Position numbers and translations under genes: made by a program. Source: a virus (taxonomy: Duplodnaviria > Heunggongvirae > Uroviricota > Caudoviricetes). From it: a DNA stretch of 51,664 nt. A model generated the notes under the pieces. It had not been told where the DNA came from. It saw only the letters and a program-made list of their open reading frames with translations, and ran no database searches. How positions within the stretch are numbered: the first letter of the stretch is position 1; each line of letters begins with the position of its first letter. Of this stretch, positions 1 to 51,664 are shown one piece after another. The stretch is taken from the IMG/VR virus record IMGVR_UViG_2585427970_000003, one strand, 5' to 3'.

Positions 1-19
1 CTATTTGATAAATATTAAA

Positions 20-1315
20 TTAATTTTTCATTGCTTCGTTATGGGGCATGGTTGGGGCAAACTCGCTTAACTGTGTATTTAACAAAGCTACCTGTGCATT
101 ATTGTTTTCAGACATCCATTTTCCGTATACCTGAAATACCATTTGCGCATCTGCATGGCCCATCTGGTTTGCTATAAATGCCGGGTTAGCACCAGCTGTC
201 AGCGACCAGCAGGCATAAGTATGTCTCGACTGATATGATTTTCGATGGCGGAGTCCGGCACGTTTTATCGCTGCGTCCCACATCTGCCTTATTGAGTCAA
301 CGGTAAAATGGTCACCATAATTTTTTACTCTCGCTGACACTTCAGGTTGAAAAACAAAGGTGCATTTTTGTTTTTCTGTTCTGCCATACTCTCTGAGGTG
401 AACATCAATGATATGCTCTTTGCTCAGTCTCGTTAATGTCATCTGACTCCGGAGAGCGTCGATTGCTGGCTTAATAAGATGAATGACCCGATTGGTTCCC
501 GCCTGTGTTTTTGGTACCGTGAAACGGTCTTTTGCTAAATTTCTCCTGATCATCATTGTTCCATTTTTCAGATCTATGTCCTCCCATCCAAGTGCACACA
601 GCTCACCAGGGCGAACTCCAGTATAAACAGAAACACACCATAAATTTTTTGCTTGCTGATTTCTGCACGCATCGATAAGACGGATAAATTCTTCCCGCGA
701 AAGAGGATCCGGAATGGTTCTTGATTCCTTTAATGGCGAGATCCCCTTAAACGGATTATCTGCCAGGTAACCGTTATCAACACCAAACTGGAACACGGCG
801 TTAAGATTTGTCATGTAATTATTTACAGTTACAGCCGATCTCCCTGGTTGTGTAACAATATAGTTACTTTTGGGGATCTGGTATCCAGTCAGTAACTCTT
901 TACGAACCTCCAGTAATTTTTCTTTATTAATCGATGAGGCAAGATTTTTTTCACCGATTATGCTCAGGATATTTTTGATGACGGCACGGTATGTGTTGAG
1001 TGATGTTTTGGCGACTTCAGTTTCTTTCAGTGCCAGAAATTTTTCAGCCAGTTCTTTTATGGTTAAATCTTGTCGGGCCTCACCAAATTTTTCCAGATTG
1101 CGTGAGGAGGGAAACTGTTTTGCATAGTCGAAAACACCAGTTTTTATTGCGTAACAAACAGAGGAGCGTAGTTCACCTGCAACGCGCCTGTTTTTTGCTG
1201 TGTCAGGAACCCCCAGATTTTCCCTGACTCTTACGTCTTTATAAACAAACCAGATACGTAATTTCCCTCCATGGTTTTCCACGCCTGTCGGATATTTCAT
1301 TTCAACTTCTCTCAT
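20..1315 (-). CDS. Phage tyrosine integrase
   Basis: 431-aa ORF at the prophage edge, C-terminal region with conserved His/Arg/Tyr-containing segment (SRHTYACWSL ... VFQVYGKW). Alternative start at Met6 (1300). Confidence 0.85.
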   Translation of the reverse strand: MREVEMKYPTGVENHGGKLRIWFVYKDVRVRENLGVPDTAKNRRVAGELRSSVCYAIKTGVFDYAKQFPSSRNLEKFGEARQDLTIKELAEKFLALKETEVAKTSLNTYRAVIKNILSIIGEKNLASSINKEKLLEVRKELLTGYQIPKSNYIVTQPGRSAVTVNNYMTNLNAVFQFGVDNGYLADNPFKGISPLKESRTIPDPLSREEFIRLIDACRNQQAKNLWCVSVYTGVRPGELCALGWEDIDLKNGTMMIRRNLAKDRFTVPKTQAGTNRVIHLIKPAIDALRSQMTLTRLSKEHIIDVHLREYGRTEKQKCTFVFQPEVSARVKNYGDHFTVDSIRQMWDAAIKRAGLRHRKSYQSRHTYACWSLTAGANPAFIANQMGHADAQMVFQVYGKWMSENNNAQVALLNTQLSEFAPTMPHNEAMKN

Positions 1316-1334
1316 TAGTTAGTGTGGCTTTTAG

Positions 1335-1586
1335 TCAAGTAAGATGACGTCTTGGTCTCGCTGATGCCTGGCGCTCAATCCAGCGATCAATTTCTTCCAG
1401 GTTGTAAAAGCATGGACTGTTATCCCATGGCATACCGTCATGAGCGACATGCTTATATTCCCTTCCTTCCATAAACGATTTTTCCCGGGCCTTTTTTAAC
1501 GTACCTTTTTTTATTCCTTTCAGCGCAATTAACTGCTCTTCGGATACCCATTTGCCGGGAGAGACAATCATGATTACTTCGCTCAT
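1335..1586 (-). CDS. Excisionase / AlpA-like DNA-binding protein
   Basis: 83-aa ORF immediately upstream of int on the same strand; small basic protein in the usual xis position. Confidence 0.55.
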   Translation of the reverse strand: MSEVIMIVSPGKWVSEEQLIALKGIKKGTLKKAREKSFMEGREYKHVAHDGMPWDNSPCFYNLEEIDRWIERQASARPRRHLT

Positions 1587-1658
1587 CGATTTCTTTATCT
1601 CTTACATCAGACGAGCGCCGGTTGCAGAATACCAGTCACAACCGGCGACAGTTGAACA

Positions 1659-4130
1659 TTAAGAATCAGCCTGACTCGGGATCAGTTTTTGCCAGATAAC
1701 TGAAACGTATTTTGCCTGGTAACGGGCGTCATCAAGTGCATTATGGCGCTCACCTTCGAATGGAATAGCCGTTCTGGCATCGAAGTCTATGGCTTTCCCC
1801 AGCTCAACGATTGTGCGTACATCGCGATCGTTGTAGTAACGCCACGGGCAGGGGATCCCCTGCCGTTCGTATGAACGGCGCAAAATCGTGTTGTCGAAGT
1901 TGGCTCCATTTCCCCAAACCTGAACAAAAAATTCACCGGAGTTTTCGTCGATAAATTCTCGCAATTGTAACAGTGCATCATCTAACGGGATTTCATCGGT
2001 CATAATGGCAGATTGCGCTTCGCGTGATTGCTTAAGCCACCATTTAATGGTGTCCCGATCAATGACTCCGCCAGCAGTTTCCAGATCGATAGTCTTACTA
2101 AATTCCGGTCCCATATCTCCGGTTTGCGGATCGAAAAATATTGCACCTATTGAGATGATCGGGGCATCAGGATTTTTTCCCATGGTTTCAAGGTCGATCA
2201 TTAGATGGTCACACGTCCTGCTGGTGGATGTGATTTCGTGATGACCGTTCACCTTAATTGGGTGATCTGCCGTCTCGCCAGTTTCATTATCGCTATTGTG
2301 ATGCTGATTGCCGCCAGTGTTCTCCTTGTGTGGATGTTCAGCGCCTTCCATTTCCTCCGGATCATCTTCCTGAACTTCAACCTGATACTCTTCATCGAAT
2401 GTTTCTTGGTATGTTGCGTCGCCCATCACCGCGCCACAATCAGGGCAGTTGCCGCCGCCGGTCTGACCGCAGGCGGTGCAGACTTTTTCCACTTCCTGTT
2501 GCGCTACTGGTTCAGGCTGTTTCGTTTCTGGCTCGTTTTGTAACGCATTTGGACTGTTTTGTTCCGCTTTTTGGTAGTTCCGTTCCGATTCATGCTGGTT
2601 CTGGTTCACAGAATCGCGGGTCTGGAGCCCCTTAACCCATTTCGGATCATTCGGGTCACTAATCCCTTCAACAAATTCACCACGTGATGCAGCAAGCAAC
2701 TTATCGGCGTCAGGCTGGCTGATATTGGCTGCCTGCATAATTTTGTTTACTTCGTCAGCGGTAACTTTTATCGGCTCTGGTTGTTCTGAATCTTCAGCGG
2801 TATCTACATTTTGCGGTAAGCCCGTGTATGTGCCATTTTTTCGGGCAAAATATTCTTCTTTTGTGATTTCAGTGGCGCCAGCAGCCAGTGCCTTATCCAG
2901 ACCAGAGAGTTTGTTTGCGCGACCGTATTTTTCTCCGTCCTTATCTGCGAAGAGGAAATAGAACGGCCCCTCACGCTCTACAGATGGTTCAGCTTCCGGC
3001 GCGGTTTCATTTTTTGGGATATCAGATACCTCAGTTTCCACTGCATCAGTTTGTGTTTCTGATGACTGGAGAACATCAACAGTGCCCAGGTCTGTTTCTT
3101 CATTCTCAAACACGCCCTTTGTCGTCAGGTATTCGCAGATATATTTGTTCAGTGCTACGGGATCTTTGTGAATGTCGATCGGACGCTCACGGACAAGGCC
3201 AAAAATAGTTTGGCGGTCGTAGCGAAGGGCATCAGGCTGTTTGCGCATTGATGCCGAGATACGCTTCCAGTCTTCGCGGTCGTTGTCGATAACTTCTTTT
3301 TTTGCCCAGCGATGGATGCTGCCGTCAATGTTTCCGGCATCCACATCACTAGGCCAGAGAGCGTAGGCCAGTTCGTCATCCAGTGTTTTCCATGTCTGCT
3401 TGTATTCGCGATGAATGGCAGCAATGACCGGGCTGATTTTTCCTGTTGAATTTTCAGTGTACTGTTGATTGGCTCTGGCGCGGGCGAGATCAACAACAGA
3501 CGTGTATTTTCCGGTTTCCTTGCGTTCACCTTCGCGACGTTTTTTCCAGATGCGCATCTCTGCCTGAATTTCGGGCCATTTAGCACCAGGAATACATTTA
3601 TGCTTAACCCACCCAATGGCGTGCAACTTAAGCTCCGGATACATGGCGTTAACTTCTGGCATTTTCATCAACGCTTCAACGATATGTCCGTCGAATGTTG
3701 CCATGTCTTCCTGCAACAATTCCTGTGCGCTAATAACCATATCAACGGTGATGTTTTCACATGTGTCGAACTTAACCATGACAGCGTTCTGTACTTCAGG
3801 GGCCAGCTTGTCAAAAGTGACGTTCATCGGATCGGATTCAGTCTCAACCGGGACAAAAGAAGCAGACTCCTCATCCCAGCGGTTTTCCTGCATATATTCA
3901 GCATCCCATGAATCGAGGGCAGGGCGGGGTATGCCAGGTTTATCCTCGCAGACAATAAATTTATAAGCGCAGTCCTGAGCAGCCGGATAATGTTCCAGGA
4001 ATTGCCAGTGAAATTTTGCTCGAGCACGGCGTTCGTCGCCAGCTTCAATGGCTGTGGCTACAGCCACAGCGCCTTCTTCCCTTGTTGCCAGTTCGTCAGG
4101 AATAGCGGCGCAAATAAAGACTTTACTCAT
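1659..4130 (-). CDS. RecE-like N-terminal region fused to a DnaQ-type (DEDDh) 3'-5' exonuclease domain
   Basis: C-terminal motifs DLETMG (Exo I), WGNGANFD (Exo II), HNALDDARY (Exo III); CxxC...CxxC cluster (CTACGQTGGGNCPDCG). Start chosen at MSKVF (4130) behind GAGG; ORF extends in frame to 4166. Probably the intact form of the gene truncated in K-12 Qin (ydfE), from memory. Confidence 0.7.
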   Translation of the reverse strand: MSKVFICAAIPDELATREEGAVAVATAIEAGDERRARAKFHWQFLEHYPAAQDCAYKFIVCEDKPGIPRPALDSWDAEYMQENRWDEESASFVPVETESDPMNVTFDKLAPEVQNAVMVKFDTCENITVDMVISAQELLQEDMATFDGHIVEALMKMPEVNAMYPELKLHAIGWVKHKCIPGAKWPEIQAEMRIWKKRREGERKETGKYTSVVDLARARANQQYTENSTGKISPVIAAIHREYKQTWKTLDDELAYALWPSDVDAGNIDGSIHRWAKKEVIDNDREDWKRISASMRKQPDALRYDRQTIFGLVRERPIDIHKDPVALNKYICEYLTTKGVFENEETDLGTVDVLQSSETQTDAVETEVSDIPKNETAPEAEPSVEREGPFYFLFADKDGEKYGRANKLSGLDKALAAGATEITKEEYFARKNGTYTGLPQNVDTAEDSEQPEPIKVTADEVNKIMQAANISQPDADKLLAASRGEFVEGISDPNDPKWVKGLQTRDSVNQNQHESERNYQKAEQNSPNALQNEPETKQPEPVAQQEVEKVCTACGQTGGGNCPDCGAVMGDATYQETFDEEYQVEVQEDDPEEMEGAEHPHKENTGGNQHHNSDNETGETADHPIKVNGHHEITSTSRTCDHLMIDLETMGKNPDAPIISIGAIFFDPQTGDMGPEFSKTIDLETAGGVIDRDTIKWWLKQSREAQSAIMTDEIPLDDALLQLREFIDENSGEFFVQVWGNGANFDNTILRRSYERQGIPCPWRYYNDRDVRTIVELGKAIDFDARTAIPFEGERHNALDDARYQAKYVSVIWQKLIPSQADS

Positions 4131-4222
4131 TTGTTTTAACCTCATGACAGATTTAAGGATGAACAAATCCCTGCCATTGCTGGCATATAAGAATGAAACC
4201 GGATATTTATTACGGAACTGTT

Positions 4223-4414
4223 TTAAAGACCTGCCGGGATTTCGATATTATCCTGGTGAATAACTTTATCGACCGGGTAACAGTTACCGGGAATTTTCTG
4301 TTCGGTTGCTGCAGTCATACACTCCTGCATTGTCCTGTGAACACTGACTGCAATATCAACTGGCTCTCCGGAAACAAGAAAAACTGTCAGAACAAGCACA
4401 AATGCTGAATTCAT
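4223..4414 (-). CDS. ydfD: YdfD small membrane lysis protein (63 aa)
   Basis: MNSAFVLVLTVFLVSGEP... N-terminal TM segment; length and position downstream of dicB match Qin ydfD; start overlaps dicB stop (ATGA). Confidence 0.7.
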   Translation of the reverse strand: MNSAFVLVLTVFLVSGEPVDIAVSVHRTMQECMTAATEQKIPGNCYPVDKVIHQDNIEIPAGL

Positions 4415-4599
4415 TGTGCACATCCTTTTGGCATCAGACGTAAACGAGCCAGCATTGAAACAATGCATATTTTATTTAATAGCTCCCGTTCTTGTTTTCT
4501 CTTGTTAATGGCATCTTCAGTAAATACTGGGTTACTGATAGTGACACCAATTTCAAAACAACCTTCAGACGTATTAACGTTTGGTAATAACGTTTTCAT
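4411..4599 (-). CDS. dicB: Cell division inhibitor DicB (62 aa)
   Basis: MKTLLPNVNTSEGCFEIGVTISNPVFTEDAINKRKQERELLNKICIVSMLARLRLMPKGCAQ matches DicB as I recall it; ORF track extends upstream to 4704, start taken at Met36. Confidence 0.85.
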   Translation of the reverse strand: MKTLLPNVNTSEGCFEIGVTISNPVFTEDAINKRKQERELLNKICIVSMLARLRLMPKGCAQ

Positions 4600-4773
4600 T
4601 ATCGCGTCCTCAACAATGAATTTTGTGATGCAGTGCCTGGTGCCTCCAGGTGACGTTAACCAGTTAACAATTAACGCCGGATACAGAGAATCCACCCATA
4701 ACACTGTTTTTGGTTTTAACTGTTCCGCGTGCGCTCAGCCGCATTCACCACATCACAAAATTCACTTTAAAAA

Positions 4774-4826
4774 GGGCGGCAGAGCAGTCACGGAGTAAAA
4801 CTGATACCGCCAAACGTCACCAGAAA
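4774..4826 (-). ncRNA. dicF: DicF small RNA
   Basis: Minus-strand sequence TTTCTGGTGACGTTTGGCGGTATCAGTTTTACTCCGTGACTGCTCTGCCGCCC followed by a T-run; matches the 53-nt DicF as recalled; lies between ydfC and dicB as in the dicB operon. Confidence 0.8.
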
Positions 4827-5166
4827 ATTGATAACAGAGGGCGTTGCAGCGGGGTTGTCACTTAAGCGTATGGTCAACCTGACAACCCGGTGTCCTCAAC
4901 GGGGAAGGAATAACCCCGCCATACTTACCGCCGCGCCATTTCGCGGGTTGCCACAACCGGAAGCGCACGGTCGACGAAAATTTAACGACAGGCTATCTAT
5001 GAACCAGCTACCTCGCCGTGCGCTTTCGCGTTATGGTCTGACTTTTCAGGGAAATATCCTTTCAGTAAACTGTCAGTTCCGGATGCGCACCCGTGTCCGG
5101 CGCACGCACTCCACCTCACCCGTGGAGAACTCCTTAATTACTAACCTTAGCTTTGTTGATTAGCTA

Positions 5167-5385
5167 CTAACGCGGGTATGTAATCATTCTGGCAATGCTT
5201 AATGCCGCTGCTTTTTCCAGATTGGTGATATCCTGCTCCAGAGCGGACAGATTTTCAGCCTGCTTAGCCCTGGCTTCATTAGCCCATTTCAGATCCTGCG
5301 CTGCATTAATTTTCTGGCGCATCCACTCATAAAGTTCATCATCGGTATAGTCTGGCGCGATGATGACGGGTTCTCGTTTCTGCAT
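5167..5385 (-). CDS. ydfC: YdfC (72 aa)
   Basis: 72-aa ORF in the expected position and order of the dicB operon. Confidence 0.65.
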   Translation of the reverse strand: MQKREPVIIAPDYTDDELYEWMRQKINAAQDLKWANEARAKQAENLSALEQDITNLEKAAALSIARMITYPR

Positions 5386-5414
5386 ACTGATTCCTCGCGG
5401 TGCTGTTTCGCTTA

Positions 5415-5543
5415 TCAGCCGTTAGATTTTGCCGAACTGGAAAGCGCCTGTTTAAACTCACTGAAGCTGAGAGCTTCTTCGCCTTCGGCAAGGCCTTCGA
5501 AGTATTCTTCGTAAGCCTTTTCCATGATTGTGTCGAAATCCAT
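5415..5543 (-). CDS. ydfB: YdfB (42 aa)
   Basis: Manual translation MDFDTIMEKAYEEYFEGLAEGEEALSFSEFKQALSSSAKSNG; below the ORF-track size cutoff. Confidence 0.6.
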   Translation of the reverse strand: MDFDTIMEKAYEEYFEGLAEGEEALSFSEFKQALSSSAKSNG

Positions 5544-5544
5544 A

Positions 5545-5700
5545 TCACTCACCTGAGTTTCTTTCCAGCCAGCGACGGGCACCATTTTCGGTTTTAAACG
5601 TTTTGCTTTTGGTATACGTCATTGCGGTGAACGTGCCGTCCTGGTTTGGAAACACGCCGTACACCAGAGATTCGTTGTTGCCAAGATCGATAGTATCCAT
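5545..5700 (-). CDS. ydfA: YdfA (51 aa)
   Basis: MDTIDLGNNESLVYGVFPNQDGTFTAMTYTKSKTFKTENGARRWLERNSGE; first gene leftward of dicA. Confidence 0.7.
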   Translation of the reverse strand: MDTIDLGNNESLVYGVFPNQDGTFTAMTYTKSKTFKTENGARRWLERNSGE

Positions 5701-5866
5701 GCTGACCTCATTTCCCCTTAACGCTGGGGTAGCGGAACTGTTTGCTGAGAACACCGTGCGGTGTGTTGATGCAAACAAGATTAGCCATGACTAACATATC
5801 GGTCAAGTGATTTTGTATGCTATAGCTAACATAATTGATGTGGTAAAAGATAACTCATTGATGATG

Positions 5867-6274
5867 TTATCTTTTATTTGTCCGCTGACGGGCTTTTAGT
5901 AATTCTTCAAAGAGTTTATTGAAGTTTTTTACTCGAGCTCGCATTTCGGCGAGCTGGGTATCCTGTTCTGATTCTGGCAGTGCATTAAACAGCTCAAGGA
6001 GCTCTAGTTCTTTGGGGGATAAGGCAACTGGCTTCTCAACAGGTGGTGTTGGTTGCTTGTCTTCATCGCCAAATAGAATCCATGTTGGTGAGCATTGCAA
6101 TACTTTGCTGAGGGCAAAAAGGTTCTTCCCTGTAGGTTCACTATCACCCCGTTCCCATTGTGATACAGACACATGGGAGATTTTCAGGGCTTTAGCAAGA
6201 GACCTTTGGGTGTGTTTGAGGTTTTTCCGACGATACCTGATGCGTTCGCCGATAGTTAAATTTTTTGTTTCCAT
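5867..6274 (-). CDS. dicA: DicA, CI-like HTH repressor
   Basis: 135-aa protein METKNLTIGERIRYRRKNLKHTQRSLAKALKISHVSVSQWERGD... (HTH_XRE), divergent from dicC. Confidence 0.9.
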   Translation of the reverse strand: METKNLTIGERIRYRRKNLKHTQRSLAKALKISHVSVSQWERGDSEPTGKNLFALSKVLQCSPTWILFGDEDKQPTPPVEKPVALSPKELELLELFNALPESEQDTQLAEMRARVKNFNKLFEELLKARQRTNKR

Positions 6275-6276
6275 AG

Positions 6277-6342
6277 TTAGCTAATGCTAAATCGTATTGA
6301 CTATGTTTTTGTTAACATCTATCTTGTTAGTTATGACTAACA
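6277..6342. promoter_or_regulatory. dicA/dicC divergent promoter-operator region
   Basis: Perfect palindromes TTAGC-TAAT-GCTAA (6277..6290) and TGTTAGT-TATG-ACTAACA (6325..6342); TTGACT -35-like hexamer at 6297..6302; the 10-mer ATGACTAACA recurs at 5787..5796 on the ydfA side of dicA. Confidence 0.55.
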
Positions 6343-6357
6343 ATAAAGGTGTTTTAA

Positions 6358-6588
6358 ATGCTTAAAACTGACGCTCTTTTGTATTTCGGTTCAAAAACAA
6401 AACTTGCACAAGCAGCAGGTATTCGTTTGGCTTCGCTTTATAGCTGGAAAGGGGATTTAGTTCCCGAAGGTCGCGCGATGCGTCTACAGGAGGCATCTGG
6501 CGGGGAGCTTCAGTATGATCCCAAAGTTTATGATGAATATCGTAAGACGAAGCGGGCGGGGCGGTTGAACAATGAAAATCACTCCTGA
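6358..6588 (+). CDS. dicC: DicC, Cro-like regulator
   Basis: 76-aa MLKTDALLYFGSKTKLAQAAGIRLASLYSWKGDLVPEG..., divergent from dicA. Confidence 0.85.
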   Translation: MLKTDALLYFGSKTKLAQAAGIRLASLYSWKGDLVPEGRAMRLQEASGGELQYDPKVYDEYRKTKRAGRLNNENHS

Positions 6589-7093
6589 ACAGGCTCGTGA
6601 GGCTCTGGATGCCTGGATATGTCGACCAGGAATGACACAGGAGCAGGCGACGATATTAATCACTGAAGCATTCTGGGCTTTGAAAGAGCGCCCGAACATC
6701 GATGTTCAGCGTGTCACATATGAAGGTGGCGCGATTGATCAGCGAGCGCTTGGCGTTAATCGAGTGAAGATATTTGAACGCTGGAAGGCTATCGACACCA
6801 GGGATAAGCGTGAAAAGTTCACGGCGCTAGTGCCTGCAATTATGGAGGCTATCCGGATTAATGATTTCAGGTTGTATCGTGAAATTACTGACGGAAAAAG
6901 CATCACGTGCATGATCGCCGGGTTAAACAAAGAATATGGCGATGTGGTGGAGTCCGGACTGCTTTTTGCTGATCCTGCCGTAGTGGATCGTGAAACTGAC
7001 GAACTTATAGAAAAAGCAATTGCTTTCAAACTTGCGTATCGACAGCAATACCAACAAAAAGCTGGATGGAATTATGAGCCTTCTTTTTGCTGA
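6572..7093 (+). CDS. YdaT-like protein (CII-position gene)
   Basis: 173 aa; shares the MKI..E......AW...KIF.RW...DT......ALVPAI pattern recalled from Rac YdaT; directly follows the cro-like gene. Confidence 0.5.
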   Translation: MKITPEQAREALDAWICRPGMTQEQATILITEAFWALKERPNIDVQRVTYEGGAIDQRALGVNRVKIFERWKAIDTRDKREKFTALVPAIMEAIRINDFRLYREITDGKSITCMIAGLNKEYGDVVESGLLFADPAVVDRETDELIEKAIAFKLAYRQQYQQKAGWNYEPSFC

Positions 7094-8039
7094 ACGCCCA
7101 CTGGTTATAAACACGCAGCTGGCAATGAAAATTGGCTTAAACGAAGCCATTGTTTTGCAACAACTGCACTACTGGTTGAGAGATACCAACTCCGGCATGG
7201 AATGTGATGGTGTTCGCTGGATTTATAACACAACGGAACAATGGCTGGAACAGTTCCCATTCTGGTCAGAGTCAACGTTAAAGCGCGCGTTTGCAAGTCT
7301 GAAAACGCTGGGGCTTTTGCGTTGTGAAAAGCTCAATAAATCAAAGCGCGATATGACCAATTTCTACACGATCAACTATGGGAGCGAGCTTTTAGATGGT
7401 GGCAAATTGAGCGAATCCATCGGTTCAAAATGCGCCGCTCCATCAGGTCAAAATGACACGATGGAAGAGGTCAAAATGAAACGCTCCATTGGTTCAAAAC
7501 GACCCAATGTCATCGGGTCAAAATGGCCTGATGATCTTACAGAGAATACAACAGAGATTACTACAGAGAATAAAAACACTTTTCGTCCGGAAGCTTCGCA
7601 ACCGGACCCGCAGACGACTGAACAGGATTTTTTAACCCGGAACTCCGACGCGGTTGTGTTTAGTGCGAAAAAACGCCAGTGGGGTAGCAGGGAGGATTTG
7701 GCGTGTGCGCAGTGGATCTGGGGGCGGATCGTGGGTCTCTACGAACAGGCAGCCAGTGATGATGGCGAGATCATGCGACCAAAAGAGCCTAACTGGACTG
7801 CCTGGGCCAATGACGTGCGCACAATGCGGATGCTGGATGGCAGAAGCCACAGACAAATTTGCGAAATGTTTGGTCGGGTTCAGCGAGATCCATTCTGGGT
7901 AAAAAACATCATGAGCCCGTCAAAGCTCCGCGAAAAATGGGACGAACTGGTCATCCGCCTGGGACGTTCACCTGTACAGCGTTGTGTTAATCATATTTCT
8001 GAACCGGATACAGAAATTCCGCCTGGTTTCAGAGGATAA
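7074..8039 (+). CDS. Replication initiator (O-like), iterons within coding sequence
   Basis: Central region encodes repeated IGSK peptides from five DNA iterons; ORF track starts at 7020 but ATG 7074 gives minimal overlap with upstream gene. Confidence 0.6.
   Translation: MSLLFAERPLVINTQLAMKIGLNEAIVLQQLHYWLRDTNSGMECDGVRWIYNTTEQWLEQFPFWSESTLKRAFASLKTLGLLRCEKLNKSKRDMTNFYTINYGSELLDGGKLSESIGSKCAAPSGQNDTMEEVKMKRSIGSKRPNVIGSKWPDDLTENTTEITTENKNTFRPEASQPDPQTTEQDFLTRNSDAVVFSAKKRQWGSREDLACAQWIWGRIVGLYEQAASDDGEIMRPKEPNWTAWANDVRTMRMLDGRSHRQICEMFGRVQRDPFWVKNIMSPSKLREKWDELVIRLGRSPVQRCVNHISEPDTEIPPGFRG
7416..7574. repeat. Putative replication origin: five ~23-bp-spaced iterons plus 3x ACAGAGA(A/T)TA repeats
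   Basis: Iterons with core GGT(T)CAAAA at 7422, 7446, 7469, 7491, 7515; followed by ACAGAGAATA (7541), ACAGAGATTA (7553), ACAGAGAATA (7565). Confidence 0.6.
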
Positions 8040-8079
8040 GTGTTGATTTCAGGTCATGAGGTAATTTTAAGGGGGACTT

Positions 8080-8502
8080 GTGGCAAAAGTTTTTACACAA
8101 GAAGAGCGGGAAAAAATTAAATGGCAGGTGGTGGAACTCGTGCGCCAGAGCGGCCGTGAGACGTTACGGCAACTGGAAGCTAAAACAGGTGCGACTAGAT
8201 ATCTGATGAGCGTTCTTGCCAGAGAGCTGGTAGCCAGTGGCGATGTATACAACTCCGGCTACGGGTTATTCCCCTCTGAACAGGCGCGTAAGGACTGGCA
8301 AAACGCCCGCAAAAAACTCTCGAGGGCAAAGGTGAAGAAACCTGCTGTGGTTGATCCGGACCTTATCTGGTCATCACCTGACGGAGAAATACGTCGCTAC
8401 GACAGTCGCCTAAACATAATCTGTCGCGAGTGCCGGAAGAGCGAAGTTATGCAGCGCATACTGGCTTTCTATCAGGGTAATTTTCAGGACGTGGCGCAGT
8501 GA
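8080..8502 (+). CDS. Hypothetical protein (140 aa)
   Basis: Intact ORF with no motif I can assign; stop overlaps the start of the methyltransferase remnant. Confidence 0.4.
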   Translation: MAKVFTQEEREKIKWQVVELVRQSGRETLRQLEAKTGATRYLMSVLARELVASGDVYNSGYGLFPSEQARKDWQNARKKLSRAKVKKPAVVDPDLIWSSPDGEIRRYDSRLNIICRECRKSEVMQRILAFYQGNFQDVAQ

Positions 8503-8945
8503 GTGCACCGGCAACCATTCTTGATATGTGCTGTGGCAGCCGCATGTTCTGGTTCGATAAGTCTGACGAACGGGCGATATTCAGCGATATCAGAAAAGAA
8601 GGATACACATTACGCAATGGGAGACGCTTGATTATCAGCCCTGACATTATCGCAGATTTTCGTGCATTATCATTTGCAGACGCATCTTTTTCGATGGTTG
8701 TATTAGACCCTCCGCATCTTGAGAGTGTTGGTGATAACGCCTGGATGGGAAAGAAATATGGACGGCTGAATAAAGATGCCTGGCGTGATGATTCGCGACA
8801 GAGATTTAAAGAAGCCTTTCGGGTGTTGAGGCCGCACGGCGTTCTGATTTTTTAATGGAATGAAACGCAAATACCGGTAAGCCAGATTCTGGCACTGACA
8901 GACAGAAAACCTGTTATCTGTCAACGAACAGGGAAAAAACGATAA
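8499..8945 (+). pseudogene. SAM-dependent amino-methyltransferase with premature in-frame TAA
   Basis: Motif I-like LDMCCGSRM and motif IV DPPH; TAA at 8853..8855 followed by 29 sense codons in the same frame (WNETQIPVSQILALTDRKPVICQRTGKKR) to TAA at 8943. Confidence 0.55.
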
Positions 8946-9117
8946 AACCCACTGGATTATTTTTATGAAAGAGGCATCCAGTGAGTAGATTCGTAAGGCT
9001 ACAGATACGTATATCTGAATAATTAAATTCAGTTCTGTAAATAAAATTTAATCCTTAACCGGATGGATTTCTGCACCCTCAGAACATCAGGAGGCCGCCC
9101 GAAAGGGCGGTAGTGAA

Positions 9118-9753
9118 ATGCGAAAGTTCAAAATTATTATTGAAACGGGAATAGCTGGTGGAGATTTTGAGGATGTATTCGAAGTGGACGATGACGCAAC
9201 ACCTGAGGAAATTCATGACGGAGCATAAGAAATTTTCTTTAACTACTGCAATTACTCATACCACGAAATAAAAGACGATGAGGAAGAACAAAGTGGCTGA
9301 TTTTTGTTCAGCTAAATATAACATCAGTTTTGAAGAGCGGGATGAACTATTAATGGACTATGGTGAGTTACGCGGTGGAAGTGCTGCTGATGTCGAATCC
9401 TAGCGTGATGACTATGAAGCGGGAAAAACTCCGGTCGAAGCATATTGTGATGAGTGGGGCGATGAATGAGCGAGATTAATTATCAGGAAGGGCATGAAAC
9501 GGCGGGGCAAGCAAAACCAGTGGCATGGCGATATCGCTACGTGAAAAAAGGCGTTACGGACTTTCAGGGGAAGTAGTGGTCTGGTGACTGGAAATATGTA
9601 CCGAAAAAAGAGGATTGTAACGACAGGCCGAACTATCAAATTCAGGCCTTATTCACTGCCTCACCAGTCCCAGTTACATCAGAAGAACTGGTTAAAGCTG
9701 TGCACTTTTATGAACAACTAAAACGCGAAAATCCACCAACATCCGGCAACTAG
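9118..9753 (+). pseudogene. Decayed acidic-protein gene(s): in-frame TAA/TAG stops and a frame change
   Basis: ORF from ATG 9118 has TAA at 9226 then continues to TGA 9298; ORF from GTG 9293 has in-frame TAG at 9401, ends 9469; ORF from ATG 9466 has in-frame TAG at 9574, ends 9753. Confidence 0.5.
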
Positions 9754-10007
9754 ATTAATGGATTAACTATGTCGGTTAAACGACCAGCCAACTGAAAAAG
9801 CGGAAACCTGATTACAGGTTGCCAGATAAGGCAATGAGCTACCTGGCGCGGAACGGACTGATAAGTATGGGGAATGTTTTACGATGAACCTTTAGACTAA
9901 AGAGTTTGTAACGCTATGTAAGTGATTTTTTCTGGTTTAGATATTTATATGTCCGGCCAAATTGAGGTGTGTTTAAATGTAATTGCACATTGATTGTAGG
10001 AGGAATA

Positions 10008-10187
10008 ATGAAAAACGCATTGCAGTTTTTGTTTGTTGCGTTCTGGTTGTTCGCATCATGTATGCCCATCATCTTCACAGCAAGGTATATGGAAAAAGTT
10101 GATGTTTTGATATTAATATTTGGATATATAAATGCCCTTTTTTTAGGGGTGTTCATGGCGGTCATGTGCATTGAATACTGGCGGTAA
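10008..10187 (+). CDS. Small hydrophobic membrane protein (59 aa, two predicted TM helices)
   Basis: MKNALQFLFVAFWLFASCMPIIFTARYMEKVDVLILIFGYINALFLGVFMAVMCIEYWR; AGGAGG at 9998..10003, 4 nt before ATG; AT-rich surroundings. Confidence 0.5.
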   Translation: MKNALQFLFVAFWLFASCMPIIFTARYMEKVDVLILIFGYINALFLGVFMAVMCIEYWR

Positions 10188-10521
10188 ATACAGCGAACTC
10201 CATTGGTTTAGTTGGATATTTACTGTGCTGGACAAAAACGGTTTGCGGGGAAATCTTAGTTAAGTAGAATGACTGCGGGTGCTTGAGGCTATCTGCCTCG
10301 GGCATGGACACCAACGGCAGATAGAGAAAAGCCCCAGTTAACATTACGCGTCCTGCAAGACGCTTAACATTAATCTGAGGCCAATTTCATGCTAGACACA
10401 TGTAGGTTAGCCTCTTACGTGCCGAAAGGCACGGAGAAGCAGGCTATTGTTAACACCAAGCTGTAATGTCCCCTTTGAACCATTCTAAAATGTCCCCAGA
10501 CAATTCTCTGGGGGATTTTTC

Positions 10522-11835
10522 ATGATCAAAGAGACTGTTACGATGAGTCATAAGGAACTCCACCGACTTCAGATTATTCAGGAACAAGCTGCGGCACGCA
10601 TTGGCATTTCTATTCGGCAGGTTAAACGTCTGGTGCAACGGTATAGAAATGAAGGGCCTTCTGGTCTGGTTTCCCACCGACGTGGAAAGCGTCCTAATAA
10701 TTCCTTTTCTACTGAATTCAGAGCAACAGTAATTTCACTCCTCAAAGGCCGTTACGCTGATTTTGGACCTACGTTTGCGTGCGAAAAATTGCGCGAGATA
10801 CACGGTTTATCTTTATCCGTTGAAACTCTCAGAAAGTGGATGATAGAAGAGGGGTTATGGCGTGAACGCCGTCGTAAAATTGCCCGTATATATCAACGCC
10901 GCATGCGACGACCATCTTACGGTGAACTGATCCAGATTGATGGCTCACCTCATGACTGGTTTGAAAATCGAGGCCCCAGATGTACACTGATCGTTTTCAT
11001 TGATGATGCCACCAGTGCGTTGATGGCGTTGCGTTTTGTGCCTGCTGAAACAACCCGGGCTTACATGGAAACCCTCCGGGGTTACCTTAATGATCATGGC
11101 GTACCGCTCGCTCTCTACTCTGATAGACACAGTATATTCAGGGTAAATAACCCAGAGCGGGAAGGTGAGCTGACCCAGTTCACTCGTGCGATAAAGACAC
11201 TGGGCATCGAGCCAATCCATGCCAACAGCCCGCAGGCAAAAGGGCGGGTAGAGCGCGCCAATCAGACACTACAGGACAGGCTGGTCAAAGAAATGCGGCT
11301 TCAGAATATCAGTGATATTGAAACAGCAAATGCATGGTTGCCGACCTTTATTGAAGCCTATAACAACCGGTTCGCTACGTCGCCTCGTACTACTGATAAT
11401 GCTCATCTTGATGTGCACCATTCTGAAGAGGAACTGGGTTATATCTTCAGCCTACAGGCGAAGCGCGTTCTGTCTAAAAATCTCACTTTCCAGTACAAAA
11501 GCAGTGCGTTTCAGGTACGCAGTGAGGGCCGGGGATATCGACTTAGGCATTCGGTTGTTACTGTATGCGAGAACTTTGACGGTGAAATTAACGTTCTGTA
11601 TGACGGGAAAGCGCTGGGCTGGGAAAAGTATGTTGATGGCCCGGAGCCTATACCACTGGATGATGAAAAGAGTGTCCATGAACGAGTGGATAATGCCCGT
11701 ATTGATTTACGCTCAAAATACTATGTTAAACCTAAAGCTGACCATCCCTGGCTTACGCGCCGAACGCAAAGTCATCAGCAAGTTAAGCCCCCGAAGTTAC
11801 CTAAAAAGAAGCCTGATCCCGATAAAAAAGATTGA
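10522..11835 (+). CDS. DDE-type transposase / integrase-core-domain protein (IS481/ISNCY-like)
   Basis: 437 aa; N-terminal HTH, then catalytic-type motifs IQIDGS ... LYSDRHSIF ... KGRVERANQ, basic C-terminal tail. Element ends not resolved. Confidence 0.65.
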   Translation: MIKETVTMSHKELHRLQIIQEQAAARIGISIRQVKRLVQRYRNEGPSGLVSHRRGKRPNNSFSTEFRATVISLLKGRYADFGPTFACEKLREIHGLSLSVETLRKWMIEEGLWRERRRKIARIYQRRMRRPSYGELIQIDGSPHDWFENRGPRCTLIVFIDDATSALMALRFVPAETTRAYMETLRGYLNDHGVPLALYSDRHSIFRVNNPEREGELTQFTRAIKTLGIEPIHANSPQAKGRVERANQTLQDRLVKEMRLQNISDIETANAWLPTFIEAYNNRFATSPRTTDNAHLDVHHSEEELGYIFSLQAKRVLSKNLTFQYKSSAFQVRSEGRGYRLRHSVVTVCENFDGEINVLYDGKALGWEKYVDGPEPIPLDDEKSVHERVDNARIDLRSKYYVKPKADHPWLTRRTQSHQQVKPPKLPKKKPDPDKKD

Positions 11836-12271
11836 AACCAAGATCGATTCGGTTGAGTGCATATCCATTCATAGGGTAGATTCTTAAGTCGCGTTTCTGG
11901 TGTTCATTTTCGGGTGGTTTGTTACTTGTTTTACCGGGGATATGCCAGAAACGCGCTGAGTCAGTCTGGGCGGTGCGCGTAATGAGGCGTTATGGTAAAT
12001 AGCCTATGCTAATGTCCGCTAAGAGCAAGAAGCGGAAGTTGGCAGTTTTGTGGACTGTCCCCACAAAAGTGACTACAGAAATAGTTGCAATTCATAATTG
12101 ATCATGGGTTGTCAGTTAAACTCGTGGCGATTTAAATAGACTAATTGGGAGTGCGTCCATTACTTATATCTTGTAATGTTAACTATCAGAAATGATACAA
12201 AGATAATATGTCTTTAAAGAAAAGGCTGATGGCGAAAAGTGGCCCGATGAGGGCCACAATACGGCTGTCAC

Positions 12272-12604
12272 TTAGACGTAAATATCAATGGTGCCAGCGG
12301 TATTTGTATCGTCTTTTTTCTCTTCTTTTTTATCAGGCTGAACTGTCGCGTCTTCATTCTTTTTCTCTGCCTGCTGCCTTAACAACTGCTCCAGTTGAGC
12401 CCAGAGGCTTTCAATTTGCTTCTGTACCAATGCAGCCATTTCTTTTTTCTGCTGTGTCGTCATCCCCTCTTCCGATGAGATTTTCCCAAGCTTTTCAGTC
12501 AGCACCTGAATTTGTCTTGTGATTTTGGCTATTTCTGATGTTCCTTCCGGGGCGGAGTTGTTTGAAATAACGGTTGAGGTATTTCCCTGAATTGTGACAG
12601 ACAT
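12272..12604 (-). CDS. flxA: FlxA
   Basis: 110-aa MSVTIQGNTSTVISNNSAPEGTSEIAKITRQIQVLTEKLGK...; preceded by a sigma-28 consensus promoter. Confidence 0.8.
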   Translation of the reverse strand: MSVTIQGNTSTVISNNSAPEGTSEIAKITRQIQVLTEKLGKISSEEGMTTQQKKEMAALVQKQIESLWAQLEQLLRQQAEKKNEDATVQPDKKEEKKDDTNTAGTIDIYV

Positions 12605-12627
12605 AGATTTCTCCTTTTAAAAAAGCA

Positions 12628-12654
12628 CTATCGGCATGCACAAAAAAATCTTTA
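12628..12654 (-). promoter_or_regulatory. Sigma-28 (FliA) promoter for flxA
   Basis: Minus-strand TAAAGATT-N11-GCCGATAG versus consensus TAAAGTTT-N11-GCCGATAA, about 25 nt upstream of the flxA start. Confidence 0.7.
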
Positions 12655-12806
12655 ATCGTATTTCTTGTGTCATTAATTGTTTGATGTTCAGATTGTTTTC
12701 CTCGCGGGCTGGCGCGCCTCAGAAAGTAAAGCTTGTTGACAGGGGTAAACGTTCGGCAATAATTTTCTGCCGCATGCGGGTGTTGCATAAAACGTGTTAC
12801 GTTCCT

Positions 12807-13112
12807 TTATCGACAGGTCAGGTCACCGCTCACCCGCCGACGAGAAAGCAACACTGACATGCTAAAGCAAAAAATAGATGAATAAGTTGAGTTGTGCATA
12901 TGTAGCCTGACCGTCACAAAGTATATGGTGTCTGTACCAGTAAGATGATGGCCGGACTCTTTAAAAACGAGCTGACCTGCACAATACAGGATGGACTTAG
13001 CAATGGCTGCTCCTGGCACAAAGCGGACAGTGATCACCGTTCTTACGACTACTTTCTGACTTCCTTCGTGACTTGCCCTAAGCATGTTGTAGTGCGATAC
13101 TTGTAATGACAT
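12807..13112 (-). CDS. YdfV-like ORF (101 aa)
   Basis: Length and position between flxA and relB match the K-12 ydfV annotation; no recognisable motifs, may be non-coding. Confidence 0.25.
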   Translation of the reverse strand: MSLQVSHYNMLRASHEGSQKVVVRTVITVRFVPGAAIAKSILYCAGQLVFKESGHHLTGTDTIYFVTVRLHMHNSTYSSIFCFSMSVLLSRRRVSGDLTCR

Positions 13113-13124
13113 TTGTAATTACAA
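13101..13124. promoter_or_regulatory. relBE operator (relO-like palindrome)
   Basis: TTGTAATGACAT followed by perfect palindrome TTGTAATTACAA (13113..13124), just upstream of the relB start. Confidence 0.6.
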
Positions 13125-13136
13125 GAGGTGTAAGAC

Positions 13137-13376
13137 ATGGGTAGCATTAACCTGCGTATTGACGATGAACTTAAAGCGCGTTCTTACGCCGCGCTTGAAA
13201 AAATGGGTGTAACTCCTTCTGAAGCGCTTCGTCTCATGCTCGAGTATATCGCTGACAATGAACGCTTGCCGTTCAAACAGACACTCCTGAGTGATGAAGA
13301 TGCTGAACTTGTGGAGATAGTGAAAGAACGGCTTCGTAATCCTAAGCCAGTACGTGTGACGCTGGATGAACTCTGA
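13137..13376 (+). CDS. relB: RelB antitoxin
   Basis: 79 aa MGSINLRIDDELKARSYAALEKMGVTPSEALRLMLEYIADNERLPFK... Confidence 0.9.
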   Translation: MGSINLRIDDELKARSYAALEKMGVTPSEALRLMLEYIADNERLPFKQTLLSDEDAELVEIVKERLRNPKPVRVTLDEL

Positions 13377-13663
13377 TGGCGTATTTTCTGGATTTTGACG
13401 AGCGGGCACTAAAGGAATGGCGAAAGCTGGGCTCGACGGTACGTGAACAGTTGAAAAAGAAGCTGGTTGAAGTACTTGAGTCACCCCGGATTGAAGCAAA
13501 CAAGCTCCGTGGTATGCCTGATTGTTACAAGATTAAGCTCCGGTCTTCAGGCTATCGCCTTGTATACCAGGTTATAGACGAGAAAGTTGTCGTTTTCGTG
13601 ATTTCTGTTGGGAAAAGAGAACGCTCGGAAGTATATAGCGAGGCGGTCAAACGCATTCTCTGA
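13376..13663 (+). CDS. relE: RelE mRNA interferase toxin
   Basis: 95 aa MAYFLDFDERALKEWRKLGSTVREQLKKKLVEVLESPRIEANKLRGM...; start overlaps relB stop (TGATG). Confidence 0.9.
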   Translation: MAYFLDFDERALKEWRKLGSTVREQLKKKLVEVLESPRIEANKLRGMPDCYKIKLRSSGYRLVYQVIDEKVVVFVISVGKRERSEVYSEAVKRIL

Positions 13664-13734
13664 ACCAAAGCATGACATCTCTGTTTCGCACCGAAGGTGA
13701 CACTTCTGCTTTGCGTTGACAGGAGAAGCAGGCT

Positions 13735-13890
13735 ATGAAGCAGCAAAAGGCGATGTTAATCGCCCTGATCGTCATCTGTTTAACCGTCATAGTGACGGCA
13801 CTGGTAACGAGGAAAGACCTCTGCGAGGTACGAATCCGAACCGGCCAGACGGAGGTCGCTGTCTTCACAGCTTACGAACCTGAGGAGTAA
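13735..13890 (+). CDS. hokD: HokD (RelF) Hok-family membrane toxin
   Basis: Manual translation MKQQKAMLIALIVICLTVIVTALVTRKDLCEVRIRTGQTEVAVFTAYEPEE (51 aa, below ORF-track cutoff). Confidence 0.85.
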   Translation: MKQQKAMLIALIVICLTVIVTALVTRKDLCEVRIRTGQTEVAVFTAYEPEE

Positions 13891-13958
13891 GAGACCCGGC
13901 GGGGGAGAAATCCCTCGCCACCTCTGATGTGGCAGGCATCCTCAACGCACCCGCACTT

Positions 13959-13990
13959 AACCCGCTTCGGCGGGTTTTTGTTTTTATTTT
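13959..13990 (+). terminator. Intrinsic terminator after hokD
   Basis: AACCCGC-TTCG-GCGGGTT hairpin followed by T-run. Confidence 0.6.
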
Positions 13991-14106
13991 CAACGCGTTT
14001 GAAGTTCTGGACGGTGCCGGAATAGAATCAAAAATACTTAAGTAGCGCGCAGGGATAAGAGGGATGGTCCCTTAAAGGGGAGAGCTAATTATCCGGAAGG
14101 ATTCTG

Positions 14107-14358
14107 ATGATGAACATCGAAGAACTGCGTAAAATTTTTTGTGAAGATGGCCTCTATGCTGTGTGCGTTGAAAATGGAAATCTTGTTAGTCATTACCGCA
14201 TTATGTGTTTGCGAAAGAATGGGGCTGCGTTAATTAATTTTGTGGATGCTCGGGTCACGGACGGATTTATCTTGCGCGAAGGTGAGTTTGTCACTTCATT
14301 ACAGGCATTGAAAGAGATCGGAATAAAAGCTGGCTTTTCTGCTTTTTCAGGAGAATAA
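14107..14358 (+). CDS. rem: Rem
   Basis: 83 aa MMNIEELRKIFCEDGLYAVCVENGNLVSHYRIMCLRKNGAALINF... Confidence 0.7.
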   Translation: MMNIEELRKIFCEDGLYAVCVENGNLVSHYRIMCLRKNGAALINFVDARVTDGFILREGEFVTSLQALKEIGIKAGFSAFSGE

Positions 14359-14424
14359 ACTCATCTACAATCTTGCGCGGGGCTGAACTCCCGCTGAGTA
14401 ACACCGTGCCACCGGAGAAAACCG

Positions 14425-14703
14425 ATGGCACGCAACGCAAAATATTACAATTCTGATAATTCGCCCGTTCTTGCCTGCACGCACGGGCGGTATTCTCACG
14501 CATTCAAGTCTGAATGGTTCCAGCACCCTCCATGCACTGCAGAACAGGCCGAATGGCTGATTCATTCTTACCGCAGGCGCGGGTTCGAGGTTAAGAAAGC
14601 TCTCAGTCTCGACTATCGGCACTGGATAATCTCTGTCAGGCTGCCTTATTCCGAACGCCCACCACGTGCGTCCCGCACTTTCCAGCAACGGATCTGGAGG
14701 TAA
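14425..14703 (+). CDS. Hypothetical protein (92 aa)
   Basis: ORF with ATG start; overlaps the start of the ydfU-like ORF in a different frame. Confidence 0.35.
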   Translation: MARNAKYYNSDNSPVLACTHGRYSHAFKSEWFQHPPCTAEQAEWLIHSYRRRGFEVKKALSLDYRHWIISVRLPYSERPPRASRTFQQRIWR

Positions 14704-15754
14704 CGTGCGGGTATTACTTAGACCTGTTCTGGTGCCTGAGCTTGGGCTGGTGGTCCTTAAGCCGGGCCGTGAATCCATACAGATATTTCATAATCCTCGA
14801 GTGCTGGTGGAACCGGAACCAAAAAGCATGCGTAATCTGCCATCCGGAGTCGTTCCTGCCGTTCGCCAGCCGCTGGCGGAAGACAAAACATTGCTGCCGT
14901 TTTTTAGTAACGAACGGGTGATTCGTGCTGCTGGCGGCGTTGGCGCATTGTCCGACTGGCTATTACGTCATGTTACATCCTGCCAGTGGCCTAATGGCGA
15001 TTACCATCACACTGAAACAGTCATTCACCGTTATGGTACCGGCGCAATGGTGTTGTGCTGGCACTGCGACAACCAACTGCGTGACCAGACATCGGAATCA
15101 CTGGAGCTGCTTGCTCAACAAAATCTGACAGCATGGGTGATTGACGTCATCCGTCACGCAATAAGCGGTACGCAGGAGCGGGAATTATCTTTGGCTGAAT
15201 TATCCTGGTGGGCGGTCTGCAATCAGGTGGTGGATGCACTACCTGAGGCTGTATCGCGTCGTTCGCTGGGATTACCAGCGGAAAAAATCTGCTCGGTGTA
15301 CCGCGAAAGCGACATCGTACCGGGAGAGCAGACCGCCACCAGCATATTGAAACAACGCACAAAAAATCTTGCACCGTTGCCTTACGCCCACCAGCAACAA
15401 AAATCACCACAGGAAAAGACGGTGGTAAGCATCACCGTTGATCCAGAGTCTCCGGAATCTTTCATGAAGCTGCCTAAACGTCGCCGCTGGGTTAAGGAGA
15501 AATACACACGTTGGGTTAAGACACAGCCGTGTGCTTGCTGCGGTATGCCAGCCGACGATCCGCATCATCTGATTGGTCACGGGCAGGGCGGAATGGGAAC
15601 AAAAGCACATGATCTCTTTGTGTTGCCTTTGTGCAGAAAGCATCACAACGAGCTGCATACGGATACAGTGGCATTTGAAGATAAGTATGGCTCCCAACTG
15701 GAGCTGATATTTCGTTTTATCGATCGCGCGCTGGCAATTGGCGTACTGGCGTAA
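14666..15754 (+). CDS. ydfU: YdfU-like protein (DUF968-type, Cys/His-rich C-terminus)
   Basis: 362-aa ORF beginning at GTG; C-terminal CACCGMPADDPHHLIGHG...CRKHHNELH cluster; immediately upstream of Q. Confidence 0.6.
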   Translation: MRPALSSNGSGGNVRVLLRPVLVPELGLVVLKPGRESIQIFHNPRVLVEPEPKSMRNLPSGVVPAVRQPLAEDKTLLPFFSNERVIRAAGGVGALSDWLLRHVTSCQWPNGDYHHTETVIHRYGTGAMVLCWHCDNQLRDQTSESLELLAQQNLTAWVIDVIRHAISGTQERELSLAELSWWAVCNQVVDALPEAVSRRSLGLPAEKICSVYRESDIVPGEQTATSILKQRTKNLAPLPYAHQQQKSPQEKTVVSITVDPESPESFMKLPKRRRWVKEKYTRWVKTQPCACCGMPADDPHHLIGHGQGGMGTKAHDLFVLPLCRKHHNELHTDTVAFEDKYGSQLELIFRFIDRALAIGVLA

Positions 15755-15767
15755 GTGGAGAACGAGC

Positions 15768-16520
15768 ATGAACCTTGAAGCCTTACCAAAATATTACTCC
15801 CCAAAATCTCCAAAATTGAGCGATGACGCTCCAGCGACAGGCACCGGTTGTTTAACAATTACGGATGTAATGGCAGCGCAGGGGATGGTGCAGTCGAAAG
15901 CACCACTTGGGTTGGCCTTATTTCTGGCAAAAGTTGGTGTTCAGGACCCTCAGTTTGCGATTGAAGGCCTGCTAAATTACGCGATGGCACTGGATAACCC
16001 GACATTGAACAAATTGAGTGAAGAAATCCGGTTACAGATTATTCCTTACCTCGTGAGTTTTGCCTTTGCTGATTACTCCAGGTCTGCGGCAAGTAAGGCT
16101 CGCTGTGAGCATTGTTCAGGTACGGGATTTTATAATGTATTGCGCGAAGTGGTGAAACACTACAGACGCGGGGAATCTGTAATCAAGGAAGAATGGGTGA
16201 AGGAACTATGTCAGCATTGCCATGGTAAGGGCGAAGCCAGCACAGCGTGCAGAGGGTGTAAGGGTAAAGGGATTGTTCTGGATGAAAAAAGAACCCGGTT
16301 TCATGGCGTACCGGTATATAAGATTTGTGGGCGTTGTAATGGAAACCGGTTTAGTCGTTTACCGACCACGCTGGCACGACGTCATGTCCAGAAGCTGGTA
16401 CCAGACCTGACCGATTATCAGTGGTATAAGGGGTATGCGGACGTCATTGGTAAACTGGTAACAAAGTGCTGGCAGGAAGAAGCATACGCGGAAGCGCAAT
16501 TGAGGAAGGTGACGAGATAA
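15768..16520 (+). CDS. quuQ: Late-gene antiterminator Q
   Basis: MNLEALPKYYSPKSPKLSDD...; CxxC...CxxC zinc-finger clusters (CEHCSGTG, CQHCHGKG, CRGCKGKG, CGRCNG); GGAG SD 8 nt upstream of ATG 15768. Confidence 0.75.
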   Translation: MNLEALPKYYSPKSPKLSDDAPATGTGCLTITDVMAAQGMVQSKAPLGLALFLAKVGVQDPQFAIEGLLNYAMALDNPTLNKLSEEIRLQIIPYLVSFAFADYSRSAASKARCEHCSGTGFYNVLREVVKHYRRGESVIKEEWVKELCQHCHGKGEASTACRGCKGKGIVLDEKRTRFHGVPVYKICGRCNGNRFSRLPTTLARRHVQKLVPDLTDYQWYKGYADVIGKLVTKCWQEEAYAEAQLRKVTR

Positions 16521-16551
16521 ATGATTTTTGCTGAAGATGGCGACATGATGT

Positions 16552-16580
16552 TTGCATTTTTCAAAAAATATGGATAAAAT
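16552..16580 (+). promoter_or_regulatory. Late promoter (PR'-like)
   Basis: TTGCAT (16552..16557), 17-nt spacer, TAAAAT (16575..16580), directly downstream of Q. Confidence 0.5.
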
Positions 16581-16625
16581 TTTTTCAACGATGGGTTTTG
16601 TATACCCGACGTTAAGAAAAAGTAG

Positions 16626-16656
16626 AAAACCCGCTGATGAGCGGGTTTTGTGCTTT
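16626..16656 (+). terminator. Intrinsic terminator (tR'-like)
   Basis: CCCGCT-GATG-AGCGGG hairpin followed by TTTTGTGCTTT, about 45 nt after the late promoter. Confidence 0.6.
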
Positions 16657-16941
16657 AAATGGGGCAATGGTAATGTTGAATCTCATCCCGGGACTCATGT
16701 CTGTTAACTTATTATTTAGCTGGTGACTTGGTTATTTGCCTGATGTTTAAAATGTTTTCTTCCAGTACAATGTCCCTAAACACAATGAGTCTGCTTATTA
16801 TATTATTAGCAGAGCTATTACGGCCAAAGTACAGCATAAGCTTTTAAAGCCAATCAACCAGTCATCAAGACAGACGGGGTTATTCATAAAAACTCTCCAT
16901 GTGTGATCCGATGGGGCCTGAAATTAAAGCTTTAATATAGC

Positions 16942-17154
16942 TCATGAAAGGTAAACATTGGCAGCTGAAGGGCCACGCAGACCATTTATCCGGCAAAATT
17001 CCACGCGTAATCCGGTGGTAATTTCTTCTGCATCGCGGAGATTGAGCGCTGAAACATGAAGCTGGACATCGATACGACCATCGGATGGGGTGATAAGACC
17101 CTTGCCGCTTTTGCCGTCAAAGGTTTTGACAATTCCTGTCATTTTACGGGACAA
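16942..17154 (-). CDS. cspF: CspA-family protein (CspF/CspH type)
   Basis: 70 aa [70 protein letters not shown]. Confidence 0.7.
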
Positions 17155-17454
17155 AAAAATTCCTTAATACTGATAACTTGGCGCACTATACACACGTTCC
17201 TGAAGAAAGCTATAGTTTTTTGATGGGGTTGAAGATGGCTGGATGTCTAAAATAAACATTGCTTCATATGTTCAACTATGCGTTAATGATTGCGTCGGTT
17301 TGAAGAACAGACGATATACGAAGTAGTTTACTAAAGCAGTTCTCATTTCAGGTGTTATTCACTTATTCCTTCTTTGAGTCTCTCCAATTAAGTACGAAGT
17401 CGTTTCTGTTATGCAAACCATTTATGCCGAAAGGCTCAAGTTAAGGAATGTAGA

Positions 17455-17670
17455 ATGTCAAATAAAATGACTGGTTTAGTAAAATGGTTTAACGCTGATA
17501 AAGGTTTCGGCTTTATTTCTCCTGTTGATGGTAGTAAAGATGTGTTTGTGCATTTTTCTGCGATTCAGAATGATAATTATCGAACCTTATTTGAAGGTCA
17601 AAAGGTTACCTTCTCTATAGAGAGTGGTGCTAAAGGTCCTGCAGCAGCAAATGTCATCATTACTGATTAA
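17455..17670 (+). CDS. cspB: Cold shock protein CspB
   Basis: 71 aa [71 protein letters not shown]. Confidence 0.9.
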
Positions 17671-17951
17671 AATTCATCGCTCGTCTGTATACGATAACGA
17701 AGAAGGCTGATGCCTGAGTAGAGATACGGACAGAGTAGTGAATATTGGATCTCTTTAATAAAAAGTAAGGAGGTCCAATACATGAAACAATGGCTAGCAT
17801 ATTTGGCAAAATCTTAATCAGGAAAAGTATGCTAACCATTGTGGTGAAGTGCAGGTTTGCTGCATGAATAGTTTTACAGCAGAAGCTAACTGCTGGCATG
17901 GCAAAACAAAGTGCGTAAGTGGATGACTCCCACAAAAAGCACCACAATCTC

Positions 17952-17976
17952 AAACCCGCTCAGGCGGGTTTTTTAT
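17952..17976 (+). terminator. Intrinsic terminator
   Basis: AAACCCGC-TCAG-GCGGGTTT hairpin plus T-run. Confidence 0.55.
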
Positions 17977-18033
17977 TATCTGCTTTAAATATATTATTAA
18001 AATATAAAAAATACTTGTTACTAATAAAATCAA

Positions 18034-18204
18034 TCAGGCTACAGCTTTAAGATTTGTCTGGAATACTTTGTTGCAATGAGGGCAGATCAAAAGGGCACCT
18101 TTTTGTACTCTTGAAAAACTGTGTTCTGACTCTTGGGTGCAGTTTGGGCAGGAACATTTAACGAGATAATTACGGCGTGATTTTGAGTTTTTACGTTCTG
18201 ACAT
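18034..18204 (-). CDS. Small 4-Cys zinc-ribbon protein (56 aa)
   Basis: MSERKNSKSRRNYLVKCSCPNCTQESEHSFSRVQKGALLICPHCNKVFQTNLKAVA; AGGA about 9 nt upstream of the ATG. Confidence 0.5.
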   Translation of the reverse strand: MSERKNSKSRRNYLVKCSCPNCTQESEHSFSRVQKGALLICPHCNKVFQTNLKAVA

Positions 18205-18423
18205 AGGCTTTTCCTGTATAAATGGCCGTATACAGTACACTAAATATGAAAACATTTCTCGTATTATTATTTTATATATGACTTTCTTTCAAAATAATTA
18301 CCCACATTTTTAATGTGTATGTTTTTTTAGCGCCGTTGAGAACAACGTGTGCTGTCAAAACTACCCCGTAGACTCCGATCTTTTCAAACATATTGCACCA
18401 TCCGTGTACATCGGGGTGAGGAT

Positions 18424-18639
18424 ATGAAATCAATGGATAAGTTAACAACAGGTGTTGCCTATGGCACATCGGCGGGTAATGCTGGTTTCTGGGCATTGCA
18501 GTTACTCGATAAAGTAACTCCGTCACAGTGGGCTGCAATCGGTGTGCTGGGTAGCCTGGTTTTTGGCCTGCTGACGTATCTGACAAATCTTTATTTCAAG
18601 ATTAAAGAAGACAGGCGTAAGGCTGCGAGAGGAGAGTAA
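18424..18639 (+). CDS. essQ: Class II holin (phage-21 S-type pinholin, dual start Met1/Met4)
   Basis: [71 protein letters not shown]; ATG at 18424 and 18433. Confidence 0.8.
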
Positions 18640-18643
18640 TCCA

Positions 18644-18951
18644 ATGACTCAAGACTATGAACTGGTTGTGAAAGGAGTCCGTAATTTTGAGAATAAAGTT
18701 ACGGTAACTGTAGCCTTACAGGACAAAGAACGCTTTGACGGTGAAATTTTTGACCTGGATGTCGCCATGGACCGTGTTGAAGGAGCTGCGCTGGAGTTTT
18801 ATGAGGCAGCAGCCAGAAGGAGCGTCCGGCAAGTCTTCCTGGAAGTAGCAGAAAAATTGTCAGAAAAAGTTGAGTCTTATCTGCAGCATCAGTACTCCTT
18901 TAAGATTGAAAATCCTGCCAATAAGCACGAGCGTCCTCATCATAAATATCT

Positions 18952-18955
<4 letters not shown>
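18644..18955 (+). CDS. ydfR: YdfR (103 aa)
   Basis: Length and position between holin and endolysin match Qin ydfR. Confidence 0.6.
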
Positions 18956-19979
<1,024 letters not shown>

Positions 19980-20341
19980 GGTAATATTAAATCGGAACAT
20001 TTACATCGCGGAATGTAAAATTTAAATAAAAAGGACTCTTCCATGAGCCAAAATTCCTGAAATCTTAAGGGTAAGATAAAAGGTCTTAATCAGAATGACA
20101 CGTTTTATTAATAAATAAAGCTATTCTTTCATTGCTGTGTTTTTCTTTACAAAAGTAATCCTTGCTATGGGTGGTTAATCATGCGTTAATGGTGTTCTGG
20201 TTTGTTACAAATTTATCTGAAGCAGTCATTGTTATAATTTTATTATTTGTACCTCTTGAGATTTCCTTGTTGGTTTTTCTCTCTGATATTTTTTTTCGGA
20301 CCATTCTGCCCAAGGGCTAATTTCTTCAAAAGGTAATAATT

Positions 20342-20554
20342 ATGTCTAACAAAATGACTGGTTTAGTGAAATGGTTTAACCCTGAAAAAGGTTTTGGTTT
20401 CATCACGCCGAAAGATGGCAGCAAAGATGTGTTTGTCCATTTCTCAGCAATTCAGAGCAACGATTTCAAAACATTAACTGAGAATCAGGAAGTTGAATTT
20501 GGTATTGAGAACGGACCTAAAGGTCCTGCCGCTGTTCATGTAGTGGCGCTTTGA
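20342..20554 (+). CDS. cspI: Cold shock protein CspI
   Basis: 70 aa [70 protein letters not shown]. Confidence 0.9.
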
Positions 20555-20760
20555 GGTAGACAATATTACAAACCATATTCACTTTAGATGCCCGTGTTGT
20601 CATGGTTCCCAGTATAGAACATCATCTTTTGATGTTTCTGACATGAATCCTTTCGGGGCAAAATGTATCTTTTGTAAATCAATGATGATTACATTTGATA
20701 ATATTTCACAATACTTAAATGCCAGCCGTCTGTCGTTGGATTTAAAAAAGTGAAAATGAA

Positions 20761-20782
20761 GGCTCCTTCGGGAGCTTTTTTG
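20761..20782 (+). terminator. Intrinsic terminator
   Basis: GGCTCC-TTCG-GGAGC hairpin followed by TTTTTTG. Confidence 0.55.
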
Positions 20783-20825
20783 CTTGGTGTCTATTCGATG
20801 GATACTCACATACTACGGTAACATC

Positions 20826-21056
20826 ATGAAAAAAATCATAGTTTTTTTTAACTCTGAACCAGCAGTGGTAGTGCCAGCGATGACTGGAGTTAACACCATC
20901 ATGCGTGAATATCCAAATGGCGAAAAAACACACCTTACTGTAATGGCCGCAGGGTTTCCATCTCTGACCGGAGATCATAAAGTCATTTATGTAGCCGCGG
21001 ATCGACATGTTACTTCAGAAGAAATTCTGGAAGCAGCAATAAGGCTCTTGAGTTGA
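20826..21056 (+). CDS. Hypothetical small protein (76 aa)
   Basis: ATG at 20826 (MKKIIVFFNSEP...); ORF track extends upstream to 20784. Confidence 0.4.
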   Translation: MKKIIVFFNSEPAVVVPAMTGVNTIMREYPNGEKTHLTVMAAGFPSLTGDHKVIYVAADRHVTSEEILEAAIRLLS

Positions 21057-21225
21057 TTTGATGCTATTGCATTGATAATTCAGGAAAATTCTCTTTGTCT
21101 GTTTGTGTAAAATTTAGACTATCGTATGTTGATTATTGCGATGTTTCATCTTATCTTTTACACGTTTGCACCATATAATCGACTTACTGTGTAACTGGAA
21201 AGTCATAACAGACTAAAAGAGGAAA

Positions 21226-21402
21226 TGATGAATATTGAAAACTTAAAAACAAAAGCAGAAGCAGATATTTCTGAATATATAACAAAAAAAATTATTGAAC
21301 TTAAGAAAAAGACCGGGAAAGAAGTTACCAGTATTCAGTTTACCGCACGGGAAAAAATGACGGGTCTTGAAAGCTATGATGTCAAGATTAATTTAATCTG
21401 AT
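21226..21402 (+). CDS. gnsB: GnsA/GnsB-family protein (58 aa)
   Basis: Manual translation MMNIENLKTKAEADISEYITKKIIELKKKTGKEVTSIQFTAREKMTGLESYDVKINLI; AAGAGGAA SD upstream. Confidence 0.7.
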
Positions 21403-21552
21403 GTATTCAATAATAAAATTTATCCATAAACCTCGTTTTTACGGGGTTTTGTTATATTTGAATGGTTCCGAATATCTAAATCACAATTGTTGATGGTTTT
21501 TATTAAACCAATGCAGTCCGGCTCAGGAGTGAGAGAAGCCGGACGTTATGGT

Positions 21553-21963
21553 TTAGCGTGGTAAGATCTGTGTAGTTTTCTGGATGCTTTCAGTAAATAG
21601 TAATGAATTATCAAAGGTATAGTAATATCTTTTTTGTTCGTGGATATTTGTAACCCACCGAAAAACTCCTGCTTTAGCAAGGTTTCTTCTGTATTCCTGA
21701 AATGTGATCTCTCTGGATTTCAGCTTATTAGAGGTCGTTTCTATAAGATGCCTATCCTTTGAAAATTTGACAGACACAATGTTTTTTAGGCCCTTTAATA
21801 ACACTGTATTATCATTTTTTAATACAATATGAACATTCTCTGTGGCTAAATAGTAAATGTAATGTGAGACATTGTGACGTTTTAGCTCAGAATAAAACCA
21901 TTGATAGTTTAAATCGTTTCGAACTTTATCAAATATTTGTTTAAAAATGACTACCTGATCCAT
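21553..21963 (-). CDS. ydfO: YdfO (DUF1398-type)
   Basis: 136 aa from [35 protein letters not shown]...; ORF extends to 21978. Confidence 0.65.
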
Positions 21964-22020
21964 AGATAAACCTTCCATGTGATATGAGGGGGCGTAGTCT
22001 GCACGATTATCTAAATTGCT

Positions 22021-22254
22021 TCAATCTGGTCTGACCTGTTTTCTGAGCAATTCAGTAATGTCACTCTTTTCTTTGTTTGCTTCAGAAGAAACTCTTTTTT
22101 CTGAGCACAGTCTCCGGCGGCAGGCTTCAATGACCCAGGCTGAGAAATTCCCGGACCCTTTTTGCTCAAGAGCGATGTTAATTTGTTCAATCATTTGGTT
22201 AGGAAAGCGGATGTTGCGGGTTGTTGTTCTGCGGGTTCTGTTCTTCGTTGACAT
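22021..22254 (-). CDS. ynfO: YnfO-like small protein (77 aa)
   Basis: MSTKNRTRRTTTRNIRFPNQMIEQINIALEQKGSGNFSAWVIEACRRRL...; sits just upstream of cos. Confidence 0.55.
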   Translation of the reverse strand: MSTKNRTRRTTTRNIRFPNQMIEQINIALEQKGSGNFSAWVIEACRRRLCSEKRVSSEANKEKSDITELLRKQVRPD

Positions 22255-22453
22255 GAGGTTGCCCCGTATTCAGTGTCGCTGATTTGTATTGTCTGAAGTT
22301 GTTTTTACGTTAAGTTGATGCAGATCAATTAATACGATACCTGCGTCATAATTGATTATTTGACGTGGTTTGATGGCCTCCACGCACGTTGTGATATGTA
22401 GATGATAATCATTATCACTTTACGGGTCCTTTCCGGTGATCCGACAGGTTACG

Positions 22454-22465
22454 GGGCGGCGACCT
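22454..22465 (+). other. cosN cohesive-end sequence within a lambda-type cos site
   Basis: GGGCGGCGACCT followed by CGCGGGTTTTCGCTATTTATGAAAATTTTCCGGTTTAAGG..., matching the lambda left end as recalled; Nu1 starts 178 nt downstream. Confidence 0.85.
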
Positions 22466-22642
22466 CGCGGGTTTTCGCTATTTATGAAAATTTTCCGGTT
22501 TAAGGCATTTCCGTTCTTCTTCGTCGTAACTTAATGTTTTTATTTAAAATACCCCCTGAAAAGAAAGGAAACGACAGGTGCTGAAAACGAGCTTTTGGGC
22601 CTCTGTCGTTTCCTTTCTCTGTTTTTGGCCGTGGAATGAACA

Positions 22643-23162
22643 ATGGAAGTCAACAAAAAGCAGCTGGCTGACATTTTCGGTGCGAGTATCCGTACCATTC
22701 AGAACTGGCAGGAACAGGGAATGCCCGTTCTGCGAGGCGGTGGCAAGGGTAATGAGGTGCTTTATGACTCTGCCGCCGTTATAAGATGGTATGCCGAAAG
22801 GGATGCTGAAATTGAGAACGAAAAGCTGCGCCGGGAAGTTGAAGAACTGCGGCAGGCCAGCGAGACAGATCTCCAGCCAGGGACTATTGAGTACGAACGC
22901 CATCGACTTACGCGTGCGCAGGCCGACGCACAGGAGCTGAAAAATGCCAGAGACTCCGCTGAAGTGGTGGAAACCGCATTCTGTACTTTCGTGCTGTCGC
23001 GGATCGCAGGTGAAATTGCCAGTATTCTCGACGGGATCCCCCTGTCGGTGCAGCGGCGTTTTCCGGAACTGGAAAACCGACATGTTGATTTCCTGAAACG
23101 GGATATCATCAAAGCCATGAACAAAGCAGCCGCGCTGGATGAACTGATACCGGGGTTGCTGA

Positions 23163-23188
<26 letters not shown>
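22643..23188 (+). CDS. nu1: Terminase small subunit Nu1
   Basis: MEVNKKQLADIFGASIRTIQNWQEQGMPVLRGGGKGNEVLYDSAAVIRWYAERDAE..., near-identical to lambda Nu1 as recalled. Confidence 0.9.
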
Positions 23189-26869
<3,681 letters not shown>

Positions 26870-26889
<20 letters not shown>

Positions 26890-28189
26890 TCTCCCGCATA
26901 TTGCCAGCATGGCCTTTAATGAGCCGCTGATGCTTGAACCCGCCTATGCGCGGGTTTTCTTTTGTGCGCTTGCAGGCCAGCTTGGGATCAGCCGCCTGAC
27001 GGATGCGGTGTCCGGTGACAGCCTGACTGCCGGAGAGGCACCCGCGACGCTGGCGTTATCCGGTGATGATGACGGACCACGACAGGCCCGCAGTTATCAG
27101 GTCATGAACGGCATCGCCGTGCTGCCGGTGTCCGGCACGCTGGTCAGCCGGACGCGGGCGCTGCAGCCGTATTCGGGAATGACCGGTTACAACGGCATTA
27201 TCGCCCGTCTGCAACAGGCTGCCAGGGACCCGATGGTGGACGGCATTCTGCTCGATATGGACACGCCCGGCGGAATGGTGGCAGGGGCATTTGACTGCGC
27301 TGACATCATCGCCCGTGTGCGTGACATAAAGCCGGTATGGGCTCTGGCCAATGACATGAACTGCAGTGCAGGGCAGTTGCTTGCCAGCGCCGCCTCCCGG
27401 CGTCTGGTCACGCAGACCGCCCGGACAGGCTCCATCGGCGTCATGATGGCTCACAGTAATTACGGTGCTGCGCTGGAGAAACAGGGCGTGGAAATCACGC
27501 TGATTTACAGCGGCAGCCATAAGGTGGATGGCAACCCCTACAGCCATCTTCCGGATGACGTCCGGGAGACACTGCAGTCCCGGATGGATGCAACCCGCCA
27601 GATGTTTGCGCAGAAGGTGTCGGCATATACCGGCCTGTCCGTGCAGGCTGTGCTGGATACCGAGGCTGCAGTGTACAGCGGTCAGGAGGCCATTGATGCC
27701 GGACTGGCTGATGAACTTGTCAACAGCACCGATGCGATCACCGTTATGCGTGATGCACTGGATGCACGTAAATCCCGTCTCTCAGGAGGGCGAATGACCA
27801 AAGAGACTCAATCAACAACTGTTTCAGCCACTGCTTCGCAGGCTGACGTTACTGACGTGGTGCCAGCGACGGAGGGCGAAAACGCCAGCGCGGCGCAGCC
27901 GGACGTGAACGCGCAGATCACCGCTGCGGTTGCGGCAGAAAACAGCCGCATTATGGGGATCCTCAACTGTGAGGAGGCTCACGGACGCGAAGAACAGGCC
28001 CGCGTGCTGGCAGAAACCCCCGGTATGACCGTGGAAACGGCCCGCCGCATTCTGGCAGCTGCACCACAGAGTGCACAGGCGCGCAGTGACACTGCGCTGG
28101 ATCGTCTGATGCAGGGGGCACCGGCACCGCTGGCTGCAGGTAACCCGGCATCTGATGCCGTTAACGATTTGCTGAACACACCAGTGTAA
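26870..28189 (+). CDS. C: Head protease / minor capsid protein C
   Basis: GTG start at 26870 (MTAELRNLPHIASMAFNEP...), overlapping the end of B; 439 aa. Confidence 0.8.
27584..28189 (+). CDS. nu3: Scaffold protein Nu3 (in-frame internal start within C)
   Basis: Internal ATG at 27584 (MDATRQMFAQKVS...) in the C frame, as in lambda. Confidence 0.6.
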   Translation: MDATRQMFAQKVSAYTGLSVQAVLDTEAAVYSGQEAIDAGLADELVNSTDAITVMRDALDARKSRLSGGRMTKETQSTTVSATASQADVTDVVPATEGENASAAQPDVNAQITAAVAAENSRIMGILNCEEAHGREEQARVLAETPGMTVETARRILAAAPQSAQARSDTALDRLMQGAPAPLAAGNPASDAVNDLLNTPV

Positions 28190-28198
28190 GGGATGTTT

Positions 28199-28531
28199 AT
28201 GACGAGCAAAGAAACCTTTACCCATTACCAGCCGCTGGGCAACAGTGACCCGGCACATACGGCAACCGCGCCCGGCGGATTGAGTGCGAAAGCGCCTGCA
28301 ATGACCCCGCTGATGCTGGATACCTCCACCCGTAAGCTGGTTGCGTGGGATGGCACCACCGACGGTGCTGCCGTTGGCATTCTGGCGGTTGATGCTGACC
28401 AGACCAGCACCACGCTGACGTTCTACAAGTCCGGCACGTTCCGTTATGAGGATGTGCTCTGGCCGGAGGCTGCCAGCGACGAGACGAAAAAACGGACCGC
28501 GTTTGCCGGAACGGCAATCAGCATCGTTTAA
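28199..28531 (+). CDS. D: Head decoration protein D
   Basis: [52 protein letters not shown]... Confidence 0.9.
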
Positions 28532-28586
28532 CTTTACCCTTCATCACTAAAGGCCGCCTGTGCGGCTTTTTTTACGGGATTTTTTT

Positions 28587-29612
28587 ATGTCGATGTACAC
28601 AACCGCCCAGCTGCTGGCGGCAAATGAGCAGAAATTTAAGTTTGATCCGCTGTTTCTGCGTCTCTTTTTCCGTGAGAGCTATCCCTTCACTACGGAGAAA
28701 GTCTATCTCTCACAAATTCCGGGACTGGTAAACATGGCGCTGTACGTTTCGCCGATTGTTTCCGGTGAGGTTATCCGTTCCCGTGGCGGCTCCACCTCTG
28801 AATTTACGCCGGGATATGTCAAACCCAAGCATGAAGTGAATCCGCAGATAACCCTGCGTCGCCTGCCGGATGAAGATCCGCAGAATCTGGCGGACCCGGC
28901 TTACCGCCGCCGTCGCATCATCCTGCAGAACATGCGTGACGAAGAGCTGGCCATTGCTCAGGTCGAAGAGATGCAGGCAGTTTCTGCCGTGCTCAAGGGC
29001 AAATACACCATGACCGGTGAAGCCTTCGATCCGGTTGAGGTGGATATGGGCCGCAGTGTGGCGAACAACATCACGCAGTCCGGCGGCACGGAGTGGAGCA
29101 AGCGTGACAAGTCCACGTATGACCCGACCGACGATATCGAAGCCTACGCGCTGAACGCCAGCGGCGTGGTGAATATCATCGTGTTTGATCCGAAAGGCTG
29201 GGCGCTGTTCCGTTCCTTCAAAGCCGTCAAGGAGAAGCTGGATACCCGTCGCGGCTCTCATTCCGAGCTGGAGACAGCGGTGAAAGACCTGGGTAAAGCG
29301 GTGTCCTATAAGGGGATGTATGGCGATGTGGCCATCGTCGTGTATTCCGGACAGTACGTGGAAAACGGCGTCAAAAAGAACTTCCTGCCGGACAACACGA
29401 TGGTGCTGGGTAACACTCATGCACGCGGTCTGCGCACCTATGGCTGTATTCAGGATGCGGATGCATTGAGTGAGGGTATTAATGCGTCTCCCCGTTATCC
29501 GAAAAACTGGAAGACATCCGGCGATCCGGCGCGAGAGTTCACCATGATTCAGTCAGCACCGCTGATGCTGCTGGCTGATCCTGATGAGTTCGTGTCCGTT
29601 CAACTGGCGTAA
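28587..29612 (+). CDS. E: Major capsid protein E
   Basis: MSMYTTAQLLAANEQKFKFDPLFLRLFFRESYPFTTEKVYLSQIPGLVNMALYVSPIVSGEV... Confidence 0.9.
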   Translation: MSMYTTAQLLAANEQKFKFDPLFLRLFFRESYPFTTEKVYLSQIPGLVNMALYVSPIVSGEVIRSRGGSTSEFTPGYVKPKHEVNPQITLRRLPDEDPQNLADPAYRRRRIILQNMRDEELAIAQVEEMQAVSAVLKGKYTMTGEAFDPVEVDMGRSVANNITQSGGTEWSKRDKSTYDPTDDIEAYALNASGVVNIIVFDPKGWALFRSFKAVKEKLDTRRGSHSELETAVKDLGKAVSYKGMYGDVAIVVYSGQYVENGVKKNFLPDNTMVLGNTHARGLRTYGCIQDADALSEGINASPRYPKNWKTSGDPAREFTMIQSAPLMLLADPDEFVSVQLA

Positions 29613-29653
29613 TCATGGCCCTTCGGGGCCATTTTCTCTCTGTGGAGGAGTCC

Positions 29654-30049
29654 ATGACGAAAGATGAACTGATTGCCCGTCTTCAGGTGCTGGGTGAGCA
29701 ACTGAACCGTGATGTCAGCCTGACGGGGACGAAAGAAGAACTGGCACTCCGTGTGGCAGAGCTGGAAGAGGAGCTTGATGACACGGATGACGCTGCCGGT
29801 CAGGACACATCTGTCAGCCCGGAAAATGCGCTGACCGGACATGAAAATGAGGTGGTATCAGCGCAGCCGGATACCGTGACTGATACGGCTGATCTGGTCA
29901 CGGTTGTGGCACTGGTGACGCTGCATACTGATGCACTTCACGCCACGCGGGATGAGGCTGTGGCATTTGTGCTGCCGGGAACGACGTTCCGTGTCTCTGC
30001 CGGTGTGGCAGCTGAAATGACAGAGCGCGGCCTGGCCAGAATGCAATAA
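29654..30049 (+). CDS. FI: DNA packaging protein FI
   Basis: MTKDELIARLQVLGEQLNRDVSLTGTKEELALRVAELEEELDD... Confidence 0.85.
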   Translation: MTKDELIARLQVLGEQLNRDVSLTGTKEELALRVAELEEELDDTDDAAGQDTSVSPENALTGHENEVVSAQPDTVTDTADLVTVVALVTLHTDALHATRDEAVAFVLPGTTFRVSAGVAAEMTERGLARMQ

Positions 30050-30060
30050 CGGGAGGCGCT

Positions 30061-30414
30061 GTGGCTGATTTCGATAACCTGTTCGATGCTGCCATTGCCC
30101 GCGCCGATGAAACGATACGCGGGTACATGGGAACGTCAGCCACCATGACATCCGGTGAGCAGTCCGGCGCAGTAATACGTGGTGTTTTTGATGATCCTGA
30201 AAATATCAGCTATGCCGGACAGGGCGTACGCGTTGAAGGCTCCAGCCCGTCCCTGTTTGTCCGGACTGATGATGTGCGGCAGCTGCGGCGCGGCGACACG
30301 CTGACCATCGGTGAGGAAAACTTCTGGATAGACCGGATTTCGCCGGATGATGGCGGAAGCTGTCATCTCTGGCTTGGGCGGGGCGTACCGCCTGCCGTTA
30401 ACCGTCGCCGCTGA
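30061..30414 (+). CDS. FII: Head-tail connector FII
   Basis: 117 aa MADFDNLFDAAIARADETIRGYMGTSATMTSGEQSGAVIRGVFDDPENISYAGQG... Confidence 0.85.
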   Translation: MADFDNLFDAAIARADETIRGYMGTSATMTSGEQSGAVIRGVFDDPENISYAGQGVRVEGSSPSLFVRTDDVRQLRRGDTLTIGEENFWIDRISPDDGGSCHLWLGRGVPPAVNRRR

Positions 30415-30425
30415 AAGGGGGATGT

Positions 30426-31004
30426 ATGGCCATAAAAGGTCTTGAGCAGGCCGTTGAAAACCTCAGCCGTATCAGCAGAACGGCGGTGCCCGGTGCCGCC
30501 GCAATGGCCATTAACCGCGTTGCTTCATCCGCGATATCGCAGTCGGCGTCACAGGTTGCCCGTGAGACAAAGGTACGCCGGAAACTGGTAAAGGAAAGGG
30601 CCTGGCTGAAAAGGGCCACGGTCAAAAATCCGCAGGCCAGAATCAGGGTTAACCGGGGGGATTTGCCCGTAATAAAGCTGGGTAACGCGCGGATTGTCCT
30701 GTCCCGACGCAGGCGTCGTAAAAAGGGGCAGCGTTCAGCCCTGAAAGGTGGCGGCAGCGTGCTTGTGGTGGGAAACCGTCGTATTCCCGGCGCGTTTATT
30801 CAGCAACTGAAAAATGGCCGCTGGCATGTCATGCAGCGTGTGGCCGGGAAAAACCGTTACCCCATTGATGTGGTGAAAATCCCGATGGCGGTGCCGCTGA
30901 CCACGGCGTTTAAACAGAATATTGAGCGGATACGGCGTGAGCGTCTTCCGAAAGAGCTGGGCTATGCGCTGCAGCATCAACTGAGAATGGTAATAAAGCG
31001 ATGA
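30426..31004 (+). CDS. Z: Tail terminator / completion protein Z
   Basis: 192 aa, lambda gpZ-like. Confidence 0.85.
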   Translation: MAIKGLEQAVENLSRISRTAVPGAAAMAINRVASSAISQSASQVARETKVRRKLVKERAWLKRATVKNPQARIRVNRGDLPVIKLGNARIVLSRRRRRKKGQRSALKGGGSVLVVGNRRIPGAFIQQLKNGRWHVMQRVAGKNRYPIDVVKIPMAVPLTTAFKQNIERIRRERLPKELGYALQHQLRMVIKR

Positions 31005-31396
31005 AACATACTGAACTCCGTGCAGCCGTACTGGATGCACTGGAGAAGCATGACACCGGGGCGACGCTTTTTGATGGTCGCCCCGCTGTTTTTGATGAGG
31101 CGGATTTTCCGGCAATTGCCGTTTATCTCACCGGCGCTGAATACACGGGCGAAGAGCTGGACAGTGATACCTGGCAGGCGGAGCTGCATATCGAAGTTTT
31201 CCTGCCTGCTCAGGTGCCGGATTCAGAGCTGGATTCGTGGATGGAGTCCCGGATTTATCCGGTGATGAGCGATATCCCGGCACTGTCAGATTTGATCACC
31301 AGTATGGTGGCCAGTGGCTATGACTACCGGCGCGACGATGATGCGGGCCTGTGGAGTTCTGCCGATCTGACGTATGTCATTACCTATGAAATGTGA
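31001..31396 (+). CDS. U: Tail terminator U
   Basis: 131 aa [52 protein letters not shown]... Confidence 0.85.
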
Positions 31397-31403
31397 GGAC
31401 GAT

Positions 31404-32144
31404 ATGCCTGTACCAAATCCAGCAATACCGGTGAAAGGTGCCGGAACCACCCTGTGGGTTTATAACGGGAGCGGCGACCCTTATGCGAACCCGCTTTCAG
31501 ACGTTGACTGGTCGCGTCTGGCAAAAGTTAAAGACCTGACGCCCGGCGAACTGACCGCTGAGTCCTATGACGACAGTTATCTCGATGATGAAGATGCGGA
31601 CTGGACCGCGACCGGGCAGGGGCAGAAATCCGCCGGAGATACCAGCTTCACGCTGGCGTGGATGCCCGGAGAGCAGGGGCAGCAGGCGCTGCTGGCGTGG
31701 TTTAATGAAGGTGATACCCGTGCCTATAAAATCCGCTTCCCGAACGGCACGGTCGATGTGTTCCGTGGCTGGGTCAGCAGTATCGGTAAGGCGGTGACGG
31801 CGAAGGAAGTGATCACCCGTACGGTGAAGGTCACCAATGTGGGCCGTCCGTCAATGGCAGAAGATCGCAGTACGGTGACGGCGGCAACCGGTATGACCGT
31901 GACGCCTGCCAGCTCCTCGGTGGTGAAAGGGCAGAGCACCACGCTGACCGTGGCATTCCAGCCGGAGGGCGCAACTGACAAGAGCTTCCGTGCGGTGTCA
32001 GCGGATAAAACAAAAGCCACCGTGTCGGTCAGTGGTATGACCATCACCGTGAAAGGCGTTGCTGCAGGTAAGGTCAACATTCCGGTTGTATCCGGTAATG
32101 GTGAACTTGCTGCGGTTGCAGAAATCACTGTCACCGACAGTTAA
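31404..32144 (+). CDS. V: Major tail protein V
   Basis: [57 protein letters not shown]...; C-terminal Ig-like domain. Confidence 0.9.
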
Positions 32145-32159
32145 TCCGGAGAGTCAGCG

Positions 32160-32582
32160 ATGTTCCTGAAAACCGAATCATTTGAACATAACGGCGTGAC
32201 CGTCACGCTTTCTGAACTGTCAGCCCTGCAGCGTATTGAGCATCTCGCCCTGATGAAACGGCAGGCAGAACAGGCGGAGTCAGACAGCAACCGGAAGTTT
32301 ACTGTGGAAGACGCCATCAGAACCGGTGCTTTTGTGGTAGCGATGTCCCTGTGGCATAACCATCCGCAGAAGACAAAGCAGCCTTCCATGAATGAAGCCG
32401 TTAAACAGATTGAGCAGGAAGTGCTTACCACCTGGCCTACAGAGGCAATTTCTCATGCTGAAAACGTGGTGTACCGGCTGTCCGGTATGTCTGAGTTTGT
32501 GGTGAATGATGCCCCTGAACAGGCAGAGGACGCCGGGCCAGCAGAGCCTGTTTCTGCGGGAAAGTGTTCGACGGTGAGCTGA
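32160..32582 (+). CDS. G: Tail assembly chaperone G
   Basis: 140 aa, lambda gpG-like; slippery heptamer G GGA AAG at 32558..32564 near its 3' end. Confidence 0.85.
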   Translation: MFLKTESFEHNGVTVTLSELSALQRIEHLALMKRQAEQAESDSNRKFTVEDAIRTGAFVVAMSLWHNHPQKTKQPSMNEAVKQIEQEVLTTWPTEAISHAENVVYRLSGMSEFVVNDAPEQAEDAGPAEPVSAGKCSTVS

Positions 32583-33022
32583 GTTTTGCCCTGAAACTGG
32601 CGCGCGAGATGGGGCGACCCGACTGGCGTGCCATGCTTGCCGGGATGTCATCCACGGAGTATGCCGACTGGCACCGCTTTTACAGTACCCATTATTTTCA
32701 TGATGTTCTGCTGGATATGCACTTTTCCGGGCTGACGTACACCGTGCTCAGCCTGTTTTTCAGCGATCCGGATATGCATCCGCTGGATTTCAGTCTGCTG
32801 AACCGGCGCGAGGCTGACGAAGAGCCTGAAGATGATGTGCTGATGCAGAAAGCGGCAGGACTTGCCGGAGGCGTTCGTTTTGGCCCGGACGGGAATGAAG
32901 TTATCCCCGCTTCCCCGGATGTGGCGGACATGACGGAGGATGACGTAATGCTGATGACAGTATCAGAAGGGATCGCAGGAGGAGTCCGGTATGGCTTAAC
33001 CGGTAGGCGATCTGGTCGTTGA
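32564..33022 (+). CDS. T: T segment of the G-T -1 frameshift fusion, C-terminally extended by 8 codons
   Basis: -1 frame continues from the slippery site (GKVFDGELSFALKLAREMGRPDW...); the lambda TGA stop position reads TTA (32996..32998), so the frame runs on to 33022. Confidence 0.75.
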   Translation: MFDGELSFALKLAREMGRPDWRAMLAGMSSTEYADWHRFYSTHYFHDVLLDMHFSGLTYTVLSLFFSDPDMHPLDFSLLNRREADEEPEDDVLMQKAAGLAGGVRFGPDGNEVIPASPDVADMTEDDVMLMTVSEGIAGGVRYGLTGRRSGR

Positions 33023-33056
33023 TTTAAGTCTGGATGCGGCCAGATTTGACGAGCAG

Positions 33057-35570
33057 ATGGCCAGAGTCAGGCGTCATTTTTCCGGTACGGAAACTGATGC
33101 GAAAAAAACAGCGGCAGTCGTTGAACAGTCGCTGAGCCGACAGGCGCTGGCTGCACAGAAAGCGGGGATTTCCGTCGGGCAGTATAAAGCCGCCATGCGT
33201 ATGCTGCCTGCACAGTTCACCGACGTGGCCACGCAGCTTGCAGGCGGGCAAAGTCCGTGGCTGATCCTGCTGCAACAGGGTGGTCAGGTTAAGGACTCCT
33301 TCGGCGGGATGATCCCCATGTTCAGGGGGCTTGCCGGTGCGATCACCCTGCCGATGGTGGGGGCCACCTCGCTGGCGGTGGCGACCGGTGCGCTGGCGTA
33401 TGCCTGGTATCAGGGCAACTCAACCCTGTCCGATTTCAACAAAACGCTGGTCCTTTCCGGCAATCAGGCGGGACTGACGGCAGATCGTATTCTGGTCCTG
33501 TCCAGAGCCGGGCAGGCGGCAGGGCTGACGTTTAACCAGACCAGCGAGTCACTGACGGCGCTGGTGAATGCCGGTGTGCGTGGTGGTGAGCAGTTTGAGG
33601 CGATCAGCCAGAGTGTGGCGCGTTTCTCCTCTGCATCCGGCGTGGAGGTGGACAAGGTCGCTGAAGCCTTCGGGAAGCTGACCACAGACCCGACGTCGGG
33701 ACTGACAGCGATGGCACGTCAGTTCCATAACGTGACGGCGGAGCAGATTGCGTATGTTGCTCAGTTGCAGCGTTCCGGAGATGAAGCCGGGGCATTGCAG
33801 GCGGCGAACGAGGCCGCAACGAAAGGGTTTGATGACCAGACCCGCCGCCTGAAAGAGAACATGGGCACGCTGGAGACCTGGGCAGACAGGACAGCACGGG
33901 CATTCAAATCCATGTGGGATTCGGTGCTGGATATTGGTCGCCCGGACACTGCCCAGGGAATGCTGGAGAAAGCAGAAAAGGCTTTTGATGAGGCGGACAA
34001 AAAATGGCAGTGGTATCAGAGCCGAAGCCACCGGCGCGGTAAAACCTCAGCATTTCTTGCCAATCTCCGGGGAGCATGGGAGGACAGAGCGAATGCGCAA
34101 CTTGGGCTTTCAGCCGCCACGTTGCAGGCTGATCTTGAAAAGGCCAGAGAGATGGCAGCAAAGGACTGGGCCGAGTCTGAGGCATCACGGCTGAAATATA
34201 CCGAAGAGGCGCAGAAGGCTTACGAACGCCTGCAGACGCCGCTGGAGAAATATACCGCCCGTCAGGAAGAACTGAACAAGGCACTGAAAGACGGGAAAAT
34301 CCTGCAGGCAGATTACAACACGCTGATGGCGGCGGCGAAAAAGGATTATGAAGCGACGCTGAAAAAGCCGAAACAGTCCGGCGTGAAAGTGTCTGCGGGC
34401 GATCGTCAGGAAGACAGTGCTCATGCTGCCCTGCTGACGCTTCAGGCTGAACTCCGGACGCTGGAGAAGCATGCCGGAGCAAATGAGAAAATCAGCCAGC
34501 AGCGCCGGGATTTGTGGAAGGCGGAGAGTCAGTTCGCGGTACTGGAGGAGGCGGCGCAACGTCGCCAGCTGTCCGCACAGGAGAAATCCCTGCTGGCGCA
34601 TAAAGATGAGACGCTGGAGTACAAACGCCAGCTGGCTGCACTTGGCGACAAGGTTACGTATCAGGAGCGCCTGAACGCGCTGGCGCAGCAGGCGGATAAG
34701 TTCGCACAGCAACAACGGGCAAAACGGGCAGCCATTGAGGCGAAAAACCGGGGGCTTACTGACCGGCAGGCAGCGCGGGAAGCCACAGAACAGCGCCTGA
34801 AGGAACAGTATGGCGATAATTCGCTGGCGCTGAATAACGTCATGTCAGAGCAGAAAAAGACCTGGGCGGCTGAAGACCAGCTTCGCGGGAGCTGGATGGC
34901 AGGCCTCAGGTCCGGCTGGAGTGAGTGGGAAGAGAGCGCCACGGACAGTATGTCGCAGGTTAAAAGTGCAGCCACGCAGACCTTTGATGGTATTGCGCAG
35001 AATATGGCGGCGATGCTGACCGGCAGTGAGCAGAACTGGCGCAGCTTCACCCGTTCCGTGCTGTCCATGATGACAGAAATTCTGCTTAAGCAGGCAATGG
35101 TGGGGATTGTCGGGAGTATCGGTAGCGCCATTGGCGGGGCTGTTGGTGGCGGCGCATCCGCATCAGGCGGTACAGCCATTCAGGCAGCTGCGGCGAAATT
35201 CCATTTTGCAACCGGAGGATTTACGGGAACCGGCGGCAAATATGAGCCAGCGGGGATTGTTCACCGTGGTGAATTTGTCTTCACGAAGGAGGCAACCAGC
35301 CGAATTGGTGTCGGCAACCTGTACCGCCTGATGCGGGGCTATGCGGAAGGTGGTTATGTGGGCGGTGCCGGAAGTCCGGCGCAGATGCGGCGGGCTGAAG
35401 GCATTAATTTTAATCAGAACAATCACGTGGTGATTCAGAACGACGGTACGAATGGTCTGCCAGGTCCACAGATGATGAAGGCAGTGTATGACATGGCCCG
35501 CAAGGGTGCCCGTGATGAAATTCAGGCACAGATGCGCGATGGTGGTCTGTTCTCCGGAGGTGGACGATGA
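33057..35570 (+). CDS. H: Tape measure protein H, N-terminally compromised
   Basis: Native start ATG 32991 is followed by GCT then TAA (32997..32999); longest intact ORF restarts at Met23 (33057), 837 aa, otherwise lambda gpH-like. Confidence 0.8.
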   Translation: MARVRRHFSGTETDAKKTAAVVEQSLSRQALAAQKAGISVGQYKAAMRMLPAQFTDVATQLAGGQSPWLILLQQGGQVKDSFGGMIPMFRGLAGAITLPMVGATSLAVATGALAYAWYQGNSTLSDFNKTLVLSGNQAGLTADRILVLSRAGQAAGLTFNQTSESLTALVNAGVRGGEQFEAISQSVARFSSASGVEVDKVAEAFGKLTTDPTSGLTAMARQFHNVTAEQIAYVAQLQRSGDEAGALQAANEAATKGFDDQTRRLKENMGTLETWADRTARAFKSMWDSVLDIGRPDTAQGMLEKAEKAFDEADKKWQWYQSRSHRRGKTSAFLANLRGAWEDRANAQLGLSAATLQADLEKAREMAAKDWAESEASRLKYTEEAQKAYERLQTPLEKYTARQEELNKALKDGKILQADYNTLMAAAKKDYEATLKKPKQSGVKVSAGDRQEDSAHAALLTLQAELRTLEKHAGANEKISQQRRDLWKAESQFAVLEEAAQRRQLSAQEKSLLAHKDETLEYKRQLAALGDKVTYQERLNALAQQADKFAQQQRAKRAAIEAKNRGLTDRQAAREATEQRLKEQYGDNSLALNNVMSEQKKTWAAEDQLRGSWMAGLRSGWSEWEESATDSMSQVKSAATQTFDGIAQNMAAMLTGSEQNWRSFTRSVLSMMTEILLKQAMVGIVGSIGSAIGGAVGGGASASGGTAIQAAAAKFHFATGGFTGTGGKYEPAGIVHRGEFVFTKEATSRIGVGNLYRLMRGYAEGGYVGGAGSPAQMRRAEGINFNQNNHVVIQNDGTNGLPGPQMMKAVYDMARKGARDEIQAQMRDGGLFSGGGR

Positions 35571-35896
35571 AGACCTTCCGCTGGAAAGTGAAACCCGGTA
35601 TGGATGTGGCTTCGGCCCCTTCCGTCAGGAAAGTGCGCTTTGGTGATGGCTATTCCCAGCGAGCGCCTGCCGGGCTGAATGCCAACCTGAAAACGTACAG
35701 CGTGACGCTTTCTGTTCCCCGTTGGGAGGCCACGGCGCTGGAGTCGTTTCTGGCTGAGCACGGGGGCTGGAAAGCCTTTCTGTGGACGCCGCCTTATGAG
35801 TGGCGGCAGATAAAGGTGACCTGCGCAAAATGGTCGTCGCGGGTCAGTATGCTGCGTGTTGAGTTCAGCGCAGAGTTTGAACAGGTGGTGAACTGA
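35567..35896 (+). CDS. M: Tail tip assembly protein M
   Basis: 109 aa MKTFRWKVKPGMDVASAPSVRKVRFGDGYSQRAPAGLNANLKTYSV... Confidence 0.85.
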   Translation: MKTFRWKVKPGMDVASAPSVRKVRFGDGYSQRAPAGLNANLKTYSVTLSVPRWEATALESFLAEHGGWKAFLWTPPYEWRQIKVTCAKWSSRVSMLRVEFSAEFEQVVN

Positions 35897-36594
35897 TGCA
35901 GGATATCCGGCAGGAAACACTGAATGAATGCACCCGTGCGGAGCAGTCGGCCAGCGTGGTGCTCTGGGAAATCGACCTGACAGAGGTCGGTGGAGAACGT
36001 TATTTTTTCTGTAATGAGCAGAACGAAAAAGGTGAGCCGGTCACCTGGCAGGGGCGACAGTATCAGCCGTATCCCATTCAGGGGAGTGGTTTTGAACTGA
36101 ATGGCAAAGGCACCAGTACGCGCCCCACACTGACGGTTTCTAACCTGTACGGTATGGTCACCGGGATGGCGGAAGATCTGCAGAGTCTGGTCGGTGGAAC
36201 GGTGGTCCGGCGTAAGGTTTACGCCCGTTTTCTGGATGCGGTGAACTTCGTCAACGGAAACAGTGGCGCCGATCCGGAGCAGGAGGTGATCAGCCGCTGG
36301 CGCATTGAGCAGTGCAGCGAACTGAGCGCGGTGAGTGCCTCTTTTGTACTGTCCACGCCGACGGAAACGGACGGTGCTGTTTTTCCGGGACGTATCATGC
36401 TGGCCAACACCTGCACCTGGACCTATCGCGGTGATGAGTGCGGTTATCACGGTCCGGCAGTCGCGGATGAATATGACCAGCCAACGTCCGATATCACGAA
36501 GGATAAATGCAGCAAATGCCTGAGCGGTTGTAAGTTCCGCAATAACGTCGGCAACTTTGGCGGCTTCCTTTCCATTAACAAACTTTCGCAGTAA
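35896..36594 (+). CDS. L: Tail tip protein L
   Basis: 232 aa, lambda gpL-like. Confidence 0.85.
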   Translation: MQDIRQETLNECTRAEQSASVVLWEIDLTEVGGERYFFCNEQNEKGEPVTWQGRQYQPYPIQGSGFELNGKGTSTRPTLTVSNLYGMVTGMAEDLQSLVGGTVVRRKVYARFLDAVNFVNGNSGADPEQEVISRWRIEQCSELSAVSASFVLSTPTETDGAVFPGRIMLANTCTWTYRGDECGYHGPAVADEYDQPTSDITKDKCSKCLSGCKFRNNVGNFGGFLSINKLSQ

Positions 36595-36599
36595 ATCCC

Positions 36600-37343
36600 A
36601 TGACACAGACAGAATCAGCGATTCTGGCGCACGCCCGGCGATGTGCGCCAGCGGAGTCGTGCGGCTTCGTGGTGAGAGCGCCGGAGGGGGAAAGATATTT
36701 TCCCGGCGTGAATATTTCCGGTGAGCCGGAGGATTATTTCCGGATGGCTCCGGAGGACTGGCTGCAGGCAGAAATGCAGGGTGAGATTGTGGCGCTGGTC
36801 CACAGCCACCCCGGTGGTCTGCCCTGGCTGAGTGAGGCTGACCGGCGGCTGCAGGTGCAGAGTGATTTGCCGTGGTGGCTGGTCTGCCGGGGGGCGATTC
36901 ATAAGTTCCGCTGTGTGCCGCATCTCACCGGGCGGCGCTTTGAGCACGGGGTGACGGACTGTTACACGCTGTTCCGGGATGCTTATCATCTGGCGGGGAT
37001 TGAGATGCCGGATTTTCATCGCGAGGATGACTGGTGGCGTCACGGTCAGAATCTCTATCTGGATAATCTGGAGGCCACAGGGCTGTATCAGGTGCCGTTG
37101 TCAGCGGCGCAGCCGGGCGATGTGCTGCTGTGCTGTTTTGGTTCATCGGTGCCGAATCATGCCGCCATTTACTGTGGTGACGGTGAGCTGCTGCACCATA
37201 TTCCTGAACAACTGAGTAAACGAGAGAGGTACACCGACAAATGGCAGCGACGCACACACTCCCTCTGGCGTCACCGGGAATGGCACGCATCTGCCTTTAC
37301 GGGGATTTGCAACGATTTGGCCGCCGCATCGACCTTCGTGTGA
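36600..37343 (+). CDS. K: Tail tip assembly protein K (JAMM/MPN plus NlpC/P60-type)
   Basis: MTQTESAILAHARRCAPAESCGFVV...; HSHPGG...SEAD metalloprotease-like motif. Confidence 0.8.
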   Translation: MTQTESAILAHARRCAPAESCGFVVRAPEGERYFPGVNISGEPEDYFRMAPEDWLQAEMQGEIVALVHSHPGGLPWLSEADRRLQVQSDLPWWLVCRGAIHKFRCVPHLTGRRFEHGVTDCYTLFRDAYHLAGIEMPDFHREDDWWRHGQNLYLDNLEATGLYQVPLSAAQPGDVLLCCFGSSVPNHAAIYCGDGELLHHIPEQLSKRERYTDKWQRRTHSLWRHREWHASAFTGICNDLAAASTFV

Positions 37344-37912
37344 AAACGGGGGCTGAAGCCATCCGCGCACTGGCCACACAGCTCCCGGCGTTTCGTCAGA
37401 AACTGAGCGACGGCTGGTATCAGGTACGGATTGCCGGGCAGGATGTCAGCACGTCCGGATTAACGGCGCAGTTACATGAGACTCTGCCTGATGGCGCTGT
37501 GATTCATATTGTTCCCAGAGTCGCCGGGGCCAAGTCTGGTGGTGTATTCCAGATTGTCCTGGGAGCAGCCGCCATTGCCGGATCATTCTTTACCGCCGGA
37601 GCCACCCTTGCAGCATGGGGGGCAGCCATTGGGGCCGGTGGTATGACCGGCATCCTGTTTTCTCTCGGTGCCAGTATGGTGCTCGGTGGTGTGGCGCAGA
37701 TGCTGGCACCGAAAGCCAGAACTCCCCGTACACAGACAACGGATAACGGCAAACAGAACACCTATTTCTCCTCACTGGATAACATGGTTGCCCAGGGCAA
37801 TGTTCTGCCTGTTCTGTACGGTGAAATGCGCGTGGGGTCACGCGTGGTTTCTCAGGAGATCAGCACGGCAGACGAAGGGGATGGTGGTCAGGTTGTGGTG
37901 ATTGGTCGCTGA
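37241..37912 (+). CDS. I: Tail tip assembly protein I
   Basis: 223 aa, lambda gpI-like; overlaps the 3' end of K. Confidence 0.8.
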   Translation: MAATHTLPLASPGMARICLYGDLQRFGRRIDLRVKTGAEAIRALATQLPAFRQKLSDGWYQVRIAGQDVSTSGLTAQLHETLPDGAVIHIVPRVAGAKSGGVFQIVLGAAAIAGSFFTAGATLAAWGAAIGAGGMTGILFSLGASMVLGGVAQMLAPKARTPRTQTTDNGKQNTYFSSLDNMVAQGNVLPVLYGEMRVGSRVVSQEISTADEGDGGQVVVIGR

Positions 37913-37972
37913 TGCAAAATGTTTTATGTGAAACCGCCTGCGGGCGGTTTTGTCGTTTATGGAGCGTGAGGA

Positions 37973-40900
37973 ATGGGTAAAGGCAGCAGTAAGGGGCATA
38001 CCCCGCGCGAAGCGAAGGACAACCTGAAGTCCACGCAGCTGCTGAGTGTGATCGATGCCATCAGCGAAGGGCCGGTTGAAGGTCCGGTGGACGGATTAAA
38101 AAGCGTGCTGCTGAACAGTACGCCGGTGCTGGACAGTGAGGGGAATACCAATATATCCGGCGTCACGGTGGTGTTCCGGACCGGTGAGCAGGAGCAGTCA
38201 CCGCCGGAGGGATTTGAATCCTCCGGCTCCGAGACGGTGCTGGGTACGGAAGTGAAATATGACACGCCGATCACCCGGACCATCACGTCGGCAAACATCG
38301 ACCGTCTGCGCTTTACCTTCGGTGTACAGGCACTGGTGGAAACCACCTCAAAGGGGGACCGGAATCCGTCGGAAGTCCGCCTGCTGGTTCAGATACAGCG
38401 TAATGGTGGCTGGGTGACGGAAAAAGACATCACCATTAAGGGCAAAACCACCTCGCAGTATCTGGCCTCGGTGGTGGTGGATAACCTGCCGCCGCGCCCG
38501 TTCAATATCCGGATGCGCAGGATGACGCCGGACAGCACCACAGACCAGCTGCAGAACAAAACGCTCTGGTCGTCATACACCGAAATCATCGATGTGAAAC
38601 AGGGCTACCCGAACACGGCACTGGTCGGCGTGCAGGTGGATTCGGAGCAGTTCGGCAGCCAGCAGGTGAGCCGTAATTATCATCTGCGCGGGCGTATTCT
38701 GCAGGTGCCGTCGAATTATAACCCGCAGACGCGGCAATACAGCGGTATCTGGGACGGAACGTTTAAACCGGCATACAGCAACAACATGGCCTGGTGTCTG
38801 TGGGATATGCTGACCCACCCGCGCTACGGCATGGGGAAACGTCTTGGTGCGGCAGATGTGGATAAATGGGCGCTGTATGTCATCGGCCAGAATTGCGACC
38901 AGTCGGTGCCGGACGGCTTTGGCGGCACGGAGCCGCGCATTACCTGTAATGCGTACCTGACCACACAGCGCAAGGCGTGGGATGTGCTCAGTGATTTCTG
39001 CTCGGCGATGCGCTGTATGCCGGTATGGAACGGGCAGACGCTGACGTTCGTGCAGGACCGACCGTCGGATAAGGTGTGGACCTATAACCGCAGTAATGTG
39101 GTGATGCCGGATGATGGCGCGCCGTTCCGCTACAGCTTCAGCGCCCTGAAGGACCGTCATAATGCCGTTGAGGTGAACTGGATTGACCCGAATAACGGCT
39201 GGGAGACGGCGACAGAGCTTGTGGAGGATACGCAGGCCATTGTCCGTTACGGTCGTAACGTCACGAAGATGGATGCCTTTGGCTGTACCAGCCGGGGGCA
39301 GGCGCACCGCGCCGGGCTGTGGCTGATTAAAACGGAACTGCTGGAAACGCAGACCGTGGACTTCAGCGTGGGTGCGGAAGGGCTTCGCCATGTACCGGGG
39401 GATGTCATTGAAATCTGCGATGATGACTATGCGGGTATCAGCATCGGCGGGCGCGTGCTGGCGGTGAACAGCCAGACCCGGACGCTGACGCTCGACCGTG
39501 AAATCACGCTGCCATCCTCCGGTACCACGCTGATAAGCCTGGTTGACGGAAGTGGCAATCCGGTCAGCGTGGAGGTCCAGTCCGTCACCGACGGCGTGAA
39601 GGTAAAAGTGAGCCGTGTTCCTGACGGCGTTGCCGGATACAGCGTGTGGGGGCTGAAGCTGCCGACGCTGCGCCAGCGCCTGTTCCGCTGCGTGAGTATC
39701 CGTGAGAACGATGACGGCACGTATGCCATCACCGCCGTGCAGCATGTACCGGAAAAAGAGGCCATCGTGGATAACGGGGCGCACTTTGACGGCGACCAGA
39801 GCGGCACGGTGAATGGTGTCACGCCGCCAGCGGTGCAGCACCTGACTGCCGAAGTCACCGCAGACAGCGGGGAATATCAGGTACTGGCCCGCTGGGACAC
39901 GCCGAAGGTGGTGAAGGGGGTGAGCTTTATGCTTCGCCTGACCGTGGCAGCGGATGACGGCAGTGAGCGGCTGGTCAGCACAGCCCGGACGGCGGAAACC
40001 ACATACCGCTTCACACAACTGGCGCTGGGGAACTACAGGCTGACAGTCCGGGCAGTAAATGCGTGGGGGCAGCAGGGCGATCCGGCATCGGTATCGTTCC
40101 GGATTGCCGCACCGGCAGCGCCGTCGCAGATTGAGCTGACACCGGGGTATTTTCAGATAACCGCCACGCCGCATCTTGCGGTTTATGATCCGACGGTACA
40201 GTTTGAGTTCTGGTTCTCGGAAAAGCGGATTGCGGATATCAGGCAGGTTGAAACCAGCGCGCGCTATCTTGGCACGGGGATGTACTGGATAGCCGCCAGT
40301 ATCAATATCAAACCGGGCCATGATTATTACTTTTATATCCGCAGTGTGAACACCGTTGGCAAATCGGCATTCGTGGAGGCTGTCGGTCAGGCGAGCGATG
40401 ATGCGGAAGGTTACCTGGATTTTTTCAAAGGCCAGATAACCGAATCCCATCTCGGCAAGGAGCTGCTGGAAAAAGTCGAGCTGACGGAGGATAACGCCAG
40501 CAAACTGGAGGAGTTTTCGAAAGAGTGGCAGGACGCTAACGATAAGTGGAATGCCATGTGGGGCGTCAAAATTGAGCAGACCAAAGACGGCAAACATTAT
40601 GTCGCGGGTATTGGCCTCAGCATGGAGGACACGGAAGAAGGTAAGCTGAGCCAGTTTCTGGTTGCCGCTAACCGTATCGCGTTTATTGAACCGGCAAACG
40701 GGAATGAAACGCCGATGTTTGTGGCGCAGGGCAATCAGATATTTATGAACGACGTGTTCCTGAAGCGCCTGACGGCCCCGACCATTACCAGCGGTGGAAA
40801 TCCACCGGCATTTTCCCTGACATCAGACGGAAAGCTGACCGCTAAAAATGCGGATATCAGTGGCAGTGTGAATGCGAACGCCGGGACGCTCAACAATGTC

Positions 40901-41446
40901 ACGGTAAATGAAAACTGTACGATTAAGGGCATGCTGGAGGCGACTCAGGTCAGAGGTGACTTCGTTAAAGCTGTATCCAAATCATTCCCGAAACAGGCTG
41001 GTACGTGGGGTAATACGGAAACACCAAACGGGACGGTTACAGTCACCATCAGCGATGATCATAACTTTGACCGTCAAATCATTATTCCGCCCATTATCTT
41101 TAACGGAATAGCGTATAGCGATCCGGGAAGTGGTAATAACCCGGGAGGTACAAGATACACGGGTTATGGTTTTGAAGTTCGCAAAAACGGTGTATTAATC
41201 GCATCCAGAGAAACTAAAGGGGCCATTCCCGGTAGCTACAGTGCGGTTATTGATATGCCGAGTGGCAGGGGAAGCGTCACTCTGGAGTTTAAGGTTTTCC
41301 ATAAAGGCAATCAGCGGGCAGGTAATATCACCGACTGTACGGTGATTGTGACCAAAAAAGCGGCTTCTGCGTATTTTCATGAAAGGAGATCACTCAATAA
41401 CTTCCATCGAGATCGGGTAATAACATTTGAACAGATCGCTGAATAA
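37973..41446 (+). CDS. J: Tail tip / host-specificity protein J, 3' end replaced by IS-derived sequence
   Basis: [43 protein letters not shown]...; the last 25 codons (from 41369) lie inside the left inverted repeat of an IS21-family element. Confidence 0.85.
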
Positions 41447-41560
41447 CATCGATGGAGATCACTTTTGACTCATTTTGTTATTCAGTGATCTCCATCAATG
41501 TTATTGGAACTTCACAGGTGTGTTGATCTGTATCTTTTGCCATTCCGGTAAAGGATACCT

Positions 41561-43102
41561 ATGCCAACAGTTCCAATTTCTATGAGAAAACTTAAAGAAA
41601 TTCTTAGGCTTAAATACGGTGTTGGACTCAGCCATCGACAAATTGGTCGTAGTCTTGCAATCTCCCCTTCCGTTGTATCCAGATATGCTAATCGGGCGGC
41701 TCAACTTGGCATAAAGCAGTGGCCCTTACCTACAGGATGGGATGATACAAAACTAAAACATGCGTTCCTTCAGACCCAGGTTAAGATGAAGAAGCACTCT
41801 CTGCCTGACTGGGCTACAGTACACCGGGAACTGCGTAATAAATGCGTGACGCTGCAGCTACTCTGGGAAGAATACTGTGAGCGTAATCCAGGCGGTTTTT
41901 ACAGCTATAACCATTACTGCCGGATGTACCGTGAATGGCTCAAAACCACTTCACCATCAATGCGTCAGGTACATAAAGCTGGCGAAAAACTTTTCGTTGA
42001 TTACTGTGGACCTACCGTTGGCGTTACCGACCCTGAGACCGGAGAAATAAGAACTGCTCAGGTCATCGTAGCTGTTCTCGGGGCATCAAGTTACACATGG
42101 GCAGAGGCCACCTGGTCTCAGCAGCTTGAAGACTGGGTGATGAGTCATGTTCGCTGCTTCCAGTGGTTGGGTGGCGTTCCTGAACTTGTTGTTCCGGACA
42201 ATCTGAAAAGCGCCACATCCAGGGCATGTAAGTATGATCCTGACGTTAACCCTACCTACCAGCAGATGCTTGAGCATTATAATGTCGCAGTTTTGCCTGC
42301 GCGGCCACGTAAACCGAAAGATAAAGCCAAAGCTGAAGTTGGCGTTCAGGTTGTTGAACGCTGGATCATGGCCCGAATCAGGCATGAGATCTTCTACAGC
42401 CTTGCATCGCTTAATCAGCGCATTCGGGAGTTGCTGGAAAGACTGAATAACAAAATAATGCAGAAGTTGGGTTATTCACGTGCAGAACTCTTCATCCAGC
42501 TTGATAAACCCGCACTGAAGCCTCTTCCTGAAGCCAGTTACAGTTACACCCTGGTGAAGAAAGTCAGAGTTCATGCCGATTACCACGTGGAAATCGACAA
42601 ACATTACTACTCGGTTCCATGTTCGCTGTTAGGCCAGCAACTGGAAGCATGGATCTCCGGAGAACTGGTAAGACTCTTCAATCAGGGGCAGGAGGTTGCT
42701 GTGCACCCGCGCAAGCGTACTTATGGCTACAGTACCCGCAACGAGCACATGCCTGAAGCTCATCGACAGCATGCCACCTGGACGCCAGAGCGTCTTCTGG
42801 AATGGGCGGGGCACATAGGCAGTGAAACTCATAGTTATGTGCTTCATATACTGAACTCTCGTCCACATCCGGAACAAAGCTATCGCTTCTGCCTTGGACT
42901 CCTGAACCTTCATAAAAAATACAGTAAAGCCAGACTTAATGCAGCATGTGCAAGAGCTCTGAAAACAAAGGTATGGCGTCTGTCAGGTATTAAATCGATC
43001 CTGGAAAAAGGTCTGGATAAACAACCTGTTCAGGATCCAAAACCAGATCTGTTATCCACGATGGAACACGAAAACGTACGCGGCAGTGAGTATTACCACT
43101 GA
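41561..43102 (+). CDS. istA: IS21-family transposase IstA
   Basis: 513 aa; N-terminal HTH then integrase-core-like catalytic region. Confidence 0.8.
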   Translation: MPTVPISMRKLKEILRLKYGVGLSHRQIGRSLAISPSVVSRYANRAAQLGIKQWPLPTGWDDTKLKHAFLQTQVKMKKHSLPDWATVHRELRNKCVTLQLLWEEYCERNPGGFYSYNHYCRMYREWLKTTSPSMRQVHKAGEKLFVDYCGPTVGVTDPETGEIRTAQVIVAVLGASSYTWAEATWSQQLEDWVMSHVRCFQWLGGVPELVVPDNLKSATSRACKYDPDVNPTYQQMLEHYNVAVLPARPRKPKDKAKAEVGVQVVERWIMARIRHEIFYSLASLNQRIRELLERLNNKIMQKLGYSRAELFIQLDKPALKPLPEASYSYTLVKKVRVHADYHVEIDKHYYSVPCSLLGQQLEAWISGELVRLFNQGQEVAVHPRKRTYGYSTRNEHMPEAHRQHATWTPERLLEWAGHIGSETHSYVLHILNSRPHPEQSYRFCLGLLNLHKKYSKARLNAACARALKTKVWRLSGIKSILEKGLDKQPVQDPKPDLLSTMEHENVRGSEYYH

Positions 43103-43113
43103 TACGGGATCCA

Positions 43114-43863
43114 ATGATGAATCATCTTTACGAACAACTGACCGCACTTAAACTCACCGGCTTCCGTGATGCGCTTAAAAAGCAACTTGCTCAGCCGGGC
43201 ACATACCAGGAGCTGGGCTTCGAAGAACGCCTGTCATTACTGACAGCAGAAGAACTAACCTGCCGTGAAAACAGGAAGGCAGAGCGTCTGATCAAACATG
43301 CACGGTTCAGACTTAATGCTGAGTTATCAAAGCTGGATTATCGTAACAATAGAGGGCTGGACAGGGCCCTCATCCGTTCACTCAGTCAGGGAAACTGGTT
43401 AACCCTGAAACAAAATATTTTACTGACCGGGGCCACCGGCAGCGGTAAAACGTTCCTGGCATGTGCACTTGGTCATAATGCCTGCCGACAGGGATACAAG
43501 GTCTACTATTATCGCCTTAAAGCGCTGATGGAACAGTGCTATCAGGGGCATGCTGATGGAAGATACAGCAAACTTTTGACCAGGCTGAATAATAGCGATC
43601 TGCTGCTTCTGGATGACTGGGGGCTGGAACCTCTCTCATCAGAACAGCGTAGCGACCTGCTGGAAATAGTGGATCTGATGTACCAACGAGGCTCAATCAT
43701 CGTAGTGAGCCAGTTGCCGGTGGAAAACTGGTACAAAATGATCGGAGACTCCACACATGCGGATGCCATCCTAGATCGACTGGTTCATGGCAGTATCAAG
43801 ATCGAACTTAAAGGAGAATCAATGCGGAAAATACAATCTCCGTTGACCGAAGGAGATCAGTGA
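43114..43863 (+). CDS. istB: IS21-family ATP-binding helper IstB
   Basis: 249 aa; Walker A GATGSGKT, Walker B LLLLDDWG. Confidence 0.85.
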   Translation: MMNHLYEQLTALKLTGFRDALKKQLAQPGTYQELGFEERLSLLTAEELTCRENRKAERLIKHARFRLNAELSKLDYRNNRGLDRALIRSLSQGNWLTLKQNILLTGATGSGKTFLACALGHNACRQGYKVYYYRLKALMEQCYQGHADGRYSKLLTRLNNSDLLLLDDWGLEPLSSEQRSDLLEIVDLMYQRGSIIVVSQLPVENWYKMIGDSTHADAILDRLVHGSIKIELKGESMRKIQSPLTEGDQ

Positions 43864-44042
43864 AGGTAATTTAAAAACGGTTCTGTGAAAGTGACACGAA
43901 CCGATCTCCATCGATGTTACTCACCGATCTCCTTCACGGTAATACGCAGCTTCAGGCATCAGTATTCGTTGAAATATTTATAACCCCAATAAATGGCGTC
44001 AGGAATGACGCCTTTTTTATTGCAGAAAAGCGAGAGGTAATT

Positions 44043-44642
44043 ATGCGTAAAGTTTGTGCAGCCATTTTGTCCGCAGCCATTTGTCTGGCCGTATCCGGTG
44101 CGCCTGCATGGGCGTCTGAACATCAGTCCACGCTGAGCGCGGGGTATCTTCATGCCCGGACCAACGTTCCCGGCAGTGATGATCTGAACGGGATTAACGT
44201 GAAATACCGTTATGAGTTTACGGATACGCTGGGGCTGGTGACGTCATTCAGCTATGCAGGAGACAAGAATCGCCAGCTGACCCATTACAGCGATACCCGC
44301 TGGCATGAAGATTCCGTTCGTAACCGCTGGTTCAGCGTAATGGCGGGGCCGTCTGTGCGCGTGAATGAATGGTTCAGCGCGTATGCGATGGCGGGTGTGG
44401 CTTACAGCCGTGTGTCGACTTTCTCCGGGGATTATCTCCGCGTAACTGACAACAAGGGGAAAACGCACGACGTGCTGACCGGAAGTGATGACGGTCGCCA
44501 CAGCAACACGTCTCTGGCGTGGGGAGCTGGCGTGCAGTTTAACCCGACCGAATCCGTGGCCATTGATATTGCTTATGAAGGCTCCGGCAGTGGCGACTGG
44601 CGCACTGACGGTTTCATCGTGGGTGTCGGTTATAAGTTCTGA
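44043..44642 (+). CDS. lom: Lom outer-membrane protein (Ail/Lom family)
   Basis: MRKVCAAILSAAICLAVSGAPAWA signal peptide; C-terminus ...DIAYEGSGSGDWRTDGFIVGVGYKF as in lambda Lom. Confidence 0.85.
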   Translation: MRKVCAAILSAAICLAVSGAPAWASEHQSTLSAGYLHARTNVPGSDDLNGINVKYRYEFTDTLGLVTSFSYAGDKNRQLTHYSDTRWHEDSVRNRWFSVMAGPSVRVNEWFSAYAMAGVAYSRVSTFSGDYLRVTDNKGKTHDVLTGSDDGRHSNTSLAWGAGVQFNPTESVAIDIAYEGSGSGDWRTDGFIVGVGYKF

Positions 44643-44670
44643 TTAGCCAGGTAACACAGTGTTATGACAG

Positions 44671-44697
44671 CCCGCCGGTTCAGGCGGGCTTTTTTGT
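44671..44697 (+). terminator. Intrinsic terminator after lom
   Basis: GCCCGCC-GGTTCA-GGCGGGC hairpin followed by TTTTTTG. Confidence 0.65.
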
Positions 44698-44706
44698 GGG
44701 GTGAAT

Positions 44707-47700
44707 ATGGCAGTAAAGATTTCAGGTGTACTGAAAGACGGCACAGGAAAACCGGTACAGAACTGCACAATCCAGCTGAAAGCAAAACGTAACAGCACCA
44801 CGGTGGTGGTGAACACGCTGGCCTCAGAAAATCCGGATGAAGCCGGGCGTTACAGCATGGACGTTGAGTACGGTCAGTACAGCGTTATTCTGTTGGTGGA
44901 AGGATTCCCGCCGTCACATGCCGGGACCATCACCGTGTATGAAGATTCCCGACCCGGTACGCTGAATGATTTTCTCGGTGCCATGACGGAGGATGATGCC
45001 CGTCCGGAGGCTCTGCGCCGTTTTGAACTGATGGTGGAAGAGGTGGCGCGTAACGCGTCCGCGGTGGCACAGAACACGGCAGCCGCGAAGAAGTCAGCCA
45101 GTGATGCCGGCACATCTGCCAGTGAGGCGGCAACCCATGCGACTGATGCTGCAGGCTCAGCGCGTGCAGCCAGCACGTCAGCCGGACAGGCCGCGACGTC
45201 GGCTCAGGAGGCGTCTTCCAGCGCAGGAACGGCATCAACAAAGGCCACTGAAGCATCAAAAAGTGCTGCCGCTGCAGAGTCCTCAAAAAGCGCGGCGGCC
45301 ACCAGTGCCGGTGCCGCGAAAACGTCAGAAACGAATGCTGCAGCGTCACAAAAATCAGCAGCCACTTCTGCATCCACTGCGACGACGAAAGCGTCAGAAG
45401 CCGCCACTTCAGCCCGGGATGCGGCGGCCTCCAAAGAGGCGGCAAAATCATCAGAAACGAACGCCTCCACAAGCGCCAGCAGTGCAGCCTCCTCGGCAAC
45501 GGCGGCAGGAAATTCCGTGAAGGCGGCAAAAACGTCCGAGACGAATGCTAAGTCTTCTGAAACGGCAGCGGAACAGAGCGCCTCAGCTGCGGCAGACTCT
45601 GAGACAACAGCTGCATCATCGGCCCGTGAGGCGTCCATTAAGGCAGAGGAGGCAGCAGTCAGTGCCACCGCCGCCGGAAAATCGGCAGAAAGCGCCGCAT
45701 CATCCGCTTCAACAGCCACAACGAAGGCTGGCGAAGCCACTGAACAGGCCAGCGCAGCAGCGAGGTCTGCTTCCGCAGCGAAGACATCCGAAACGAACGC
45801 GAAAGCGTCGGAAACCAGCGCAGAATCCTCAAAAACGGCTGCCGCATCGTCCGCCAGTTCGGCGGCGTCATCGGCATCATCGGCGTCTGCTTCAAAAGAT
45901 GAGGCGACCAGACAGGCGTCAGCAGCGAGGGGCAGCGCCACGACGGCATCCACGAAGGCGACAGAGGCTGCTGGCAGTGCGGCAGCGGCAGCACAGAGCA
46001 AAAGTACGGCAGAATCCGCAGCAACGCGCGCCGAGACAGCAGCAAAACGGGCAGAGGATATTGCATCCGCCGTGGCGCTTGAGGATGCGAGCACGACGAA
46101 AAAGGGGATAGTACAGCTCAGTAGTGCGACTAACAGCACTTCCGAGTCACTGGCGGCAACACCAAAAGCCGTTAAGGCCGCGTATGACCTGGCTAACGGG
46201 AAATACACCGCACAGGATGCAACGACAGCACAGAAAGGGATAATCCAGCTAAGCAGCGCGACCAACAGCACGTCTGAAACGCTTGCCGCGACACCAAAGG
46301 CAGTAAAAGCAGCCAATGACAATGCTGAGAAACGTCTGCAGAAAGATCAGAACGGTGCGGATATCCCTGGCAAAGATACCTTTACGAAAAATATTGGTGC
46401 CTGCCGTGCCTTCGGTGGGTCAGTAAGCACAACAACAGGAAACTGGACGACTGCACAGTTTATCGAGTGGCTGGATTCTCAGGGAGCATTTAACCATCCA
46501 TACTGGATGTGCAAGGGTTCCTGGTCTTATGGCAATAATAAAATCATTACTGATACTGACTGCGGTAATATTCATCTCGCCGGAGCTGTCATTGAAGTAA
46601 TGGGGATAAAGTCAGCGATGACGATCCGCATTACCACACCGACCACCTCCACTGGTGGTGGAACAACTAACGCCCAGTTTACCTATATTAATCACGGAAC
46701 AGATTATTCACCTGGCTGGCGAAGGGACTATAACTCCAGAAATAAGCCAACGGCATCAGAGATCGGGGCGTTACCGTCAGGTGGAACAGCAGTATCATCA
46801 GTTAATCTGGCTTCAAAAGGTCGGGTAACCGCGCTGACAGACAATACGCAGGGGGCAGCAGGTCTTGAGTTATACGAGGTGTATAACAACGGATATCCAA
46901 CAGCGTATGGAAATATCATTCACCTGAAAGGGATGACAGCCGTTGGCGAAGGTGAGTTACTCATCGGCTGGAGTGGTACAAGCGGTGCTCATGCTCCGGC
47001 ATTTATTCGTTCACGACGGGATACGACCGACGCAAACTGGTCGCCGTGGGCGCAGCTTTACACCTCGGCTCATCCTCCTGCAGAGTTTTATCCAGTCGGT
47101 GCACCAATCCCGTGGCCATCAGATACCGTTCCGTCTGGCTATGCCCTGATGCAGGGGCAGACTTTTGACAAATCTGCATACCCGAAACTTGCAGTTGCTT
47201 ATCCGTCAGGCGTGATCCCTGATATGCGTGGCTGGACGATTAAGGGCAAGCCCGCCAGTGGTCGGGCCGTATTATCTCAGGAACAGGACGGCATTAAATC
47301 GCACACCCACAGCGCCAGCGCATCCAGTACGGATTTGGGGACGAAAACCACATCGTCGTTTGATTACGGAACCAAATCCACGAATAACACCGGGGCGCAT
47401 ACCCATAGTATTAGCGGGACCGCAAATAGTGCCGGTGCGCACCAACACAAGAGTTCCGGTGCATTTGGTGGCACGAACACGAGCATTTTCCCTAATGGTT
47501 ATACCGCGATTTCAAATCTAAGCGCGGGGATTATGAGCACAACAAGCGGTAGTGGCCAGACTCGTAATGCAGGGAAGACATCATCAGATGGTGCTCATAC
47601 CCACTCGCTGTCCGGCACTGCTGCAAGCGCAGGCGCACATGCACATACTGTCGGTATTGGTGCTCATACGCACTCCGTTGCGATTGGTTCACATGGACAC

Positions 47701-47781
47701 ACCATCACCGTTAACGCTGCTGGTAACGCGGAAAACACCGTCAAAAACATCGCATTTAACTATATTGTGAGGCTTGCATAA
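44707..47781 (+). CDS. stf: Side tail fibre Stf (full length)
   Basis: [60 protein letters not shown]...; long Ala/Ser/Thr-rich central repeat; His-rich C-terminal region. Confidence 0.85.
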
Positions 47782-48356
47782 TGGCATTCAGAATGAGTGA
47801 ACAACCACGGACCATAAAAATTTATAATCTGCTGGCCGGAACTAATGAATTTATTGGTGAAGGTGATGCATATATTCCGCCTCATACAGGTCTGCCAGCA
47901 AACAGTACCGATATTGCACCGCCAGATATTCCGGCTGGCTTCGTGGCTGTTTTCAACAGTGATGAGTCATCGTGGCATCTCGTTGAAGATCATCGGGGTA
48001 AAACGGTTTATGACGTGGCTTCCGGCGACGCGTTATTTATTTCTGAACTCGGTCCGTTACCGGAAAATGTTACCTGGTTATCGCCGGAAGGGGAGTTTCA
48101 GAAGTGGAACGGCACAGCCTGGGTGAAGGATACGGAAGCAGAAAAACTGTTCCGGATCCGGGAGGCGGAAGAAACAAAAAACAACTTGATGCAGGTAGCC
48201 AGTGAGCATATTGCGCCGCTTCAGGATGCTGCAGATCTGGAAATTGCAACGGAGGAAGAAATCTCGTTGCTGGAAGCATGGAAAAAGTATCGGGTATTGC
48301 TGAACCGTGTTGATACGTCAACTGCACAGGATATTGAATGGCCAGCACTGCCGTAG
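47781..48356 (+). CDS. tfa: Tail fibre assembly protein Tfa
   Basis: 191 aa; start overlaps stf stop by 1 nt. Confidence 0.8.
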
Positions 48357-48453
48357 GGTAAAACATATAAATTCTATAATTAGATGTATCTTTCCATTTA
48401 CGGCAAGGAAGGGGGCTTGGAAGACGTAAAGCATCTCACACCGAGATTATTTT

Positions 48454-49044
48454 TTATATGTCAGGTGTCTGAAGTTTTGCTTTGGCTCTTAAAATGGTTT
48501 GCCGCGAGGTTTTGAATTCCCGGGCAATGGCACTTATACTTACACCTGACTTAATTCGTTCGAATACCGCCTGTTTCTGTTCTTCATTTAACACAGGTGG
48601 TCGACCAAAACGTTTCCCTGCGCCGCGGGCTCTTACTATCCCGGAATGAGTGCGTTCAAGTAAAAGGTCTCGTTCAAATTCAGCGACTGCTGAAATTACT
48701 TGCATCATCATTTTTCCTGTTGGACTGGTCAGGTCAATGCCCCCCAATGCTAAGCAATGCACTCTGATACCTGTTTCGGTCAGTTGTTCCACTGTTTTCC
48801 TGATATCCATTGCATTACAGCCAAGGCGATCCAGTTTTGTCACAATCAATTGATCACCACATTTCAGGCGAGCAAGCAACCGGTTAAAACCAGGACGCTC
48901 ACTGGTTGCTGCTGAGCCGCTAATGTGTTCTTCGATTATTTGCTGAGGTTTGATTTTAAAACCTGCACTTTCGATTTCCCGGCGTTGATTTTCGGTGGTC
49001 TGATCCAGCGTTGATATCCGACAGTAAGCAAAAATTTGAGACAT
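48454..49044 (-). CDS. pin: Serine recombinase, Pin-type DNA invertase
   Basis: 196 aa [29 protein letters not shown]...; resolvase catalytic Ser motif and C-terminal HTH. Confidence 0.85.
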
Positions 49045-49360
49045 AGTGAGACTCTATACGAAATTGGTGTTCATATCATAATGCATCTCAGAAAATAATT
49101 ATGATTATTTTTGTGCATATTTGTATGTACACGTTCGAAAATAAACGAATGCGTATGCAACCCCGTAATTTTGGTGAGACCCAAAATCGATTTTGTGAAA
49201 AATGGCTTTAACTCGGTTTGTTTTTCGAGTTCCGGGCGGACTCAAGGAAGAAGAATAGTGTTGCGTGTTATTTTAACCAGATTTCAAGTTGTTTGGTCGT
49301 GGAAAAGTGGAGCAAAATGTTGTTAAAGTGGAAAAATGATAAAAAAGTAAGTTTATTATA

Positions 49361-49594
49361 TTACATTTTACCATTTAAATTTTGGTTGTCTTTAAGAACT
49401 GATATCGCTGTTTGTAATAATTCTTTGTTATCCAGCCATGATTTTTTCTTTATGTTTCCTTCAATGTAATCAAGCAATGTTCTGGTATTGATAGGTCTTC
49501 CCTGTTTTGCTACTTCCACTACAGCATCCCCTAGGATAATTCTTACTTCAGGAAGCTGCGCAGGGAACCACTTTAGGGTGTCTTTTGATTTCAT
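49361..49594 (-). CDS. ydfK: YdfK/YnaE-family small protein
   Basis: 77 aa from MKSKDTLKWFPAQLPEVRIILGDAVVEVAKQGRPINTRTLLDYIEGNIKKKSWLDNKELLQ...; ORF extends to 49627. Confidence 0.7.
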   Translation of the reverse strand: MKSKDTLKWFPAQLPEVRIILGDAVVEVAKQGRPINTRTLLDYIEGNIKKKSWLDNKELLQTAISVLKDNQNLNGKM

Positions 49595-50380
49595 GAAGAT
49601 ATTCCTTAAAATATTATTGATTTTCATTGCGATATTGTATGTCTGATTCAGGATATGTTGACTTATACATCGGTTTTGTCTGGGTTATTGGATATGCCAA
49701 TCCCTAATTTTATTAGGGCATGACTAAAAATGCTGAATATGATAAGGAGAGATGTGATTATCAGTATGCTGTTCATATAGCCTCGAATTAGTAATGTGTT
49801 ATATATGATATAGTTGACAATTTTTATCTTGGGTGTTCTTAAAGTTCGTAGATAAACATTGTCGTTTCAGGTATACAGGAATGCTAACAGGTGGCAGCAA
49901 AAATCAGGCGGTTTATGGCGCAAGCTGAAGCGGCAACTGCAAACTATCTTATGCAGAGACTCTACACGGATTGGGTTTAAAAGTATACATAGATAACAGT
50001 TTTTATCTGAAAAAGAAAAATATCAAGGTGATATAGCCTATAGGCCTTTGATGCGGAGGAATGAATGTGATGGGAGTGATGTATCTGAATAGTTGAAAAA
50101 CCGCAGACACGCCTTATGCAAAAACGTGCTGCGATTGGCTGGTAAATTTTTCGATAGTGTGAGTATTGAATGATTTCCAGCCGTTCTTGATTTTACGCAT
50201 AAATCCATGAAAAAACTACTTATCTGTTGGGGAGTTTTTTTGGGGCATATATGGGACAGAAATAGGCCCCAGATAGACACTGAGATCGAACTTAGGATGC
50301 TTTTTAAAAAAATGCAACTATCTGAAAAAACCTAGAAAACGCCAAGGAAACCACAGGATGGGAAAAAACACCTGTGAATT

Positions 50381-51664
50381 ATGGATTTCCAGTTATATTC
50401 GCTCGGCGCAGCGTTAGTGTTTCATGAAATATTTTTTCCTGAATCATCAACGGCAATGGCGTTAATTCTGGCAATGGGAACCTACGGTGCAGGTTATGTG
50501 GCGCGTATTGTCGGAGCATTTATTTTCGGCAAAATGGGCGACAGAATAGGGCGTAAAAAAGTGCTCTTTATTACCATCACCATGATGGGGATCTGTACCA
50601 CCTTAATTGGTGTGTTACCGACCTATGCACAGATTGGTGTTTTTGCACCCATCTTGCTGGTGACGTTGCGTATTATTCAGGGGTTGGGTGCAGGTGCGGA
50701 AATTTCCGGTGCCGGTACGATGCTGGCGGAATATGCGCCAAAAGGTAAGCGCGGAATTATCTCCTCATTTGTGGCTATGGGAACTAACTGCGGAACCTTG
50801 AGCGCAACGGCAATCTGGGCCTTTATGTTCTTCATTCTCAGTAAAGAGGAACTGCTGGCGTGGGGATGGCGTATACCGTTCCTGGCGAGCGTTGTCGTGA
50901 TGGTCTTTGCTATCTGGTTGCGTATGAATCTGAAAGAAAGCCCGGTCTTTGAGAAGGTTAACGACAGTAACCAACCGACAGCAAAACCTGCACCTGCTGG
51001 TAGCATGTTCCAGAGCAAATCCTTCTGGCTGGCAACAGGGCTGCGTTTTGGTCAGGCGGGTAACTCCGGGTTAATTCAGACTTTCCTTGCAGGCTATTTA
51101 GTGCAGACGTTATTGTTTAACAAAGCAATTCCAACAGATGCATTGATGATCAGTTCGATTCTCGGCTTTATGACCATTCCGTTCCTTGGTTGGTTATCCG
51201 ATAAAATTGGTCGCCGGATCCCGTATATTATTATGAATACCTCCGCGATTGTGCTGGCATGGCCAATGCTTTCTATCATTGTAGATAAAAGCTATGCCCC
51301 GAGCACCATTATGGTTGCACTGATTGTGATTCATAACTGTGCGGTGCTGGGATTATTTGCTCTGGAAAACATTACCATGGCAGAAATGTTCGGCTGTAAA
51401 AACCGCTTTACCCGGATGGCTATTTCTAAAGAAATTGGTGGTCTTATCGCTTCCGGTTTTGGTCCTATCCTGGCGGGTATTTTCTGCACCATGACGGAAT
51501 CCTGGTATCCGATCGCCATTATGATCATGGCATATTCAGTGATTGGTTTAATCTCTGCGCTGAAAATGCCAGAGGTGAAAGACCGTGATTTAAGTGCGCT
51601 GGAAGACGCTGCGGAAGATCAACCGCGTGTTGTAAGAGCTGCGCAACCTTCCAGAAGTCTGTAA
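50381..51664 (+). CDS. ydfJ: MFS transporter YdfJ, 5'-truncated remnant at the prophage junction
   Basis: 427-aa ORF with MFS motif GKMGDRIGRKK unusually close to the N-terminus and multiple TM segments; in-frame stop at 50375..50377 just upstream. Confidence 0.75.
   Translation: MDFQLYSLGAALVFHEIFFPESSTAMALILAMGTYGAGYVARIVGAFIFGKMGDRIGRKKVLFITITMMGICTTLIGVLPTYAQIGVFAPILLVTLRIIQGLGAGAEISGAGTMLAEYAPKGKRGIISSFVAMGTNCGTLSATAIWAFMFFILSKEELLAWGWRIPFLASVVVMVFAIWLRMNLKESPVFEKVNDSNQPTAKPAPAGSMFQSKSFWLATGLRFGQAGNSGLIQTFLAGYLVQTLLFNKAIPTDALMISSILGFMTIPFLGWLSDKIGRRIPYIIMNTSAIVLAWPMLSIIVDKSYAPSTIMVALIVIHNCAVLGLFALENITMAEMFGCKNRFTRMAISKEIGGLIASGFGPILAGIFCTMTESWYPIAIMIMAYSVIGLISALKMPEVKDRDLSALEDAAEDQPRVVRAAQPSRSL

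Follow-up and report, generated by a model that had tools for sequence, protein, structure and literature searches.

The window analysed here is the whole 51,664-nt stretch of IMG/VR virus record IMGVR_UViG_2585427970_000003 (Duplodnaviria; Heunggongvirae; Uroviricota; Caudoviricetes), in which a compact set of genes and one small RNA lies on the minus strand, leftward from a repressor gene, with the following genes and control features.

5867..6274, minus strand: dicA, encoding the CI-like repressor of dicBp and dicC (NCBIfam NF007257 at 234.3 bits, cut-off 101; Pfam HTH_3; one synonymous SNP, at 6107)
6358..6588, plus strand: dicC, encoding a Cro-like repressor, divergent from dicA (NCBIfam NF007282, 159.5 bits against 130; identical to MG1655)
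6275..6357, no strand assigned: control region between dicA and dicC, in which 6325..6342 is a perfect TGTTAG-N6-CTAACA palindrome (0 mismatches)
5771..5831, minus strand: dicBp region, with putative -35 TTGACC (5806..5801), 17-nt spacer, putative -10 TAATCT (5783..5778), and a putative start near 5771
5545..5700, minus strand: ydfA (Pfam PF07151 DUF1391, 98.5 bits; ydfA in the K-12 annotation, identical)
5415..5543, minus strand: ydfB (identical to MG1655 b1572)
5167..5385, minus strand: ydfC (identical to MG1655 b1573)
4769..4826, minus strand: dicF, 53 nt (4826..4774), and its terminator U-run 4773..4769 (Rfam RF00039; identical to b1574; 5' end 4826 from the K-12 annotation)
4411..4599, minus strand: dicB, encoding a MinC-dependent division inhibitor (Pfam PF05358, 136.8 bits; NCBIfam NF049927, 132.8 against a cut-off of 100)
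4223..4414, minus strand: ydfD, encoding a lysis protein (Pfam PF07358, 91.1 bits; ydfD in the annotation)
14107..14358, plus strand: rem, encoding the antirepressor of DicA (83-aa ORF in a stretch 99.97% identical to MG1655; rem annotated in K-12)

Aligned to MG1655 1647620..1649985 (dicC to ydfD), window positions 4223..6588 on the minus strand gave 2,366 columns with 0 gaps and 2 mismatches, leaving 2,364 of 2,366 bases shared. One mismatch (6107) is a synonymous AGC/AGT change in a serine codon of dicA, and the other (5018) lies in the ydfC-dicF spacer, where a G-C here corresponds to a G-U in K-12. DicA, DicC, and DicB passed curated NCBIfam cut-offs, as did DicB, YdfA, and YdfD those of Pfam. 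A first-pass annotation made from the letters alone had placed ydfA, ydfB, ydfC, dicF, dicB, and ydfD in the K-12 order on the minus strand, leftward from dicA, and both the K-12 annotation and the alignment bear this out, the gene set and order downstream of dicA being those of the Qin-type operon. Its further claim of a complete DicA-controlled division-inhibition operon is supported by the family cut-offs and by the presence of only two silent or non-coding SNPs relative to K-12; judged from this identity, the locus reads as a complete, K-12-type, DicA-repressed dicB/dicF operon with all of its testable points correct. Because the sequence is identical to that of K-12, we apply the mechanism established in K-12 here. 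Since the operon, its control by DicA, DicC, and Rem, and the biogenesis of DicF by RNase III, RNase E, and an intrinsic terminator have all been published, this part of the finding is already known; as submitted, the operon is a textbook locus that matters only as correct annotation.

In K-12, DicA is a CI-like repressor that lacks a RecA cleavage site and keeps the operon off by binding the operators of dicBp and dicCp, with repression relieved by the prophage antirepressor Rem, by stochastic switching, or by stress (PMC10448788, PMC9438474, PMC5069750); Rem itself is the antirepressor of DicA, and the dicA-dicC intergenic region is a three-operator region (PMC10448788). Transcription from dicBp crosses ydfA, ydfB, and ydfC and mostly stops at the intrinsic terminator at the 3' end of DicF, with a part reading through into dicB and ydfD, whose products respectively recruit MinC against FtsZ and are lytic (PMC10448788, PMC9438474, PMC5069750). 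In the window, dicA and dicC diverge as in K-12, with dicA transcribed towards the operon, and the control regions, with their predicted DicA operators, match K-12 base for base. Operator-like half-palindromes lie in the dicBp region at 5779..5796 and 5814..5831 (2 mismatches each). We infer the dicBp hexamers and start site, since a generic promoter scan reported no dicBp. As an enriched signal, the pattern TGTTAG-N6-CTAACA was rejected (3 occurrences in the window against 1.43 expected, with 18 of 100 shuffles reaching 3), and these sites amount to consistency with the literature only, because the pattern was derived from those same sites.

The Rfam DicF model RF00039, whose gathering score is 48, matched 4774..4825 on the minus strand over its full length (model 1-52 of 52) at 76.7 bits (E = 2.9e-15), and the 53-nt dicF claimed at 4774..4826 was correctly placed. 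The alignment to K-12 that had been proposed as a check was run, and as dicF equals MG1655 b1574 at 53 of 53 positions, there are no substitutions in its seed or in either target-pairing region. Its terminator pairs GGCGGUA with UGCCGCC ahead of UUUUU (4773..4769), with a hairpin energy of -15.9 kcal/mol; it has the form of an intrinsic terminator and went unreported by a generic terminator scan. A predicted duplex between DicF and MG1655 ftsZ positions -29..+26 spans the Shine-Dalgarno sequence and start codon at -38.5 kcal/mol, an energy matched by 33 of 500 shuffled DicF sequences, and the DicF-ftsZ interaction has been experimentally established for the identical K-12 RNA (PMC9438474, PMC5069750). 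With Hfq, K-12 DicF pairs with the ftsZ translation-initiation region, manX, xylR, and pykA (PMC10448788, PMC9438474, PMC5069750), and the processed 53-nt form has been seen in vivo (PMC10448788).

DicF is cut from a longer transcript. In K-12, RNase III cleavage gives rise to the 5' end of a 190-nt species (PMC10448788), which accumulates in stationary phase (PMC10448788), RNase E afterwards generates the 5' terminus of the 53-nt DicF (PMC10448788, PMC9438474), and RNase III acting on read-through RNA yields a 72-nt form (PMC9438474). We place these events in the following features around dicF, where the ydfC-dicB spacer as a whole folds with z = -5.07.

4951..5036, minus strand: stem-loop with a nearly continuous 22-pair duplex (5036..5013/4951..4974), a predicted RNase III substrate at the 5' end of the 190-nt species
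4827..4842, minus strand: single-stranded linker GCCCUCUGUUAUCAAU, reaching up to the RNase E cut at the DicF 5' end
4615..4766, minus strand: 21-pair duplex (4766..4746/4615..4635) enclosing the dicF-dicB spacer, a predicted RNase III substrate at the 3' end of the 72-nt species

Going 190 nt upstream from the DicF terminator leads to 4958..4963, inside the 22-pair duplex, and with a start at 5771 the published +813/+814 RNase III cut falls at 4959/4958; the exact position is thus deduced from RNA lengths together with the putative transcription start, and the transcriptome-wide RNase III papers give no coordinate for dicF. This duplex appears in the minimum free energy (MFE) structure with pairing probabilities of 0.87-1.0 and an isolated-fold z of -3.3. 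Across 92 variants, 97.2% of its cells are paired, and six pairs vary one-sidedly, mostly from C-G to U-G or from G-C to G-U. Similarly, 72 nt counted from 4826 ends at 4755, inside the 21-pair duplex, which is 98.9% paired across the same number of variants, with G-U/G-C alternation at two pairs. Both long duplexes, predicted at pairing probabilities of 0.87-1.0, are of roughly the two-helical-turn length of an RNase III stem and contain 4958..4963 and ~4755, respectively, with the cleavage itself taken from the literature. In this model, RNase III cleavage in the 21-pair duplex would shorten the dicB leader as well.

Upstream of dicF, hairpins at 4852..4888 and 4901..4917 had been put forward as possible processing structures, and both inverted repeats are present. 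In hairpin 1, GGGUUGUCA (4888..4880) pairs with UGACAACCC (4860..4852) in nine perfect pairs around a 19-nt loop, and the core of hairpin 2 pairs GGGG (4917..4914) with CCCC (4904..4901). Folded in isolation, hairpin 1 reached -14.9 kcal/mol (z = -2.2), which 5 of 200 shuffles matched, and hairpin 2, extended to seven pairs (4920..4914/4904..4898), reached -10.8 kcal/mol (z = -2.2), which 6 of 200 shuffles matched, so that their energies alone are only modestly better than chance. Folding of a 137-nt fragment and comparison with relatives place both within a larger structure.

4843..4957, minus strand: conserved structured RNA domain, five helices in ~115 nt (from folding a 137-nt fragment)
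4957..4950/4843..4850, minus strand: closing stem of the domain (same fold)
4946..4942/4931..4935, minus strand: helix H0 (same fold)
4929..4927/4889..4891, minus strand: helix P2 (same fold)
4888..4880/4852..4860, minus strand: helix H1, with an inner 3-pair helix at 4879..4877/4865..4867 (same fold)
4920..4914/4898..4904, minus strand: helix H2 (same fold)
4852..4888, minus strand: hairpin 1, equal to H1, in every fold tried, with compensatory changes in 6 of 9 pairs
4898..4920, minus strand: hairpin 2, equal to H2, of which the earlier noted 4901..4917 is the well-supported 4-pair core

In a structure-blind MAFFT alignment of 63 distinct sequences, both partners had changed in 14 of the 35 domain pairs, where shuffles averaged 6.4 (0 of 500 reaching the observed count); 92.2% of cells were paired, and the covariation score was 0.182, compared with at most 0.087 when partners were slid. 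A model-fitted alignment agreed, with 18 of 35 pairs changed on both sides. RNAalifold recovered most of the helices, with the closing stem and H2 found partly, P2 one pair longer, and the base of H1 shortened. Hairpin 1 changed from U-A to C-G in 14 sequences and from G-C to A-U in four, for example, and in hairpin 2, which forms in the 137-nt fragment fold, pair 4917-4901 occurs as GC (30), UA (6), CG (3), and AU (1) and pair 4916-4902 as GC (40), AU (3), and GU (3); support for its outer three pairs is weak. The domain covariance model found one copy in the window, at 165 bits. The divergent copies come from Stx2c-type, cdtI, Salmonella, and P1/P7-type phages, and all of the covariation derives from such other lineages, since the domain is nearly invariant among window-type sequences: there, no pair in the helices near dicF had both partners replaced, and shifting hairpin 2 by 1-3 columns left its pairing just as good. 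The segment 4843..4957, between the RNase III and RNase E sites, is a conserved, covarying, five-helix RNA domain. By the covariation in divergent relatives, both hairpins are genuine RNA helices, two arms of this domain.

The published RNase III sites lie in the two other, longer predicted duplexes; both hairpins are, however, conserved covarying helices placed exactly between the RNase III and RNase E sites, and a role in processing is plausible on that ground. We infer that the domain most likely serves as a cis-acting folding and processing module for DicF-type sRNAs. In the mechanism proposed here, a first RNase III cut would fall in 5036..5013/4951..4974, the RNase E cut in 4827..4842, and a second RNase III cut in 4766..4746/4615..4635. 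The first of these would free bases 4957..4951 from the precursor duplex, whereupon they would close the domain, and the closed domain would keep the linker single-stranded for RNase E, fixing the 5' end of the DicF-type sRNA. The closing stem and hairpin 2 are missing from the MFE structure of the full-length precursor, as well as from that of 4769..4963, a 195-nt stretch close to the 190-nt species, and competing pairings exist. Overall, the best explanation, to which we assign a probability of roughly 0.93, makes the locus the early-left dicBF operon (ydfABC-dicF-dicB-ydfD) of a lambdoid prophage of the Qin type that functions as in K-12, with this putative role of the domain included.

The domain had no match in Rfam 15, and a full-text literature search for its sequence motifs returned nothing relevant. 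A tRNA or tRNA-like origin, an idea raised by its nearness to tRNA genes in P1-type phages, was rejected: ARAGORN found 0 genes in 4500..5300, the hairpin segment had no Rfam tRNA match at E <= 1, and the P1-type tRNAs lie ~500 nt beyond the homologous segment.

In many other phages, too, the domain stands ahead of DicF-like RNAs: among 48 sequence groups, 42 have a hairpin and U-run 36-83 nt past it, and a U-rich start before the stem recurs. In P1-type phages, all that comes after the domain is a terminator hairpin lacking an obvious seed, an arrangement that fits a pure sRNA-biogenesis role less well. The dicF-region block is 92-99.7% identical where neighbouring genes are 49-91% identical or replaced, and within one dicB allele class the dicF flanks have a pi of 0.017-0.020, compared with 0.049-0.055 at dicB/ydfD third codon positions. 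A DicB-anchored set from genome contigs comprised six loci, all Escherichia/Shigella except one record labelled as a Veillonella MAG, and the best 80 DicB-anchored viral loci added no divergence, all having DicB 97-100% identical. We tentatively propose, at somewhat less than even odds, that the domain represents an uncatalogued class of phage structured RNA, a conserved carrier found in the repressor-controlled early operons of lambdoid and P1-like phages, where it stands ahead of exchangeable sRNA modules that each combine a seed and a terminator (DicF and several DicF-like RNAs that differ at the 5' end). The carrier's own function would lie in RNase III/RNase E maturation, in terminator passage into dicB or ban, or in trans.

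Other explanations of the domain deserve weighing against its role as a processing module. The domain could instead be a cis-acting transcription element, a put- or nut-like processive antiterminator or read-through modulator that carries polymerase past DicF and later terminators for dicB, ydfD, exonuclease, xis, and int, and likewise in the P1 ban operon. We consider this unlikely, although several observations point its way: the domain sits just upstream of a strong intrinsic terminator in 42 of 48 groups, and the P1 copy lies ~45 nt past the C1-repressed Pban promoters, heading an operon with tRNAs, tci genes, and ban. Given its invariant single-stranded motifs, GGCGGUAAGUAUGG and the H1 loop GGUUGACCAU, the domain may present a binding surface, and no N gene is annotated in the Qin operon, but read-through transcripts exist (PMC10448788). 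The boxA-like motif (GUGCUCUCA, CGCUCUUUU) that precedes the closing stem in some lineages is, however, missing from the window type and from P1. Further, the window holds one domain copy rather than a left/right pair, the architecture is unlike put and the domain model has no match in the HK022 early region, and the Qin domain stands ~815 nt from the putative dicBp start. Transcript data weigh in the same direction: termination at dicF is plainly substantial, with RNA that stops at the dicF terminator present in the wild type and the read-through product building up only when RNase E had been inactivated (PMC10448788).

Alternatively, the excised fragment of ~116-132 nt, or the whole 190-nt species, may be a trans-acting RNA (a sponge, a protein-binding RNA, or an antisense RNA), with DicF as its terminator module, which strikes us as improbable. 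Identity to the window is nearly the same for the domain (0.984) as for DicF (0.988) in a DicF-anchored first locus set, whose anchoring on an exact DicF 19-mer biases conservation upwards, and within one allele class the domain has a pi of 0.020, compared with 0.039 for DicF outside the anchor. The domain is kept in lineages whose downstream seed and terminator have been replaced, its loops are invariant, and stationary-phase accumulation of the 190-nt species (PMC10448788) would suit such a product. Yet the DicF literature examined reports no function, protein partner, or target for that species, and complements to the invariant H1 loop in the window do not exceed chance. The H1 loop was accordingly rejected as an antisense seed against a window target, with only its own opposite strand matching and 3-mismatch hits at the level of chance.

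That the hairpins and the conservation of the dicF region are functionless, arising from chance inverted repeats in a G+C-rich spacer and from a recently spread mosaic block hitch-hiking with dicF, draws on isolated hairpin energies just ~2.2 sd better than shuffles, on window-type sequences that have no two-sided pair changes and a hairpin 2 that slides freely, and on the inflation of conservation in the 19-mer-anchored set, but is very improbable and already contradicted by covariation on both the MAFFT and model-fitted alignments, with many compensatory changes in both hairpins and the closing stem far above the shuffle and slide controls, a block that stays nearly identical beside diverged or replaced genes, and 2.5-3 times less diversity than at adjacent synonymous sites.

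As the two hairpins reveal, the 5' part of the 190-nt DicF precursor is a selected RNA fold rather than disposable spacer, common to Qin-type, Stx2c-type, cdtI, Salmonella, and P1/P7-type phages, with an attached sRNA that varies. If the fold controls sRNA maturation or read-through, it would explain both the 190-nt intermediate in the making of DicF and the balance between DicF (terminated) and DicB/YdfD (read-through). The domain also offers a simple handle for finding new DicF-like phage sRNAs. The strain has a fully intact division-inhibition and phage-defence module, repressor and antirepressor included.

Several known systems frame these results. The dicF-dicB spacer aligns over the entire model of STnc100 (RF02076), a candidate sRNA of Salmonella and other gammaproteobacteria, as a sub-threshold feature.

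4567..4776, minus strand: STnc100-like match (Rfam RF02076, 34.4 bits, E = 9e-6, gathering score 47, model 1-206 of 206)

A P1-type phage and a Shigella Stx phage have similar STnc100-like matches, and since 34.4 bits falls below the gathering score of 47, membership of this family is not established. The HK022 put RNAs (putL and putR), lambdoid cis-acting antiterminators, resemble the domain as structured early-operon RNAs upstream of terminators that work without a dedicated phage protein, a functional analogy only: put is ~70 nt with two stem-loops in a left/right pair near promoters, whereas the window domain is ~115 nt with five helices and single-copy. The domain as an HK022 put RNA was rejected on this difference in architecture and on the covariance model, which with filters off gave a best score of 7 bits (E = 0.59) on HK022 20000..40751. 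Against the Rfam DicF family, RF00039, the full-length match, the terminator hairpin with its U-run, and the ydfC-dicB location are all alike and DicF itself shows no difference; the Rfam model spans just the 52-53-nt sRNA, without the conserved upstream domain.

The P1 "dicF-like region" (NC_005856 68791..68892) is a genome-record label on part of the P1 domain copy, in the ban operon leader; this unexplained label is the only prior trace of the domain that we found. P1 68739..68833 is 77.6% identical to window 4946..4850 and scores 100.8 bits with the covariance model, and it has the same helices as the window, with compensatory changes, followed by an intrinsic terminator. The P1 copy differs in lying close to its C1-controlled promoters (~45 nt), whereas the Qin copy is ~815 nt into its operon, and in having a terminator hairpin without the DicF seed followed by tRNA-Asn and tRNA-Thr rather than dicB. 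Closest of all is the Qin cryptic prophage (MG1655 b1569-b1576), which is alike in genes, order, strand logic, and intergenic sequences, with an identical DicF and the rem antirepressor gene likewise further along the prophage. Around the operon, the prophage is less decayed here than Qin is in K-12: window 1180..3363 and 6852..11650 have no counterpart in MG1655, and the part that in K-12 holds the pseudogenes ydfE and intQ together with an IS2 remnant encodes here an intact 823-aa protein with an exonuclease domain, along with an excisionase and an integrase.

The minus strand of 3600..6600 was read, open reading frames were listed, and curated protein models and Rfam were applied, giving the following features.

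6358..6588, divergent from dicA: dicC (NF007282, 159.5 bits against a cut-off of 130)
5867..6274, minus: dicA (NF007257, 234 bits against a cut-off of 101)
5806..5778, minus: predicted promoter dicBp, read from the sequence (-35 TTGACC 5806..5801, 17-nt spacer, -10 TAATCT 5783..5778)
5545..5700, minus: ydfA (open reading frame; PF07151)
5415..5543, minus: ydfB (open reading frame)
5167..5385, minus: ydfC (open reading frame)
4774..4826, minus: dicF (Rfam DicF at 4774..4825, 76.7 bits; gathering score 48)
4411..4599, minus: dicB (PF05358 and NF049927)
4223..4414, minus: ydfD (PF07358)

The complete operon in K-12 order claimed by the first-pass annotation was borne out by these calls and by alignment to MG1655, which from dicC to the ydfD stop gave 2,366 columns with no gaps and two mismatches, namely a synonymous Ser codon in dicA (window 6107) and, as the sole non-coding difference, a C for the K-12 T at 5018 in the ydfC-dicF spacer. 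All 53 of 53 dicF positions are identical, so that no seed substitution speaks against DicF here, and the annotated genes of MG1655 and one matching genome agree in set and order. A 2.6-kb query is present at 100% identity in many complete E. coli genomes, and at least 80% of it in 854 of 5,426 genomes. The operon as first described is correct, and already known.

Because of this sequence identity, the K-12 mechanism was applied to the window. [quoted passage not shown] The 3′ end of 53-nt DicF is an intrinsic terminator, while a 72-nt form is made from read-through RNA by RNase III (PMC9438474). With Hfq, DicF represses ftsZ, manX, xylR, and pykA, and DicB works via MinC (PMC9438474, PMC5069750). 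In the window, rem is intact (14107..14358), and palindrome-like sites overlap dicBp and recur between dicA and dicC, which is a matter of consistency only; since a generic promoter scan did not return dicBp, we count it as inferred. The predicted DicF/ftsZ duplex over the Shine-Dalgarno sequence and start codon (-38.5 kcal/mol) was equalled by 33 of 500 shuffles, so that beyond the published experiments the computation gives little further support.

Compared with its shuffles, the 567-nt ydfC-dicB spacer is predicted to fold much more stably (z = -5.07), and it contains two long predicted duplexes.

5036..5013 with 4951..4974, minus: duplex A (22 pairs, probabilities 0.87-1.0; z = -3.3 in isolation)
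4766..4746 with 4615..4635, minus: duplex B (21 pairs without a mismatch, including two G-U pairs)

Measured from the terminator U-run, a length of 190 nt ends at 4958..4963, within the 3′ strand of duplex A, and the published cut at +813/+814 would correspond to 4959/4958 if transcription starts at 5771; position 4755, 72 nt from the DicF 5′ end, sits within duplex B. Among 92 distinct variants both duplexes are 97-99% paired, with one-sided changes, mostly G-C/G-U, and at 5018 the SNP gives duplex A a G-C pair here where K-12 has G-U. Both inverted repeats upstream of dicF that had been proposed as processing structures were found at 4852..4888 and 4901..4917. As the RNase III ends expected from the published species fall inside duplexes A and B, these hairpins are not the RNase III substrates; covariation nonetheless identifies both as real helices.

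They belong to a 115-nt domain (4843..4957, minus), whose fold was taken from the 137-nt fragment between the RNase III and RNase E sites.

4957..4950 with 4843..4850, minus: closing stem
4946..4942 with 4931..4935, minus: helix H0
4929..4927 with 4889..4891, minus: short helix
4920..4914 with 4898..4904, minus: helix H2, with 4901..4917 as its core
4888..4880 with 4852..4860, minus: helix H1, the hairpin at 4852..4888

Among window-type sequences the hairpins barely vary, which leaves covariation uninformative there, and the second hairpin pairs as well when slid. A search of phage genomes found the segment 4957..4835 on its own at 77-89% identity in Stx2c-converting phages, cdtI, Ayreon, 2H10, a Salmonella phage, P1, P7, SJ46, and RCS47, and a pattern leaving out the window's own type collected more than 120 further loci (62 distinct sequences, five of them chance matches). 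In a structure-blind alignment of 63 distinct sequences, the domain is paired in 92.2% of cells, and 14 of 35 pairs show both-sided changes (shuffle mean 6.4; 14 reached in 0 of 500 shuffles), involving 74 cells where shuffles give 18.7; covariation scores 0.182, and no more than 0.087 when partners are slid. From the same alignment, RNAalifold recovered most helices. It found H0, six H1 pairs, and the H1 inner helix completely, but the closing stem and H2 only partially; the short helix gained one pair at the cost of the H1 base. A structure-aware covariance-model alignment raised the both-sided changes to 18 of 35 pairs. Compensatory changes in divergent phage copies, at six of nine H1 pairs and with good support for four H2 core pairs though not for the outer three, thus establish both hairpins as genuine.

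Among 94 distinct operon versions, anchored on an exact 19-mer of DicF, which biases the comparison, mean identity to the window is 0.984 for 4950..4827, 0.988 for dicF, and 0.976 for the dicF-dicB spacer, against 0.888 for dicB, 0.852 for ydfD, and 0.667 for ydfC. In 23 sequences, the gene downstream shares just 49-91% identity with dicB (mean 71%), yet the block retains 92-99.7%; for a single dicB allele class, pi in the dicF flanks is 0.017-0.020, versus 0.049-0.055 at dicB/ydfD third codon positions. Despite the anchor bias, sharp boundaries together with the covariation speak for selection on the RNA. The full 396-nt dicF block occurs at ≥95% identity in 22 deposited phage genomes (including PV340562.1, LR597641.1, LC567828.1, and ON470580.1), so the module is not limited to defective prophages; according to a 2016 paper, ~2,000 phage genomes gave no match to DicF or DicB.

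We infer that the domain serves in DicF processing. In the nascent precursor, 4957..4951 would be paired upstream inside duplex A; RNase III would cleave within that duplex, and the freed 5′ end would pair with 4850..4843, closing the domain. With the domain closed, the 16-nt linker (4827..4842) would stay unpaired and open to RNase E, whose cut would fix the DicF 5′ end. Competing pairings between G-run and C-run segments (4944..4953 with 4880..4889 and 4905..4919 with 4849..4863, minus), in which UGGCAACCCG is able to pair with the H1 5′ arm and the H2 GCGGGG with CCCCGC at the H1 3′ base, may let the RNA adopt other folds before RNase III cuts and afterwards. A rival reading makes the domain a cis-acting element for terminator read-through, for which its leader position in P1 and the invariable downstream terminator speak: a strong hairpin with a U-run lies 36-83 nt past the closing stem in 42 of 48 sequence groups. 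Both the terminator stem and the stretch before it vary by group (DicF's UUUCUGGUGACG, CUUUGGCGGUACC, UUUUGGCGGGUAUCC; a bare terminator in P1), so conservation lies in the upstream fold and variation in the sRNA body. An independent trans-acting RNA is a further rival, and tRNA identity was ruled out by negative tRNA searches. We regard the conserved domain as a lead of moderate probability rather than an established discovery.

Downstream of the same domain, two loci (L009, L094) carry DicF with a replaced terminator stem-loop, and five (L298, L306, L307, L305, L221) carry DicF-like RNAs whose 5′ ends differ (CUUUGGCGGUACC..., UUUUGGCGGGUAUCC..., UUUCUGGUGAUUCGGCGG...); presumably these sRNAs have differing targets. 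A boxA-like motif (GUGCUCUCA, GUGCUCUCUU, CGCUCUUUU) directly 5′ of the closing stem occurs in several non-window lineages (e.g., L212 at ~1983..2005; L221, L225, L286), and in neither the window type nor P1.

Within the dicF-dicB spacer, ~50 nt upstream of dicB, AACGUCACC (4649..4657, minus) is a perfect 9-nt complement of the DicF 5′ pairing region GGUGACGUU (4813..4821, minus), with ~0.6 such matches expected by chance in the region and both arms near-invariant in 92 variants; read-through mRNA of the same operon could therefore be a pairing partner for DicF. A single-sequence minimum-free-energy prediction for the full spacer pairs CGCCCUC (4837..4843, minus), which lies a short way upstream of the RNase E site, with the dicB Shine-Dalgarno region GAGGACGCG (4603..4611, minus), and processing at dicF might thus unmask dicB translation. 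Rfam STnc100 matches 4567..4776 (minus) across all 206 model positions (34.4 bits, below the gathering score of 47; E = 9e-6), and similar sub-threshold matches lie in a P1-type phage (L211, 3844..3964) and in Shigella phage 75/02 Stx (L213, 2089..2287), where the match directly precedes kil.

The window starts at the integrase end of a Qin-type prophage and continues into the host chromosome, from ydfJ via the mar operon to uxaB. Compared with K-12 Qin, where an IS2 remnant breaks the pseudogenes ydfE and intQ, this prophage is less decayed, with an intact 823-aa protein (3′-5′ exonuclease domain at its C-terminal end), excisionase (xis), and integrase (int) at that position. Two stretches, 1180..3363 and 6852..11650, have no MG1655 counterpart; in place of the former K-12 has the IS2 remnant, and the latter holds ydaT-like, DUF977, methyltransferase, and other genes and, at 10277..10448 (plus), a full-length match to Rfam sok (hok/sok antitoxin RNA; 104 bits), flanked in the matching annotated genome by pseudogenes and an ISNCY transposase fragment, lacking an annotated hok gene, and distinct from the hokD locus (13735..13890). 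Gathering-level Rfam matches were also found for two cspA thermoregulator leaders (17294..17686 and 20196..20581, plus), where the K-12 prophage region has cspB and cspI, and for IS009 (48124..48322, plus) in the host part near uxaB. Elsewhere, a contig labelled as a Veillonella parvula MAG (L126, JAGZPX010000007.1) encodes DicB at 95% identity and is probably a mis-binned Escherichia prophage contig, and a 4.83-Mb 'DH5alpha' record (L001, NZ_CP026085.1) has a non-K-12, undeleted form of Qin and may not be a true K-12 derivative.

The window has one copy of the domain, which matched no Rfam 15 family at E ≤ 1. The HK022 early region, site of the put RNAs, holds no detectable relative, and put RNA architecture is unlike that of the domain. 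The only prior description found is a label in reference P1, where part of the domain is annotated 'dicF-like region'. In P1 the C1-repressed Pban promoters are ~45 nt upstream of this copy, and past it come a terminator hairpin, tRNA-Asn, tRNA-Thr, the tci genes, and ban.

Follow-up and report, generated by a model that had tools for sequence, protein, structure and literature searches.

Known systems

Among described systems, the dicA-dicC-dicBp locus of the Qin (Kim) prophage of Escherichia coli K-12 (Bejar, Bouche and Bouche 1988; Yun et al. 2012; Ragunathan and Vanderpool 2023) is the same locus as the one considered here. The arrangement is already known, its layout having been described since 1988. 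Yun 2012 (PMC3441716) gives the operator Oc as 5'-TTGTTAGTCATAACTAACAA, with the -35 and -10 elements of dicC marked beside it, and reports that DicA represses through Oc in vivo, that a single A-to-C change in Oc abolishes DicA binding in vivo with loss of repression, and that DicA also activates dicA. The same paper states that Om and Oa, when cloned alone, were not bound by DicA (data not shown), and that their definition in Bejar 1988 had been made by sequence only. According to Ragunathan and Vanderpool 2023 (PMC10448788), who cite Bejar 1988 and Yun 2012, the dicA-dicC and dicA-dicBp intergenic regions carry operators like those of lambda PR and PL. Deletion of dicA raises dicBp activity 22-fold, deletion of dicC leaves it unchanged, and Rem is identified as an antirepressor (PMC10448788). 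From DicC ChIP-seq, one site has been inferred on either side of dicA. The Reg-Seq authors (PMC7567609) class the DicA site for dicB as low-evidence and its location as unknown.

The sites described below are very probably the operators of the DicA/DicC switch, laid out as a right and a left cluster (OR/OL) in the manner of P22 immC. A first-pass annotation of the same DNA had pointed to a resemblance to an OL/OR arrangement; this reading matches the published model and is supported here by the positional homology with P22, by the boundaries of the immunity cassette and by the covariation of operator and recognition helix, with site statistics as a further basis. What is added to the known layout is twofold. 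The left sites, whose position a recent survey of regulation entered as unknown, are placed precisely within the core promoter of dicBp, and comparative evidence shows that these sites are part of the immunity cassette and track the specificity of the repressor.

The prophage and its divergent repressor pair

The window, meaning the whole stretch of DNA that was analysed, is 51,664 bases long. Sequence comparison of a 1.4-kb stretch around dicA with E. coli ATCC 8739 gives 100% identity. The RefSeq genes around dicA are ydfD, dicB, ydfC, ydfB, ydfA and dicA on one strand, with dicC, a YdaT-family gene and replication genes on the opposite strand, and Rfam places DicF at 4774-4825 on the minus strand. 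The perfect match to the Qin region of ATCC 8739, the RefSeq gene set and DicF together identify a Qin-type lambdoid prophage, which adjoins rspAB and carries an integrase, an excisionase and an exonuclease. Its repressor and cro-like genes form a divergent pair:

5867..6274, minus strand: dicA, a repressor of 135 amino acids whose N-terminal helix-turn-helix (HTH) is homologous to the N-terminal domain of P22 C2
6358..6588, plus strand: dicC, a Cro-like protein of 76 amino acids (Pfam P22_Cro)

The domain matches of DicA are HTH_3 and Phage_CI_repr, and its N-terminal domain matches the operator-complex structures of P22 C2 (1adr, 2r1j, 3jxb) with an E value of about 1e-19. The C-terminal domain is short and helical. 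No Peptidase_S24 match, which would indicate an autocleavage domain with its Ala-Gly site and Ser-Lys dyad, is found in the 135 residues, in agreement with the literature (PMC10448788), and the repressor alignment contains no counterpart of the P22 C2 C-terminal domain in DicA. Lacking the S24 domain, DicA does not fall into the class of LexA/CI-type, SOS-cleavable repressors.

PhiR42_1, an inducible phage from ECOR13, encodes a DicA that is 100% identical and is annotated as cI. The presence of an identical DicA in an inducible phage implies that the DicA switch is a working phage immunity system in nature, beyond the relic found in K-12.

The right-side operators

On the dicC side, alignment of the annotated P22 immC with the Qin region equates Oc with OR1, Om with OR2 and Oa with OR3; the Oa and Om assignments used here rest on this alignment.

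6324..6343, no strand: Oc, equivalent of OR1, a perfect 8-4-8 palindrome TTGTTAGT-TATG-ACTAACAA, the experimentally established DicA operator
6299..6318, no strand: Om, equivalent of OR2, ACTATGTTTTTGTTAACATC, weak and degenerate, aligned with P22 OR2
6274..6293, no strand: Oa, equivalent of OR3, TAGTTAGC-TAAT-GCTAAATC, with a TTAG-N6-CTAA core, aligned with P22 OR3
6297..6325, plus strand: dicCp, a PR-like promoter with -35 TTGACT (6297-6302), a 17-bp spacer and -10 TATCTT (6320-6325), from a promoter scan and the alignment with P22 PR

The centres of Oc, Om and Oa lie 25 bp apart, as a tripartite operator. Oc, whose published sequence is found in the window in exact reverse complement, reaches over the final 2 bases of the dicCp -10 and over the start region. 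Om covers the -35 and the spacer, midway (25 bp) between Oa and Oc, and is a 76% direct repeat of the second site on the ydfA side (5813-5832). Oa directly adjoins the start codon of dicA (ATG at 6274). By sequence, only Oc is strong among the right-side sites.

The first-pass annotation had pointed out two palindromes between the divergent starts. That of TGTTAGT-TATG-ACTAACA, placed at 6325-6342, is in the right position, its full extent being the longer 8-4-8 palindrome of the published Oc. The other, TTAGC-TAAT-GCTAA, was correctly read and located at 6277-6290, in Oa, and its standing as an operator is weaker, the site being statistically unremarkable and reportedly unbound when alone. 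Palindromes of the 5-4-5 kind are common in the window (92, against about 49 in shuffled sequence), and so this one has no significance by itself; it has 3 mismatches to the operator consensus, a class with 16 sites where 19 are expected. Oa-like sequences are also fairly alike among heteroimmune relatives. Since Oa is indistinct from chance and its like recurs in those relatives, its conservation may reflect the promoter or start of dicA and not the specificity of the repressor.

A 7-4-7 palindrome, GTTTTAA-ATGC-TTAAAAC, spans the start codon of dicC at 6351-6368. It is probably not a conserved structure, a frequent natural T-to-C variant in it being uncompensated and the palindrome being absent in Citrobacter and Serratia.

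The repeated 10-mer and the count of sites

The 10-mer ATGACTAACA recurs on both sides of dicA, at 5787-5796 and 6333-6342, exactly where the first-pass annotation had it. It is found 3 times in the 51,664-base window against 0.09 expected, and the two copies that flank dicA sit within a 16-nt repeat, TTAGCCATGACTAACA / TTAGTTATGACTAACA. The copy on the ydfA side is the right half of an imperfect 20-bp palindrome at 5778-5797 that had gone unremarked, and the sites at 5813-5832 and 6299-6318 had both been missed. The core TTAG-N6-CTAA occurs exactly 3 times in the window (5781, 6277 and 6327), always beside dicA, with 0.43 expected. Likewise, exactly 3 sites in the window have at most 2 mismatches to TGTTAG-N6-CTAACA (5779, 5814 and 6325), and all of them flank dicA.

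The third copy of the 10-mer (14184-14193, minus strand) falls within the coding region of rem, whose product is the published antirepressor of DicA. The plus strand there reads TTGTTAGTCAT, which matches 11 nt of Oc. A lone half-site without a palindromic partner, this copy is probably due to chance. A search for further operator copies in a close related genome returned only an unrelated palindrome.

The probable left-side operators and dicBp

In the alignment with P22 immC, the sites at 5778-5797 and 5813-5832 take the places of OL1 and OL2. The labels Ob1 and Ob2 are coined in this analysis.

5778..5797, no strand: left operator 1 (Ob1), equivalent of OL1, AGATTAGC-CATG-ACTAACAT, with 2 mismatches to the consensus, containing the 10-mer
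5813..5832, no strand: left operator 2 (Ob2), equivalent of OL2, TTGTATGC-TATA-GCTAACAT, with 2 mismatches to the consensus
5778..5806, minus strand: predicted core promoter of dicBp, PL-like, with -35 TTGACC (5806..5801), a 17-bp spacer and -10 TAATCT (5783..5778)

Read on the minus strand, Ob1 is ATGTTAGT-CATG-GCTAATCT (5797..5778) and Ob2 is ATGTTAGC-TATA-GCATACAA (5832..5813). The two are 35 bp apart from centre to centre, Ob2 being located just upstream of the dicBp -35 while Ob1 fills the spacer and -10 of the predicted promoter, which accounts for the departure of its promoter-proximal half from the consensus. The dicBp hexamers TTGACC and TAATCT fall below the threshold of a generic promoter scan, and the promoter was read from the sequence. 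Its layout is also present in Citrobacter. Transcription from dicBp is predicted to start near 5770-5771: the leftward transcript of P22 is annotated from the A of ATCAGCA, and the Qin equivalent, ATCAACA, puts the start at about 5770.

Operators of the same consensus are thus found in a PL-type promoter across dicA from dicC, and no other site in the window comes as close to that consensus. We infer from the sequence that DicA occupies both left sites. At the position of P22 OL3 (about 5832-5851) no third left operator can be recognised, though the literature speaks of three.

At 5844-5876 there is an AT-rich inverted repeat with perfect 11-bp arms, TAAAAGATAAC / GTTATCTTTTA, and a loop of 11 nt. 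It overlaps the stop codon of dicA, and a short T run comes after it on the minus strand; another haplotype has CGCA-ATCAA-TGCG and a T run in this place. The repeat is probably a weak terminator that insulates the co-oriented dicB operon from read-through out of dicA.

The stretch from the predicted start of dicBp to the ATG of ydfA (5701-5771, minus strand) is a leader whose sequence, above all at 5712-5734, is conserved even in heteroimmune phages. One hairpin in it is ACACC-GCAC-GGTGT. Another element, CGCY-A-CCCC-RGCG-TTAA-GGGG, can fold either into one of two overlapping hairpins or into an H-type pseudoknot, and compensatory changes occur in both stems among E. coli variants, Citrobacter, Serratia and phage phiES15. 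The leader matches no Rfam family, has no second copy within the window, and gives no blastn similarity to phages other than Qin-type relatives. As regards a boxA/boxB nut module, it has no clear boxA, and the first gene, ydfA (DUF1391), does not encode an arginine-rich N protein. The leader might function like a nut or put site, or it might act in the translation of ydfA.

Natural variation, specificity and the immunity cassette

The 80 IMG/VR loci retrieved, whose DicA proteins are 93-100% identical, yield 25 right-side and 34 left-side haplotypes. The outer TGTTAG/CTAACA of Oc is invariant in the 25, and the half-sites of Ob1 are invariant in the 34. Across haplotypes TGTTAG, the central AT and CTAA(CA) do not vary, transitions are found at operator positions 7, 8, 11 and 12, and the bases directly beside the sites change freely. 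This pattern is identical in Oc, Ob1 and Ob2 and gives a working DicA motif of 18 bp, TGTTAG-YYATRR-CTAACA. The transition hot spots within operator positions 7-12 lie at 6331-6336, 5785-5790 and 5820-5825 of the window. By analogy, positions 7, 8, 11 and 12 resemble the central bases of P22 operators, which are not contacted, and variation in them may adjust affinity.

More distant relatives preserve the same arrangement. DicA of Citrobacter sp. NCU1 is 73% identical and that of Serratia rubidaea 64%, and both share with Qin the recognition helix SHVSVSQWER. Both relatives have Oc and Oa upstream of the repressor gene and a further two sites on its downstream side, although the intervening DNA has diverged; the TTAG-N6-CTAA core of Oa, Ob1 and Ob2 are kept despite their diverged surroundings. 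In Serratia the asymmetric left site is inverted, as expected for a dimer site.

Where the recognition helix changes, the operator changes with it. The helix SHVSVSQWER goes with TGTTAG-YYATRR-CTAACA, AHVTISQWE(R/T) with TTAG-AyTTTy-CTAA (PPompW phages, phage BUCT709 and an E. coli blood isolate), and SGSSISLWES with TTGAG-N4-CTCAA (TTGAG-TTTT-CTCAA in the E. coli E15 prophage). Every heteroimmune relative examined has the altered palindrome on both sides of the repressor gene. In comparison with the E15 prophage, identity is 99% up to 5771 and 98% from 6460 on, with no homology at 5772-6459, and heteroimmune phages have the leader in common only from about 5771-5774 leftward. These breaks at 5771/5772 and 6459/6460 imply that the left operators belong to an exchangeable immunity cassette, in which operators and repressor are exchanged as one unit:

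5772..6459, no strand: exchangeable immunity cassette, with both left operators, dicA, Oa/Om/Oc and the first third of dicC

Its left boundary coincides exactly with the predicted transcription start of dicBp.

Within the repressors themselves the HTH half is swapped, while the C-terminal helical half (ALPESEQ...NFNKLFEELLKARK; window 6038-6103) is conserved across heteroimmune types. Sequence conservation of this kind suggests that the C-terminal half of DicA may be a common module for dimerisation or a target of antirepressors.

Alternative readings

One alternative is that the shared 10-mer and the palindromes arose by chance or remain from a duplication, and that they regulate nothing on the ydfA side; repression of dicB by DicA would then have to be indirect, perhaps by way of dicC. 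The database entry that leaves the DicA site for dicB without a location (PMC7567609) and the abundance of short palindromes in the window are compatible with this, but the excess of the 10-mer (3 copies for 0.09 expected) and the clustering of all consensus-like sites around dicA speak against it. Diverged genera have, moreover, retained the sites, operators on either side of the repressor gene change in step with the recognition helix in heteroimmune cassettes, and dicBp is induced 22-fold by loss of dicA and does not respond to loss of dicC (PMC10448788), so that coincidence is very hard to credit. A more serious question is whether Oc and the site at 5778-5797 are the only true DicA operators, Oa and Om being either sites preferred by DicC for the shut-off of dicA, as Cro acts at OR3, or parts of the promoter or near-leaderless start of dicA. 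Neither site bound DicA when cloned alone (Yun 2012, PMC3441716), Oa with its 3 mismatches does not stand out statistically and looks alike across heteroimmune relatives, and the PRM transcript of P22 starts 4 nt before the c2 ATG, inside OR3. Yet Oa and Om match position for position P22 OR3 and OR2, which are real C2 sites, an assay of isolated sites is blind to cooperative binding, and Citrobacter and Serratia have preserved the TTAG-N6-CTAA core of Oa. A restriction of DicA to Oc and the 5778-5797 site is therefore a real possibility, if a somewhat doubtful one.

The left and right clusters could also act jointly if DicA held them together in a DNA loop of about 546 bp with dicA inside, in the way that lambda CI joins OL and OR; the 10-mer would then serve long-range cooperativity and not two independent repressions. 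Sites of the same consensus do lie 546 bp apart, about 52 helical turns, and the helical C-terminal domain of DicA, conserved among heteroimmune repressors, could mediate oligomerisation. However, DicA is without the C-terminal domain of the lambda and P22 repressors, and the spacing between Oc and the left site varies, from 541 bp in Serratia through 546 in E. coli to 551 in Citrobacter. These distances differ by half-turns among the three genera, so the helical phase is not conserved and long-range looping, while possible, is unsupported; we consider it unlikely. An extended form of this idea, in which the C-terminal domain of DicA bridges the left pair and the right triplet over about 546 bp, the occupancy of Oa and Om and the autoregulation of dicA depend on the loop, and the polymorphism at positions 7, 8, 11 and 12 tunes affinity by indirect readout, is speculative and seems improbable. 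If it were true, operator polymorphism would set the switching threshold of each prophage.

A working model of the switch

The preferred reading remains that of DicA/DicC operators in two clusters with an OR/OL layout. DicA dimers, through an HTH like that of P22 C2, would recognise the 18-bp motif derived above. Because Oc overlaps the -10 and start of dicCp, DicA bound there would block dicC and the replication genes, and from the same site, following Yun 2012, it would also activate dicA. On the left sites DicA would keep RNA polymerase off dicBp and silence ydfABC-dicF-dicB. Repression of dicC and dicBp by DicA is itself established in the literature. Oc and the 5778-5797 site would both act by promoter occlusion, whereas the 5813-5832 site is likely auxiliary or cooperative. 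DicC, as a Cro-like protein, would shut off dicA through the same two regions, giving a bistable switch. Filling of Oa and Om probably requires cooperative binding, or is mainly the work of DicC.

The DicA/DicC switch silences the toxic division inhibitors DicB and DicF and, in intact relatives, a whole phage. Exact operators are useful for building reporters and for studying how the switch is flipped by Rem, urea or heat.

Comparison with K-12 Qin, P22 and lambda

In K-12 Qin the gene order is identical (dicB-dicF-ydfCBA, dicA, dicC), DicA and DicC here are of the ATCC 8739/K-12 type, and the switch itself shows no difference. The K-12 prophage is more decayed, while the prophage here (window about 1-9000) retains the integrase, the excisionase, a RecE-like exonuclease and the replication genes.

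P22 immC resembles Qin in most of its architecture. The N-terminal domain of C2 is 59% identical to DicA over residues 8-70. Both systems have three right sites at the same positions, the third adjoining the ATG of the repressor (c2 in P22), a PR -35 of TTGACT, an identical PL -35 region (CACTTGACC) with an ATCA start context, and a spacing of 35 bp between OL2 and OL1. The geometry of the 14-bp core is also common, TTAAG-N4-CTTAA in P22 and TTAGY-N4-RCTAA in Qin, but the half-site sequence differs and so, therefore, does the specificity. Other differences are that the C-terminal domain of C2 is unrelated to the short one of DicA, which is without the S24 autocleavage domain, and that DicA is relieved instead by the antirepressor Rem (PMC10448788). 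P22 has OL1-3, whereas Qin has no clear third left site, and the left operon opens with ydfA in Qin and with the N-type gene 24 in P22.

The lambda CI/Cro system differs from Qin in its operator sequence and in the C-terminal domain of its repressor, and its operator clusters are 2.3 kb apart against about 0.55 kb in Qin. What the two have in common is a divergent repressor and cro pair, a tripartite right operator, left operators within a PL-type promoter beyond the repressor gene, and a bistable switch behaviour, as reported for DicA/DicC (PMC10448788).

Follow-up and report, generated by a model that had tools for sequence, protein, structure and literature searches.

Where a lambdoid Escherichia coli prophage begins its vegetative replication, and how it could bring the host helicase to that site, are the questions raised by an ordered set of repeats in the middle of its replication initiator gene. 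The repeats lie in a 51,664-nucleotide stretch of DNA, referred to below as the window. We conclude that positions 7394-7607, inside the linker-coding part of the prophage's own initiator gene, very probably constitute this origin. Binding by the initiator, unwinding, origin activity, and the helicase-recruitment route are what we infer from the arrangement described here.

The initiator gene and its context

The initiator gene (7074-8039, + strand) encodes 321 amino acids and matches the "replication initiation O-like" family phrog_391 (E value, 1e-91). The same protein, at 100% identity, occurs in Escherichia phage PhiR42_1, where it is named "DNA replication protein O," and in E. coli ATCC 8739. 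Upstream lies an immunity/early-right region (5867-7093) with a repressor gene on the - strand (5867-6274), followed on the + strand by Cro-like (6358-6588) and CII-like/YdaT (6572-7093) genes, and rightward transcription from this region enters the initiator gene. The next gene downstream, at the place of lambda P, is DUF977/Ren-like (8080-8502, + strand; PF06163, E value, 5e-29; phrog_142). Public records label the initiator gene "hypothetical protein," "transcriptional regulator," or, wrongly, "Primosomal protein I," the last being a misleading RAST label in mEp460 records, and none of the public records examined carries an origin feature. The prophage also contains two IS insertions, and it is possibly defective itself.

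Two repeat arrays together occupy codons 108-168 of the 321-codon open reading frame, in the linker between an N-terminal domain (coding region 7074-7390, + strand) and a C-terminal domain (coding region 7641-7961, + strand). The protein ends in a DnaT-like tail (7974-8036, + strand).

Iterons, a 12-bp repeat block, and a palindrome

The first-pass annotation had placed five repeats with a GGT(T)CAAAA core and a spacing of about 23 bp at 7422, 7446, 7469, 7491, and 7515, and we recovered all five at exactly these positions, with GGTTCAAAA at 7422 and 7491, GGTCAAAA at 7446 and 7469, and GGGTCAAAA at 7515. The motif GKTCAAAAYG has five + strand copies, all at 7423-7525 and spaced by 23, 23, 23, and 24 bp, and only one other copy, on the - strand, elsewhere in the 51.6 kb. 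Among 300 shuffles that preserved dinucleotide content, none placed more than two copies of the 8-mer core within 120 bp. The 23-bp period was given by Tandem Repeats Finder and by a second repeat search. A looser motif, GGTYCAAAAYG with one mismatch, gave 7 matches versus 4.8 expected and was replaced by the better-defined core and the cluster statistic.

A single iteron is a dyad of ∼25 bp, CCATCnGGTCA-AAA-TGACCnGATGG, and the family consensus is CCATCnGGTCAAAATGACCnGATG. On the + strand, iteron 1 (CCATCGGTTCAAAATGCGCCGCTCC; 7417-7441) has a weak right arm and is followed by iteron 2 (CCATCAGGTCAAAATGACACGATGG; 7440-7464), with dyad arms matching at 9/11 positions, and iteron 3 (GGAAGAGGTCAAAATGAAACGCTCC; 7463-7487). 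Iteron 4 (CCATTGGTTCAAAACGACCCAATGT; 7486-7510) is an inverted repeat with the dyad CATTGGTTC/GACCCAATG, and iteron 5 (TCATCGGGTCAAAATGGCCTGATGA; 7510-7534), with arms again at 9/11, is the best kept among relatives. A degenerate sixth copy, overlooked in the first reading, lies upstream on the + strand in 23-bp register with the array (iteron 0, GGCAAATTGAG; about 7394-7418), and its counterpart is intact as GAGGTCAAAGTGA in mEp460_4F5, a Klebsiella phage, Citrobacter, and Enterobacter. Both outermost iterons, 0 and 1, show degeneration. With five good copies and one degenerate copy, the array nevertheless exceeds the four dyad-symmetric iterons, about 20 to 24 bp apart, that mark a lambda-type origin. 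No Rfam family of RNAs was found over the arrays.

Directly after the iterons, a 12-bp-periodic block (7536-7579, + strand) starts with GATCT and contains three ACAGAGAWTAC copies and an A-run. Its three ACAGAGA(A/T)TA repeats had been reported before at 7541-7574; they are present with 12-bp spacing, but the coordinates were off by about 2 bp, the copies starting at 7539, 7551, and 7563 (span, 7539-7572). A further ACAGAGAWTA copy is found at 14627 on the - strand; chance predicts 0.14 per window, and four or more copies occurred in 0 of 100 shuffles. Although only moderately AT-rich (about 67%), the block coincides with the least stable 40-bp duplex in the gene (7536-7576; dG of -45.6 versus a window mean of -56.8, standard deviation of 4.9). 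Based on its repeats, its low duplex stability, and the codon constraint described below, we presume that it is a DNA-unwinding element. We know of no convincing DnaA boxes or primase trinucleotide sites in the 12-mers.

To the right of this block, the sequence reads as an inverted repeat, GTCCGG-N11-CCGGAC (7585-7607, + strand), which had likewise escaped earlier notice. It is kept in mEp460_4F5, in a Klebsiella phage with another C-domain, and in an O157 prophage with another N-domain. The locus therefore has the lambda-type order, in which a promoter-distal, easily melted tract directly follows the iterons and is itself followed by a palindrome.

Constraint on the repeats as DNA

Both arrays are translated, and they could in principle be the by-product of a repetitive peptide linker (GSK/GQND, TENTTEITTEN) selected as protein, with no role as DNA. 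The 12-mer block offers some support for this explanation, as it is in frame (4 codons), reads T-E-x-T in 100 of 103 copies, and codes for a plausible flexible inter-domain linker. The 23-bp iterons do not fit: their cores lie in frames 1, 0, 2, 1, and 1 in the window and are distributed 63/55/28 over the three frames in the full set (146 cores, 54 loci), where they encode unrelated peptides. Because they occur in all three frames, the iteron cores are not peptide repeats.

Codon usage argues in the same direction. Among nine enterobacterial relatives, wobble positions are far more constant in the repeats than in the flanking domain: the invariant share of third-codon positions, 10% in the N-domain, rises to 54 to 64% across the iteron array and to 86% across the 12-mer block. 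Glutamate in the 12-mer block is encoded by GAG in 56/56 cases, Firmicute loci (some of them low-GC) included, versus 282/641 elsewhere in the same genes (p = 2e-19), even while residue x shifts among N, I, S, and T. The variable codon is A[A/T/G/C]T, so that variation falls on the second base and the wobble base stays constant. Moreover, three loci have shifted the frame of the first 12-mer yet retained its DNA. The repeats are DNA elements, and we regard selection on the peptide as their sole cause as extremely improbable.

The N-terminal domain and its iteron type

The N-terminal domain, the presumed iteron binder, is predicted to be a winged helix-turn-helix based on an AlphaFold2 model (pLDDT, 85.6) and Foldseek comparison. 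The alignment for structure prediction came from a homologue search with this domain whose best 120 matches were all short or partial, and these matches were used for no other purpose. Foldseek returned winged-helix proteins, with the N-domains of plasmid RepA proteins (PDB 4pql, 4pt7, and 5kbj) among the top matches; these are weak (E values of 3e-3 to 3e-2, TM scores of 0.5 to 0.59, 14 to 19% identity) and mixed among many generic winged-helix regulators. RepA_N initiators of Gram-positive plasmids (pSK41/pTZ2162 RepA) use a winged-helix N-domain to bind iterons located within their own rep gene, and their C-domain is host specific. Those are plasmid proteins, whereas the initiator here belongs to a phage.

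Neither Pfam (E < 0.01) nor NCBIfam matched the N-domain. PF04492 (Phage_rep_O), which matches lambda O at 6e-36, does not match the window protein, BLASTP detected no similarity to lambda O across the N-terminal 140 aa, and a PDB sequence search returned only the DnaT-like tail and a chance match to YteR. The N-domain is not that of lambda O, and we therefore see here a lambda-type layout on a different DNA-binding module. The arrangement had originally been likened to ori inside lambda O, a comparison that stands for the layout, the homologous C-domain, and the alignment of the arrays with the lambda iterons but not for the N-domain.

Iteron type goes with N-domain family. Of 89 distinct origins with this N-domain, 66 have at least two GGTCAAAATG-type cores on the upstream side of the 12-mer block, compared with 0 of 45 with other N-domains. 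Other N-domains accompany other iterons, namely, TTGACCCGTC in the O157 prophage, a GGGAAAC type in an Stx1 phage, and TCCCTCAAAACGAGGGA in lambda. Variant iteron arms include GTGCCAAAATGGCAC in a metagenome-assembled genome labelled Taibaiella, GTGATCAAATTGATCA in Brevibacillus, and GGTGCAAAATGCACC in locus L023.

The N-domain is also about 50% identical to Firmicutes prophage proteins and is shared, at 45 to 52% identity, with initiators that carry DnaD-like (PF07261) or Phg_2220_C (PF09524) C-domains, such as those of Staphylococcus, Bacillus, and Listeria phages. These modular initiators likewise have the iteron and 12-mer cassette in the linker and differ in the C-domain, which may be DnaB_2/DnaD, Phg_2220_C, or even DnaA_N in place of the lambda-O type and is presumably matched to the helicase-loading system of the host. 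We found none of the PF07261/PF09524 initiators described as a characterized origin in the searchable literature. The 12-mer block recurs in three or more initiator families, in hosts as far apart as Staphylococcus and E. coli. The first-pass annotation had named absence of the repeats from homologous initiators as evidence against an origin; we found the cassette in the deposited phages HannyBb and mEp460, across phyla, and in every relative examined, and the objection therefore fails.

Comparison with known origins

The lambda origin is described as iterons together with an AT-rich tract, located centrally in O (PMC7466680). In lambda and in the Stx phages 933W and P27 (6-iteron), as here, the origin sits mid initiator gene at the inter-domain linker, where four to six iterons with dyad symmetry recur at intervals of about two helical turns. 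The arrays of the window coincide with the annotated lambda iterons and AT-rich tract, and BLAST pairs residues 147-170 of the initiator with residues 135-158 of lambda O. Each iteron has a central A-tract (in the lambda type given above and in GGTCAAAATGACC here), and in both phages a purine-rich tract of low stability and then a short palindrome follow the iterons, with lambda TCGTCAGAGAATTCTGGCGA at the place equivalent to GTCCGG-N11-CCGGAC. Likewise, both initiator genes come after cro and a CII-like gene. The locus departs from lambda in its DNA-binding domain, which is unrelated in sequence (no PF04492), in its iteron arms, and in an AT-rich tract built as an ordered 12-bp repeat; it also has no P gene, and its initiator bears a DnaT-like tail not present in lambda O. 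A short tandem AT-rich array adjoining initiator-binding sites also recalls the 13-mer unwinding element of E. coli oriC, as does the GATCT at the start of the block in the window, although the sequence and period differ (12 bp, ACAGAGAnTAC here), the binding sites here are predicted, and unwinding is suggested by duplex stability and position.

The C-terminal domain, the DnaT-like tail, and helicase loading

The C-terminal domain is a homologue of the lambda O C-domain (BLASTP, 34% identity over 148 aa, E value, 1e-26; phrog_2357, phrog_277, and phrog_2514), which in lambda binds lambda P. That no DnaC/P-type loader is evident nearby had been remarked from the first reading of the sequence, and the downstream genes, the phage record, and tblastn all agree. 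The genes directly downstream of the initiator are the DUF977/Ren-like gene and a methyltransferase fragment, with no loader gene, and the 100%-identical phage record has no annotated loader, helicase, or primase. A tblastn search of the window with lambda P and two phage DnaC-like proteins yielded only IstB of IS21 and a weak lambda P match (E value, 0.004) that we judged spurious. The weak match at 43231-43791, considered as a hidden DnaC-like loader, is the IstB of an IS21-family insertion.

The C-terminal tail, VQRCVNHISEPDTEIPPGFRG, matches residues 159-179 of E. coli DnaT, the final 21 of that protein, at about 16/21 positions, and the initiator has no similarity to the rest of DnaT. It aligns with PDB entries 2ru8, 6aep, and 9zbt_D and with positions 160-179 of the NCBIfam DnaT model NF002770, where 16.2 bits over the last 20 residues only, against a cutoff of 201 bits, distinguish it from a full-length DnaT. 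A DnaT C-terminal motif on the O-related protein DopC was noted by Brezellec et al. in 2017 (PMC5509034). The host operon has the order dnaT-dnaC (PMC5778457), and some prophages likewise have a dnaC-like gene after the tail-bearing initiator gene. According to PMC13377028, the partner with which DnaT acts in DnaB-DnaC recruitment in E. coli is not yet known; on a role for the last 20 DnaT residues, the 2026 preprimosome paper says nothing specific. Among about 45 tail-bearing initiators, one had a loader, as judged with four enterobacterial reference proteins that underdetect Firmicutes loaders. After clustering (5 clusters versus 50), the association between tail and loader absence shrank (Fisher p = 0.068), and we therefore treat it as a lead only.

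Proposed origin function and alternative explanations

In the mechanism we propose, dimers of the winged-helix domain would occupy the five or six iteron dyads, building a nucleoprotein complex that resembles the O-some. With help from rightward transcription that starts at the cro promoter, this complex would destabilize the 12-mer block at 7536-7579 in supercoiled DNA. Once the block is open, the lambda-O-type C-domain and the DnaT-like tail would recruit host DnaB helicase to it. As there is no phage-encoded loader, DnaB would probably arrive in its host complex with DnaC; this loader-free recruitment step is speculation.

An array bound by the initiator could serve mainly as an autoregulatory, copy-control, or exclusion site, for example, by titrating the initiator of an incoming phage. 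Plasmid iterons have such dual roles, and an inhibition phenotype that depends on ori-lambda and its iterons is reported in PMC3349717. Such a role would be compatible with origin function, and as the main function we consider it very unlikely, given that the array is joined to a low-stability block and a palindrome in the exact order of ori-lambda and that all the relatives examined keep the cassette. It is also unlikely that the array is an intact but nonfunctional relic in a prophage that lost its helicase loader and no longer replicates. The IS insertions and the degenerate iteron 0 are consistent with decay, as is a comparison with the O157 prophage, which has the same C-domain and carries a DnaC-like gene and a DUF1627 gene between initiator and DUF977, neither of which is present here. 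However, phages HannyBb and mEp460_ev081 have the same loader-less order of initiator and DUF977/LygF, mEp460_4F5 and a Klebsiella phage have no annotated loader downstream of the initiator either, and the initiator gene occurs at ≥80% coverage, mostly with ≥95% identity, in 1849/5426 complete E. coli genomes.

A separate question is whether the 12-mer block is kept mainly as a homology patch for the exchange of N- and C-domain modules rather than for unwinding. Homology does break off at the right end of the block: in many E. coli prophages the match begins only at query position 500 (window 7573), in Klebsiella phages it stops at query 496-499, and Stx phages share only these 40 bp, at 97.5%. 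Yet the same DNA stands beside N-domains diverged to about 50% identity in hosts of 28 to 50% GC, such as Staphylococcus, Geobacillus, and Clostridium, and recent recombination with E. coli phages therefore cannot explain it. The block's position as the least stable duplex of the gene, at the place of the lambda AT-rich tract, also favors unwinding. The two roles can coexist, and we find it unlikely that module exchange is the main one.

Significance of the origin type

Because the layout is that of textbook lambda, the core finding adds nothing to what is understood of phage origin function. This particular origin type nevertheless seems to be undescribed: in the searchable literature (text mostly outside subscription journals, without figures), we found no description of it, no match to nucleotide strings from the iterons or the 12-mer block, and no report of binding, unwinding, or autonomous replication. 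A tentative further possibility is that the ACAGAGAnTAC array is a sequence-specific unwinding or helicase-entry signal used by three or more phage initiator families that are unrelated to one another and whose hosts range from Staphylococcus and Clostridium to E. coli, and that the DnaT-like PxGFRG tail mimics host DnaT, letting "initiator-only" Enterobacterales phages load DnaB without a loader of their own. If so, a factor that these families have in common would recognize the 12-mers, for instance, the primase, the replicative helicase, or a way of binding single strands that the initiators have conserved.

Comparison of the loci cleanly separates three modules: an N-domain with its own iterons, a 12-mer block found across families and phyla, and an exchangeable C-domain. 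With these modules, the origins of many temperate phages can be located by a simple rule, and the loader-free arrangement, together with the DnaT-derived tail, offers a testable handle on how an initiator may recruit host DnaB-DnaC.

Repeat arrays within the initiator gene

The iterons and ACAGAGA repeats that the first-pass annotation had placed at positions 7416 to 7574 were borne out by our reading of the sequence. Five plus-strand copies of GKTCAAAAYG lie at 7423, 7446, 7469, 7492, and 7516 (spacing of 23, 23, 23, and 24 bp), and the 51,664-bp window holds one copy outside the array, on the opposite strand. The 23-bp period was recovered by Tandem Repeats Finder and by a second repeat search, and in 300 dinucleotide-preserving shuffles the 8-mer iteron core reached at most two copies per 120-bp span. 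A sixth, degenerate iteron (∼7394 to 7418) lies upstream in register with the array and is intact in relatives. ACAGAGAWTA occurs at 7539, 7551, and 7563 with a period of 12 bp (0.14 copies per window expected by chance), and an inverted repeat, GTCCGG-N11-CCGGAC, is located at 7585 to 7607. The iteron and 12-mer arrays correspond to codons 108 to 168 of the 321-aa open reading frame (ORF) at 7074 to 8039.

This ORF matches phrog_391, “replication initiation O-like” (E 1e-91), and a 100% identical gene is found both in Escherichia phage PhiR42_1 (from ECOR13), under the name “DNA replication protein O,” and on the chromosome of E. coli ATCC 8739. Identity is 98% in phage HannyBb and 97% in mEp460_ev081, and 1849 of 5426 complete E. 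coli genomes carry the gene at ≥80% coverage. A divergent repressor (5867 to 6274, minus strand), a Cro-like gene, and a CII-like/YdaT gene lie upstream, and the region is the early-right operon of a lambdoid prophage. Rfam RNAs (in order, DicF sRNA at 4774 to 4825 on the minus strand, cspA thermoregulator leaders at 17294 to 17686 and 20196 to 20581, and IS009 RNA at 48124 to 48322), together with the relBE, flxA, and ydfABC-type genes annotated in the matching phage, identify a Qin/Rac-like early region joined with lambda-like head and tail genes. The early region also carries a transposase as a single 437-aa ORF (10522 to 11835), adjoined by a sok-like RNA (10277 to 10448); in the PhiR42_1 record, two CDS named “Mobile element protein” and “transposase” cover this transposase region. 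An IS21-family element at 41561 to 43863 (IstA, 513 aa; IstB, 249 aa), between the J-like tail gene and lom, is not in the otherwise matching PhiR42_1 record and makes up most of the ∼3 kb by which the window is longer.

Comparison with ori-lambda

Residues 147 to 294 of the window initiator align with the C-terminal half of lambda O (34% identity; E 1e-26). The alignment starts within the stretch encoded by the 12-mer block in the window and by the AT-rich tract in lambda, and the lambda record annotates its iterons immediately upstream of the aligned part. For the N-terminal 110 residues, there was neither a Pfam match nor any similarity to the N-domain of lambda O. An AlphaFold2 model of the N-domain (65 homologues; pLDDT, 85.6) is a winged helix-turn-helix, the best PDB matches of which are weak (E 3e-3; TM, 0.5 to 0.59) and include, besides many generic winged-helix regulators, the iteron-binding N-domains of RepA proteins from staphylococcal plasmids.

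The iteron family consensus, CCATCnGGTCA-AAA-TGACCnGATGG, is a ∼25-bp dyad with a central A-tract, and its outer arms are common to neighboring copies. The lambda iteron, TCCCTCAAAACGAGGGA, follows this design and shares the center TCAAAAYGA with the window iterons, but its arms differ. Of all 40-bp duplexes in the gene, the 12-mer block is the least stable (nearest-neighbor dG of −45.6 kcal/mol versus a window mean of −56.8 kcal/mol [SD, 4.9]; 98th percentile of the whole window). Ori-lambda consists of iterons and an AT-rich tract in mid-O, with unwinding at the AT-rich tract (PMC7466680). The order of elements is the same in both: iterons, then a low-stability purine-rich tract, then a palindrome, which in lambda was seen by direct reading of the lambda sequence. 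The earlier proposal that the repeats sit inside the initiator ORF as ori sits in lambda O agrees with every structural feature testable here, and as a kind of thing the putative window origin is an ori-lambda. The window lacks two features of the lambda O/P module, namely, a PF04492 N-domain and a loader gene downstream, so it has another DNA-binding module and an initiator-only arrangement, though it is putatively ori-lambda-like in its working. We found no description of the window-type origin, iteron, or 12-mer in the searchable literature, which excludes most subscription journals.

Constraint on the repeats as DNA

Because the period is 23 bp, the five iteron copies are read in differing frames (1, 0, 2, 1, and 1), giving the peptides GSKC, GQND, VKMK, GSKR, and GSKW. 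Across 54 related loci, 146 iteron cores use all three frames (63/55/28). In an alignment of nine enterobacterial relatives (70 to 78% identity), the share of third-codon positions that are invariant is 10% for the N-domain, 54 to 64% for the iteron array, and 86% for the 12-mer block. This block is in frame, with T-E-x-T as its translation. Its Glu codon is GAG in 56 of 56 cases, versus 44% elsewhere in the same genes (p 2e-19), and the x codon, A[A/T/G/C]T, encodes Asn, Ile, Ser, or Thr, with the second base free and the wobble base fixed. In three loci, the first 12-mer is frame-shifted, yet its DNA is kept. Judged from these sequence patterns, the window repeats are DNA elements; that they are instead peptide repeats is made very unlikely by the iteron frames, the wobble invariance, and the GAG use in the 12-mers.

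Helicase loading

The first-pass annotation saw no helicase loader nearby, and we concur: the next genes are DUF977/Ren-like, followed by a methyltransferase fragment. This ORF (8499 to 8855; 118 aa), after DUF977, matches only parts of Pfam methyltransferase models and is possibly truncated; in relatives, a 217-aa Dam or an 810-bp Dam gene is present nearby. The PhiR42_1 annotations include neither a loader nor a helicase or primase, and the sole DnaC-like sequence in the window is a weak match, IstB of the IS21-family element. HannyBb and mEp460_ev081 likewise have the initiator followed by DUF977/LygF, and the annotations of mEp460_4F5 and a Klebsiella phage show no loader following the initiator, indicating that the loader-less order did not arise by decay of this prophage alone. 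Most simply, the window initiator would use host DnaB-DnaC.

The C-terminal 21 residues of the initiator (7974 to 8036), VQRCVNHISEPDTEIPPGFRG, are identical at ∼16 of 21 positions to those of E. coli DnaT. An O-related protein, DopC, was noted earlier to carry a C-terminal motif of DnaT (PMC5509034), and how DnaT contacts DnaB-DnaC is still unknown (PMC13377028). Similar PxGFR(G/S) tails also occur on initiators with other C-domains and, among genome loci with host-naming titles, only in Enterobacterales. In an O157:H7 prophage (L005) with a window-type C-domain and DnaT-like tail, DnaC-like and DUF1627 genes lie between the initiator and DUF977, an order that mirrors the host dnaT-dnaC operon. 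By raw counts, tail-bearing initiators almost never have a downstream loader; after clustering, a loader was present in 0 of 5 tail clusters versus 23 of 50 tail-less clusters (p 0.068), and we treat this association as a lead, not a result.

In the mechanism we propose, N-domain dimers would bind the iterons to form an O-some-like complex, the adjacent 12-mer block of the supercoiled DNA would open as transcription proceeds rightward from the cro promoter, and the C-domain would then deliver the host helicase.

Distribution and modularity

The N-domain family occurs in 96 deposited phage genomes, including those of S. aureus phages 96, 42E, and phiIPLA88, Bacillus phage TP21-L, Listeria phages, and Pseudomonas phage AF. 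Its members share 45 to 75% identity in Citrobacter, Enterobacter, Raoultella, Pantoea, Edwardsiella, Proteus, and Gilliamella and ∼50% in isolates of Staphylococcus, Geobacillus, Anoxybacillus, Brevibacillus, and Clostridium, and the flanking DNA has host-typical GC (28% to 49%). Metagenome bins assigned to Veillonella parvula (L010), Bacillota (L012), and Collinsella (L029) contain this E. coli phage gene (99 to 100% protein identity), which probably reflects mis-binning rather than true host range. Bin labels being thus unreliable, the cross-phylum claim rests on isolate genomes.

In most relatives, the N-domain is directly followed by 3 to 6 GGTCAAAATGACC-type iterons at 21- to 24-bp spacing and then by 2 to 5 copies of CAGAGAnTAC at 12-bp spacing. 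The C-domain behind it is of lambda O type in the window and Edwardsiella, Phg_2220_C in Staphylococcus, a Klebsiella phage, and Pantoea, and DnaB_2/DnaD in Geobacillus. An alphaproteobacterial metagenome-assembled genome (L062) has the N-domain and the iteron and 12-mer cassette with a C-terminal DnaA_N (PF11638; E 2e-10), which suggests that its initiator recruits helicase in the fashion of DnaA. Conversely, the O157:H7 prophage (L005 2006-4954) carries the window C-domain (∼86% nucleotide identity) on a different N-domain (HTH_36); its iterons, TTGACCCGTC at 15-bp spacing, differ from those of the window, and its initiator lacks the ACAGAGA block. In an Stx1-phage O protein, the 12-mer block is the only part in common with the window protein, and the iterons ahead of it are GGGAAAC-type.

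The right edge of the block (7572/7573) is a breakpoint of homology with other prophages. Many E. coli prophages, which have another N-domain to the left, match the window only rightward of this point; the match of Klebsiella phages is confined to the left side, and Stx phages have just the 40-bp block in common. The block follows at least two GGTCAAAATG-type cores in 66 of 89 distinct origins with window-type N-domains versus 0 of 45 with other N-domains (Fisher p 9e-19); the loci were chosen by N-domain similarity or 12-mer pattern and are mutually related, and the statistics, as for related loci in general here, ignore kinship. The iterons thus go with the N-domain, whereas the 12-mer block is a module in common use and the C-domain can be exchanged.

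An IMG/VR scan for the two-copy 12-mer pattern CAGAGANTACNACAGAGANTAC returned at least 120 contigs; with 18 specified bases a few would be expected by chance, a rough figure given that the collection size is not stated. Across 80 of these loci (L072-L151), the block lies mostly at residues 135 to 190 of a 250- to 370-aa ORF, and at least three kinds of N-domain accompany it in mid-initiator gene. (A/C)CAGAGAnTAC in 2 to 5 copies is also found mid-initiator in loci L006, L033, and L030. Hosts of such initiators range from Staphylococcus, Geobacillus, and Clostridium to E. coli. This conservation is not accounted for by simple AT-richness, and the maintenance of the 12-mer block at the DNA level across initiator families and phyla is the more interesting by-product of the analysis.

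Follow-up and report, generated by a model that had tools for sequence, protein, structure and literature searches.

A cargo-carrying transposon of the IS1202 family (ISEsa1 clade) very probably occupies positions 10448-13721 of the window, inserted by a 15-bp staggered cut in hokD of a Qin-like prophage. The window is the whole stretch of DNA analysed here (51,664 nt). Paired ends and a perfect duplication of the target delimit the element, the site is found empty in other genomes, the same element is inserted elsewhere, and its cargo varies between conserved arms. It is built of IRL, tnp with a 206-bp tail, a variable cargo (here flxA and ydfV), relB-relE and IRR. The features are as follows.

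10277..10448, plus strand: orphaned hok leader with the sok antitoxin region, outside the element (Rfam RF01794)
10433..10447, no strand: left copy of the 15-bp target-site duplication (TSD) GGAGAAGCAGGCTAT, abutting IRL
10448..13721, plus strand: whole transposon of 3274 bp (canonical 3301 bp), based on about 25 independent copies and the empty site
10448..10497, plus strand: left terminal inverted repeat (IRL) TGTTAACACCAAGCTGTAATGTCCCC and an inner AATGTCCCC 24 nt further in
10522..11835, plus strand: transposase (tnp), an ISEsa1-like IS1202-family DDE enzyme of 437 aa (ORF list, profile matches, alignment)
11836..12041, plus strand: conserved non-coding tail of the transposase module, 206 bp (comparison of copies)
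12272..12604, minus strand: flxA, cargo (Pfam PF14282, E=2e-14; RefSeq annotation of the identical K-12 region)
12807..13112, minus strand: ydfV, cargo (named after a 100%-identical K-12 stretch; no match in Pfam)
13137..13376, plus strand: relB antitoxin, cargo in the right arm (Pfam PF04221, E=1e-32)
13376..13663, plus strand: relE toxin, cargo in the right arm (Pfam PF05016, E=2e-13)
13696..13721, minus strand: right terminal inverted repeat (IRR), reverse complement TGTCAACGCAAAGCAGAAGTGTCACC, with an inner repeat 24 nt further in
13722..13736, no strand: right copy of the 15-bp TSD GGAGAAGCAGGCTAT, abutting IRR
13735..13890, plus strand: coding region of hokD (relF), the other half of the split target, 3' of relBE (Pfam PF01848 HOK_GEF, E=1e-23)

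Ends of the element and the empty site in hokD

Window positions 10200-12300 were compared with plasmid copies (L001-L008) and with species-representative genomes (L009-L087). The left end begins with TGTTAACACC at 10448, 74 bp 5' of the transposase ATG, and this boundary is sharp in about 25 independent contexts. The right end, ...GCGTTGACA, is located at 13721, which is 1886 bp past the tnp stop codon and beyond flxA, ydfV, relB and relE. Hence these four genes belong to the element. Window positions 13696-13737 read ...GGTGACACTTCTGCTTTGCGTTGACA directly followed by GGAGAAGCAGGCTATG.

IRL (10448-10473) and IRR (13696-13721) are identical at 19 of 26 positions and carry TGT...ACA tips. The repeats are imperfect. 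Nowhere else in the 51.6-kb window does IRL have an inverted match of 19/26 or better. Moreover, between 9000 and 15000 no exact direct repeat of 15 nt or longer occurs other than GGAGAAGCAGGCTAT, which adjoins both ends exactly. Since IRR is unique and GGAGAAGCAGGCTAT abuts both ends, we delimit the element as 10448-13721. The duplicated 15 bp extend from the Shine-Dalgarno sequence of hokD through the AT of its ATG. Both properties are those of the IS1202 family, which has imperfect TGT...ACA terminal inverted repeats of about 24-26 bp and duplications of 3-6, 15-17 or 27-28 bp.

The first-pass annotation had described a transposase with no recognisable terminal inverted repeats. This is wrong because the search stayed too close to the gene. 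Neither an inverted repeat nor a duplication was said to exist within about 300 bp on either side, which holds for the right side; on the left, IRL starts at 10448 and lies inside that zone. It was also proposed that the element could extend beyond the searched zone and take in the upstream hairpins. The right end is indeed far away (13721), but the left one is close (10448) and the hairpins lie outside the element. A direct octamer, TGTCCCCA, had been placed at about 10499 and 12058; the orientation is as stated while the positions are 10491 and 12056. Clear ends and a target duplication, by which the earlier view was to be judged, are thus present at 10448 and 13721. A 12-nt perfect inverted repeat at 10336/12173 was considered as well and discarded as a chance match, its left arm being located in the hok leader and present at the empty site.

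The upstream hairpins are the orphaned hok leader and the sok gene of the target. The sok family of Rfam (RF01794) matches at full length at 10277-10448 (104 bits, E=1e-23), and the match stops at the insertion point.

A comparison with the empty site had been suggested earlier, and an uninterrupted hokD locus is indeed present in E. coli AHM9C61I (L090). Window 9801-10447 aligns to positions 2902-3547 of this locus and window 13721-14500 to positions 3532-4311. The two alignments have 16 locus positions in common, among them the single 15-bp copy, and the flanks are therefore contiguous in the absence of the element. Likewise, some E. coli genomes match window 9900-10447 alone, with an annotated hokD following directly (H10). 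For a broader survey both flanks were joined around one copy of the 15 bp and used as query. Of 5426 complete E. coli genomes, 4033 contain this query without interruption, a count that includes paralogous hok loci of prophages. In genomes of the occupied or of the K-12 type the match begins at query base 186, the first duplicated base. What the empty site lacks is the entire stretch 10448-13721, not 1.6 kb.

Transposase, the K-12 arrangement and the state of the window copy

The reading frame 10522-11835 (plus strand, 437 aa) had been called correctly and is the same in the ORF list. Its assignment as a DDE or integrase-core protein is borne out by the profile NF033594 of NCBIfam ("ISNCY family transposase"), which scores 456 bits at a cut-off of 250, while Pfam returns N-terminal HTH domains (HTH_28/29/32) and a weak rve_3 match. 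Identical and near-identical copies are labelled "IS1202-like element ISEsa1 family transposase" in RefSeq. The DDE core aligns to the proteins of relatives from Hahella and Rhabdochlamydiaceae with 0 gaps and 0 stops. Together, profile, Pfam domains and core alignment indicate a DDE transposase with an N-terminal HTH as is typical for the IS1202 family.

Compared with all plasmid copies, the window tnp is 27 bp shorter owing to an in-frame deletion in the part encoding the N-terminal HTH region. In the alignment the residues ESINRHITQ (20-28 of the 446-aa form) are absent from the 437-aa protein. With these 9 residues of the HTH region missing, the window copy may no longer be able to transpose on its own. 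The earlier suggestion of a decayed element is hence true to a mild degree only, the core being ungapped and without stops.

A further reduced form is found in E. coli K-12 MG1655, which equals the window minus 6852-11650, a clean deletion of 4,799 bp, and is 100% identical to window 11651-15000. K-12 retains IRR, the right copy of the TSD and relBE-hokD, whereas the hok leader, IRL, the left duplication and 376 codons of tnp are gone; the C-terminus of the transposase persists there as the annotated ydfW. As K-12 equals the window minus one deletion, the window represents the undeleted ancestor of the K-12 arrangement. The relBEF locus (relB-relE-hokD) of the K-12 Qin prophage is accordingly the same DNA as in the window, and its transposon origin is invisible in K-12 because the 4,799-bp deletion removed IRL, the left duplication and most of tnp.

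In the literature relBE is said to have integrated into hokD from plasmids, with no vehicle named (PMC6379469). The literature searched contains this plasmid-derived integration and no account of the transposon form, its ends, its duplication or a targeting of hok. While the IS family as such is already known, the transposon form whose right arm is a toxin-antitoxin (TA) system, the duplication of 15 bp, the preferred insertion at hok start sites and the explanation of relBEF are new with respect to that literature. In this explanation relBE, flxA and ydfV came to Qin as transposon cargo and hokD lost its own regulation by the insertion, which gives one of the most studied toxin-antitoxin loci a concrete origin.

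As to present activity, there is almost an even chance that the window copy is a dead fossil, once mobile but now fixed in Qin-like prophages and inactivated by the 9-aa HTH deletion. Such a fate would be compatible with the structural explanation. It would fit the location of the 27-bp deletion in a DNA-binding region that is complete in all plasmid copies, the further-decayed version in K-12 and the median of one place per E. coli genome. On the other hand the frame is intact, the DDE core aligns without gaps or stops, and both ends as well as the TSD are perfect. Moreover undeleted copies exist in Qin context (L019, 3301 bp), and the window copy could be served in trans by a full-length transposase.

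Other insertions, target preference and cargo

Plasmids of Enterobacter asburiae, E. roggenkampii, E. cloacae, E. kobei, Salmonella enterica and E. coli carry the full element with an identity of 99.3-99.8% and a length of 3301-3305 bp. Plasmid copies and window copy share about 99% identity with the 27-bp gap included and about 99.9% apart from it. Four copies were studied closely.

L095: Enterobacter (E. asburiae) IncF plasmid, 3301 bp, TSD GGAGAAGAAGGCCAT
L094: Salmonella IncI plasmid, pnd-type hok, 3301 bp, TSD TGGAGGGGCTATGAT
L097: E. coli IncK plasmid, 3305 bp, TSD TGGAGGGGCTGCGATG
L019: Shigella chromosome, Qin site, 3301 bp, without the 27-bp deletion, TSD as in the window

All four have IRL and IRR at the same positions, a perfect TSD and a Hok/Gef coding region right after IRR. 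The hok/pnd flanks of the plasmid copies are only 51-58% identical to those of the window. Since the element itself is about 99% identical, these copies represent independent insertions into diverged loci of the hok family, and the distribution of copies points to a mobile element. Across the hok/pnd loci examined the point of insertion has a constant distance to the start codon, down to the nucleotide. A full-length Rfam sok match that stops at the base before IRL was obtained for the window and for 6 of 20 species-representative loci. In those hok and pnd targets that were displayed, a GCC-GNAA-GGC hairpin is located just 5' of the duplicated 15 bp. We further observed tandem arrangements of IRR, spacer and IRL, with a spacer of 15 nt in L096 and of 10 nt in L024, and they show that a regenerated target was hit again. 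Taken together the clade strongly favours this exact position of hok/pnd-family loci. Several left flanks are other than hok loci (L008, L012, L020, L022, L026, L040 and L080; the TSD of L080 matches at 13 of 15 positions), hence the targeting is a strong preference and not absolute.

A different view would accept the ends and the duplication as real and trace the hok location back to one ancient hok::transposon junction that was passed on by inheritance or recombination. The same flanks recur in many plasmid copies (L007, L010, L011, L014, L015), homologous recombination between hok paralogues or between element arms is plausible, and the flanks of L016 and L023 are rearranged. Nevertheless we regard this as very unlikely. 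It has to account for element copies of about 99% identity next to flanks of 51-58% identity, and for IRR-spacer-IRL tandems in which a duplicated target was hit again. Above all, each site has its own TSD made of local sequence (GGAGAAGCAGGCTAT, GGAGAAGAAGGCCAT, GGAGAAGTCAGCTAT, TGGAGGGGCTATGAT, TGGAGGGGCTGCGATG), and recombination is disfavoured because it would not regenerate site-specific perfect duplications.

Larger relatives carry other genes between the same arms.

Phytobacter plasmid element: 12,843 bp, ncrYCBA, chrBA and other genes followed by relBE, perfect TSD GGAGAAGTCAGCTAT
IncHI2 plasmid element: 6,093 bp, IS110, cytochrome b, CDF transporter and relBE, perfect TSD GGAGAAGAAGGCCAT
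Scandinavium element (L040) at a non-hok site: 4,275 bp, TacA/GNAT, GrpB and hexapeptide acetyltransferase, no relBE, perfect 15-bp TSD CATTAAGCTGCAAAT

Nickel and chromate resistance operons are found in larger relatives on plasmids of Klebsiella, Enterobacter and Phytobacter, a cargo of practical interest. The junction of relE and IRR is kept in the window and in L024, L049, L080, L092 and L093, and relE reads outward, towards IRR and hokD.

To the right of tnp, the sequence common to copies with different neighbours stops at about 12026-12041, where the conserved tail ends in a hairpin (TCCGCT-N10-AGCGGA, 12015-12036). As the cargo varies between fixed arms, we interpret about 12041 as the boundary between transposase module and cargo. 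It was also considered as right end and rejected: no inverted repeat or duplication fits there, and the empty site removes 3.27 kb. A search for a proximal IRR gave its best local alignments at 12034-12050 and at the equivalent positions of two other elements, with scores no better than those of shuffled sequences. By eye, the module end GAGAAGCGGAC resembles the hok target GAGAAGCAGGC in 7 identical bases. Plasmid matches to 11877-12041 alone (H101-H104), which were considered as empty sites, turned out to be remnants truncated by IS26.

A simple IS has one ORF in 1.3-2 kb. Here 3274 bp hold four passenger genes, and relatives reach 12.8 kb. By length and passenger genes the element is hence a transporter IS or a small transposon rather than a simple IS. 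Neither is it a composite transposon, given one transposase gene and a right end that is a bare 26-bp IRR beside relE.

The course of events was very probably as follows. A staggered 15-bp cut in hokD of a Qin-like prophage duplicated the stretch from the Shine-Dalgarno sequence to the AT. The chemistry would be that of a DDE enzyme, probably copy-out-paste-in via a circle, as the family and in particular ISKpn21 suggest (10.1101/2022.12.17.520857). hokD was split: to the left of the element (10277-10447) remained its promoter, the mok/sok leader and the sok gene, and its coding region with regenerated Shine-Dalgarno sequence and ATG came to lie directly 3' of relBE (13735-13890), resulting in relB-relE-hokD, known as relBEF. 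To judge from this anatomy, parted from its promoter and the mok leader while sok remains intact, the hok coding region should make the insertion non-lethal. relBE, reading out through IRR, would become the upstream transcription unit of hokD, and the hok promoter would now be directed into tnp.

Relation to ISEsa1 and other members of the IS1202 family

Plain forms of the element exist in more distant bacteria. A 1449-bp relative (62% aa identity) is present in a Hahella genome, where at least 11 copies are identical, and a 1467-bp relative (about 50% aa identity) occurs nine times in a Rhabdochlamydiaceae MAG. All of them have clean TGT...ACA inverted repeats and perfect TSDs of 15-16 bp. 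The Hahella ends are TGTTAGCCCAAAGCTGTAATGTCCCC (IRL) and TGTCAACCCAATTCTAAAATGTCCCC (IRR, reverse complement), and the relatives carry two repeats of the AATGTCCCC type per end, 24 nt apart. The window IRL has almost the same sequence as the Hahella IRL, and for this reason a right end of the form ...GTTGACA is expected.

ISEsa1 is listed with 1609 bp, terminal inverted repeats of 15/22 and a transposase of 439 aa in Table 7 of Harmer & Hall 2023 (PMC10132070). In that source a TSD was not detected in several examples and ISEsa1 is set in a separate "no TSD" subgroup. The present element resembles this entry by the family name in RefSeq, by the size of its transposase (437/446 aa) and by a module of about 1.6 kb which fits the listed length. 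It differs from the entry as catalogued in having inverted repeats of 19/26 and a TSD of 15-16 bp, in a right end 1.7 kb beyond the catalogued length and in a mobile unit with passenger genes. Counted from 10448, 1609 bp end at 12056, so that the catalogued length probably corresponds to the module. Judged from the published table, the catalogued ISEsa1 is probably the conserved module, cut short of the true right end. Only if the distal IRR is taken as the right end are perfect duplications of 15-16 bp obtained, as they are for seven elements, and with this end the "no TSD" property vanishes.

It is very improbable that an ordinary 1.6-kb ISEsa1, running from 10448 to about 12041-12056, lacking a TSD and having weak inverted repeats, sits here beside unrelated neighbours flxA to relBE. 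The catalogued values, the end of 1609 bp near the module boundary and the stop of sharing at about 12026-12041 between copies with different cargo would agree with it. Against it, no inverted-repeat partner was found at that boundary, the seven perfect TSDs need the distal IRR, the empty site lacks the whole of 10448-13721, and unrelated hok loci contain the entire 3.3-kb unit with about 99% identity.

Starting from the cargo-carrying transposon, a more far-reaching idea can be formulated, which we put forward as tentative and hold to be somewhat less probable than its opposite. ISEsa1-type elements might be dedicated transposons that swap a type I hok/pnd system for their own type II relBE at the start of the toxin gene while sparing sok; relBEF would be a fossil of such an event, and the "no TSD" subgroup an artefact of a right end put at the module-cargo boundary. 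If true, what these elements recognise would be the translation-initiation region, conserved among the type I toxin genes of the hok/pnd family. They would sever the toxin coding region from promoter and mok leader, the spared sok would make the insertion survivable, and the newly installed relBE would read into hok. Apart from this idea, the transposon as delimited here removes the ISEsa1 anomaly in IS classification, since the true right end gives a TSD of 15-16 bp like that of the plain relatives. Hok start sites constitute a second target-hunting habit in the IS1202 family beside the known dif sites. A DDE transposon that inserts in an oriented manner and prefers a 15-bp target could moreover be useful in the laboratory, be it as a tool or for modelling how targets are selected.

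Among known elements, ISTde1 and ISCARN62/63 (TSD 16-17 bp) are similar by features: a single DDE transposase with N-terminal HTH, TGT...ACA ends whose inverted repeats are imperfect and about 26 bp long, and a duplication of roughly 15-17 bp. To this type belong also the plain 1.45-kb insertion sequences of Hahella and Rhabdochlamydiaceae. In contrast, the enterobacterial clade shows a marked target preference, and its tnp module and IRR are separated by 1.7-11 kb of cargo.

Such a preference is shared by ISAjo2, ISAba32 and ISKpn21, the "site hunters" of dif and pdif. They belong to the same IS family, insert in an oriented manner with IRL beside a defined sequence and re-insert in tandem at the same target; ISKpn21, a transporter IS, also has a passenger ORF. 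However, their insertions have a TSD of 3-6 bp and lie 5 bp from a XerC/XerD site, whereas the present clade duplicates 15-16 bp at the translation-initiation region of hok-family genes. Membership in the dif subgroup as defined for ISAjo2 and ISAba32 (5-6 bp from the XerC side, TSD of 3-6 bp) does not apply here, as the flank consists of hok leader and sok. Finally, the present clade differs from these three elements by a cargo that includes a complete type II TA operon.

The module-cargo boundary and its surroundings

The transposase module ends in a hairpin, and the homology of two loci, L088 and L089, to the window begins within it, at position 12010. Both carry the flxA-ydfV' segment (window 12010-13024) at a second chromosomal place, where it adjoins paoD and the gene of a '4-fold beta flower protein' and is accompanied neither by the transposase gene tnp nor by relBE. 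Position 12010 may mark the edge of a cassette or be a hotspot of recombination. Cargo without transposase is also found in two small Edwardsiella plasmids (database matches H215 and H216), which carry flxA-ydfV-relBE as far as the right terminal inverted repeat (IRR) and match the window from about 11952 to 13722 with 99% identity.

Just beyond the module-cargo boundary lies TGTCCCCA (12056-12063), which the first-pass annotation had noted. Its orientation is that of both repeats of the left end (IRL), and the similar ACTGCCC is located at the equivalent place in the related locus L020. The motif at the boundary may be due to chance or be a remnant.

The 3' non-coding tail of the module contains insertions of about 0.8-1.4 kb in four relatives (L021, L023, L024 and L037). 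The alignments of L023 share 29 nt (window 11972-12000), which points to an insertion that produced a long duplication at this locus.

The left end and the K-12 deletion

Two features concern the left end and the region upstream of it:

Window 9969-10187, + strand: hydrophobic ORF of 72 aa, just upstream of the hok leader
L020:2837-2950, - strand: isrO (RF01397), Rfam match at gathering level

The 72-aa ORF has no match in Pfam. On the opposite strand, the isrO match covers the initial 24 nt of IRL. Sequence derived from a transposon end of this type may be part of the isrO family.

Sequence comparison of MG1655 (K-12) with the window reveals a clean deletion of 4,799 bp (6852-11650), with which the replication and accessory genes of the phage are lost, as are the hok leader, IRL and the greater part of tnp. 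The deletion scar is the ydfX/ydfW junction of K-12.

Target sites of relatives in Hahella and Massilia

The Hahella locus (L029:2929-5843) consists of a tandem pair of identical IS copies, separated by a spacer of 17 nt that consists of the target duplication. The Massilia relative (L058-L065 and L069), which is 45% identical, is located beside REP-like palindromes of the type GGGTGGGCAC...GTGCCCACC. This neighbourhood suggests another target preference inside the family.

Follow-up and report, generated by a model that had tools for sequence, protein, structure and literature searches.

The window analysed here, a stretch of 51,664 nucleotides from a Caudoviricetes virus, carries the gene flxA within a Qin-type lambdoid prophage. 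A preliminary description had placed a near-consensus sigma-28 promoter directly upstream of this gene and concluded that a prophage gene is wired to the host flagellar regulon. This raises two questions, namely whether the site is a promoter read by FliA, and whether the wiring originated in the phage. The locus as a whole is best explained if the site is flxAp, a flagellar promoter of the class 3 type that is read by FliA, and if both the cassette and its wiring were inherited (probability about 0.95).

The flxA promoter and its predicted transcript

Reading of the minus strand and a pattern search bore out the near-consensus motif at 12628..12654, with 14 of 16 positions agreeing with the consensus TAAAGTTT-N11-GCCGATAA and with correct spacing. 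Its position upstream of flxA was confirmed as well: the end of the -10 box lies 23 nt before the ATG (12604), the orientation is correct, and the open reading frame is that of FlxA, as judged from its Pfam family (PF14282) and its identity to the K-12 gene. On the minus strand the order is ...ACGAT-TAAAGATT-TTTTTGTGCAT-GCCGATAG-TGCTTTTTTAAAAGGAGAAATCT-ATG, and the features of the gene and its surroundings are as follows.

12647..12654, minus strand: -35 element TAAAGATT of flxAp (7/8 match to TAAAGTTT)
12636..12646, minus strand: spacer TTTTTGTGCAT between the flxAp boxes, 11 nt
12628..12635, minus strand: -10 element GCCGATAG of flxAp (7/8 match to GCCGATAA)
12618..12621, minus strand: predicted transcription start zone, placed 7-10 nt 3' of the -10 box from the usual sigma-28 geometry
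12611..12616, minus strand: Shine-Dalgarno sequence AAGGAG of flxA, 6 nt 5' of the ATG
12272..12604, minus strand: coding sequence of flxA with its stop codon, 110 aa (open reading frame; Pfam PF14282; K-12 identity; phrog_11044)
12235..12257, minus strand: probable intrinsic terminator of flxA, GUGGCCC-UCAUC-GGGCCAC-UUUU (folding energy -17.3 kcal/mol, z = -2.3)

By sequence, the -35 box, the -10 box, the 11-nt spacer, the strand and the nearness to the gene are those of a sigma-28 promoter of the class 3 type. The site was the only one in the 51.7-kb window with at most 2 mismatches to the FliA consensus. At this threshold 0.02 sites are expected per window, and 2 of 100 shuffled sequences contained any such site. 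Since the chance expectation reaches 0.49 per window when up to 3 mismatches are allowed, the significance of flxAp comes from its two-mismatch quality.

RNA polymerase containing FliA (sigma-28) recognises TAAAGATT as the -35 and GCCGATAG as the -10 element, 11 nt apart. Sigma-28 transcripts usually start about 7-10 nt downstream of the -10 box, and transcription of flxA would begin at that distance, near 12621-12618; the start near 12620 that had first been proposed is a geometrically reasonable prediction. The predicted mRNA would be short and monocistronic (about 385 nt, of which about 15 nt are leader), would bear the strong ribosome-binding site and the 110 codons of flxA, and would stop at the hairpin 12257-12235. 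This hairpin has a 7-bp GC stem followed by UUUU, and it was missed by the consensus scan because its U-run is only 4 U long. Until assembly of the hook-basal body is complete, the anti-sigma factor FlgM blocks FliA, so that flxA is expressed late, together with the flagellin and chemotaxis genes. When FliA is missing, flxA is essentially silent.

The two boxes and the 11-nt spacing of flxAp are those of the E. coli class 3 promoters of tar, fliC, flgMN, fliD and motA. The -35 element TAAAGATT is identical to that of the K-12 flgMN promoter (PMC4183435), and the -10 element departs from GCCGATAA only at the last base. In contrast to these promoters, flxAp serves a gene that lies on mobile DNA and has no obvious role in flagellar synthesis or motility.

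The transposon that carries flxA

The promoter and the gene form a self-contained cassette within an ISEsa1-type transposon, which has inserted into the prophage next to hokD (start of the open reading frame, 13735). The following features were assigned to the element and its flanks.

10277..10448, plus strand: hok/sok leader, matched over the full model by Rfam sok RF01794 (104 bits; gathering score 59)
10433..10447, no strand: left target-site duplication of 15 bp, GGAGAAGCAGGCTAT (perfect direct repeat, spacing 3289)
10448..13721, plus strand: ISEsa1-type (IS1202-family) transposon of 3,274 bp with transposase, flxA, 'ydfV' and relBE (28-bp inverted ends, 15-bp duplication)
10522..11835, plus strand: ISNCY/IS1202-family transposase, 437 aa (NF033594, 456 bits, cut-off 250)
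12001..13006, no strand: replaceable middle of the transposon, with the flxA cassette and most of the 'ydfV' open reading frame (missing from variant elements)
12807..13112, minus strand: 'ydfV' open reading frame, a doubtful gene, crossing from the variable middle into the conserved right arm at about 13007
13137..13663, plus strand: relB-relE toxin-antitoxin pair in the right arm (RelB 1e-32; ParE_toxin 2.2e-13; K-12 annotation)
13722..13736, no strand: right target-site duplication, with the ribosome-binding site and the initial AT of the hokD start codon

The ends of the element are TGTTAACACCAAGCTGTAATGTCCCCTT and, reverse-complemented, TGTCAACGCAAAGCAGAAGTGTCACCTT, which match at 21 of 28 positions. 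The transposase is annotated at NCBI as 'IS1202-like element ISEsa1 family transposase'. The element thus combines a transposase of the IS1202 family, terminal inverted repeats and target duplications that differ between independent insertion sites, as is expected for a member of that family. The hok/sok leader stops at the left junction, and the transposon severs it from hokD. Base composition revealed no distinct island.

Copies of the 3.27-3.30-kb unit (3,274-3,301 bp) with at least 99.2% identity were found on plasmids of Enterobacter asburiae, E. roggenkampii, E. cloacae and E. kobei, and equally similar ones on a Salmonella IncI plasmid and on E. coli plasmids. In all plasmid copies whose flanks were read, the transposon abuts a Hok/Gef or DUF5431 gene. 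The target duplication is GGAGAAGCAGGCTAT in the window and in phage PhiR42_1, TGGAGGGGCTATGAT in the Salmonella IncI plasmid (with near-identical junctions in an E. coli IncI1 plasmid) and GGAGAAGAAGGCCAT in an Enterobacter IncF plasmid. Three distinct 15-bp duplications at three insertion sites show that these were independent insertions.

PhiR42_1 (PV340562.1), an Escherichia phage with a complete lambdoid genome of 48.7 kb, was the sole carrier of FlxA among 50,697 phage records; its layout, transposon and duplication are as in the window. The transposon is therefore carried by an apparently complete Qin-type phage. The K-12 locus of flxA (b1566) in the Qin cryptic prophage is the same base for base over flxA, its promoter and 'ydfV'. 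It differs from the window in that only the right transposon end is kept, whereas the element of the window is complete, with transposase and left end present; nothing else differs.

Variant elements on plasmids of Citrobacter and Enterobacter hormaechei share 10392-12000 (89.5%) and 13007-13739 (99%) with the window, but not the middle, and have other cargo or none between the two arms. Since the variants share both arms and differ between them, flxA with its promoter and terminator occupies a replaceable slot. The 'ydfV' open reading frame matched no Pfam, PHROG or NCBIfam family and straddles the junction at about 13007, for which reasons it may be a chance open reading frame rather than a gene. 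Taken together, it is well supported that flxA is transposon cargo and not a native phage gene.

The catalogued ISEsa1 of the IS1202 family (Harmer and Hall 2023; PMC10132070) has a related transposase and the same left end as the element in the window. It was described as 1609 bp long, with terminal repeats matching at 15 of 22 positions and with no target duplication detected (PMC10132070). In contrast, the unit found here measures 3,274-3,301 bp, has inverted repeats matching at 21 of 28 positions and 15-bp duplications, and includes flxA and relBE. The absence of a duplication fits if the true right end lies past relBE. This suggests that the catalogued 1609-bp ISEsa1 is the left part of a longer transposon with cargo and a toxin-antitoxin pair.

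Three further observations concern the element and its relatives. On the Enterobacter hormaechei plasmid NZ_CP085771.1 (3672-3767), the right end (past relBE), 15 bp of sequence GGAGAAGAAGGCCTG and the left end (before the transposase) follow each other head to tail, resembling either a tandem pair or a circle-junction-like form of the element. Just inside the left end, at 10455-10497, two subterminal direct repeats ACCAnnCTnnAATGTCCCC were observed, and these could be transposase-binding sites; a third sequence, TGTCCCCA, occurs at 12056-12068, about where the catalogued ISEsa1 would end. Finally, in the Edwardsiella plasmids NZ_MF925337.1 and NZ_CP090964.1 the flxA-ydfV-relBE part is present (about 99% identity) and the transposase arm is missing, which places the sigma-28 cassette in a distant enterobacterial genus.

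In some respects flxA resembles a phage moron: it likewise has its own promoter and terminator, serves no phage function and is expressed from a prophage under host control. The term fits only loosely, because flxA did not come as a bare insert between phage genes but as cargo of a transposon that is also found on plasmids.

The FlxA family and the origin of its promoter

The open reading frame matched Pfam PF14282 with 53.8 bits (cut-off 26.3; E 2.3e-14; model positions 2-96 of 101) and belongs to phrog_11044, a PHROG family of unknown function. Common to proteins of the family are an N-terminus rich in Ser, a coiled coil rich in Q and, at the C-terminus, a (Q)IDIY(I/V) tail; the GVNxP motif preceding this tail was lost in the mobile E. 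coli type. An AlphaFold model of FlxA built with 45 sequences (mean pLDDT 67) predicted two helices, residues 20-42 and 50-87, that form a hairpin, with both ends of the protein disordered. A fold search with this model gave no match better than E = 0.88, a sequence-profile search of the PDB returned designed coiled coils only, and NCBIfam gave no match.

Of 301 genomes from the same GTDB family, representing 178 genera, 110 contained Pfam FlxA, and these belong to 64 genera. The 300 nt upstream of each FlxA-like gene were scanned with the sigma-28 consensus, allowing spacers of 10-12 nt. Among the anonymous genomes, 48 of 55 loci had a site with at most 4 mismatches, against 4 of 165 controls taken from antisense and downstream stretches. 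The named loci gave 78 of 80 at the same threshold against 8 of 240 controls, and in 77 of the 80 the -10 box had 0-1 mismatch; the two samples overlap in some genomes. The 80 loci came from a search seeded with a tighter FlxA alignment, the broad alignment being too diverse. They represent Enterobacter, Citrobacter, Kosakonia, Buttiauxella, Pantoea, Atlantibacter, Scandinavium, Pseudescherichia, Lelliottia, Leclercia, Cedecea, Dryocola, Sodalis, Acerihabitans, Mixta, Trabulsiella and Phytobacter, plus one Salmonella. The gap between the -10 box and the ATG was mostly 22-35 nt in the family, a range that includes the gap found in the window.

The chromosomal genes occupy a fixed site: 76 of the 80 named loci adjoin a yfeR-like LysR gene, a yfeH-like SBF transporter gene and/or ligA, and neither a transposase gene nor relBE was found near any of the 80, which span more than 20 genera. 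Two other genomes of the genus Escherichia also have a FlxA-like copy at the yfeR/yfeH/ligA site. The chromosomal type shares with flxA the Pfam family, a similar size, the helical-hairpin core, the (Q)IDIY(I/V) tail and the sigma-28 promoter. It differs in its -35 box, which is usually TCAAG and not TAAAG, and in its fixed chromosomal location free of mobile-element genes.

At the protein level, the FlxA of the window is only 25-42% identical to the chromosomal type. In its nearer relatives (86%, 62% and 57%) the boxes are kept and the spacers differ. The copy of about 86-87% identity, from another Escherichia species, has four changes in the promoter region, which fall on three spacer positions and the last -35 base; its -10 box and leader are unchanged. 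A locus search with the single FlxA protein returned E. coli only, and a search for a donor of the mobile type returned only one MAG and one small Citrobacter contig.

These results make it well supported that the sigma-28 promoter belongs to the FlxA family and was not invented in a phage. Because the promoter is common to a family that is chromosomal in most genera, the wiring is no phage innovation, and the presence of the same promoter before FlxA-family genes across enterobacteria indicates that it was inherited together with flxA. It could be supposed instead that the promoter arose in the prophage as a phage adaptation that rewired a phage gene to the flagellar regulon, given that flxA sits in a Qin-type lambdoid prophage, that the complete phage PhiR42_1 has the gene in the same layout and that FlxA matches a PHROG family. 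Such an origin is very improbable: FlxA is limited to that single phage record, the transposon around the gene is also present on IncI/IncF plasmids at other hok-type sites, and its relatives are chromosomal, at conserved positions beside LysR, SBF transporter or ligase genes, with the sigma-28 motif already in front of nearly all of them (78/80). Thus, of the statement that a prophage gene is wired to the host flagellar regulon, the wiring stands, as FliA control has been published, but it does so without a phage origin; the words 'prophage gene' are loose because flxA is the cargo of a transposon inserted into the prophage.

FliA control of flxA and its wider meaning

The stretch 12150-12900 (751 bp, flxA-ydfV) was found to be 100% identical at the DNA level to E. 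coli K-12 MG1655, and of 5,426 complete E. coli genomes, 1,204 contain it with an identity of at least 99%. In the K-12 annotation, the match falls in the Qin prophage segment ydfW-flxA-ydfV-relB-relE-hokD-rem. The published experiments on the K-12 promoter concern the identical sequence. The identical 28-mer TAAAGATTTTTTTGTGCATGCCGATAGT is listed as a FliA ChIP-seq site at flxA (FAT 16) in Table 2 of Fitzgerald et al. (2014; PMC4183435), who also measured flxA expression at 280 in motile MG1655 and at 2 once fliA was deleted, a significant difference. A 28.4-fold decrease of flxA in a fliA deletion and an 8.2-fold increase five minutes after FliA induction were obtained by Zhao et al. (2007; PMC1935009). 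In vitro, the ydfV/flxA spacer was bound by the RpoF holoenzyme alone in genomic SELEX, with an intensity of 23.2 (Shimada et al. 2017; PMC5493296). In addition, flxA expression goes up and down with the flagellar genes in unrelated transcriptomes.

The proposed sigma-28 identity of the promoter is thus supported by FliA binding and by fliA-deletion data on the identical sequence. For the same reason the finding is already known: the original report of the flxA promoter is that of Ide and Kutsukake (1997, Gene 199:19-23), as cited in PMC4183435, and genome-wide reconfirmation followed in 2014. According to the title of the 1997 report, as given in the same paper, a role of flxA in flagellar synthesis or motility is not obvious, and Fitzgerald et al. 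(2014; PMC4183435) count flxA among the few well-characterised FliA promoters that lack an obvious flagellar function. In this sense flxAp and its FliA dependence are an ordinary feature.

In the nearest E. coli genome available, the consensus gave 9 sites with at most 2 mismatches and the reversed pattern gave 3. Of the nine, four (tar, fliC, ycgR and fliD) equal or nearly equal published FliA-bound promoters, the strings of tar, fliC and ycgR being the published ones and that of fliD near-identical. A fifth is the flxA site of this genome itself, with one spacer base changed. The gene fliA lies next to fliC and fliD. Its match (G001:C1:3826989-3827696) is split into pieces in differing frames, in a genome with an estimated completeness of 44%; this probably reflects an error-rich assembly and not a real fliA defect.

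Upstream of flxAp, a further promoter was found by the consensus scan.

12736..12763, plus strand: divergent sigma-70-type promoter TTGACA-16-AATAAT (11/12 matches), back to back with flxAp

This promoter is directed towards relBE and runs antisense to 'ydfV'. The relB-unit start reported at K-12 position 1,644,259 on the minus strand (Cho 2014, supplement) maps to about 12774 on the plus strand, 11 nt past it.

The same supplement (Cho 2014) lists a flxA start at K-12 position 1,644,170, associated with sigma-70/sigma-S, which maps to about 12863 on the minus strand, inside 'ydfV' and about 259 nt upstream of the ATG; a FliA-type start for flxA is absent from it. In the supplementary text of the Cappable-seq and SMRT-Cappable-seq studies, neither flxA nor the expected coordinates were found. 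A second, weak and FliA-independent flxA promoter may therefore exist upstream. A stronger version, in which the sigma-28 match plays a minor part and most flxA transcription comes from this sigma-70/sigma-S promoter or reads through from 'ydfV', is very improbable, since the fall of expression from 280 to 2, which leaves little room for any upstream promoter, and the 28-fold decrease in the second study together leave almost nothing for it in motile cells. Poor motility is common among MG1655 stocks and would account for the missing FliA-type start in the Cho 2014 dataset. The preferred reading remains that flxAp is a FliA promoter; that its motif is a functionless chance match has a negligible probability, for although 0.49 sites per window would be expected at 3 mismatches, only 0.02 are expected at the 2 observed, the position and strand are right, the motif is kept across the FlxA family, and the published binding and regulation of flxA by FliA (ChIP-seq and deletion data) refute it.

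By itself flxAp adds nothing new, and it is its genomic context that may merit a short note. No description of flxA as transposon cargo, nor of a sigma-28 promoter throughout its family, was found in the literature searched. The mobility of the flxA unit and the conservation of its promoter are direct observations. A broader picture can be drawn from them only speculatively, and as a whole it is rather unlikely: the unit would be a portable module of the flagellar regulon, derived from an old chromosomal family of late flagellar genes (beside yfeR/ligA in more than 20 genera), one branch of which was captured with its promoter and terminator as replaceable cargo of an ISEsa1-type transposon that targets hok gene starts on phages and plasmids. 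Recipients would express FlxA through their own FliA, and the protein, with its disordered N-terminus, hairpin and tail, would serve the flagellar export apparatus as a late substrate or a modulator; this last role is pure hypothesis.

It follows from the context that flxA, long cited as a prophage gene under FliA control without an obvious flagellar function, is a transposon passenger from a widespread chromosomal family. The near-universal sigma-28 promoter in this family points to FlxA as a conserved and unstudied late protein of the flagellar regulon.

Follow-up and report, generated by a model that had tools for sequence, protein, structure and literature searches.

A lambda-like PR'-tR' unit behind quuQ of a Qin-type prophage and its short transcript, ECS025

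The window, by which we mean the whole analysed stretch of 51,664 nucleotides (IMG/VR record IMGVR_UViG_2585427970_000003), carries a promoter and a terminator directly behind its antiterminator gene, quuQ. This unit very probably serves a Qin-type lambdoid prophage as its cassette for late-gene regulation, working like the Q/PR'/qut/tR' cassette of lambda. Its short terminated transcript is the small RNA ECS025 of E. coli K-12, which is the late-promoter transcript of Qin and the counterpart of lambda 6S RNA. The original prediction had read the region as a PR'-tR' unit, and this reading was supported by the homology of Q, by the homology of PR' and by the published short RNA of K-12. The unit is an ordinary member of a textbook lambda-type system, and knowledge of how such switches work is unchanged by it. 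What is gained is a plain identity for an orphan K-12 small RNA and for an 'orphan' Term-seq 3' end. The sole part that would be new is a possible conserved hairpin at the 5' end of the transcript. All features lie on the plus strand of the window unless stated otherwise.

The gene quuQ (ydfT; 15768–16520) encodes a Q antiterminator of 250 aa and is annotated in K-12 as ydfT/antitermination protein. QuuQ matched the Pfam family PF03589 with E = 3.6e-54, besides a DnaJ-type CxxCxGxG match, and it aligned over its full length with the lambda Q chains 7UBM, 4MO1 and 7UBJ (E down to 4.6e-36). Judged by its sequence, 41% identical to lambda Q from end to end, QuuQ is a full-length lambda Q homologue. 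The reading frame is intact, and the protein is 94% identical to Q of the sequenced phage SfV. A literature search on the function of quuQ/ydfT returned nothing relevant. Of the three unrelated families of Q, PF03589 represents the Q-lambda family, and the logic of the Q/PR'/QBE/SDPE/tR' cassette has been set out in detail (PMC9388147). Phages 82 and 21 follow the same logic of promoter, σ70-dependent pause, terminator and Q loading, but their Q proteins belong to the unrelated families PF06323 and PF06530. Their pause element and Q-binding site also lie elsewhere, with the pause of phage 82 at +25.

The promoter starts 32 nt past the stop codon of quuQ, which ends at 16520. It consists of the −35 hexamer TTGCAT (16552–16557), the 17-nt spacer TTTTCAAAAAATATGGA (16558–16574) and the −10 hexamer TAAAAT (16575–16580). 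The arrangement TTGCAT-N17-TAAAAT directly after Q had been predicted with the correct letters and coordinates. TTGCAT aligned with TTGACT of lambda PR', at the same 17-nt spacing. From the −35 hexamer to +11, 34 of 46 positions were identical to lambda PR' in an ungapped alignment, and the best score reached by shuffled sequences was 27. The identity was 4/6 in the −35 hexamer, 11/17 in the spacer, 5/6 in the −10 hexamer and 11/11 from +1 to +11; further on it dropped, to 9/30 over the next 30 bases. The composite pattern TTG-N20-TAnnnT-N6-AACGATGGG had a single occurrence in the window, and 100 shuffled sequences contained none, even when one mismatch was tolerated. On the evidence of these alignments, the promoter at 16552–16580 is homologous to lambda PR', including its σ70-dependent pause element.

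Among relatives, the −35 hexamer TTGCAT was invariant in Escherichia/Shigella-type variants and read TTGCAA or similar in more distant genera. The −10 hexamer in relatives was TAAGAT or TAGGAT, with the A at position 2 and the T at position 6 retained. The Q-binding element (QBE) of lambda sits in the promoter spacer (PMC9388147), and the spacer of the window is a candidate for the same role. Its motif TTCAAAAA..TGG was retained across QuuQ-type loci whose Q proteins are 63–100% identical, and other Q clades had other spacers. A promoter spacer proper to each Q clade is what would be expected if the spacer holds the Q-binding site.

Six bases past the −10 hexamer stands AACGATGGGTT (16587–16597), the same sequence as +1 to +11 of lambda PR' and at the same distance from −10. 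It comprises the transcript start A16587, the pause element AACGAT (+1 to +6) and the discriminator-like triplet GGG (+7 to +9), which together occupy 16587–16595. The lambda AACGAT is a −10-like element that is re-bound by σ70, giving rise to the pause at +16/+17, and the lambda GGG acts as a discriminator-like enhancer of the pause element (PMC4005639, PMC5001585). From the homology with lambda we infer a σ70-dependent pause near +16/+17 at PR' of the window as well. The pause element had not been noticed in the original prediction, and it is the decisive feature against a chance match.

Two details of this region differ from lambda. Just upstream of the pause element lambda has the −35-like TTGACT, whereas the window has TTTTTT (16581–16586). 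QuuQ in turn has its zinc-ribbon arm enlarged, relative to lambda Q, by an insertion of 47 aa (residues about 115–161) that contributes two further CxxC knuckles. The arm of lambda Q touches DNA and the repositioned σ region 4 (PMC9388147). Given the missing TTGACT and the insertion in the arm, the details of QuuQ loading may differ from those in lambda, and the two peculiarities may be linked. As a separate observation, position 16596 (RNA +10) is a T in the window and a C in K-12 and most relatives. The T adds a U-A pair to the 5' hairpin of the RNA and makes +1 to +11 identical to lambda.

The transcript of this promoter has been mapped in K-12. Positions 15700–17300 of the window were 99.9% identical to the ydfU-ydfT(quuQ)-cspF region of K-12 (1.6 kb). 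From there, Shinhara et al. (2011) listed AACGAUGGGCUUUGUAUACCCGACGUUAAGAAAAAGUAGAAAACCCGCUGAUGAGCGGGU as a candidate small RNA, named ECS025 and classed as 'IGR, Prophage (Qin/Kim)' (PMC3175480). This sequence, which begins AACGAUGGGC and closes with AGCGGGU, is that of window 16587–16646; the two differ at +10 alone, where the window has U and K-12 has C. The ECS025 reads begin at A16587, the A that is +1 in lambda, as given by the read boundaries of a small-RNA library and not by a primary-end-specific method. A northern blot showed a band of ~65 nt in total and in low-molecular-weight RNA, and ECS025 rose 2–3 fold after cold shock, with no change upon mitomycin C or UV treatment (PMC3175480). 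The start at 16587 was seen in K-12 cells without prophage induction. Romero et al. (2014) found the same RNA in the cspF-ydfT intergenic region, in the orientation of ydfT.

The other end of the RNA comes from Adams et al. (2021), who listed an 'orphan' Term-seq 3' end at NC_000913.3 1642356, minus strand, in at least two data sets (PMC7815308). With coordinates converted by the position of ydfT (K-12 = 1659009 minus window), this is C16653, seven bases past the terminator stem. The 5' end at 16587 and the 3' end at 16653 give an RNA of 67 nt, where the original prediction had looked for a short RNA at 16587–16655. Published data for the near-identical K-12 locus therefore show that transcription initiates constitutively at 16587 and that the RNA ends at 16653. 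ECS025 is the same RNA from the same locus; its authors went no further than calling it an intergenic prophage sRNA and predicting a σ70 promoter for it, and in the literature that could be searched we did not find it named as the PR' transcript of Qin. The supplement of in vitro transcription start sites determined by ROSE had no entry for the quuQ-cspF locus. An Rfam search with the RNA gave no meaningful match, only two sub-threshold overlaps with E about 0.9.

The predicted RNA folded at −31.2 kcal/mol (z = −8.0). Between its 5' hairpin and the terminator lies the A-rich single-stranded linker AAGAAAAAGUAGAAAA (16614–16629), which was unpaired in the fold and variable among relatives. Such an RNA might be kept mainly for acting in trans as a regulatory sRNA, and being a by-product of the late switch would come second. 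A precedent exists in Shiga-toxin phages, whose PR'-tR' RNA StxS is trans-acting (Sy et al. 2020, PMC7547250). By description StxS resembles the RNA of the window in being a short RNA from constitutive termination just past a lambdoid late promoter, and in phiSTEC1575-Stx2k it is a Qin-type Q/PR'/tR' module that stands ahead of the toxin genes. The ARN-like character of the linker, the U-tail of the terminator and the rise of ECS025 in the cold would suit a regulatory sRNA, and a table built on Hfq RIL-seq data has 'cspF.ydfT.IGR' among its nodes. However, the value in that table is very small (0.0024, in a column that may be an sRNA score), and the linker is the least conserved part of the RNA among relatives. 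In an hfq mutant, Shinhara et al. reported reduced amounts of ECS007 and ECS009; ECS025 was not among the RNAs for which they gave such a drop. Hfq binding, processing from a longer form and targets have been demonstrated for StxS. We hold a mainly trans-acting role of the Qin RNA to be quite improbable.

The intrinsic terminator tR' (16630–16656) is formed by CCCGCT (16630–16635), the loop GATG, AGCGGG (16640–16645) and the tail TTTTGTGCTTT. The predicted CCCGCT/AGCGGG hairpin with a U-run was present as described. It begins 43 nt after the transcript start at 16587, in agreement with the earlier estimate of about 45 nt. The description of the terminator as strong held for the stem, which is a good one with −10.4 kcal/mol, but less so for the U-run, the shortest in the family, with four U followed by a G. 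At the corresponding position, a terminator is also annotated in the records of SfV and Ayreon. RNAalifold covariation analysis did not recover the terminator, since non-homologous hairpins were misaligned, and the terminator hairpins of relatives were compared one by one.

A second 'orphan' Term-seq 3' end is listed on the same strand at window 16821 (K-12 1642188, minus), 168 nt past tR'. It follows a TCTGCT/AGCAGA hairpin without a U-run and could be a product of PR' read-through or a processing site. Given this 3' end, termination at tR' may be incomplete even without Q. The annotation of PhiR42_1 has in this region a hypothetical protein, encoded by a 51-aa ORF with a TTG start (16552–16707). 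Because it runs across the promoter, the sequence of the short RNA and the terminator, this ORF is probably a spurious call and no real gene.

The tR' hairpin (16626–16649) also folds as a minus-strand terminator facing cspF-ynfS. The terminator scan called it on the minus strand only, because A and T runs (AAAA/TTTT) flank it on both sides. Together with the commonness of the promoter hexamers, this raises the possibility that the promoter is a chance match and the hairpin a bidirectional terminator, common to the convergent quuQ and cspF-ynfS. The hexamers on their own were indeed at chance level in this AT-rich DNA, with 12 promoter-like sites in a consensus scan of 6 kb vs 10.2 expected, and cspF-ynfS does converge on the hairpin. 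A chance match does not, however, account for an RNA that starts exactly at 16587, nor for homology with lambda PR' in an identical geometry. The hairpin was also kept in relatives without a csp gene downstream, and the Term-seq data of Adams et al. (2021) list no 3' end at the hairpin on the K-12 plus strand, which is the strand opposite tR'. The mapped 5' end and the homology rule out a chance promoter with a convergent terminator, the probability of which we put close to nil.

Behind tR' lies a cargo of genes on both strands (16798–17670), made up of ynfS (16798–16887, minus), cspF (16942–17154, minus) and cspB (17455–17670, plus). The csp genes were recognised by their CSD domains and a cspA-type leader match in Rfam, and the K-12 annotation agrees. 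Their predicted place between the promoter-terminator unit and the lysis cassette was borne out by the ORFs and by the annotation of K-12. The lysis cassette essQ-ydfR-rrrQ-rzpQ follows at 18424–19979 and would hold the first late genes for a Q-modified polymerase. Homologues of terminase, portal, tape-measure and J genes were found beyond 21 kb on the same strand, so that the window, unlike K-12, has a full lambda-like virion gene set.

In the proposed mechanism, host σ70 polymerase starts constitutively at A16587 from TTGCAT-N17-TAAAAT. If the homology with lambda holds, σ70 would then re-bind the −10-like AACGAT+GGG, and the polymerase would pause near +16/+17. Without Q, the polymerase moves on to end at the hairpin 16630–16645 and leaves the stable 67-nt RNA, as the published K-12 data show. 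QuuQ made from the early operon would, as in lambda, bind the promoter spacer and load onto the paused polymerase, turning it termination-resistant. By the same homology, a polymerase so modified would pass tR', the csp cargo and later terminators (e.g., 17952–17971), and would reach the lysis and virion genes. Q-dependent read-through of tR' is a step that we infer from homology only.

The cassette of the window and that of lambda with its 6S RNA have in common a homologous Q, a promoter homologous through +11, the identical AACGAT+GGG and identical spacings of 17 and 6 nt. In both, an intrinsic terminator comes next, a short RNA is made constitutively and lysis genes lie downstream. The lambda transcript has a length of 194 nt vs 67 nt in the window, and the window, unlike lambda, has a cargo of cold-shock genes between tR' and the holin gene.

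Promoter and terminator could also make the 67-nt RNA with the Q switch dead or unused, so that the unit would do no more than permanently insulate the csp/lysis genes from the early region. This would fit with Qin being a cryptic prophage in K-12, with the unresponsiveness of ECS025 to mitomycin C or UV in that strain, and with the csp genes having promoters and leaders of their own. In contrast, the 250-aa frame of quuQ, so similar to Q of SfV, and all promoter elements are intact, the near-identical module of PhiR42_1 belongs to a deposited complete phage genome, and the window, unlike K-12, keeps its full set of virion genes. A dead switch is for these reasons unlikely, and we favour a working late-gene cassette.

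The same cassette was found in many other phages. Matches to the region were obtained in 35 phage records. Most of these matches spanned query positions 1–250 only; they took in the promoter, the short transcript and the hairpin together with the 3' end of Q, and went no further. In 80 viral contigs with a Q that is 94–100% identical, the region was present in 27 distinct versions. All 27 kept the −35 hexamer, the spacer, the −10 hexamer (TAAAAT, TAAGAT or TAGGAT), an AACGAT-type pause element and a hairpin with a T-run. Among close relatives the homology stopped right after the terminator, with at least eight unrelated sequences beyond the T-run.

Complete phage genomes with the module ahead of the late genes were those of SfV, mEp460, Ayreon and PhiR42_1. 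In mEp460, the module is followed by a methylase gene and then by the lysis genes, and in SfV and Ayreon other small accessory genes come right behind it. PhiR42_1 has a module that is 99.8% identical, followed by the same csp genes and holin; a literature search on PhiR phages returned nothing relevant. About 2 kb past the module, phiSTEC1575-Stx2k has tRNA genes and the genes annotated as Stx2 subunits, and records of Stx2c-converting phages also matched the segment of Q 3' end, PR' and tR'. Q, PR', the pause element and tR' thus travel as one block that ends exactly at the terminator. The slot behind tR' holds variable phage cargo, cold-shock genes here and methylases in others.

A wider set of Q-lambda-family genes was collected from phages and from one-genome-per-species collections, covering more than 15 genera and 51 distinct downstream regions. 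The genera included Enterobacter, Mangrovibacter, Kosakonia, Phytobacter, Atlantibacter, Scandinavium, Buttiauxella, Pectobacterium, Edwardsiella, Erwinia and Yokenella. The order was the same in the 51 regions, with a promoter leading to a −10-like element and GGG. Many Enterobacterales share this layout behind a Q gene of the family. A first hairpin with a T-run was called in 47 of them, the other four being two lambda-type regions and two close relatives that were missed by the scan. The hairpins started between +28 and +161 and had many different stems, for example CCCGCU/AGCGGG, CCUCGC/GCGGGG, ACCGC/GCGGU and GCCUGGGGU/GCCCCGGGC. Short contigs with a lambda-like Q region also turned up in many assemblies of unrelated organisms, such as Oceanobacillus, Bradyrhizobium, Segatella, Kitasatospora and others (L113–L130, among others). 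Their PR' regions, where read, matched lambda exactly, and these contigs are therefore most likely lambda DNA contamination of the assemblies.

At its 5' end, the RNA of the window was predicted to form a hairpin of AACG.UGGGU with ACCCG.CGUU (16587–16613), in which the transcribed pause element makes up the start of the 5' arm. Lambda 6S RNA is able to form an equivalent AACGAUGGG/CUCGUUGU helix (L003, 788–815), and an equivalent 5' hairpin was seen at about 25 other Q-lambda-family loci. PR' transcripts of the Q-lambda family may thus be selected to begin with a 5' hairpin, in which AACGA... from +1 is paired with a downstream (U)CGUU whose position varies between +17 and +29. We advance this tentatively and would place its chances a little short of even.

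Conservation of pairing was most evident within the close family. Among 32 QuuQ-type sequences, 97.7% of cells paired, vs 28–54% with slid partners; these pair counts apply to the close family, as MAFFT left the 3' arms of distant members unaligned. All variation of the QuuQ-type hairpin was on its 3' side, with pairing kept. As the pause element fixes the 5' arm, pair changes on both sides were absent from these 32 sequences, and the shuffle control was not surpassed. For single sequences, neither the longest contiguous helix with G-U allowed (p = 0.1–0.5) nor single 4-bp helices were significant.

More distant lineages were compared by their own pairing partners. Of 18 representatives, 15 had an exact complement of their own +1 to +4 between +16 and +29; the null expectation was 4–19% for each. 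Several lineages with an altered 5' end had a matching partner. Yokenella, with an altered pause element, pairs AAUGAU with GUCAUU, and Pectobacterium pairs AACAA with UUGUU. Other loci showed AACAG/UUGUU (L160) and AAUG/CAUU (L171), and two close relatives differed in both arms, with AUUAU/AUAAU in one (L154) vs UCGUG/CACGA in the other (L159). At least four of the first six bases lay in the 5' arm of the minimum-energy fold in 19 of 27 lineage representatives, which are related to one another, vs 7.2 ± 2.3 (maximum 13) when the tails were shuffled. The hairpin was absent from the minimum-energy fold in several lineages, e.g., L090, L101 and L158, and in L167/168 the terminator comes directly after the pause element.

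If PR' transcripts are indeed selected for a 5' hairpin, it could shield both the short RNA and the long late mRNA against decay that depends on the 5' end, or else serve as a stopper outside the Q nozzle. No description of a conserved 5' hairpin on PR' RNA was found in the literature that could be searched.

Two further observations concern RNAs elsewhere in the window. The strongest Term-seq 3' end of the region is at window 17783–17785 (K-12 1641226/1641224, minus), about 113 nt past the stop codon of cspB. It falls on the start codon of an 11-codon ORF behind TAAGGAGGT. Just downstream of hokD, a weak, sub-threshold Rfam match to isrK was obtained at 13899–13980 (25.1 bits, E = 0.033). IsrK is a Gifsy-1 prophage RNA from an antitermination-regulated promoter.

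Follow-up and report, generated by a model that had tools for sequence, protein, structure and literature searches.

A single base change in the T/H overlap of a Qin-type prophage of Escherichia coli JA65 stops tape-measure gene H at its third codon and removes the stop of gene T

In phage lambda (the accession number in GenBank: J02459), the tail genes G, T and H occupy positions 9711-10133, 10115-10549 and 10542-13103, respectively, with 8 nt (10542-10549) common to T and H. The product of H, the tape measure gpH, is needed for making the tail initiator and for setting the tail length, and a premature stop in lambda H is expected, following the pathway of Katsura and Kuhl, to leave heads without tails. 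The laboratory H mutants of lambda are conditional alleles, which are maintained in suppressor hosts. For the chaperones encoded by G and T (PMC5009743), both gpG and gpGT interact with gpH, gpV being bound by the T domain, and the ratio of G to G-T is about 30:1 in the lambda system. In phage TP901-1, a tape measure without residues 2-31 gave neither plaques nor lysogeny (PMC5099701).

The stretch of DNA analysed here (the window, 51,664 nt) is an exact substring of contig JMJD01000003.1 of E. coli JA65, a clinical urosepsis isolate. It is 97% identical to lambda DNA from nu1 through the first third of H, and has in common with lambda the gene order, the GGGAAAG slippery site, an 8-nt overlap of the ATGGCTGA type and the N-terminus of H, MAEPVGDLVVDLSLDAARFDEQM. 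However, rather than being lambda itself, the element is a resident prophage of the Qin type at the ydfJ locus of strain JA65. The markers dicA, dicC, ydfW, flxA, relBE, hokD, rem, ydfU, ydfT, cspF/B/I and essD are all present (NCBIfam matches for DicA and DicC with E-values of 3e-70 and 1.8e-47, respectively), together with the further Qin markers rrrQ, rzpQ, gnsB, ydfO, nohA, tfaQ, pinQ and ydfK, and the right flank is ydfJ. Moreover, the window is colinear with the annotated locus of E. coli G6/7 at 99–100% identity. The ORFs of the replication region received no names from NCBIfam and were named by PHROGs.

In the H frame, the window reads ATG (32991-32993), GCT (32994-32996) and TAA (32997-32999), where ATG GCT GAA stands in lambda and its relatives. 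The base in the aligned column of position 32997 is G in lambda J02459, phage mEp332 and the prophage of E. coli W, and over the 901 bp compared with the last there are two differences in all, of which 32997 is one. The T and H genes of the window overlap by 8 nt (ATGGCTGA), and therefore the single base change affects both of them: the base that makes TAA in H turns the TGA of T, at codons 2-3 of H, into TTA. As a result, T has lost its normal end and runs to ...GGVRYGLTGRRSGR (152 aa), while lambda T ends with ...GGVRYG (144 aa). The Pfam family Phage_tail_T spans T residues 29-104. The -1 frameshift site GGGAAAG is at 32558 near the 3' end of G, and the open T frame begins at 32564. A preliminary description, made from the letters of the window, had proposed that a single base both ends H at codon 3 and adds 8 residues (LTGRRSGR) to T and to the G-T fusion, up to 33022; the reading frames (Table) confirm it on each point. 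It had also left room for T in the lambda reference itself, which the alignment settles in favour of G.

Table. Coordinates of the features discussed in the text (positions of the window).
Feature	Position	Strand	Remarks
Decayed early-right (nin) region	8499..11835	+	Lesions in the same state in G6/7
Intact gene G for a tail assembly chaperone of 140 aa	32160..32582	+	ORF; Pfam PF06894 Phage_TAC_2
T reading frame, stop lost	32564..33022	+	152 aa instead of 144; C-terminal extension LTGRRSGR
Native H start followed by ochre stop	32991..32999	+	ATG GCT TAA, Met-Ala-stop
Mutated base	32997..32997	+	T in the window, but G in lambda and every relative examined (alignment)
Out-of-frame ORF of 33 codons	33034..33135	+	ATG between the ochre stop and Met23 (ORF list)
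Remaining H ORF from Met23, 837 aa	33057..35570	+	TMP_2 and Tape_meas_lam_C; sole in-frame restart; poor ribosome-binding site
ISEc12, IS21 family	41368..43948	+	Insertion point 5 codons short of the J stop

H is located directly 3' of the G/T chaperone pair and 5' of M-L-K-I-J, as seen in the ORF map and the Pfam families of its neighbours. The rest of the gene has no further lesion, and reverting position 32997 alone gives a fully open frame for an intact H of 859 aa, which shows 99.77% identity to the intact proteins P0021 and P0024 (two residues different) and, as a variant with a mosaic central segment, 89% identity to the 853-aa H of lambda. In the restored protein, TMP_2 (PF06791) covers residues 54-256 (E-value 2.8e-70) and Tape_meas_lam_C (PF09718) covers residues 633-707 (E-value 2.8e-21). 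The uninterrupted frame from the conserved start (M-x-x-x-V-G-D-L...) is broken in the window by the TAA at codon 3. Judged by its sequence, H of the window is a recently inactivated member of the lambda gpH family and not an intact one. The N-terminal part in front of Met23 is well conserved: among 16 sequences, down to 50% identity, no change occurs at M1, D7, L8 or F19, and G6 and E21 reach at least 90% conservation. All of the 15 aligned homologues start at the conserved Met and none of them begins at Met23, a residue that is not conserved. In E. coli, truncated H ORFs of 321–400 aa are common on chromosome-sized contigs (P0034, P0042, P0049, P0065, P0071 and P0075).

A 36-mer centred on the T at 32997 had no match in 5,426 complete E. 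coli genomes and none in 50,697 phage records, while the same 36-mer with G, used as the control, was present in 3,481 of these genomes at 4,157 places and in 79 of the phage records. In exact-pattern scans, the T allele was also absent from 185,579 species-representative genomes, IMG/VR and metagenome contigs. A shared or recurrent allele was thus rejected, with none of the five collections, all searched with positive controls, containing T.

Taken together, we consider it very probable that a recent, strain-private G-to-T change in the Qin-type prophage of JA65 stopped H, extended T and left the prophage without functional tails, as a neutral step of its decay. Ribosomes loading at the strong Shine-Dalgarno sequence of H would make Met-Ala and then terminate, and the poorly placed ATG at 33057 would yield at best a trace of truncated H without residues 1-22 and without the conserved N-terminal motif in them. 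Since H is required for the tail initiator and for the tail length, the induced prophage should produce no functional tails.

The occurrence of the T allele in one strain only, and in a window taken from a 2014 PacBio RS/HGAP2 draft (PMC4271156), would also be expected if T at 32997 were an error of sequencing or assembly and the true genome had G. However, exactly the same 152-aa T and 837-aa H proteins are encoded on three JA65 contigs of different size classes in NCBI and Logan; the mutant T protein (WP_032164855.1 / EYB45342.1 / KEP10663.1) is found in two separate GenBank records and in the Logan read assembly, and the truncated H is recorded as WP_077764032.1. Errors in a PacBio consensus are, moreover, mostly homopolymer indels and not substitutions in a non-repetitive context. 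JA65 was assembled separately from Illumina (a5, 95x) and PacBio (HGAP2, 68x) data using separate DNA preparations (PMC4271156), and the contig pattern fits these two assemblies, EYB45342.1 presumably belonging to the Illumina one, JFFN. Such an error is thus very unlikely, and strong, though indirect, support indicates that the G-to-T change is real; it would represent a real, recent and private loss-of-function mutation, with the loss of tail assembly as its predicted outcome. Even with a real stop, a working tape measure might arise by reinitiation at Met23, without residues 1-22, and support tails together with a G-T protein longer by 8 residues. The 837-aa ORF retains both Pfam domains and has no other lesion, and the stop is 57 nt on the 5' side of the Met23 ATG, so that some termination-reinitiation is conceivable; the truncated H could also retain some function, as the 22 lost residues are outside TMP_2, which starts at residue 54, and the literature found on lambda gpH covers the C-terminus and the copy number, with no N-terminal deletion experiment found in it. 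On the other hand, the preliminary description had named Met23 (33057) as the restart and its ribosome-binding site as weak, and both statements hold: 33057 is the first ATG, GTG or TTG in the H frame past the stop, and its anti-Shine-Dalgarno pairing is just -1.8 kcal/mol, the second weakest among 19 late-gene starts, compared with -10.3 kcal/mol for GGAGGAG upstream of the native H start. Ribosomes resuming past the stop would, in addition, first encounter the out-of-frame ATG at 33034, whose ORF would divert them. Other starts for H were rejected, since the stop is 3' of the native start, which makes any upstream start useless and leaves Met23 as the only canonical one downstream; CTG codons at H positions 8 and 14 have no Shine-Dalgarno sequence either. 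The invariant positions within residues 1-22, the lack of any homologue starting at Met23 and the lethality of the TP901-1 deletion all argue against a functional product, and the IS element separately alters J, so infectious particles would be doubtful anyway. We therefore regard a tail-supporting restart at Met23 as quite improbable. The remaining way to full-length H would be reading through the ochre codon, either naturally or by a host suppressor tRNA, and a low level might matter when only three or six gpH molecules are needed per tail (PMC10721106, PMC12617516). ARAGORN, however, found no tRNA gene in the window, by which a phage-borne suppressor was rejected, and the extension of T would stay unrepaired in any case. 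Of the stop codons, UAA is terminated most efficiently in E. coli, and natural isolates seldom carry ochre suppressors, which are costly. The probability of sufficient readthrough is thus very low. The weak restart, the out-of-frame ATG, the lack of a tRNA gene in the window and the invariant residues 1-22 together support the initial proposal that production of a full-length tape measure is unlikely.

The tail operon carries a second, independent lesion, an ISEc12 copy at the 3' end of J. Its istA (41561-43102, 513 aa) and istB (43114-43863, 249 aa) are both open ORFs, it shares 99.9% identity with ISEc12 as annotated in G6/7, and it has terminal TG...CA inverted repeats and a target duplication, GCTTC; the C-terminal receptor-binding Pfam domain of J is matched over profile positions 1-129 of 135 only. 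The 36-mer at the junction of IS and J is absent from the complete E. coli genomes, and, the junction being private, no genome with this junction and an intact H was found among them. Two private lesions in the tail module, with all of the head genes intact, could reflect selection, in that the host gains by disabling the tails, for example when no infectious phage is released but the other functions of the prophage persist. But an induced cell would still lyse without tails, since intact genes for holin, lysozyme and Rz are present; a single strain with two lesions within ~11 kb of tail genes is not at odds with chance, and the T allele never recurs across the 4,157 homologous places. The early region, furthermore, was defective already, in a form shared with other strains: it contains a methyltransferase fragment, a DUF7167 gene with an internal stop (9118-9300), a frameshifted ORF (9466-9887) and a partial ISNCY transposase (from 10522). 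This decay predates the H mutation, because it is identical in the G6/7 prophage. We thus find selection for the loss of tails very unlikely, and the H mutation is best read as one more, presumably neutral, step in the decay of a prophage, since the early region had been partly lost and J is disrupted by the IS. No lesion affects the remaining late genes between nu1 and I, and the late operon may have been under some selection until recently.

Beyond annotation, the finding matters little. It provides a clean example of how an overlap of the type ATGnnTGA allows one substitution to damage two genes. RefSeq lists WP_032164855.1 (the 152-aa T) and WP_077764032.1 (the 837-aa H) as ordinary proteins, and both are products of the stop loss and the nonsense change, respectively. 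Prophage prediction tools would see an intact lambda-like late operon here, although tails are very probably not made. JA65 also offers a natural allele for work on the C-terminus of gpT or on the N-terminal end of gpH, for which engineered mutants would be equally good. If a tape measure starting at Met23 and a G-T protein longer by 8 residues did still assemble tails, to which we give a very small chance, the conserved N-terminal VGDLVV...F.E motif would be dispensable or would only tune tail termination and head joining, and JA65 would be a natural mutant with which to probe the head-proximal end of gpH, which is unresolved by cryo-EM.

Compared with the systems described before, H of the window resembles the TP901-1 tape-measure mutants in that the first ~30 residues of a siphophage tape measure are removed, and the TP901-1 protein, being unrelated in sequence and from a phage of a Gram-positive host, serves as an analogy only. 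Among experimental analogues it is the closest. With the classical H amber mutants of lambda, H of the window shares a premature stop, but differs from them in that the mutation is natural, is an ochre at codon 3 and alters T as well. Unlike Qin of E. coli K-12 and its fuller relatives, the element has an stf of full length and a head and tail operon that is lambda-like and complete. One of these relatives is the prophage of G6/7 (the accession number in GenBank: NZ_CP060061.1), which is ~100% identical to the window over 9118-23188 and has the same pseudogenes; in comparison with it, the H ochre codon and the IS in J are private to the window, while G6/7 has the same type of IS in lom.

The base at 32997 affects two neighbouring genes of the lambda-like tail operon at once, the tape-measure gene H and the tail assembly chaperone gene T upstream of it, because the overlap ATGGCTGA puts this base in both. 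From 32975 on the window reads ...GCAGGAGGAGTCCGGT ATG GCT TAA CCG GTA..., in which the H frame gives Met-Ala-stop (stop codon at 32997-32999) and the T frame continues as ...TAT GGC TTA ACC GGT AGG CGA TCT GGT CGT TGA, ending at 33022. The preliminary description had proposed this stop at H codon 3, the loss of the T stop, an 8-nt T/H overlap in lambda and a restart of H at codon 23 (Met23), and each was confirmed: lambda T occupies 10115-10549 and lambda H starts at 10542, and ATG 33057 is the first ATG, GTG or TTG in the H frame past the stop. The possibility that lambda itself has T at this position was also checked, and the aligned column holds G in lambda J02459, phage mEp332 and the E. 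coli W prophage, all of which share with the window the 57 bases before and the 28 bases after it.

The frequency of the T allele was assessed by megablast using a 36-base query centred on 32997, short enough that no 28-base seed survives a mismatch in the middle. The T allele had no match in 5,426 complete E. coli genomes, where the G-allele control was found at 4,157 places in 3,481 genomes, nor among 50,697 phage records, of which 79 matched the control; exact-pattern scans likewise gave no match among 185,579 species-representative genomes, in IMG/VR viral contigs and in JGI metagenome contigs. The T allele is private, and a sequencing error would produce such a base as well. However, the 152-aa T and 837-aa H products have exact matches, by identity look-up, that are adjacent on contig JMJD01000003.1 of GCA_000714975.1, whose T and H loci are exact substrings of the window, and two more contigs, of other size classes, carry the same pair. 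The strain behind the PacBio assembly JMJD is E. coli JA65, isolated from the blood of a patient with urosepsis; its Illumina MiSeq assembly (JFFN, 95x) was built from a DNA preparation of its own and with another assembler (PMC4271156). The 152-aa T occurs in GenBank as EYB45342.1 and KEP10663.1, in RefSeq as WP_032164855.1 and in one Logan read-assembly record. We infer that EYB45342.1 is the protein of the Illumina assembly; if so, T at 32997 was recovered independently on two platforms, which makes a sequencing error unlikely. RefSeq annotates WP_032164855.1 and WP_077764032.1 (the 837-aa H) as ordinary proteins, and H is not flagged as a pseudogene, so that in practice both the stop-loss T and the N-terminally truncated H are presented as normal proteins.

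When 32997 is reverted to G in silico, an uninterrupted H ORF of 859 aa results. Its product shares 89% identity with lambda gpH, and only 2 residues separate it from P0021 and P0024, two intact tape measures of E. coli; over 32560-33460 the E. coli W prophage departs from the window just at 32860 and 32997. Because the revertant ORF is intact and so near to its relatives, the ochre codon is the sole lesion in H and is evolutionarily very recent. The native start retains a strong Shine-Dalgarno sequence, GGAGGAG (anti-SD pairing of -10.3 kcal/mol), thus ribosomes are expected to load on H and terminate after two codons, whereas pairing at the Met23 ATG reaches no more than -1.8 kcal/mol, weaker than at all but one of 19 late-gene starts and as weak as previously suggested. 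Moreover, an out-of-frame ATG at 33034 begins a 33-codon ORF extending beyond 33057, and no tRNA genes were found in the window. The strong start leading into a stop, the poor restart and the lack of a tRNA in the window support the earlier reading that full-length tape measure is unlikely to be made, and little or no H product would be expected.

Any Met23 product would probably be inactive. Across 16 aligned homologues, down to 50% identity and including Citrobacter, Salmonella and Klebsiella, M1, D7, L8 and F19 never vary, and conservation is at least 90% at G6 and E21; all share the same start Met, except one evident T-H fusion call, and Met23 is not conserved. That an H product without residues 1-22 still works is very improbable, though the Pfam TMP_2 domain starts downstream of these residues, at residue 54; if such a product did work, the conserved N-terminal motif would be dispensable. 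gpH has its C-terminus, together with gpI, in the tail tip, which places its N-terminus towards the head (PMC10721106; PMC12617516), and a TP901-1 tape measure lacking residues 2-31 lost both plaquing and lysogeny (PMC5099701). An inactive H remains the preferred reading for the JA65 prophage. Since lambda genetics shows that H is required to form the tail initiator and to determine tail length, functional tails would not be expected from this prophage.

GGGAAAG, the slippery site for G-T, is preserved at 32558, and gpH is bound by gpG and by the G part of gpGT (PMC5009743). The Pfam Phage_tail_T match covers T residues 29-104, so the 8 added residues come after an unmodelled C-terminal tail. 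The last seven original T codons, GCA GGA GGA GTC CGG TAT GGC (...AGGVRYG; 32975-32996), hold the H ribosome-binding site and start codon. A homologue from Citrobacter (fused call P0083) keeps GGVRYG as well, and the conservation of this motif may reflect dual coding of the T C-terminus and the H Shine-Dalgarno and start.

Features of the prophage in the window
Feature	Position	Strand	Remarks
Integrase, excisionase, exonuclease	left arm		exonuclease 835 aa
DicA, DicC	left arm		
CII-like protein	left arm		
O-like replication initiator	7020-8039		left arm
Ren-like protein	8080-8502		left arm
Decayed early-right (nin) region	8499-11835		
DUF7167 gene	9118-9300		internal stop; common to G6/7
Frameshifted ORF	9466-9887		common to G6/7
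Methyltransferase fragment			profile positions 52-165 of 229; common to G6/7
Partial ISNCY transposase	in 8499-11835		runs into ydfW; common to G6/7
Stop-lost T ORF	32564..33022		152 aa; C-terminus ...GGVRYGLTGRRSGR
Remaining H ORF from Met23	33057-35570		837 aa
J (host-specificity) ORF	37973-41446		
ISEc12 (IS21 family)	~41368-43948		istA and istB intact; TG...CA ends; GCTTC target duplication
stf (side tail fibre)	44701-47781		full 1026-aa ORF
tfa	47781-48356		191 aa
pinQ-type invertase	48454-49044	minus	

Its nearest annotated relative, in strain G6/7 (NZ_CP060061.1), identifies the element as a full-length relative of Qin, the cryptic prophage of K-12. The Qin gene set is present in G6/7: ydfW, flxA, ydfV, relBE, hokD, rem, ydfU, ydfT (Q-like), cspF, cspB, essD, ydfR, rrrQ, rzpQ, cspI, gnsB, ydfO, ynfO and nohA, after which come a lambda-like operon for head and tail and then tfaQ, pinQ, ydfK and a split ydfJ. 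Between the window and G6/7 identity is essentially 100% over 9118-23188, and the decayed early-right region, 100% identical, has the same defects in both, so this decay is old, shared and earlier than the divergence of JA65 and G6/7. The O-like gene is followed by the ren-like gene with no P-type helicase-loader gene in between. The late genes at 23163-41367 are only 90-99% identical to G6/7, a sharp shift from the Qin core; G is 90% identical, with gaps, and megablast finds nothing in lambda or G6/7 that matches the centre of H (33965-34177). Complete genomes match the 24-kb late region at ~97% at best, and its mosaic structure is consistent with recombination there. The genes nu1 through G, as well as M, L, K and I, are all open and full-length, and stf is unbroken, whereas in G6/7 it consists of two partial pseudogenes. 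On the right flank, near ydfJ, ~150 bases (51043-51193) are without a G6/7 counterpart, with colinearity at 99.8-100% otherwise.

A second private lesion of the JA65 tail operon, besides the H ochre, is ISEc12 in J. It is inserted 5 codons upstream of the J stop, and J now ends in ...VIVTKKAAS plus 25 IS-encoded residues, which replace the last five residues GISIR; the match to the Pfam receptor-binding domain ends at profile position 129 of 135. The junction has no match in the 5,426 complete E. coli genomes, and G6/7 carries the same IS type in lom, not in J. It is common for resident prophages of E. coli to carry a broken H, with many N-terminal fragments of 321-400 aa on chromosome-sized E. 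coli contigs, the CP-933R copy included, and a nonsense mutation in a cryptic-prophage gene is a well-known kind of event. The T/H double lesion is very probably real, yet it amounts to ordinary decay of a prophage in a single clinical strain.
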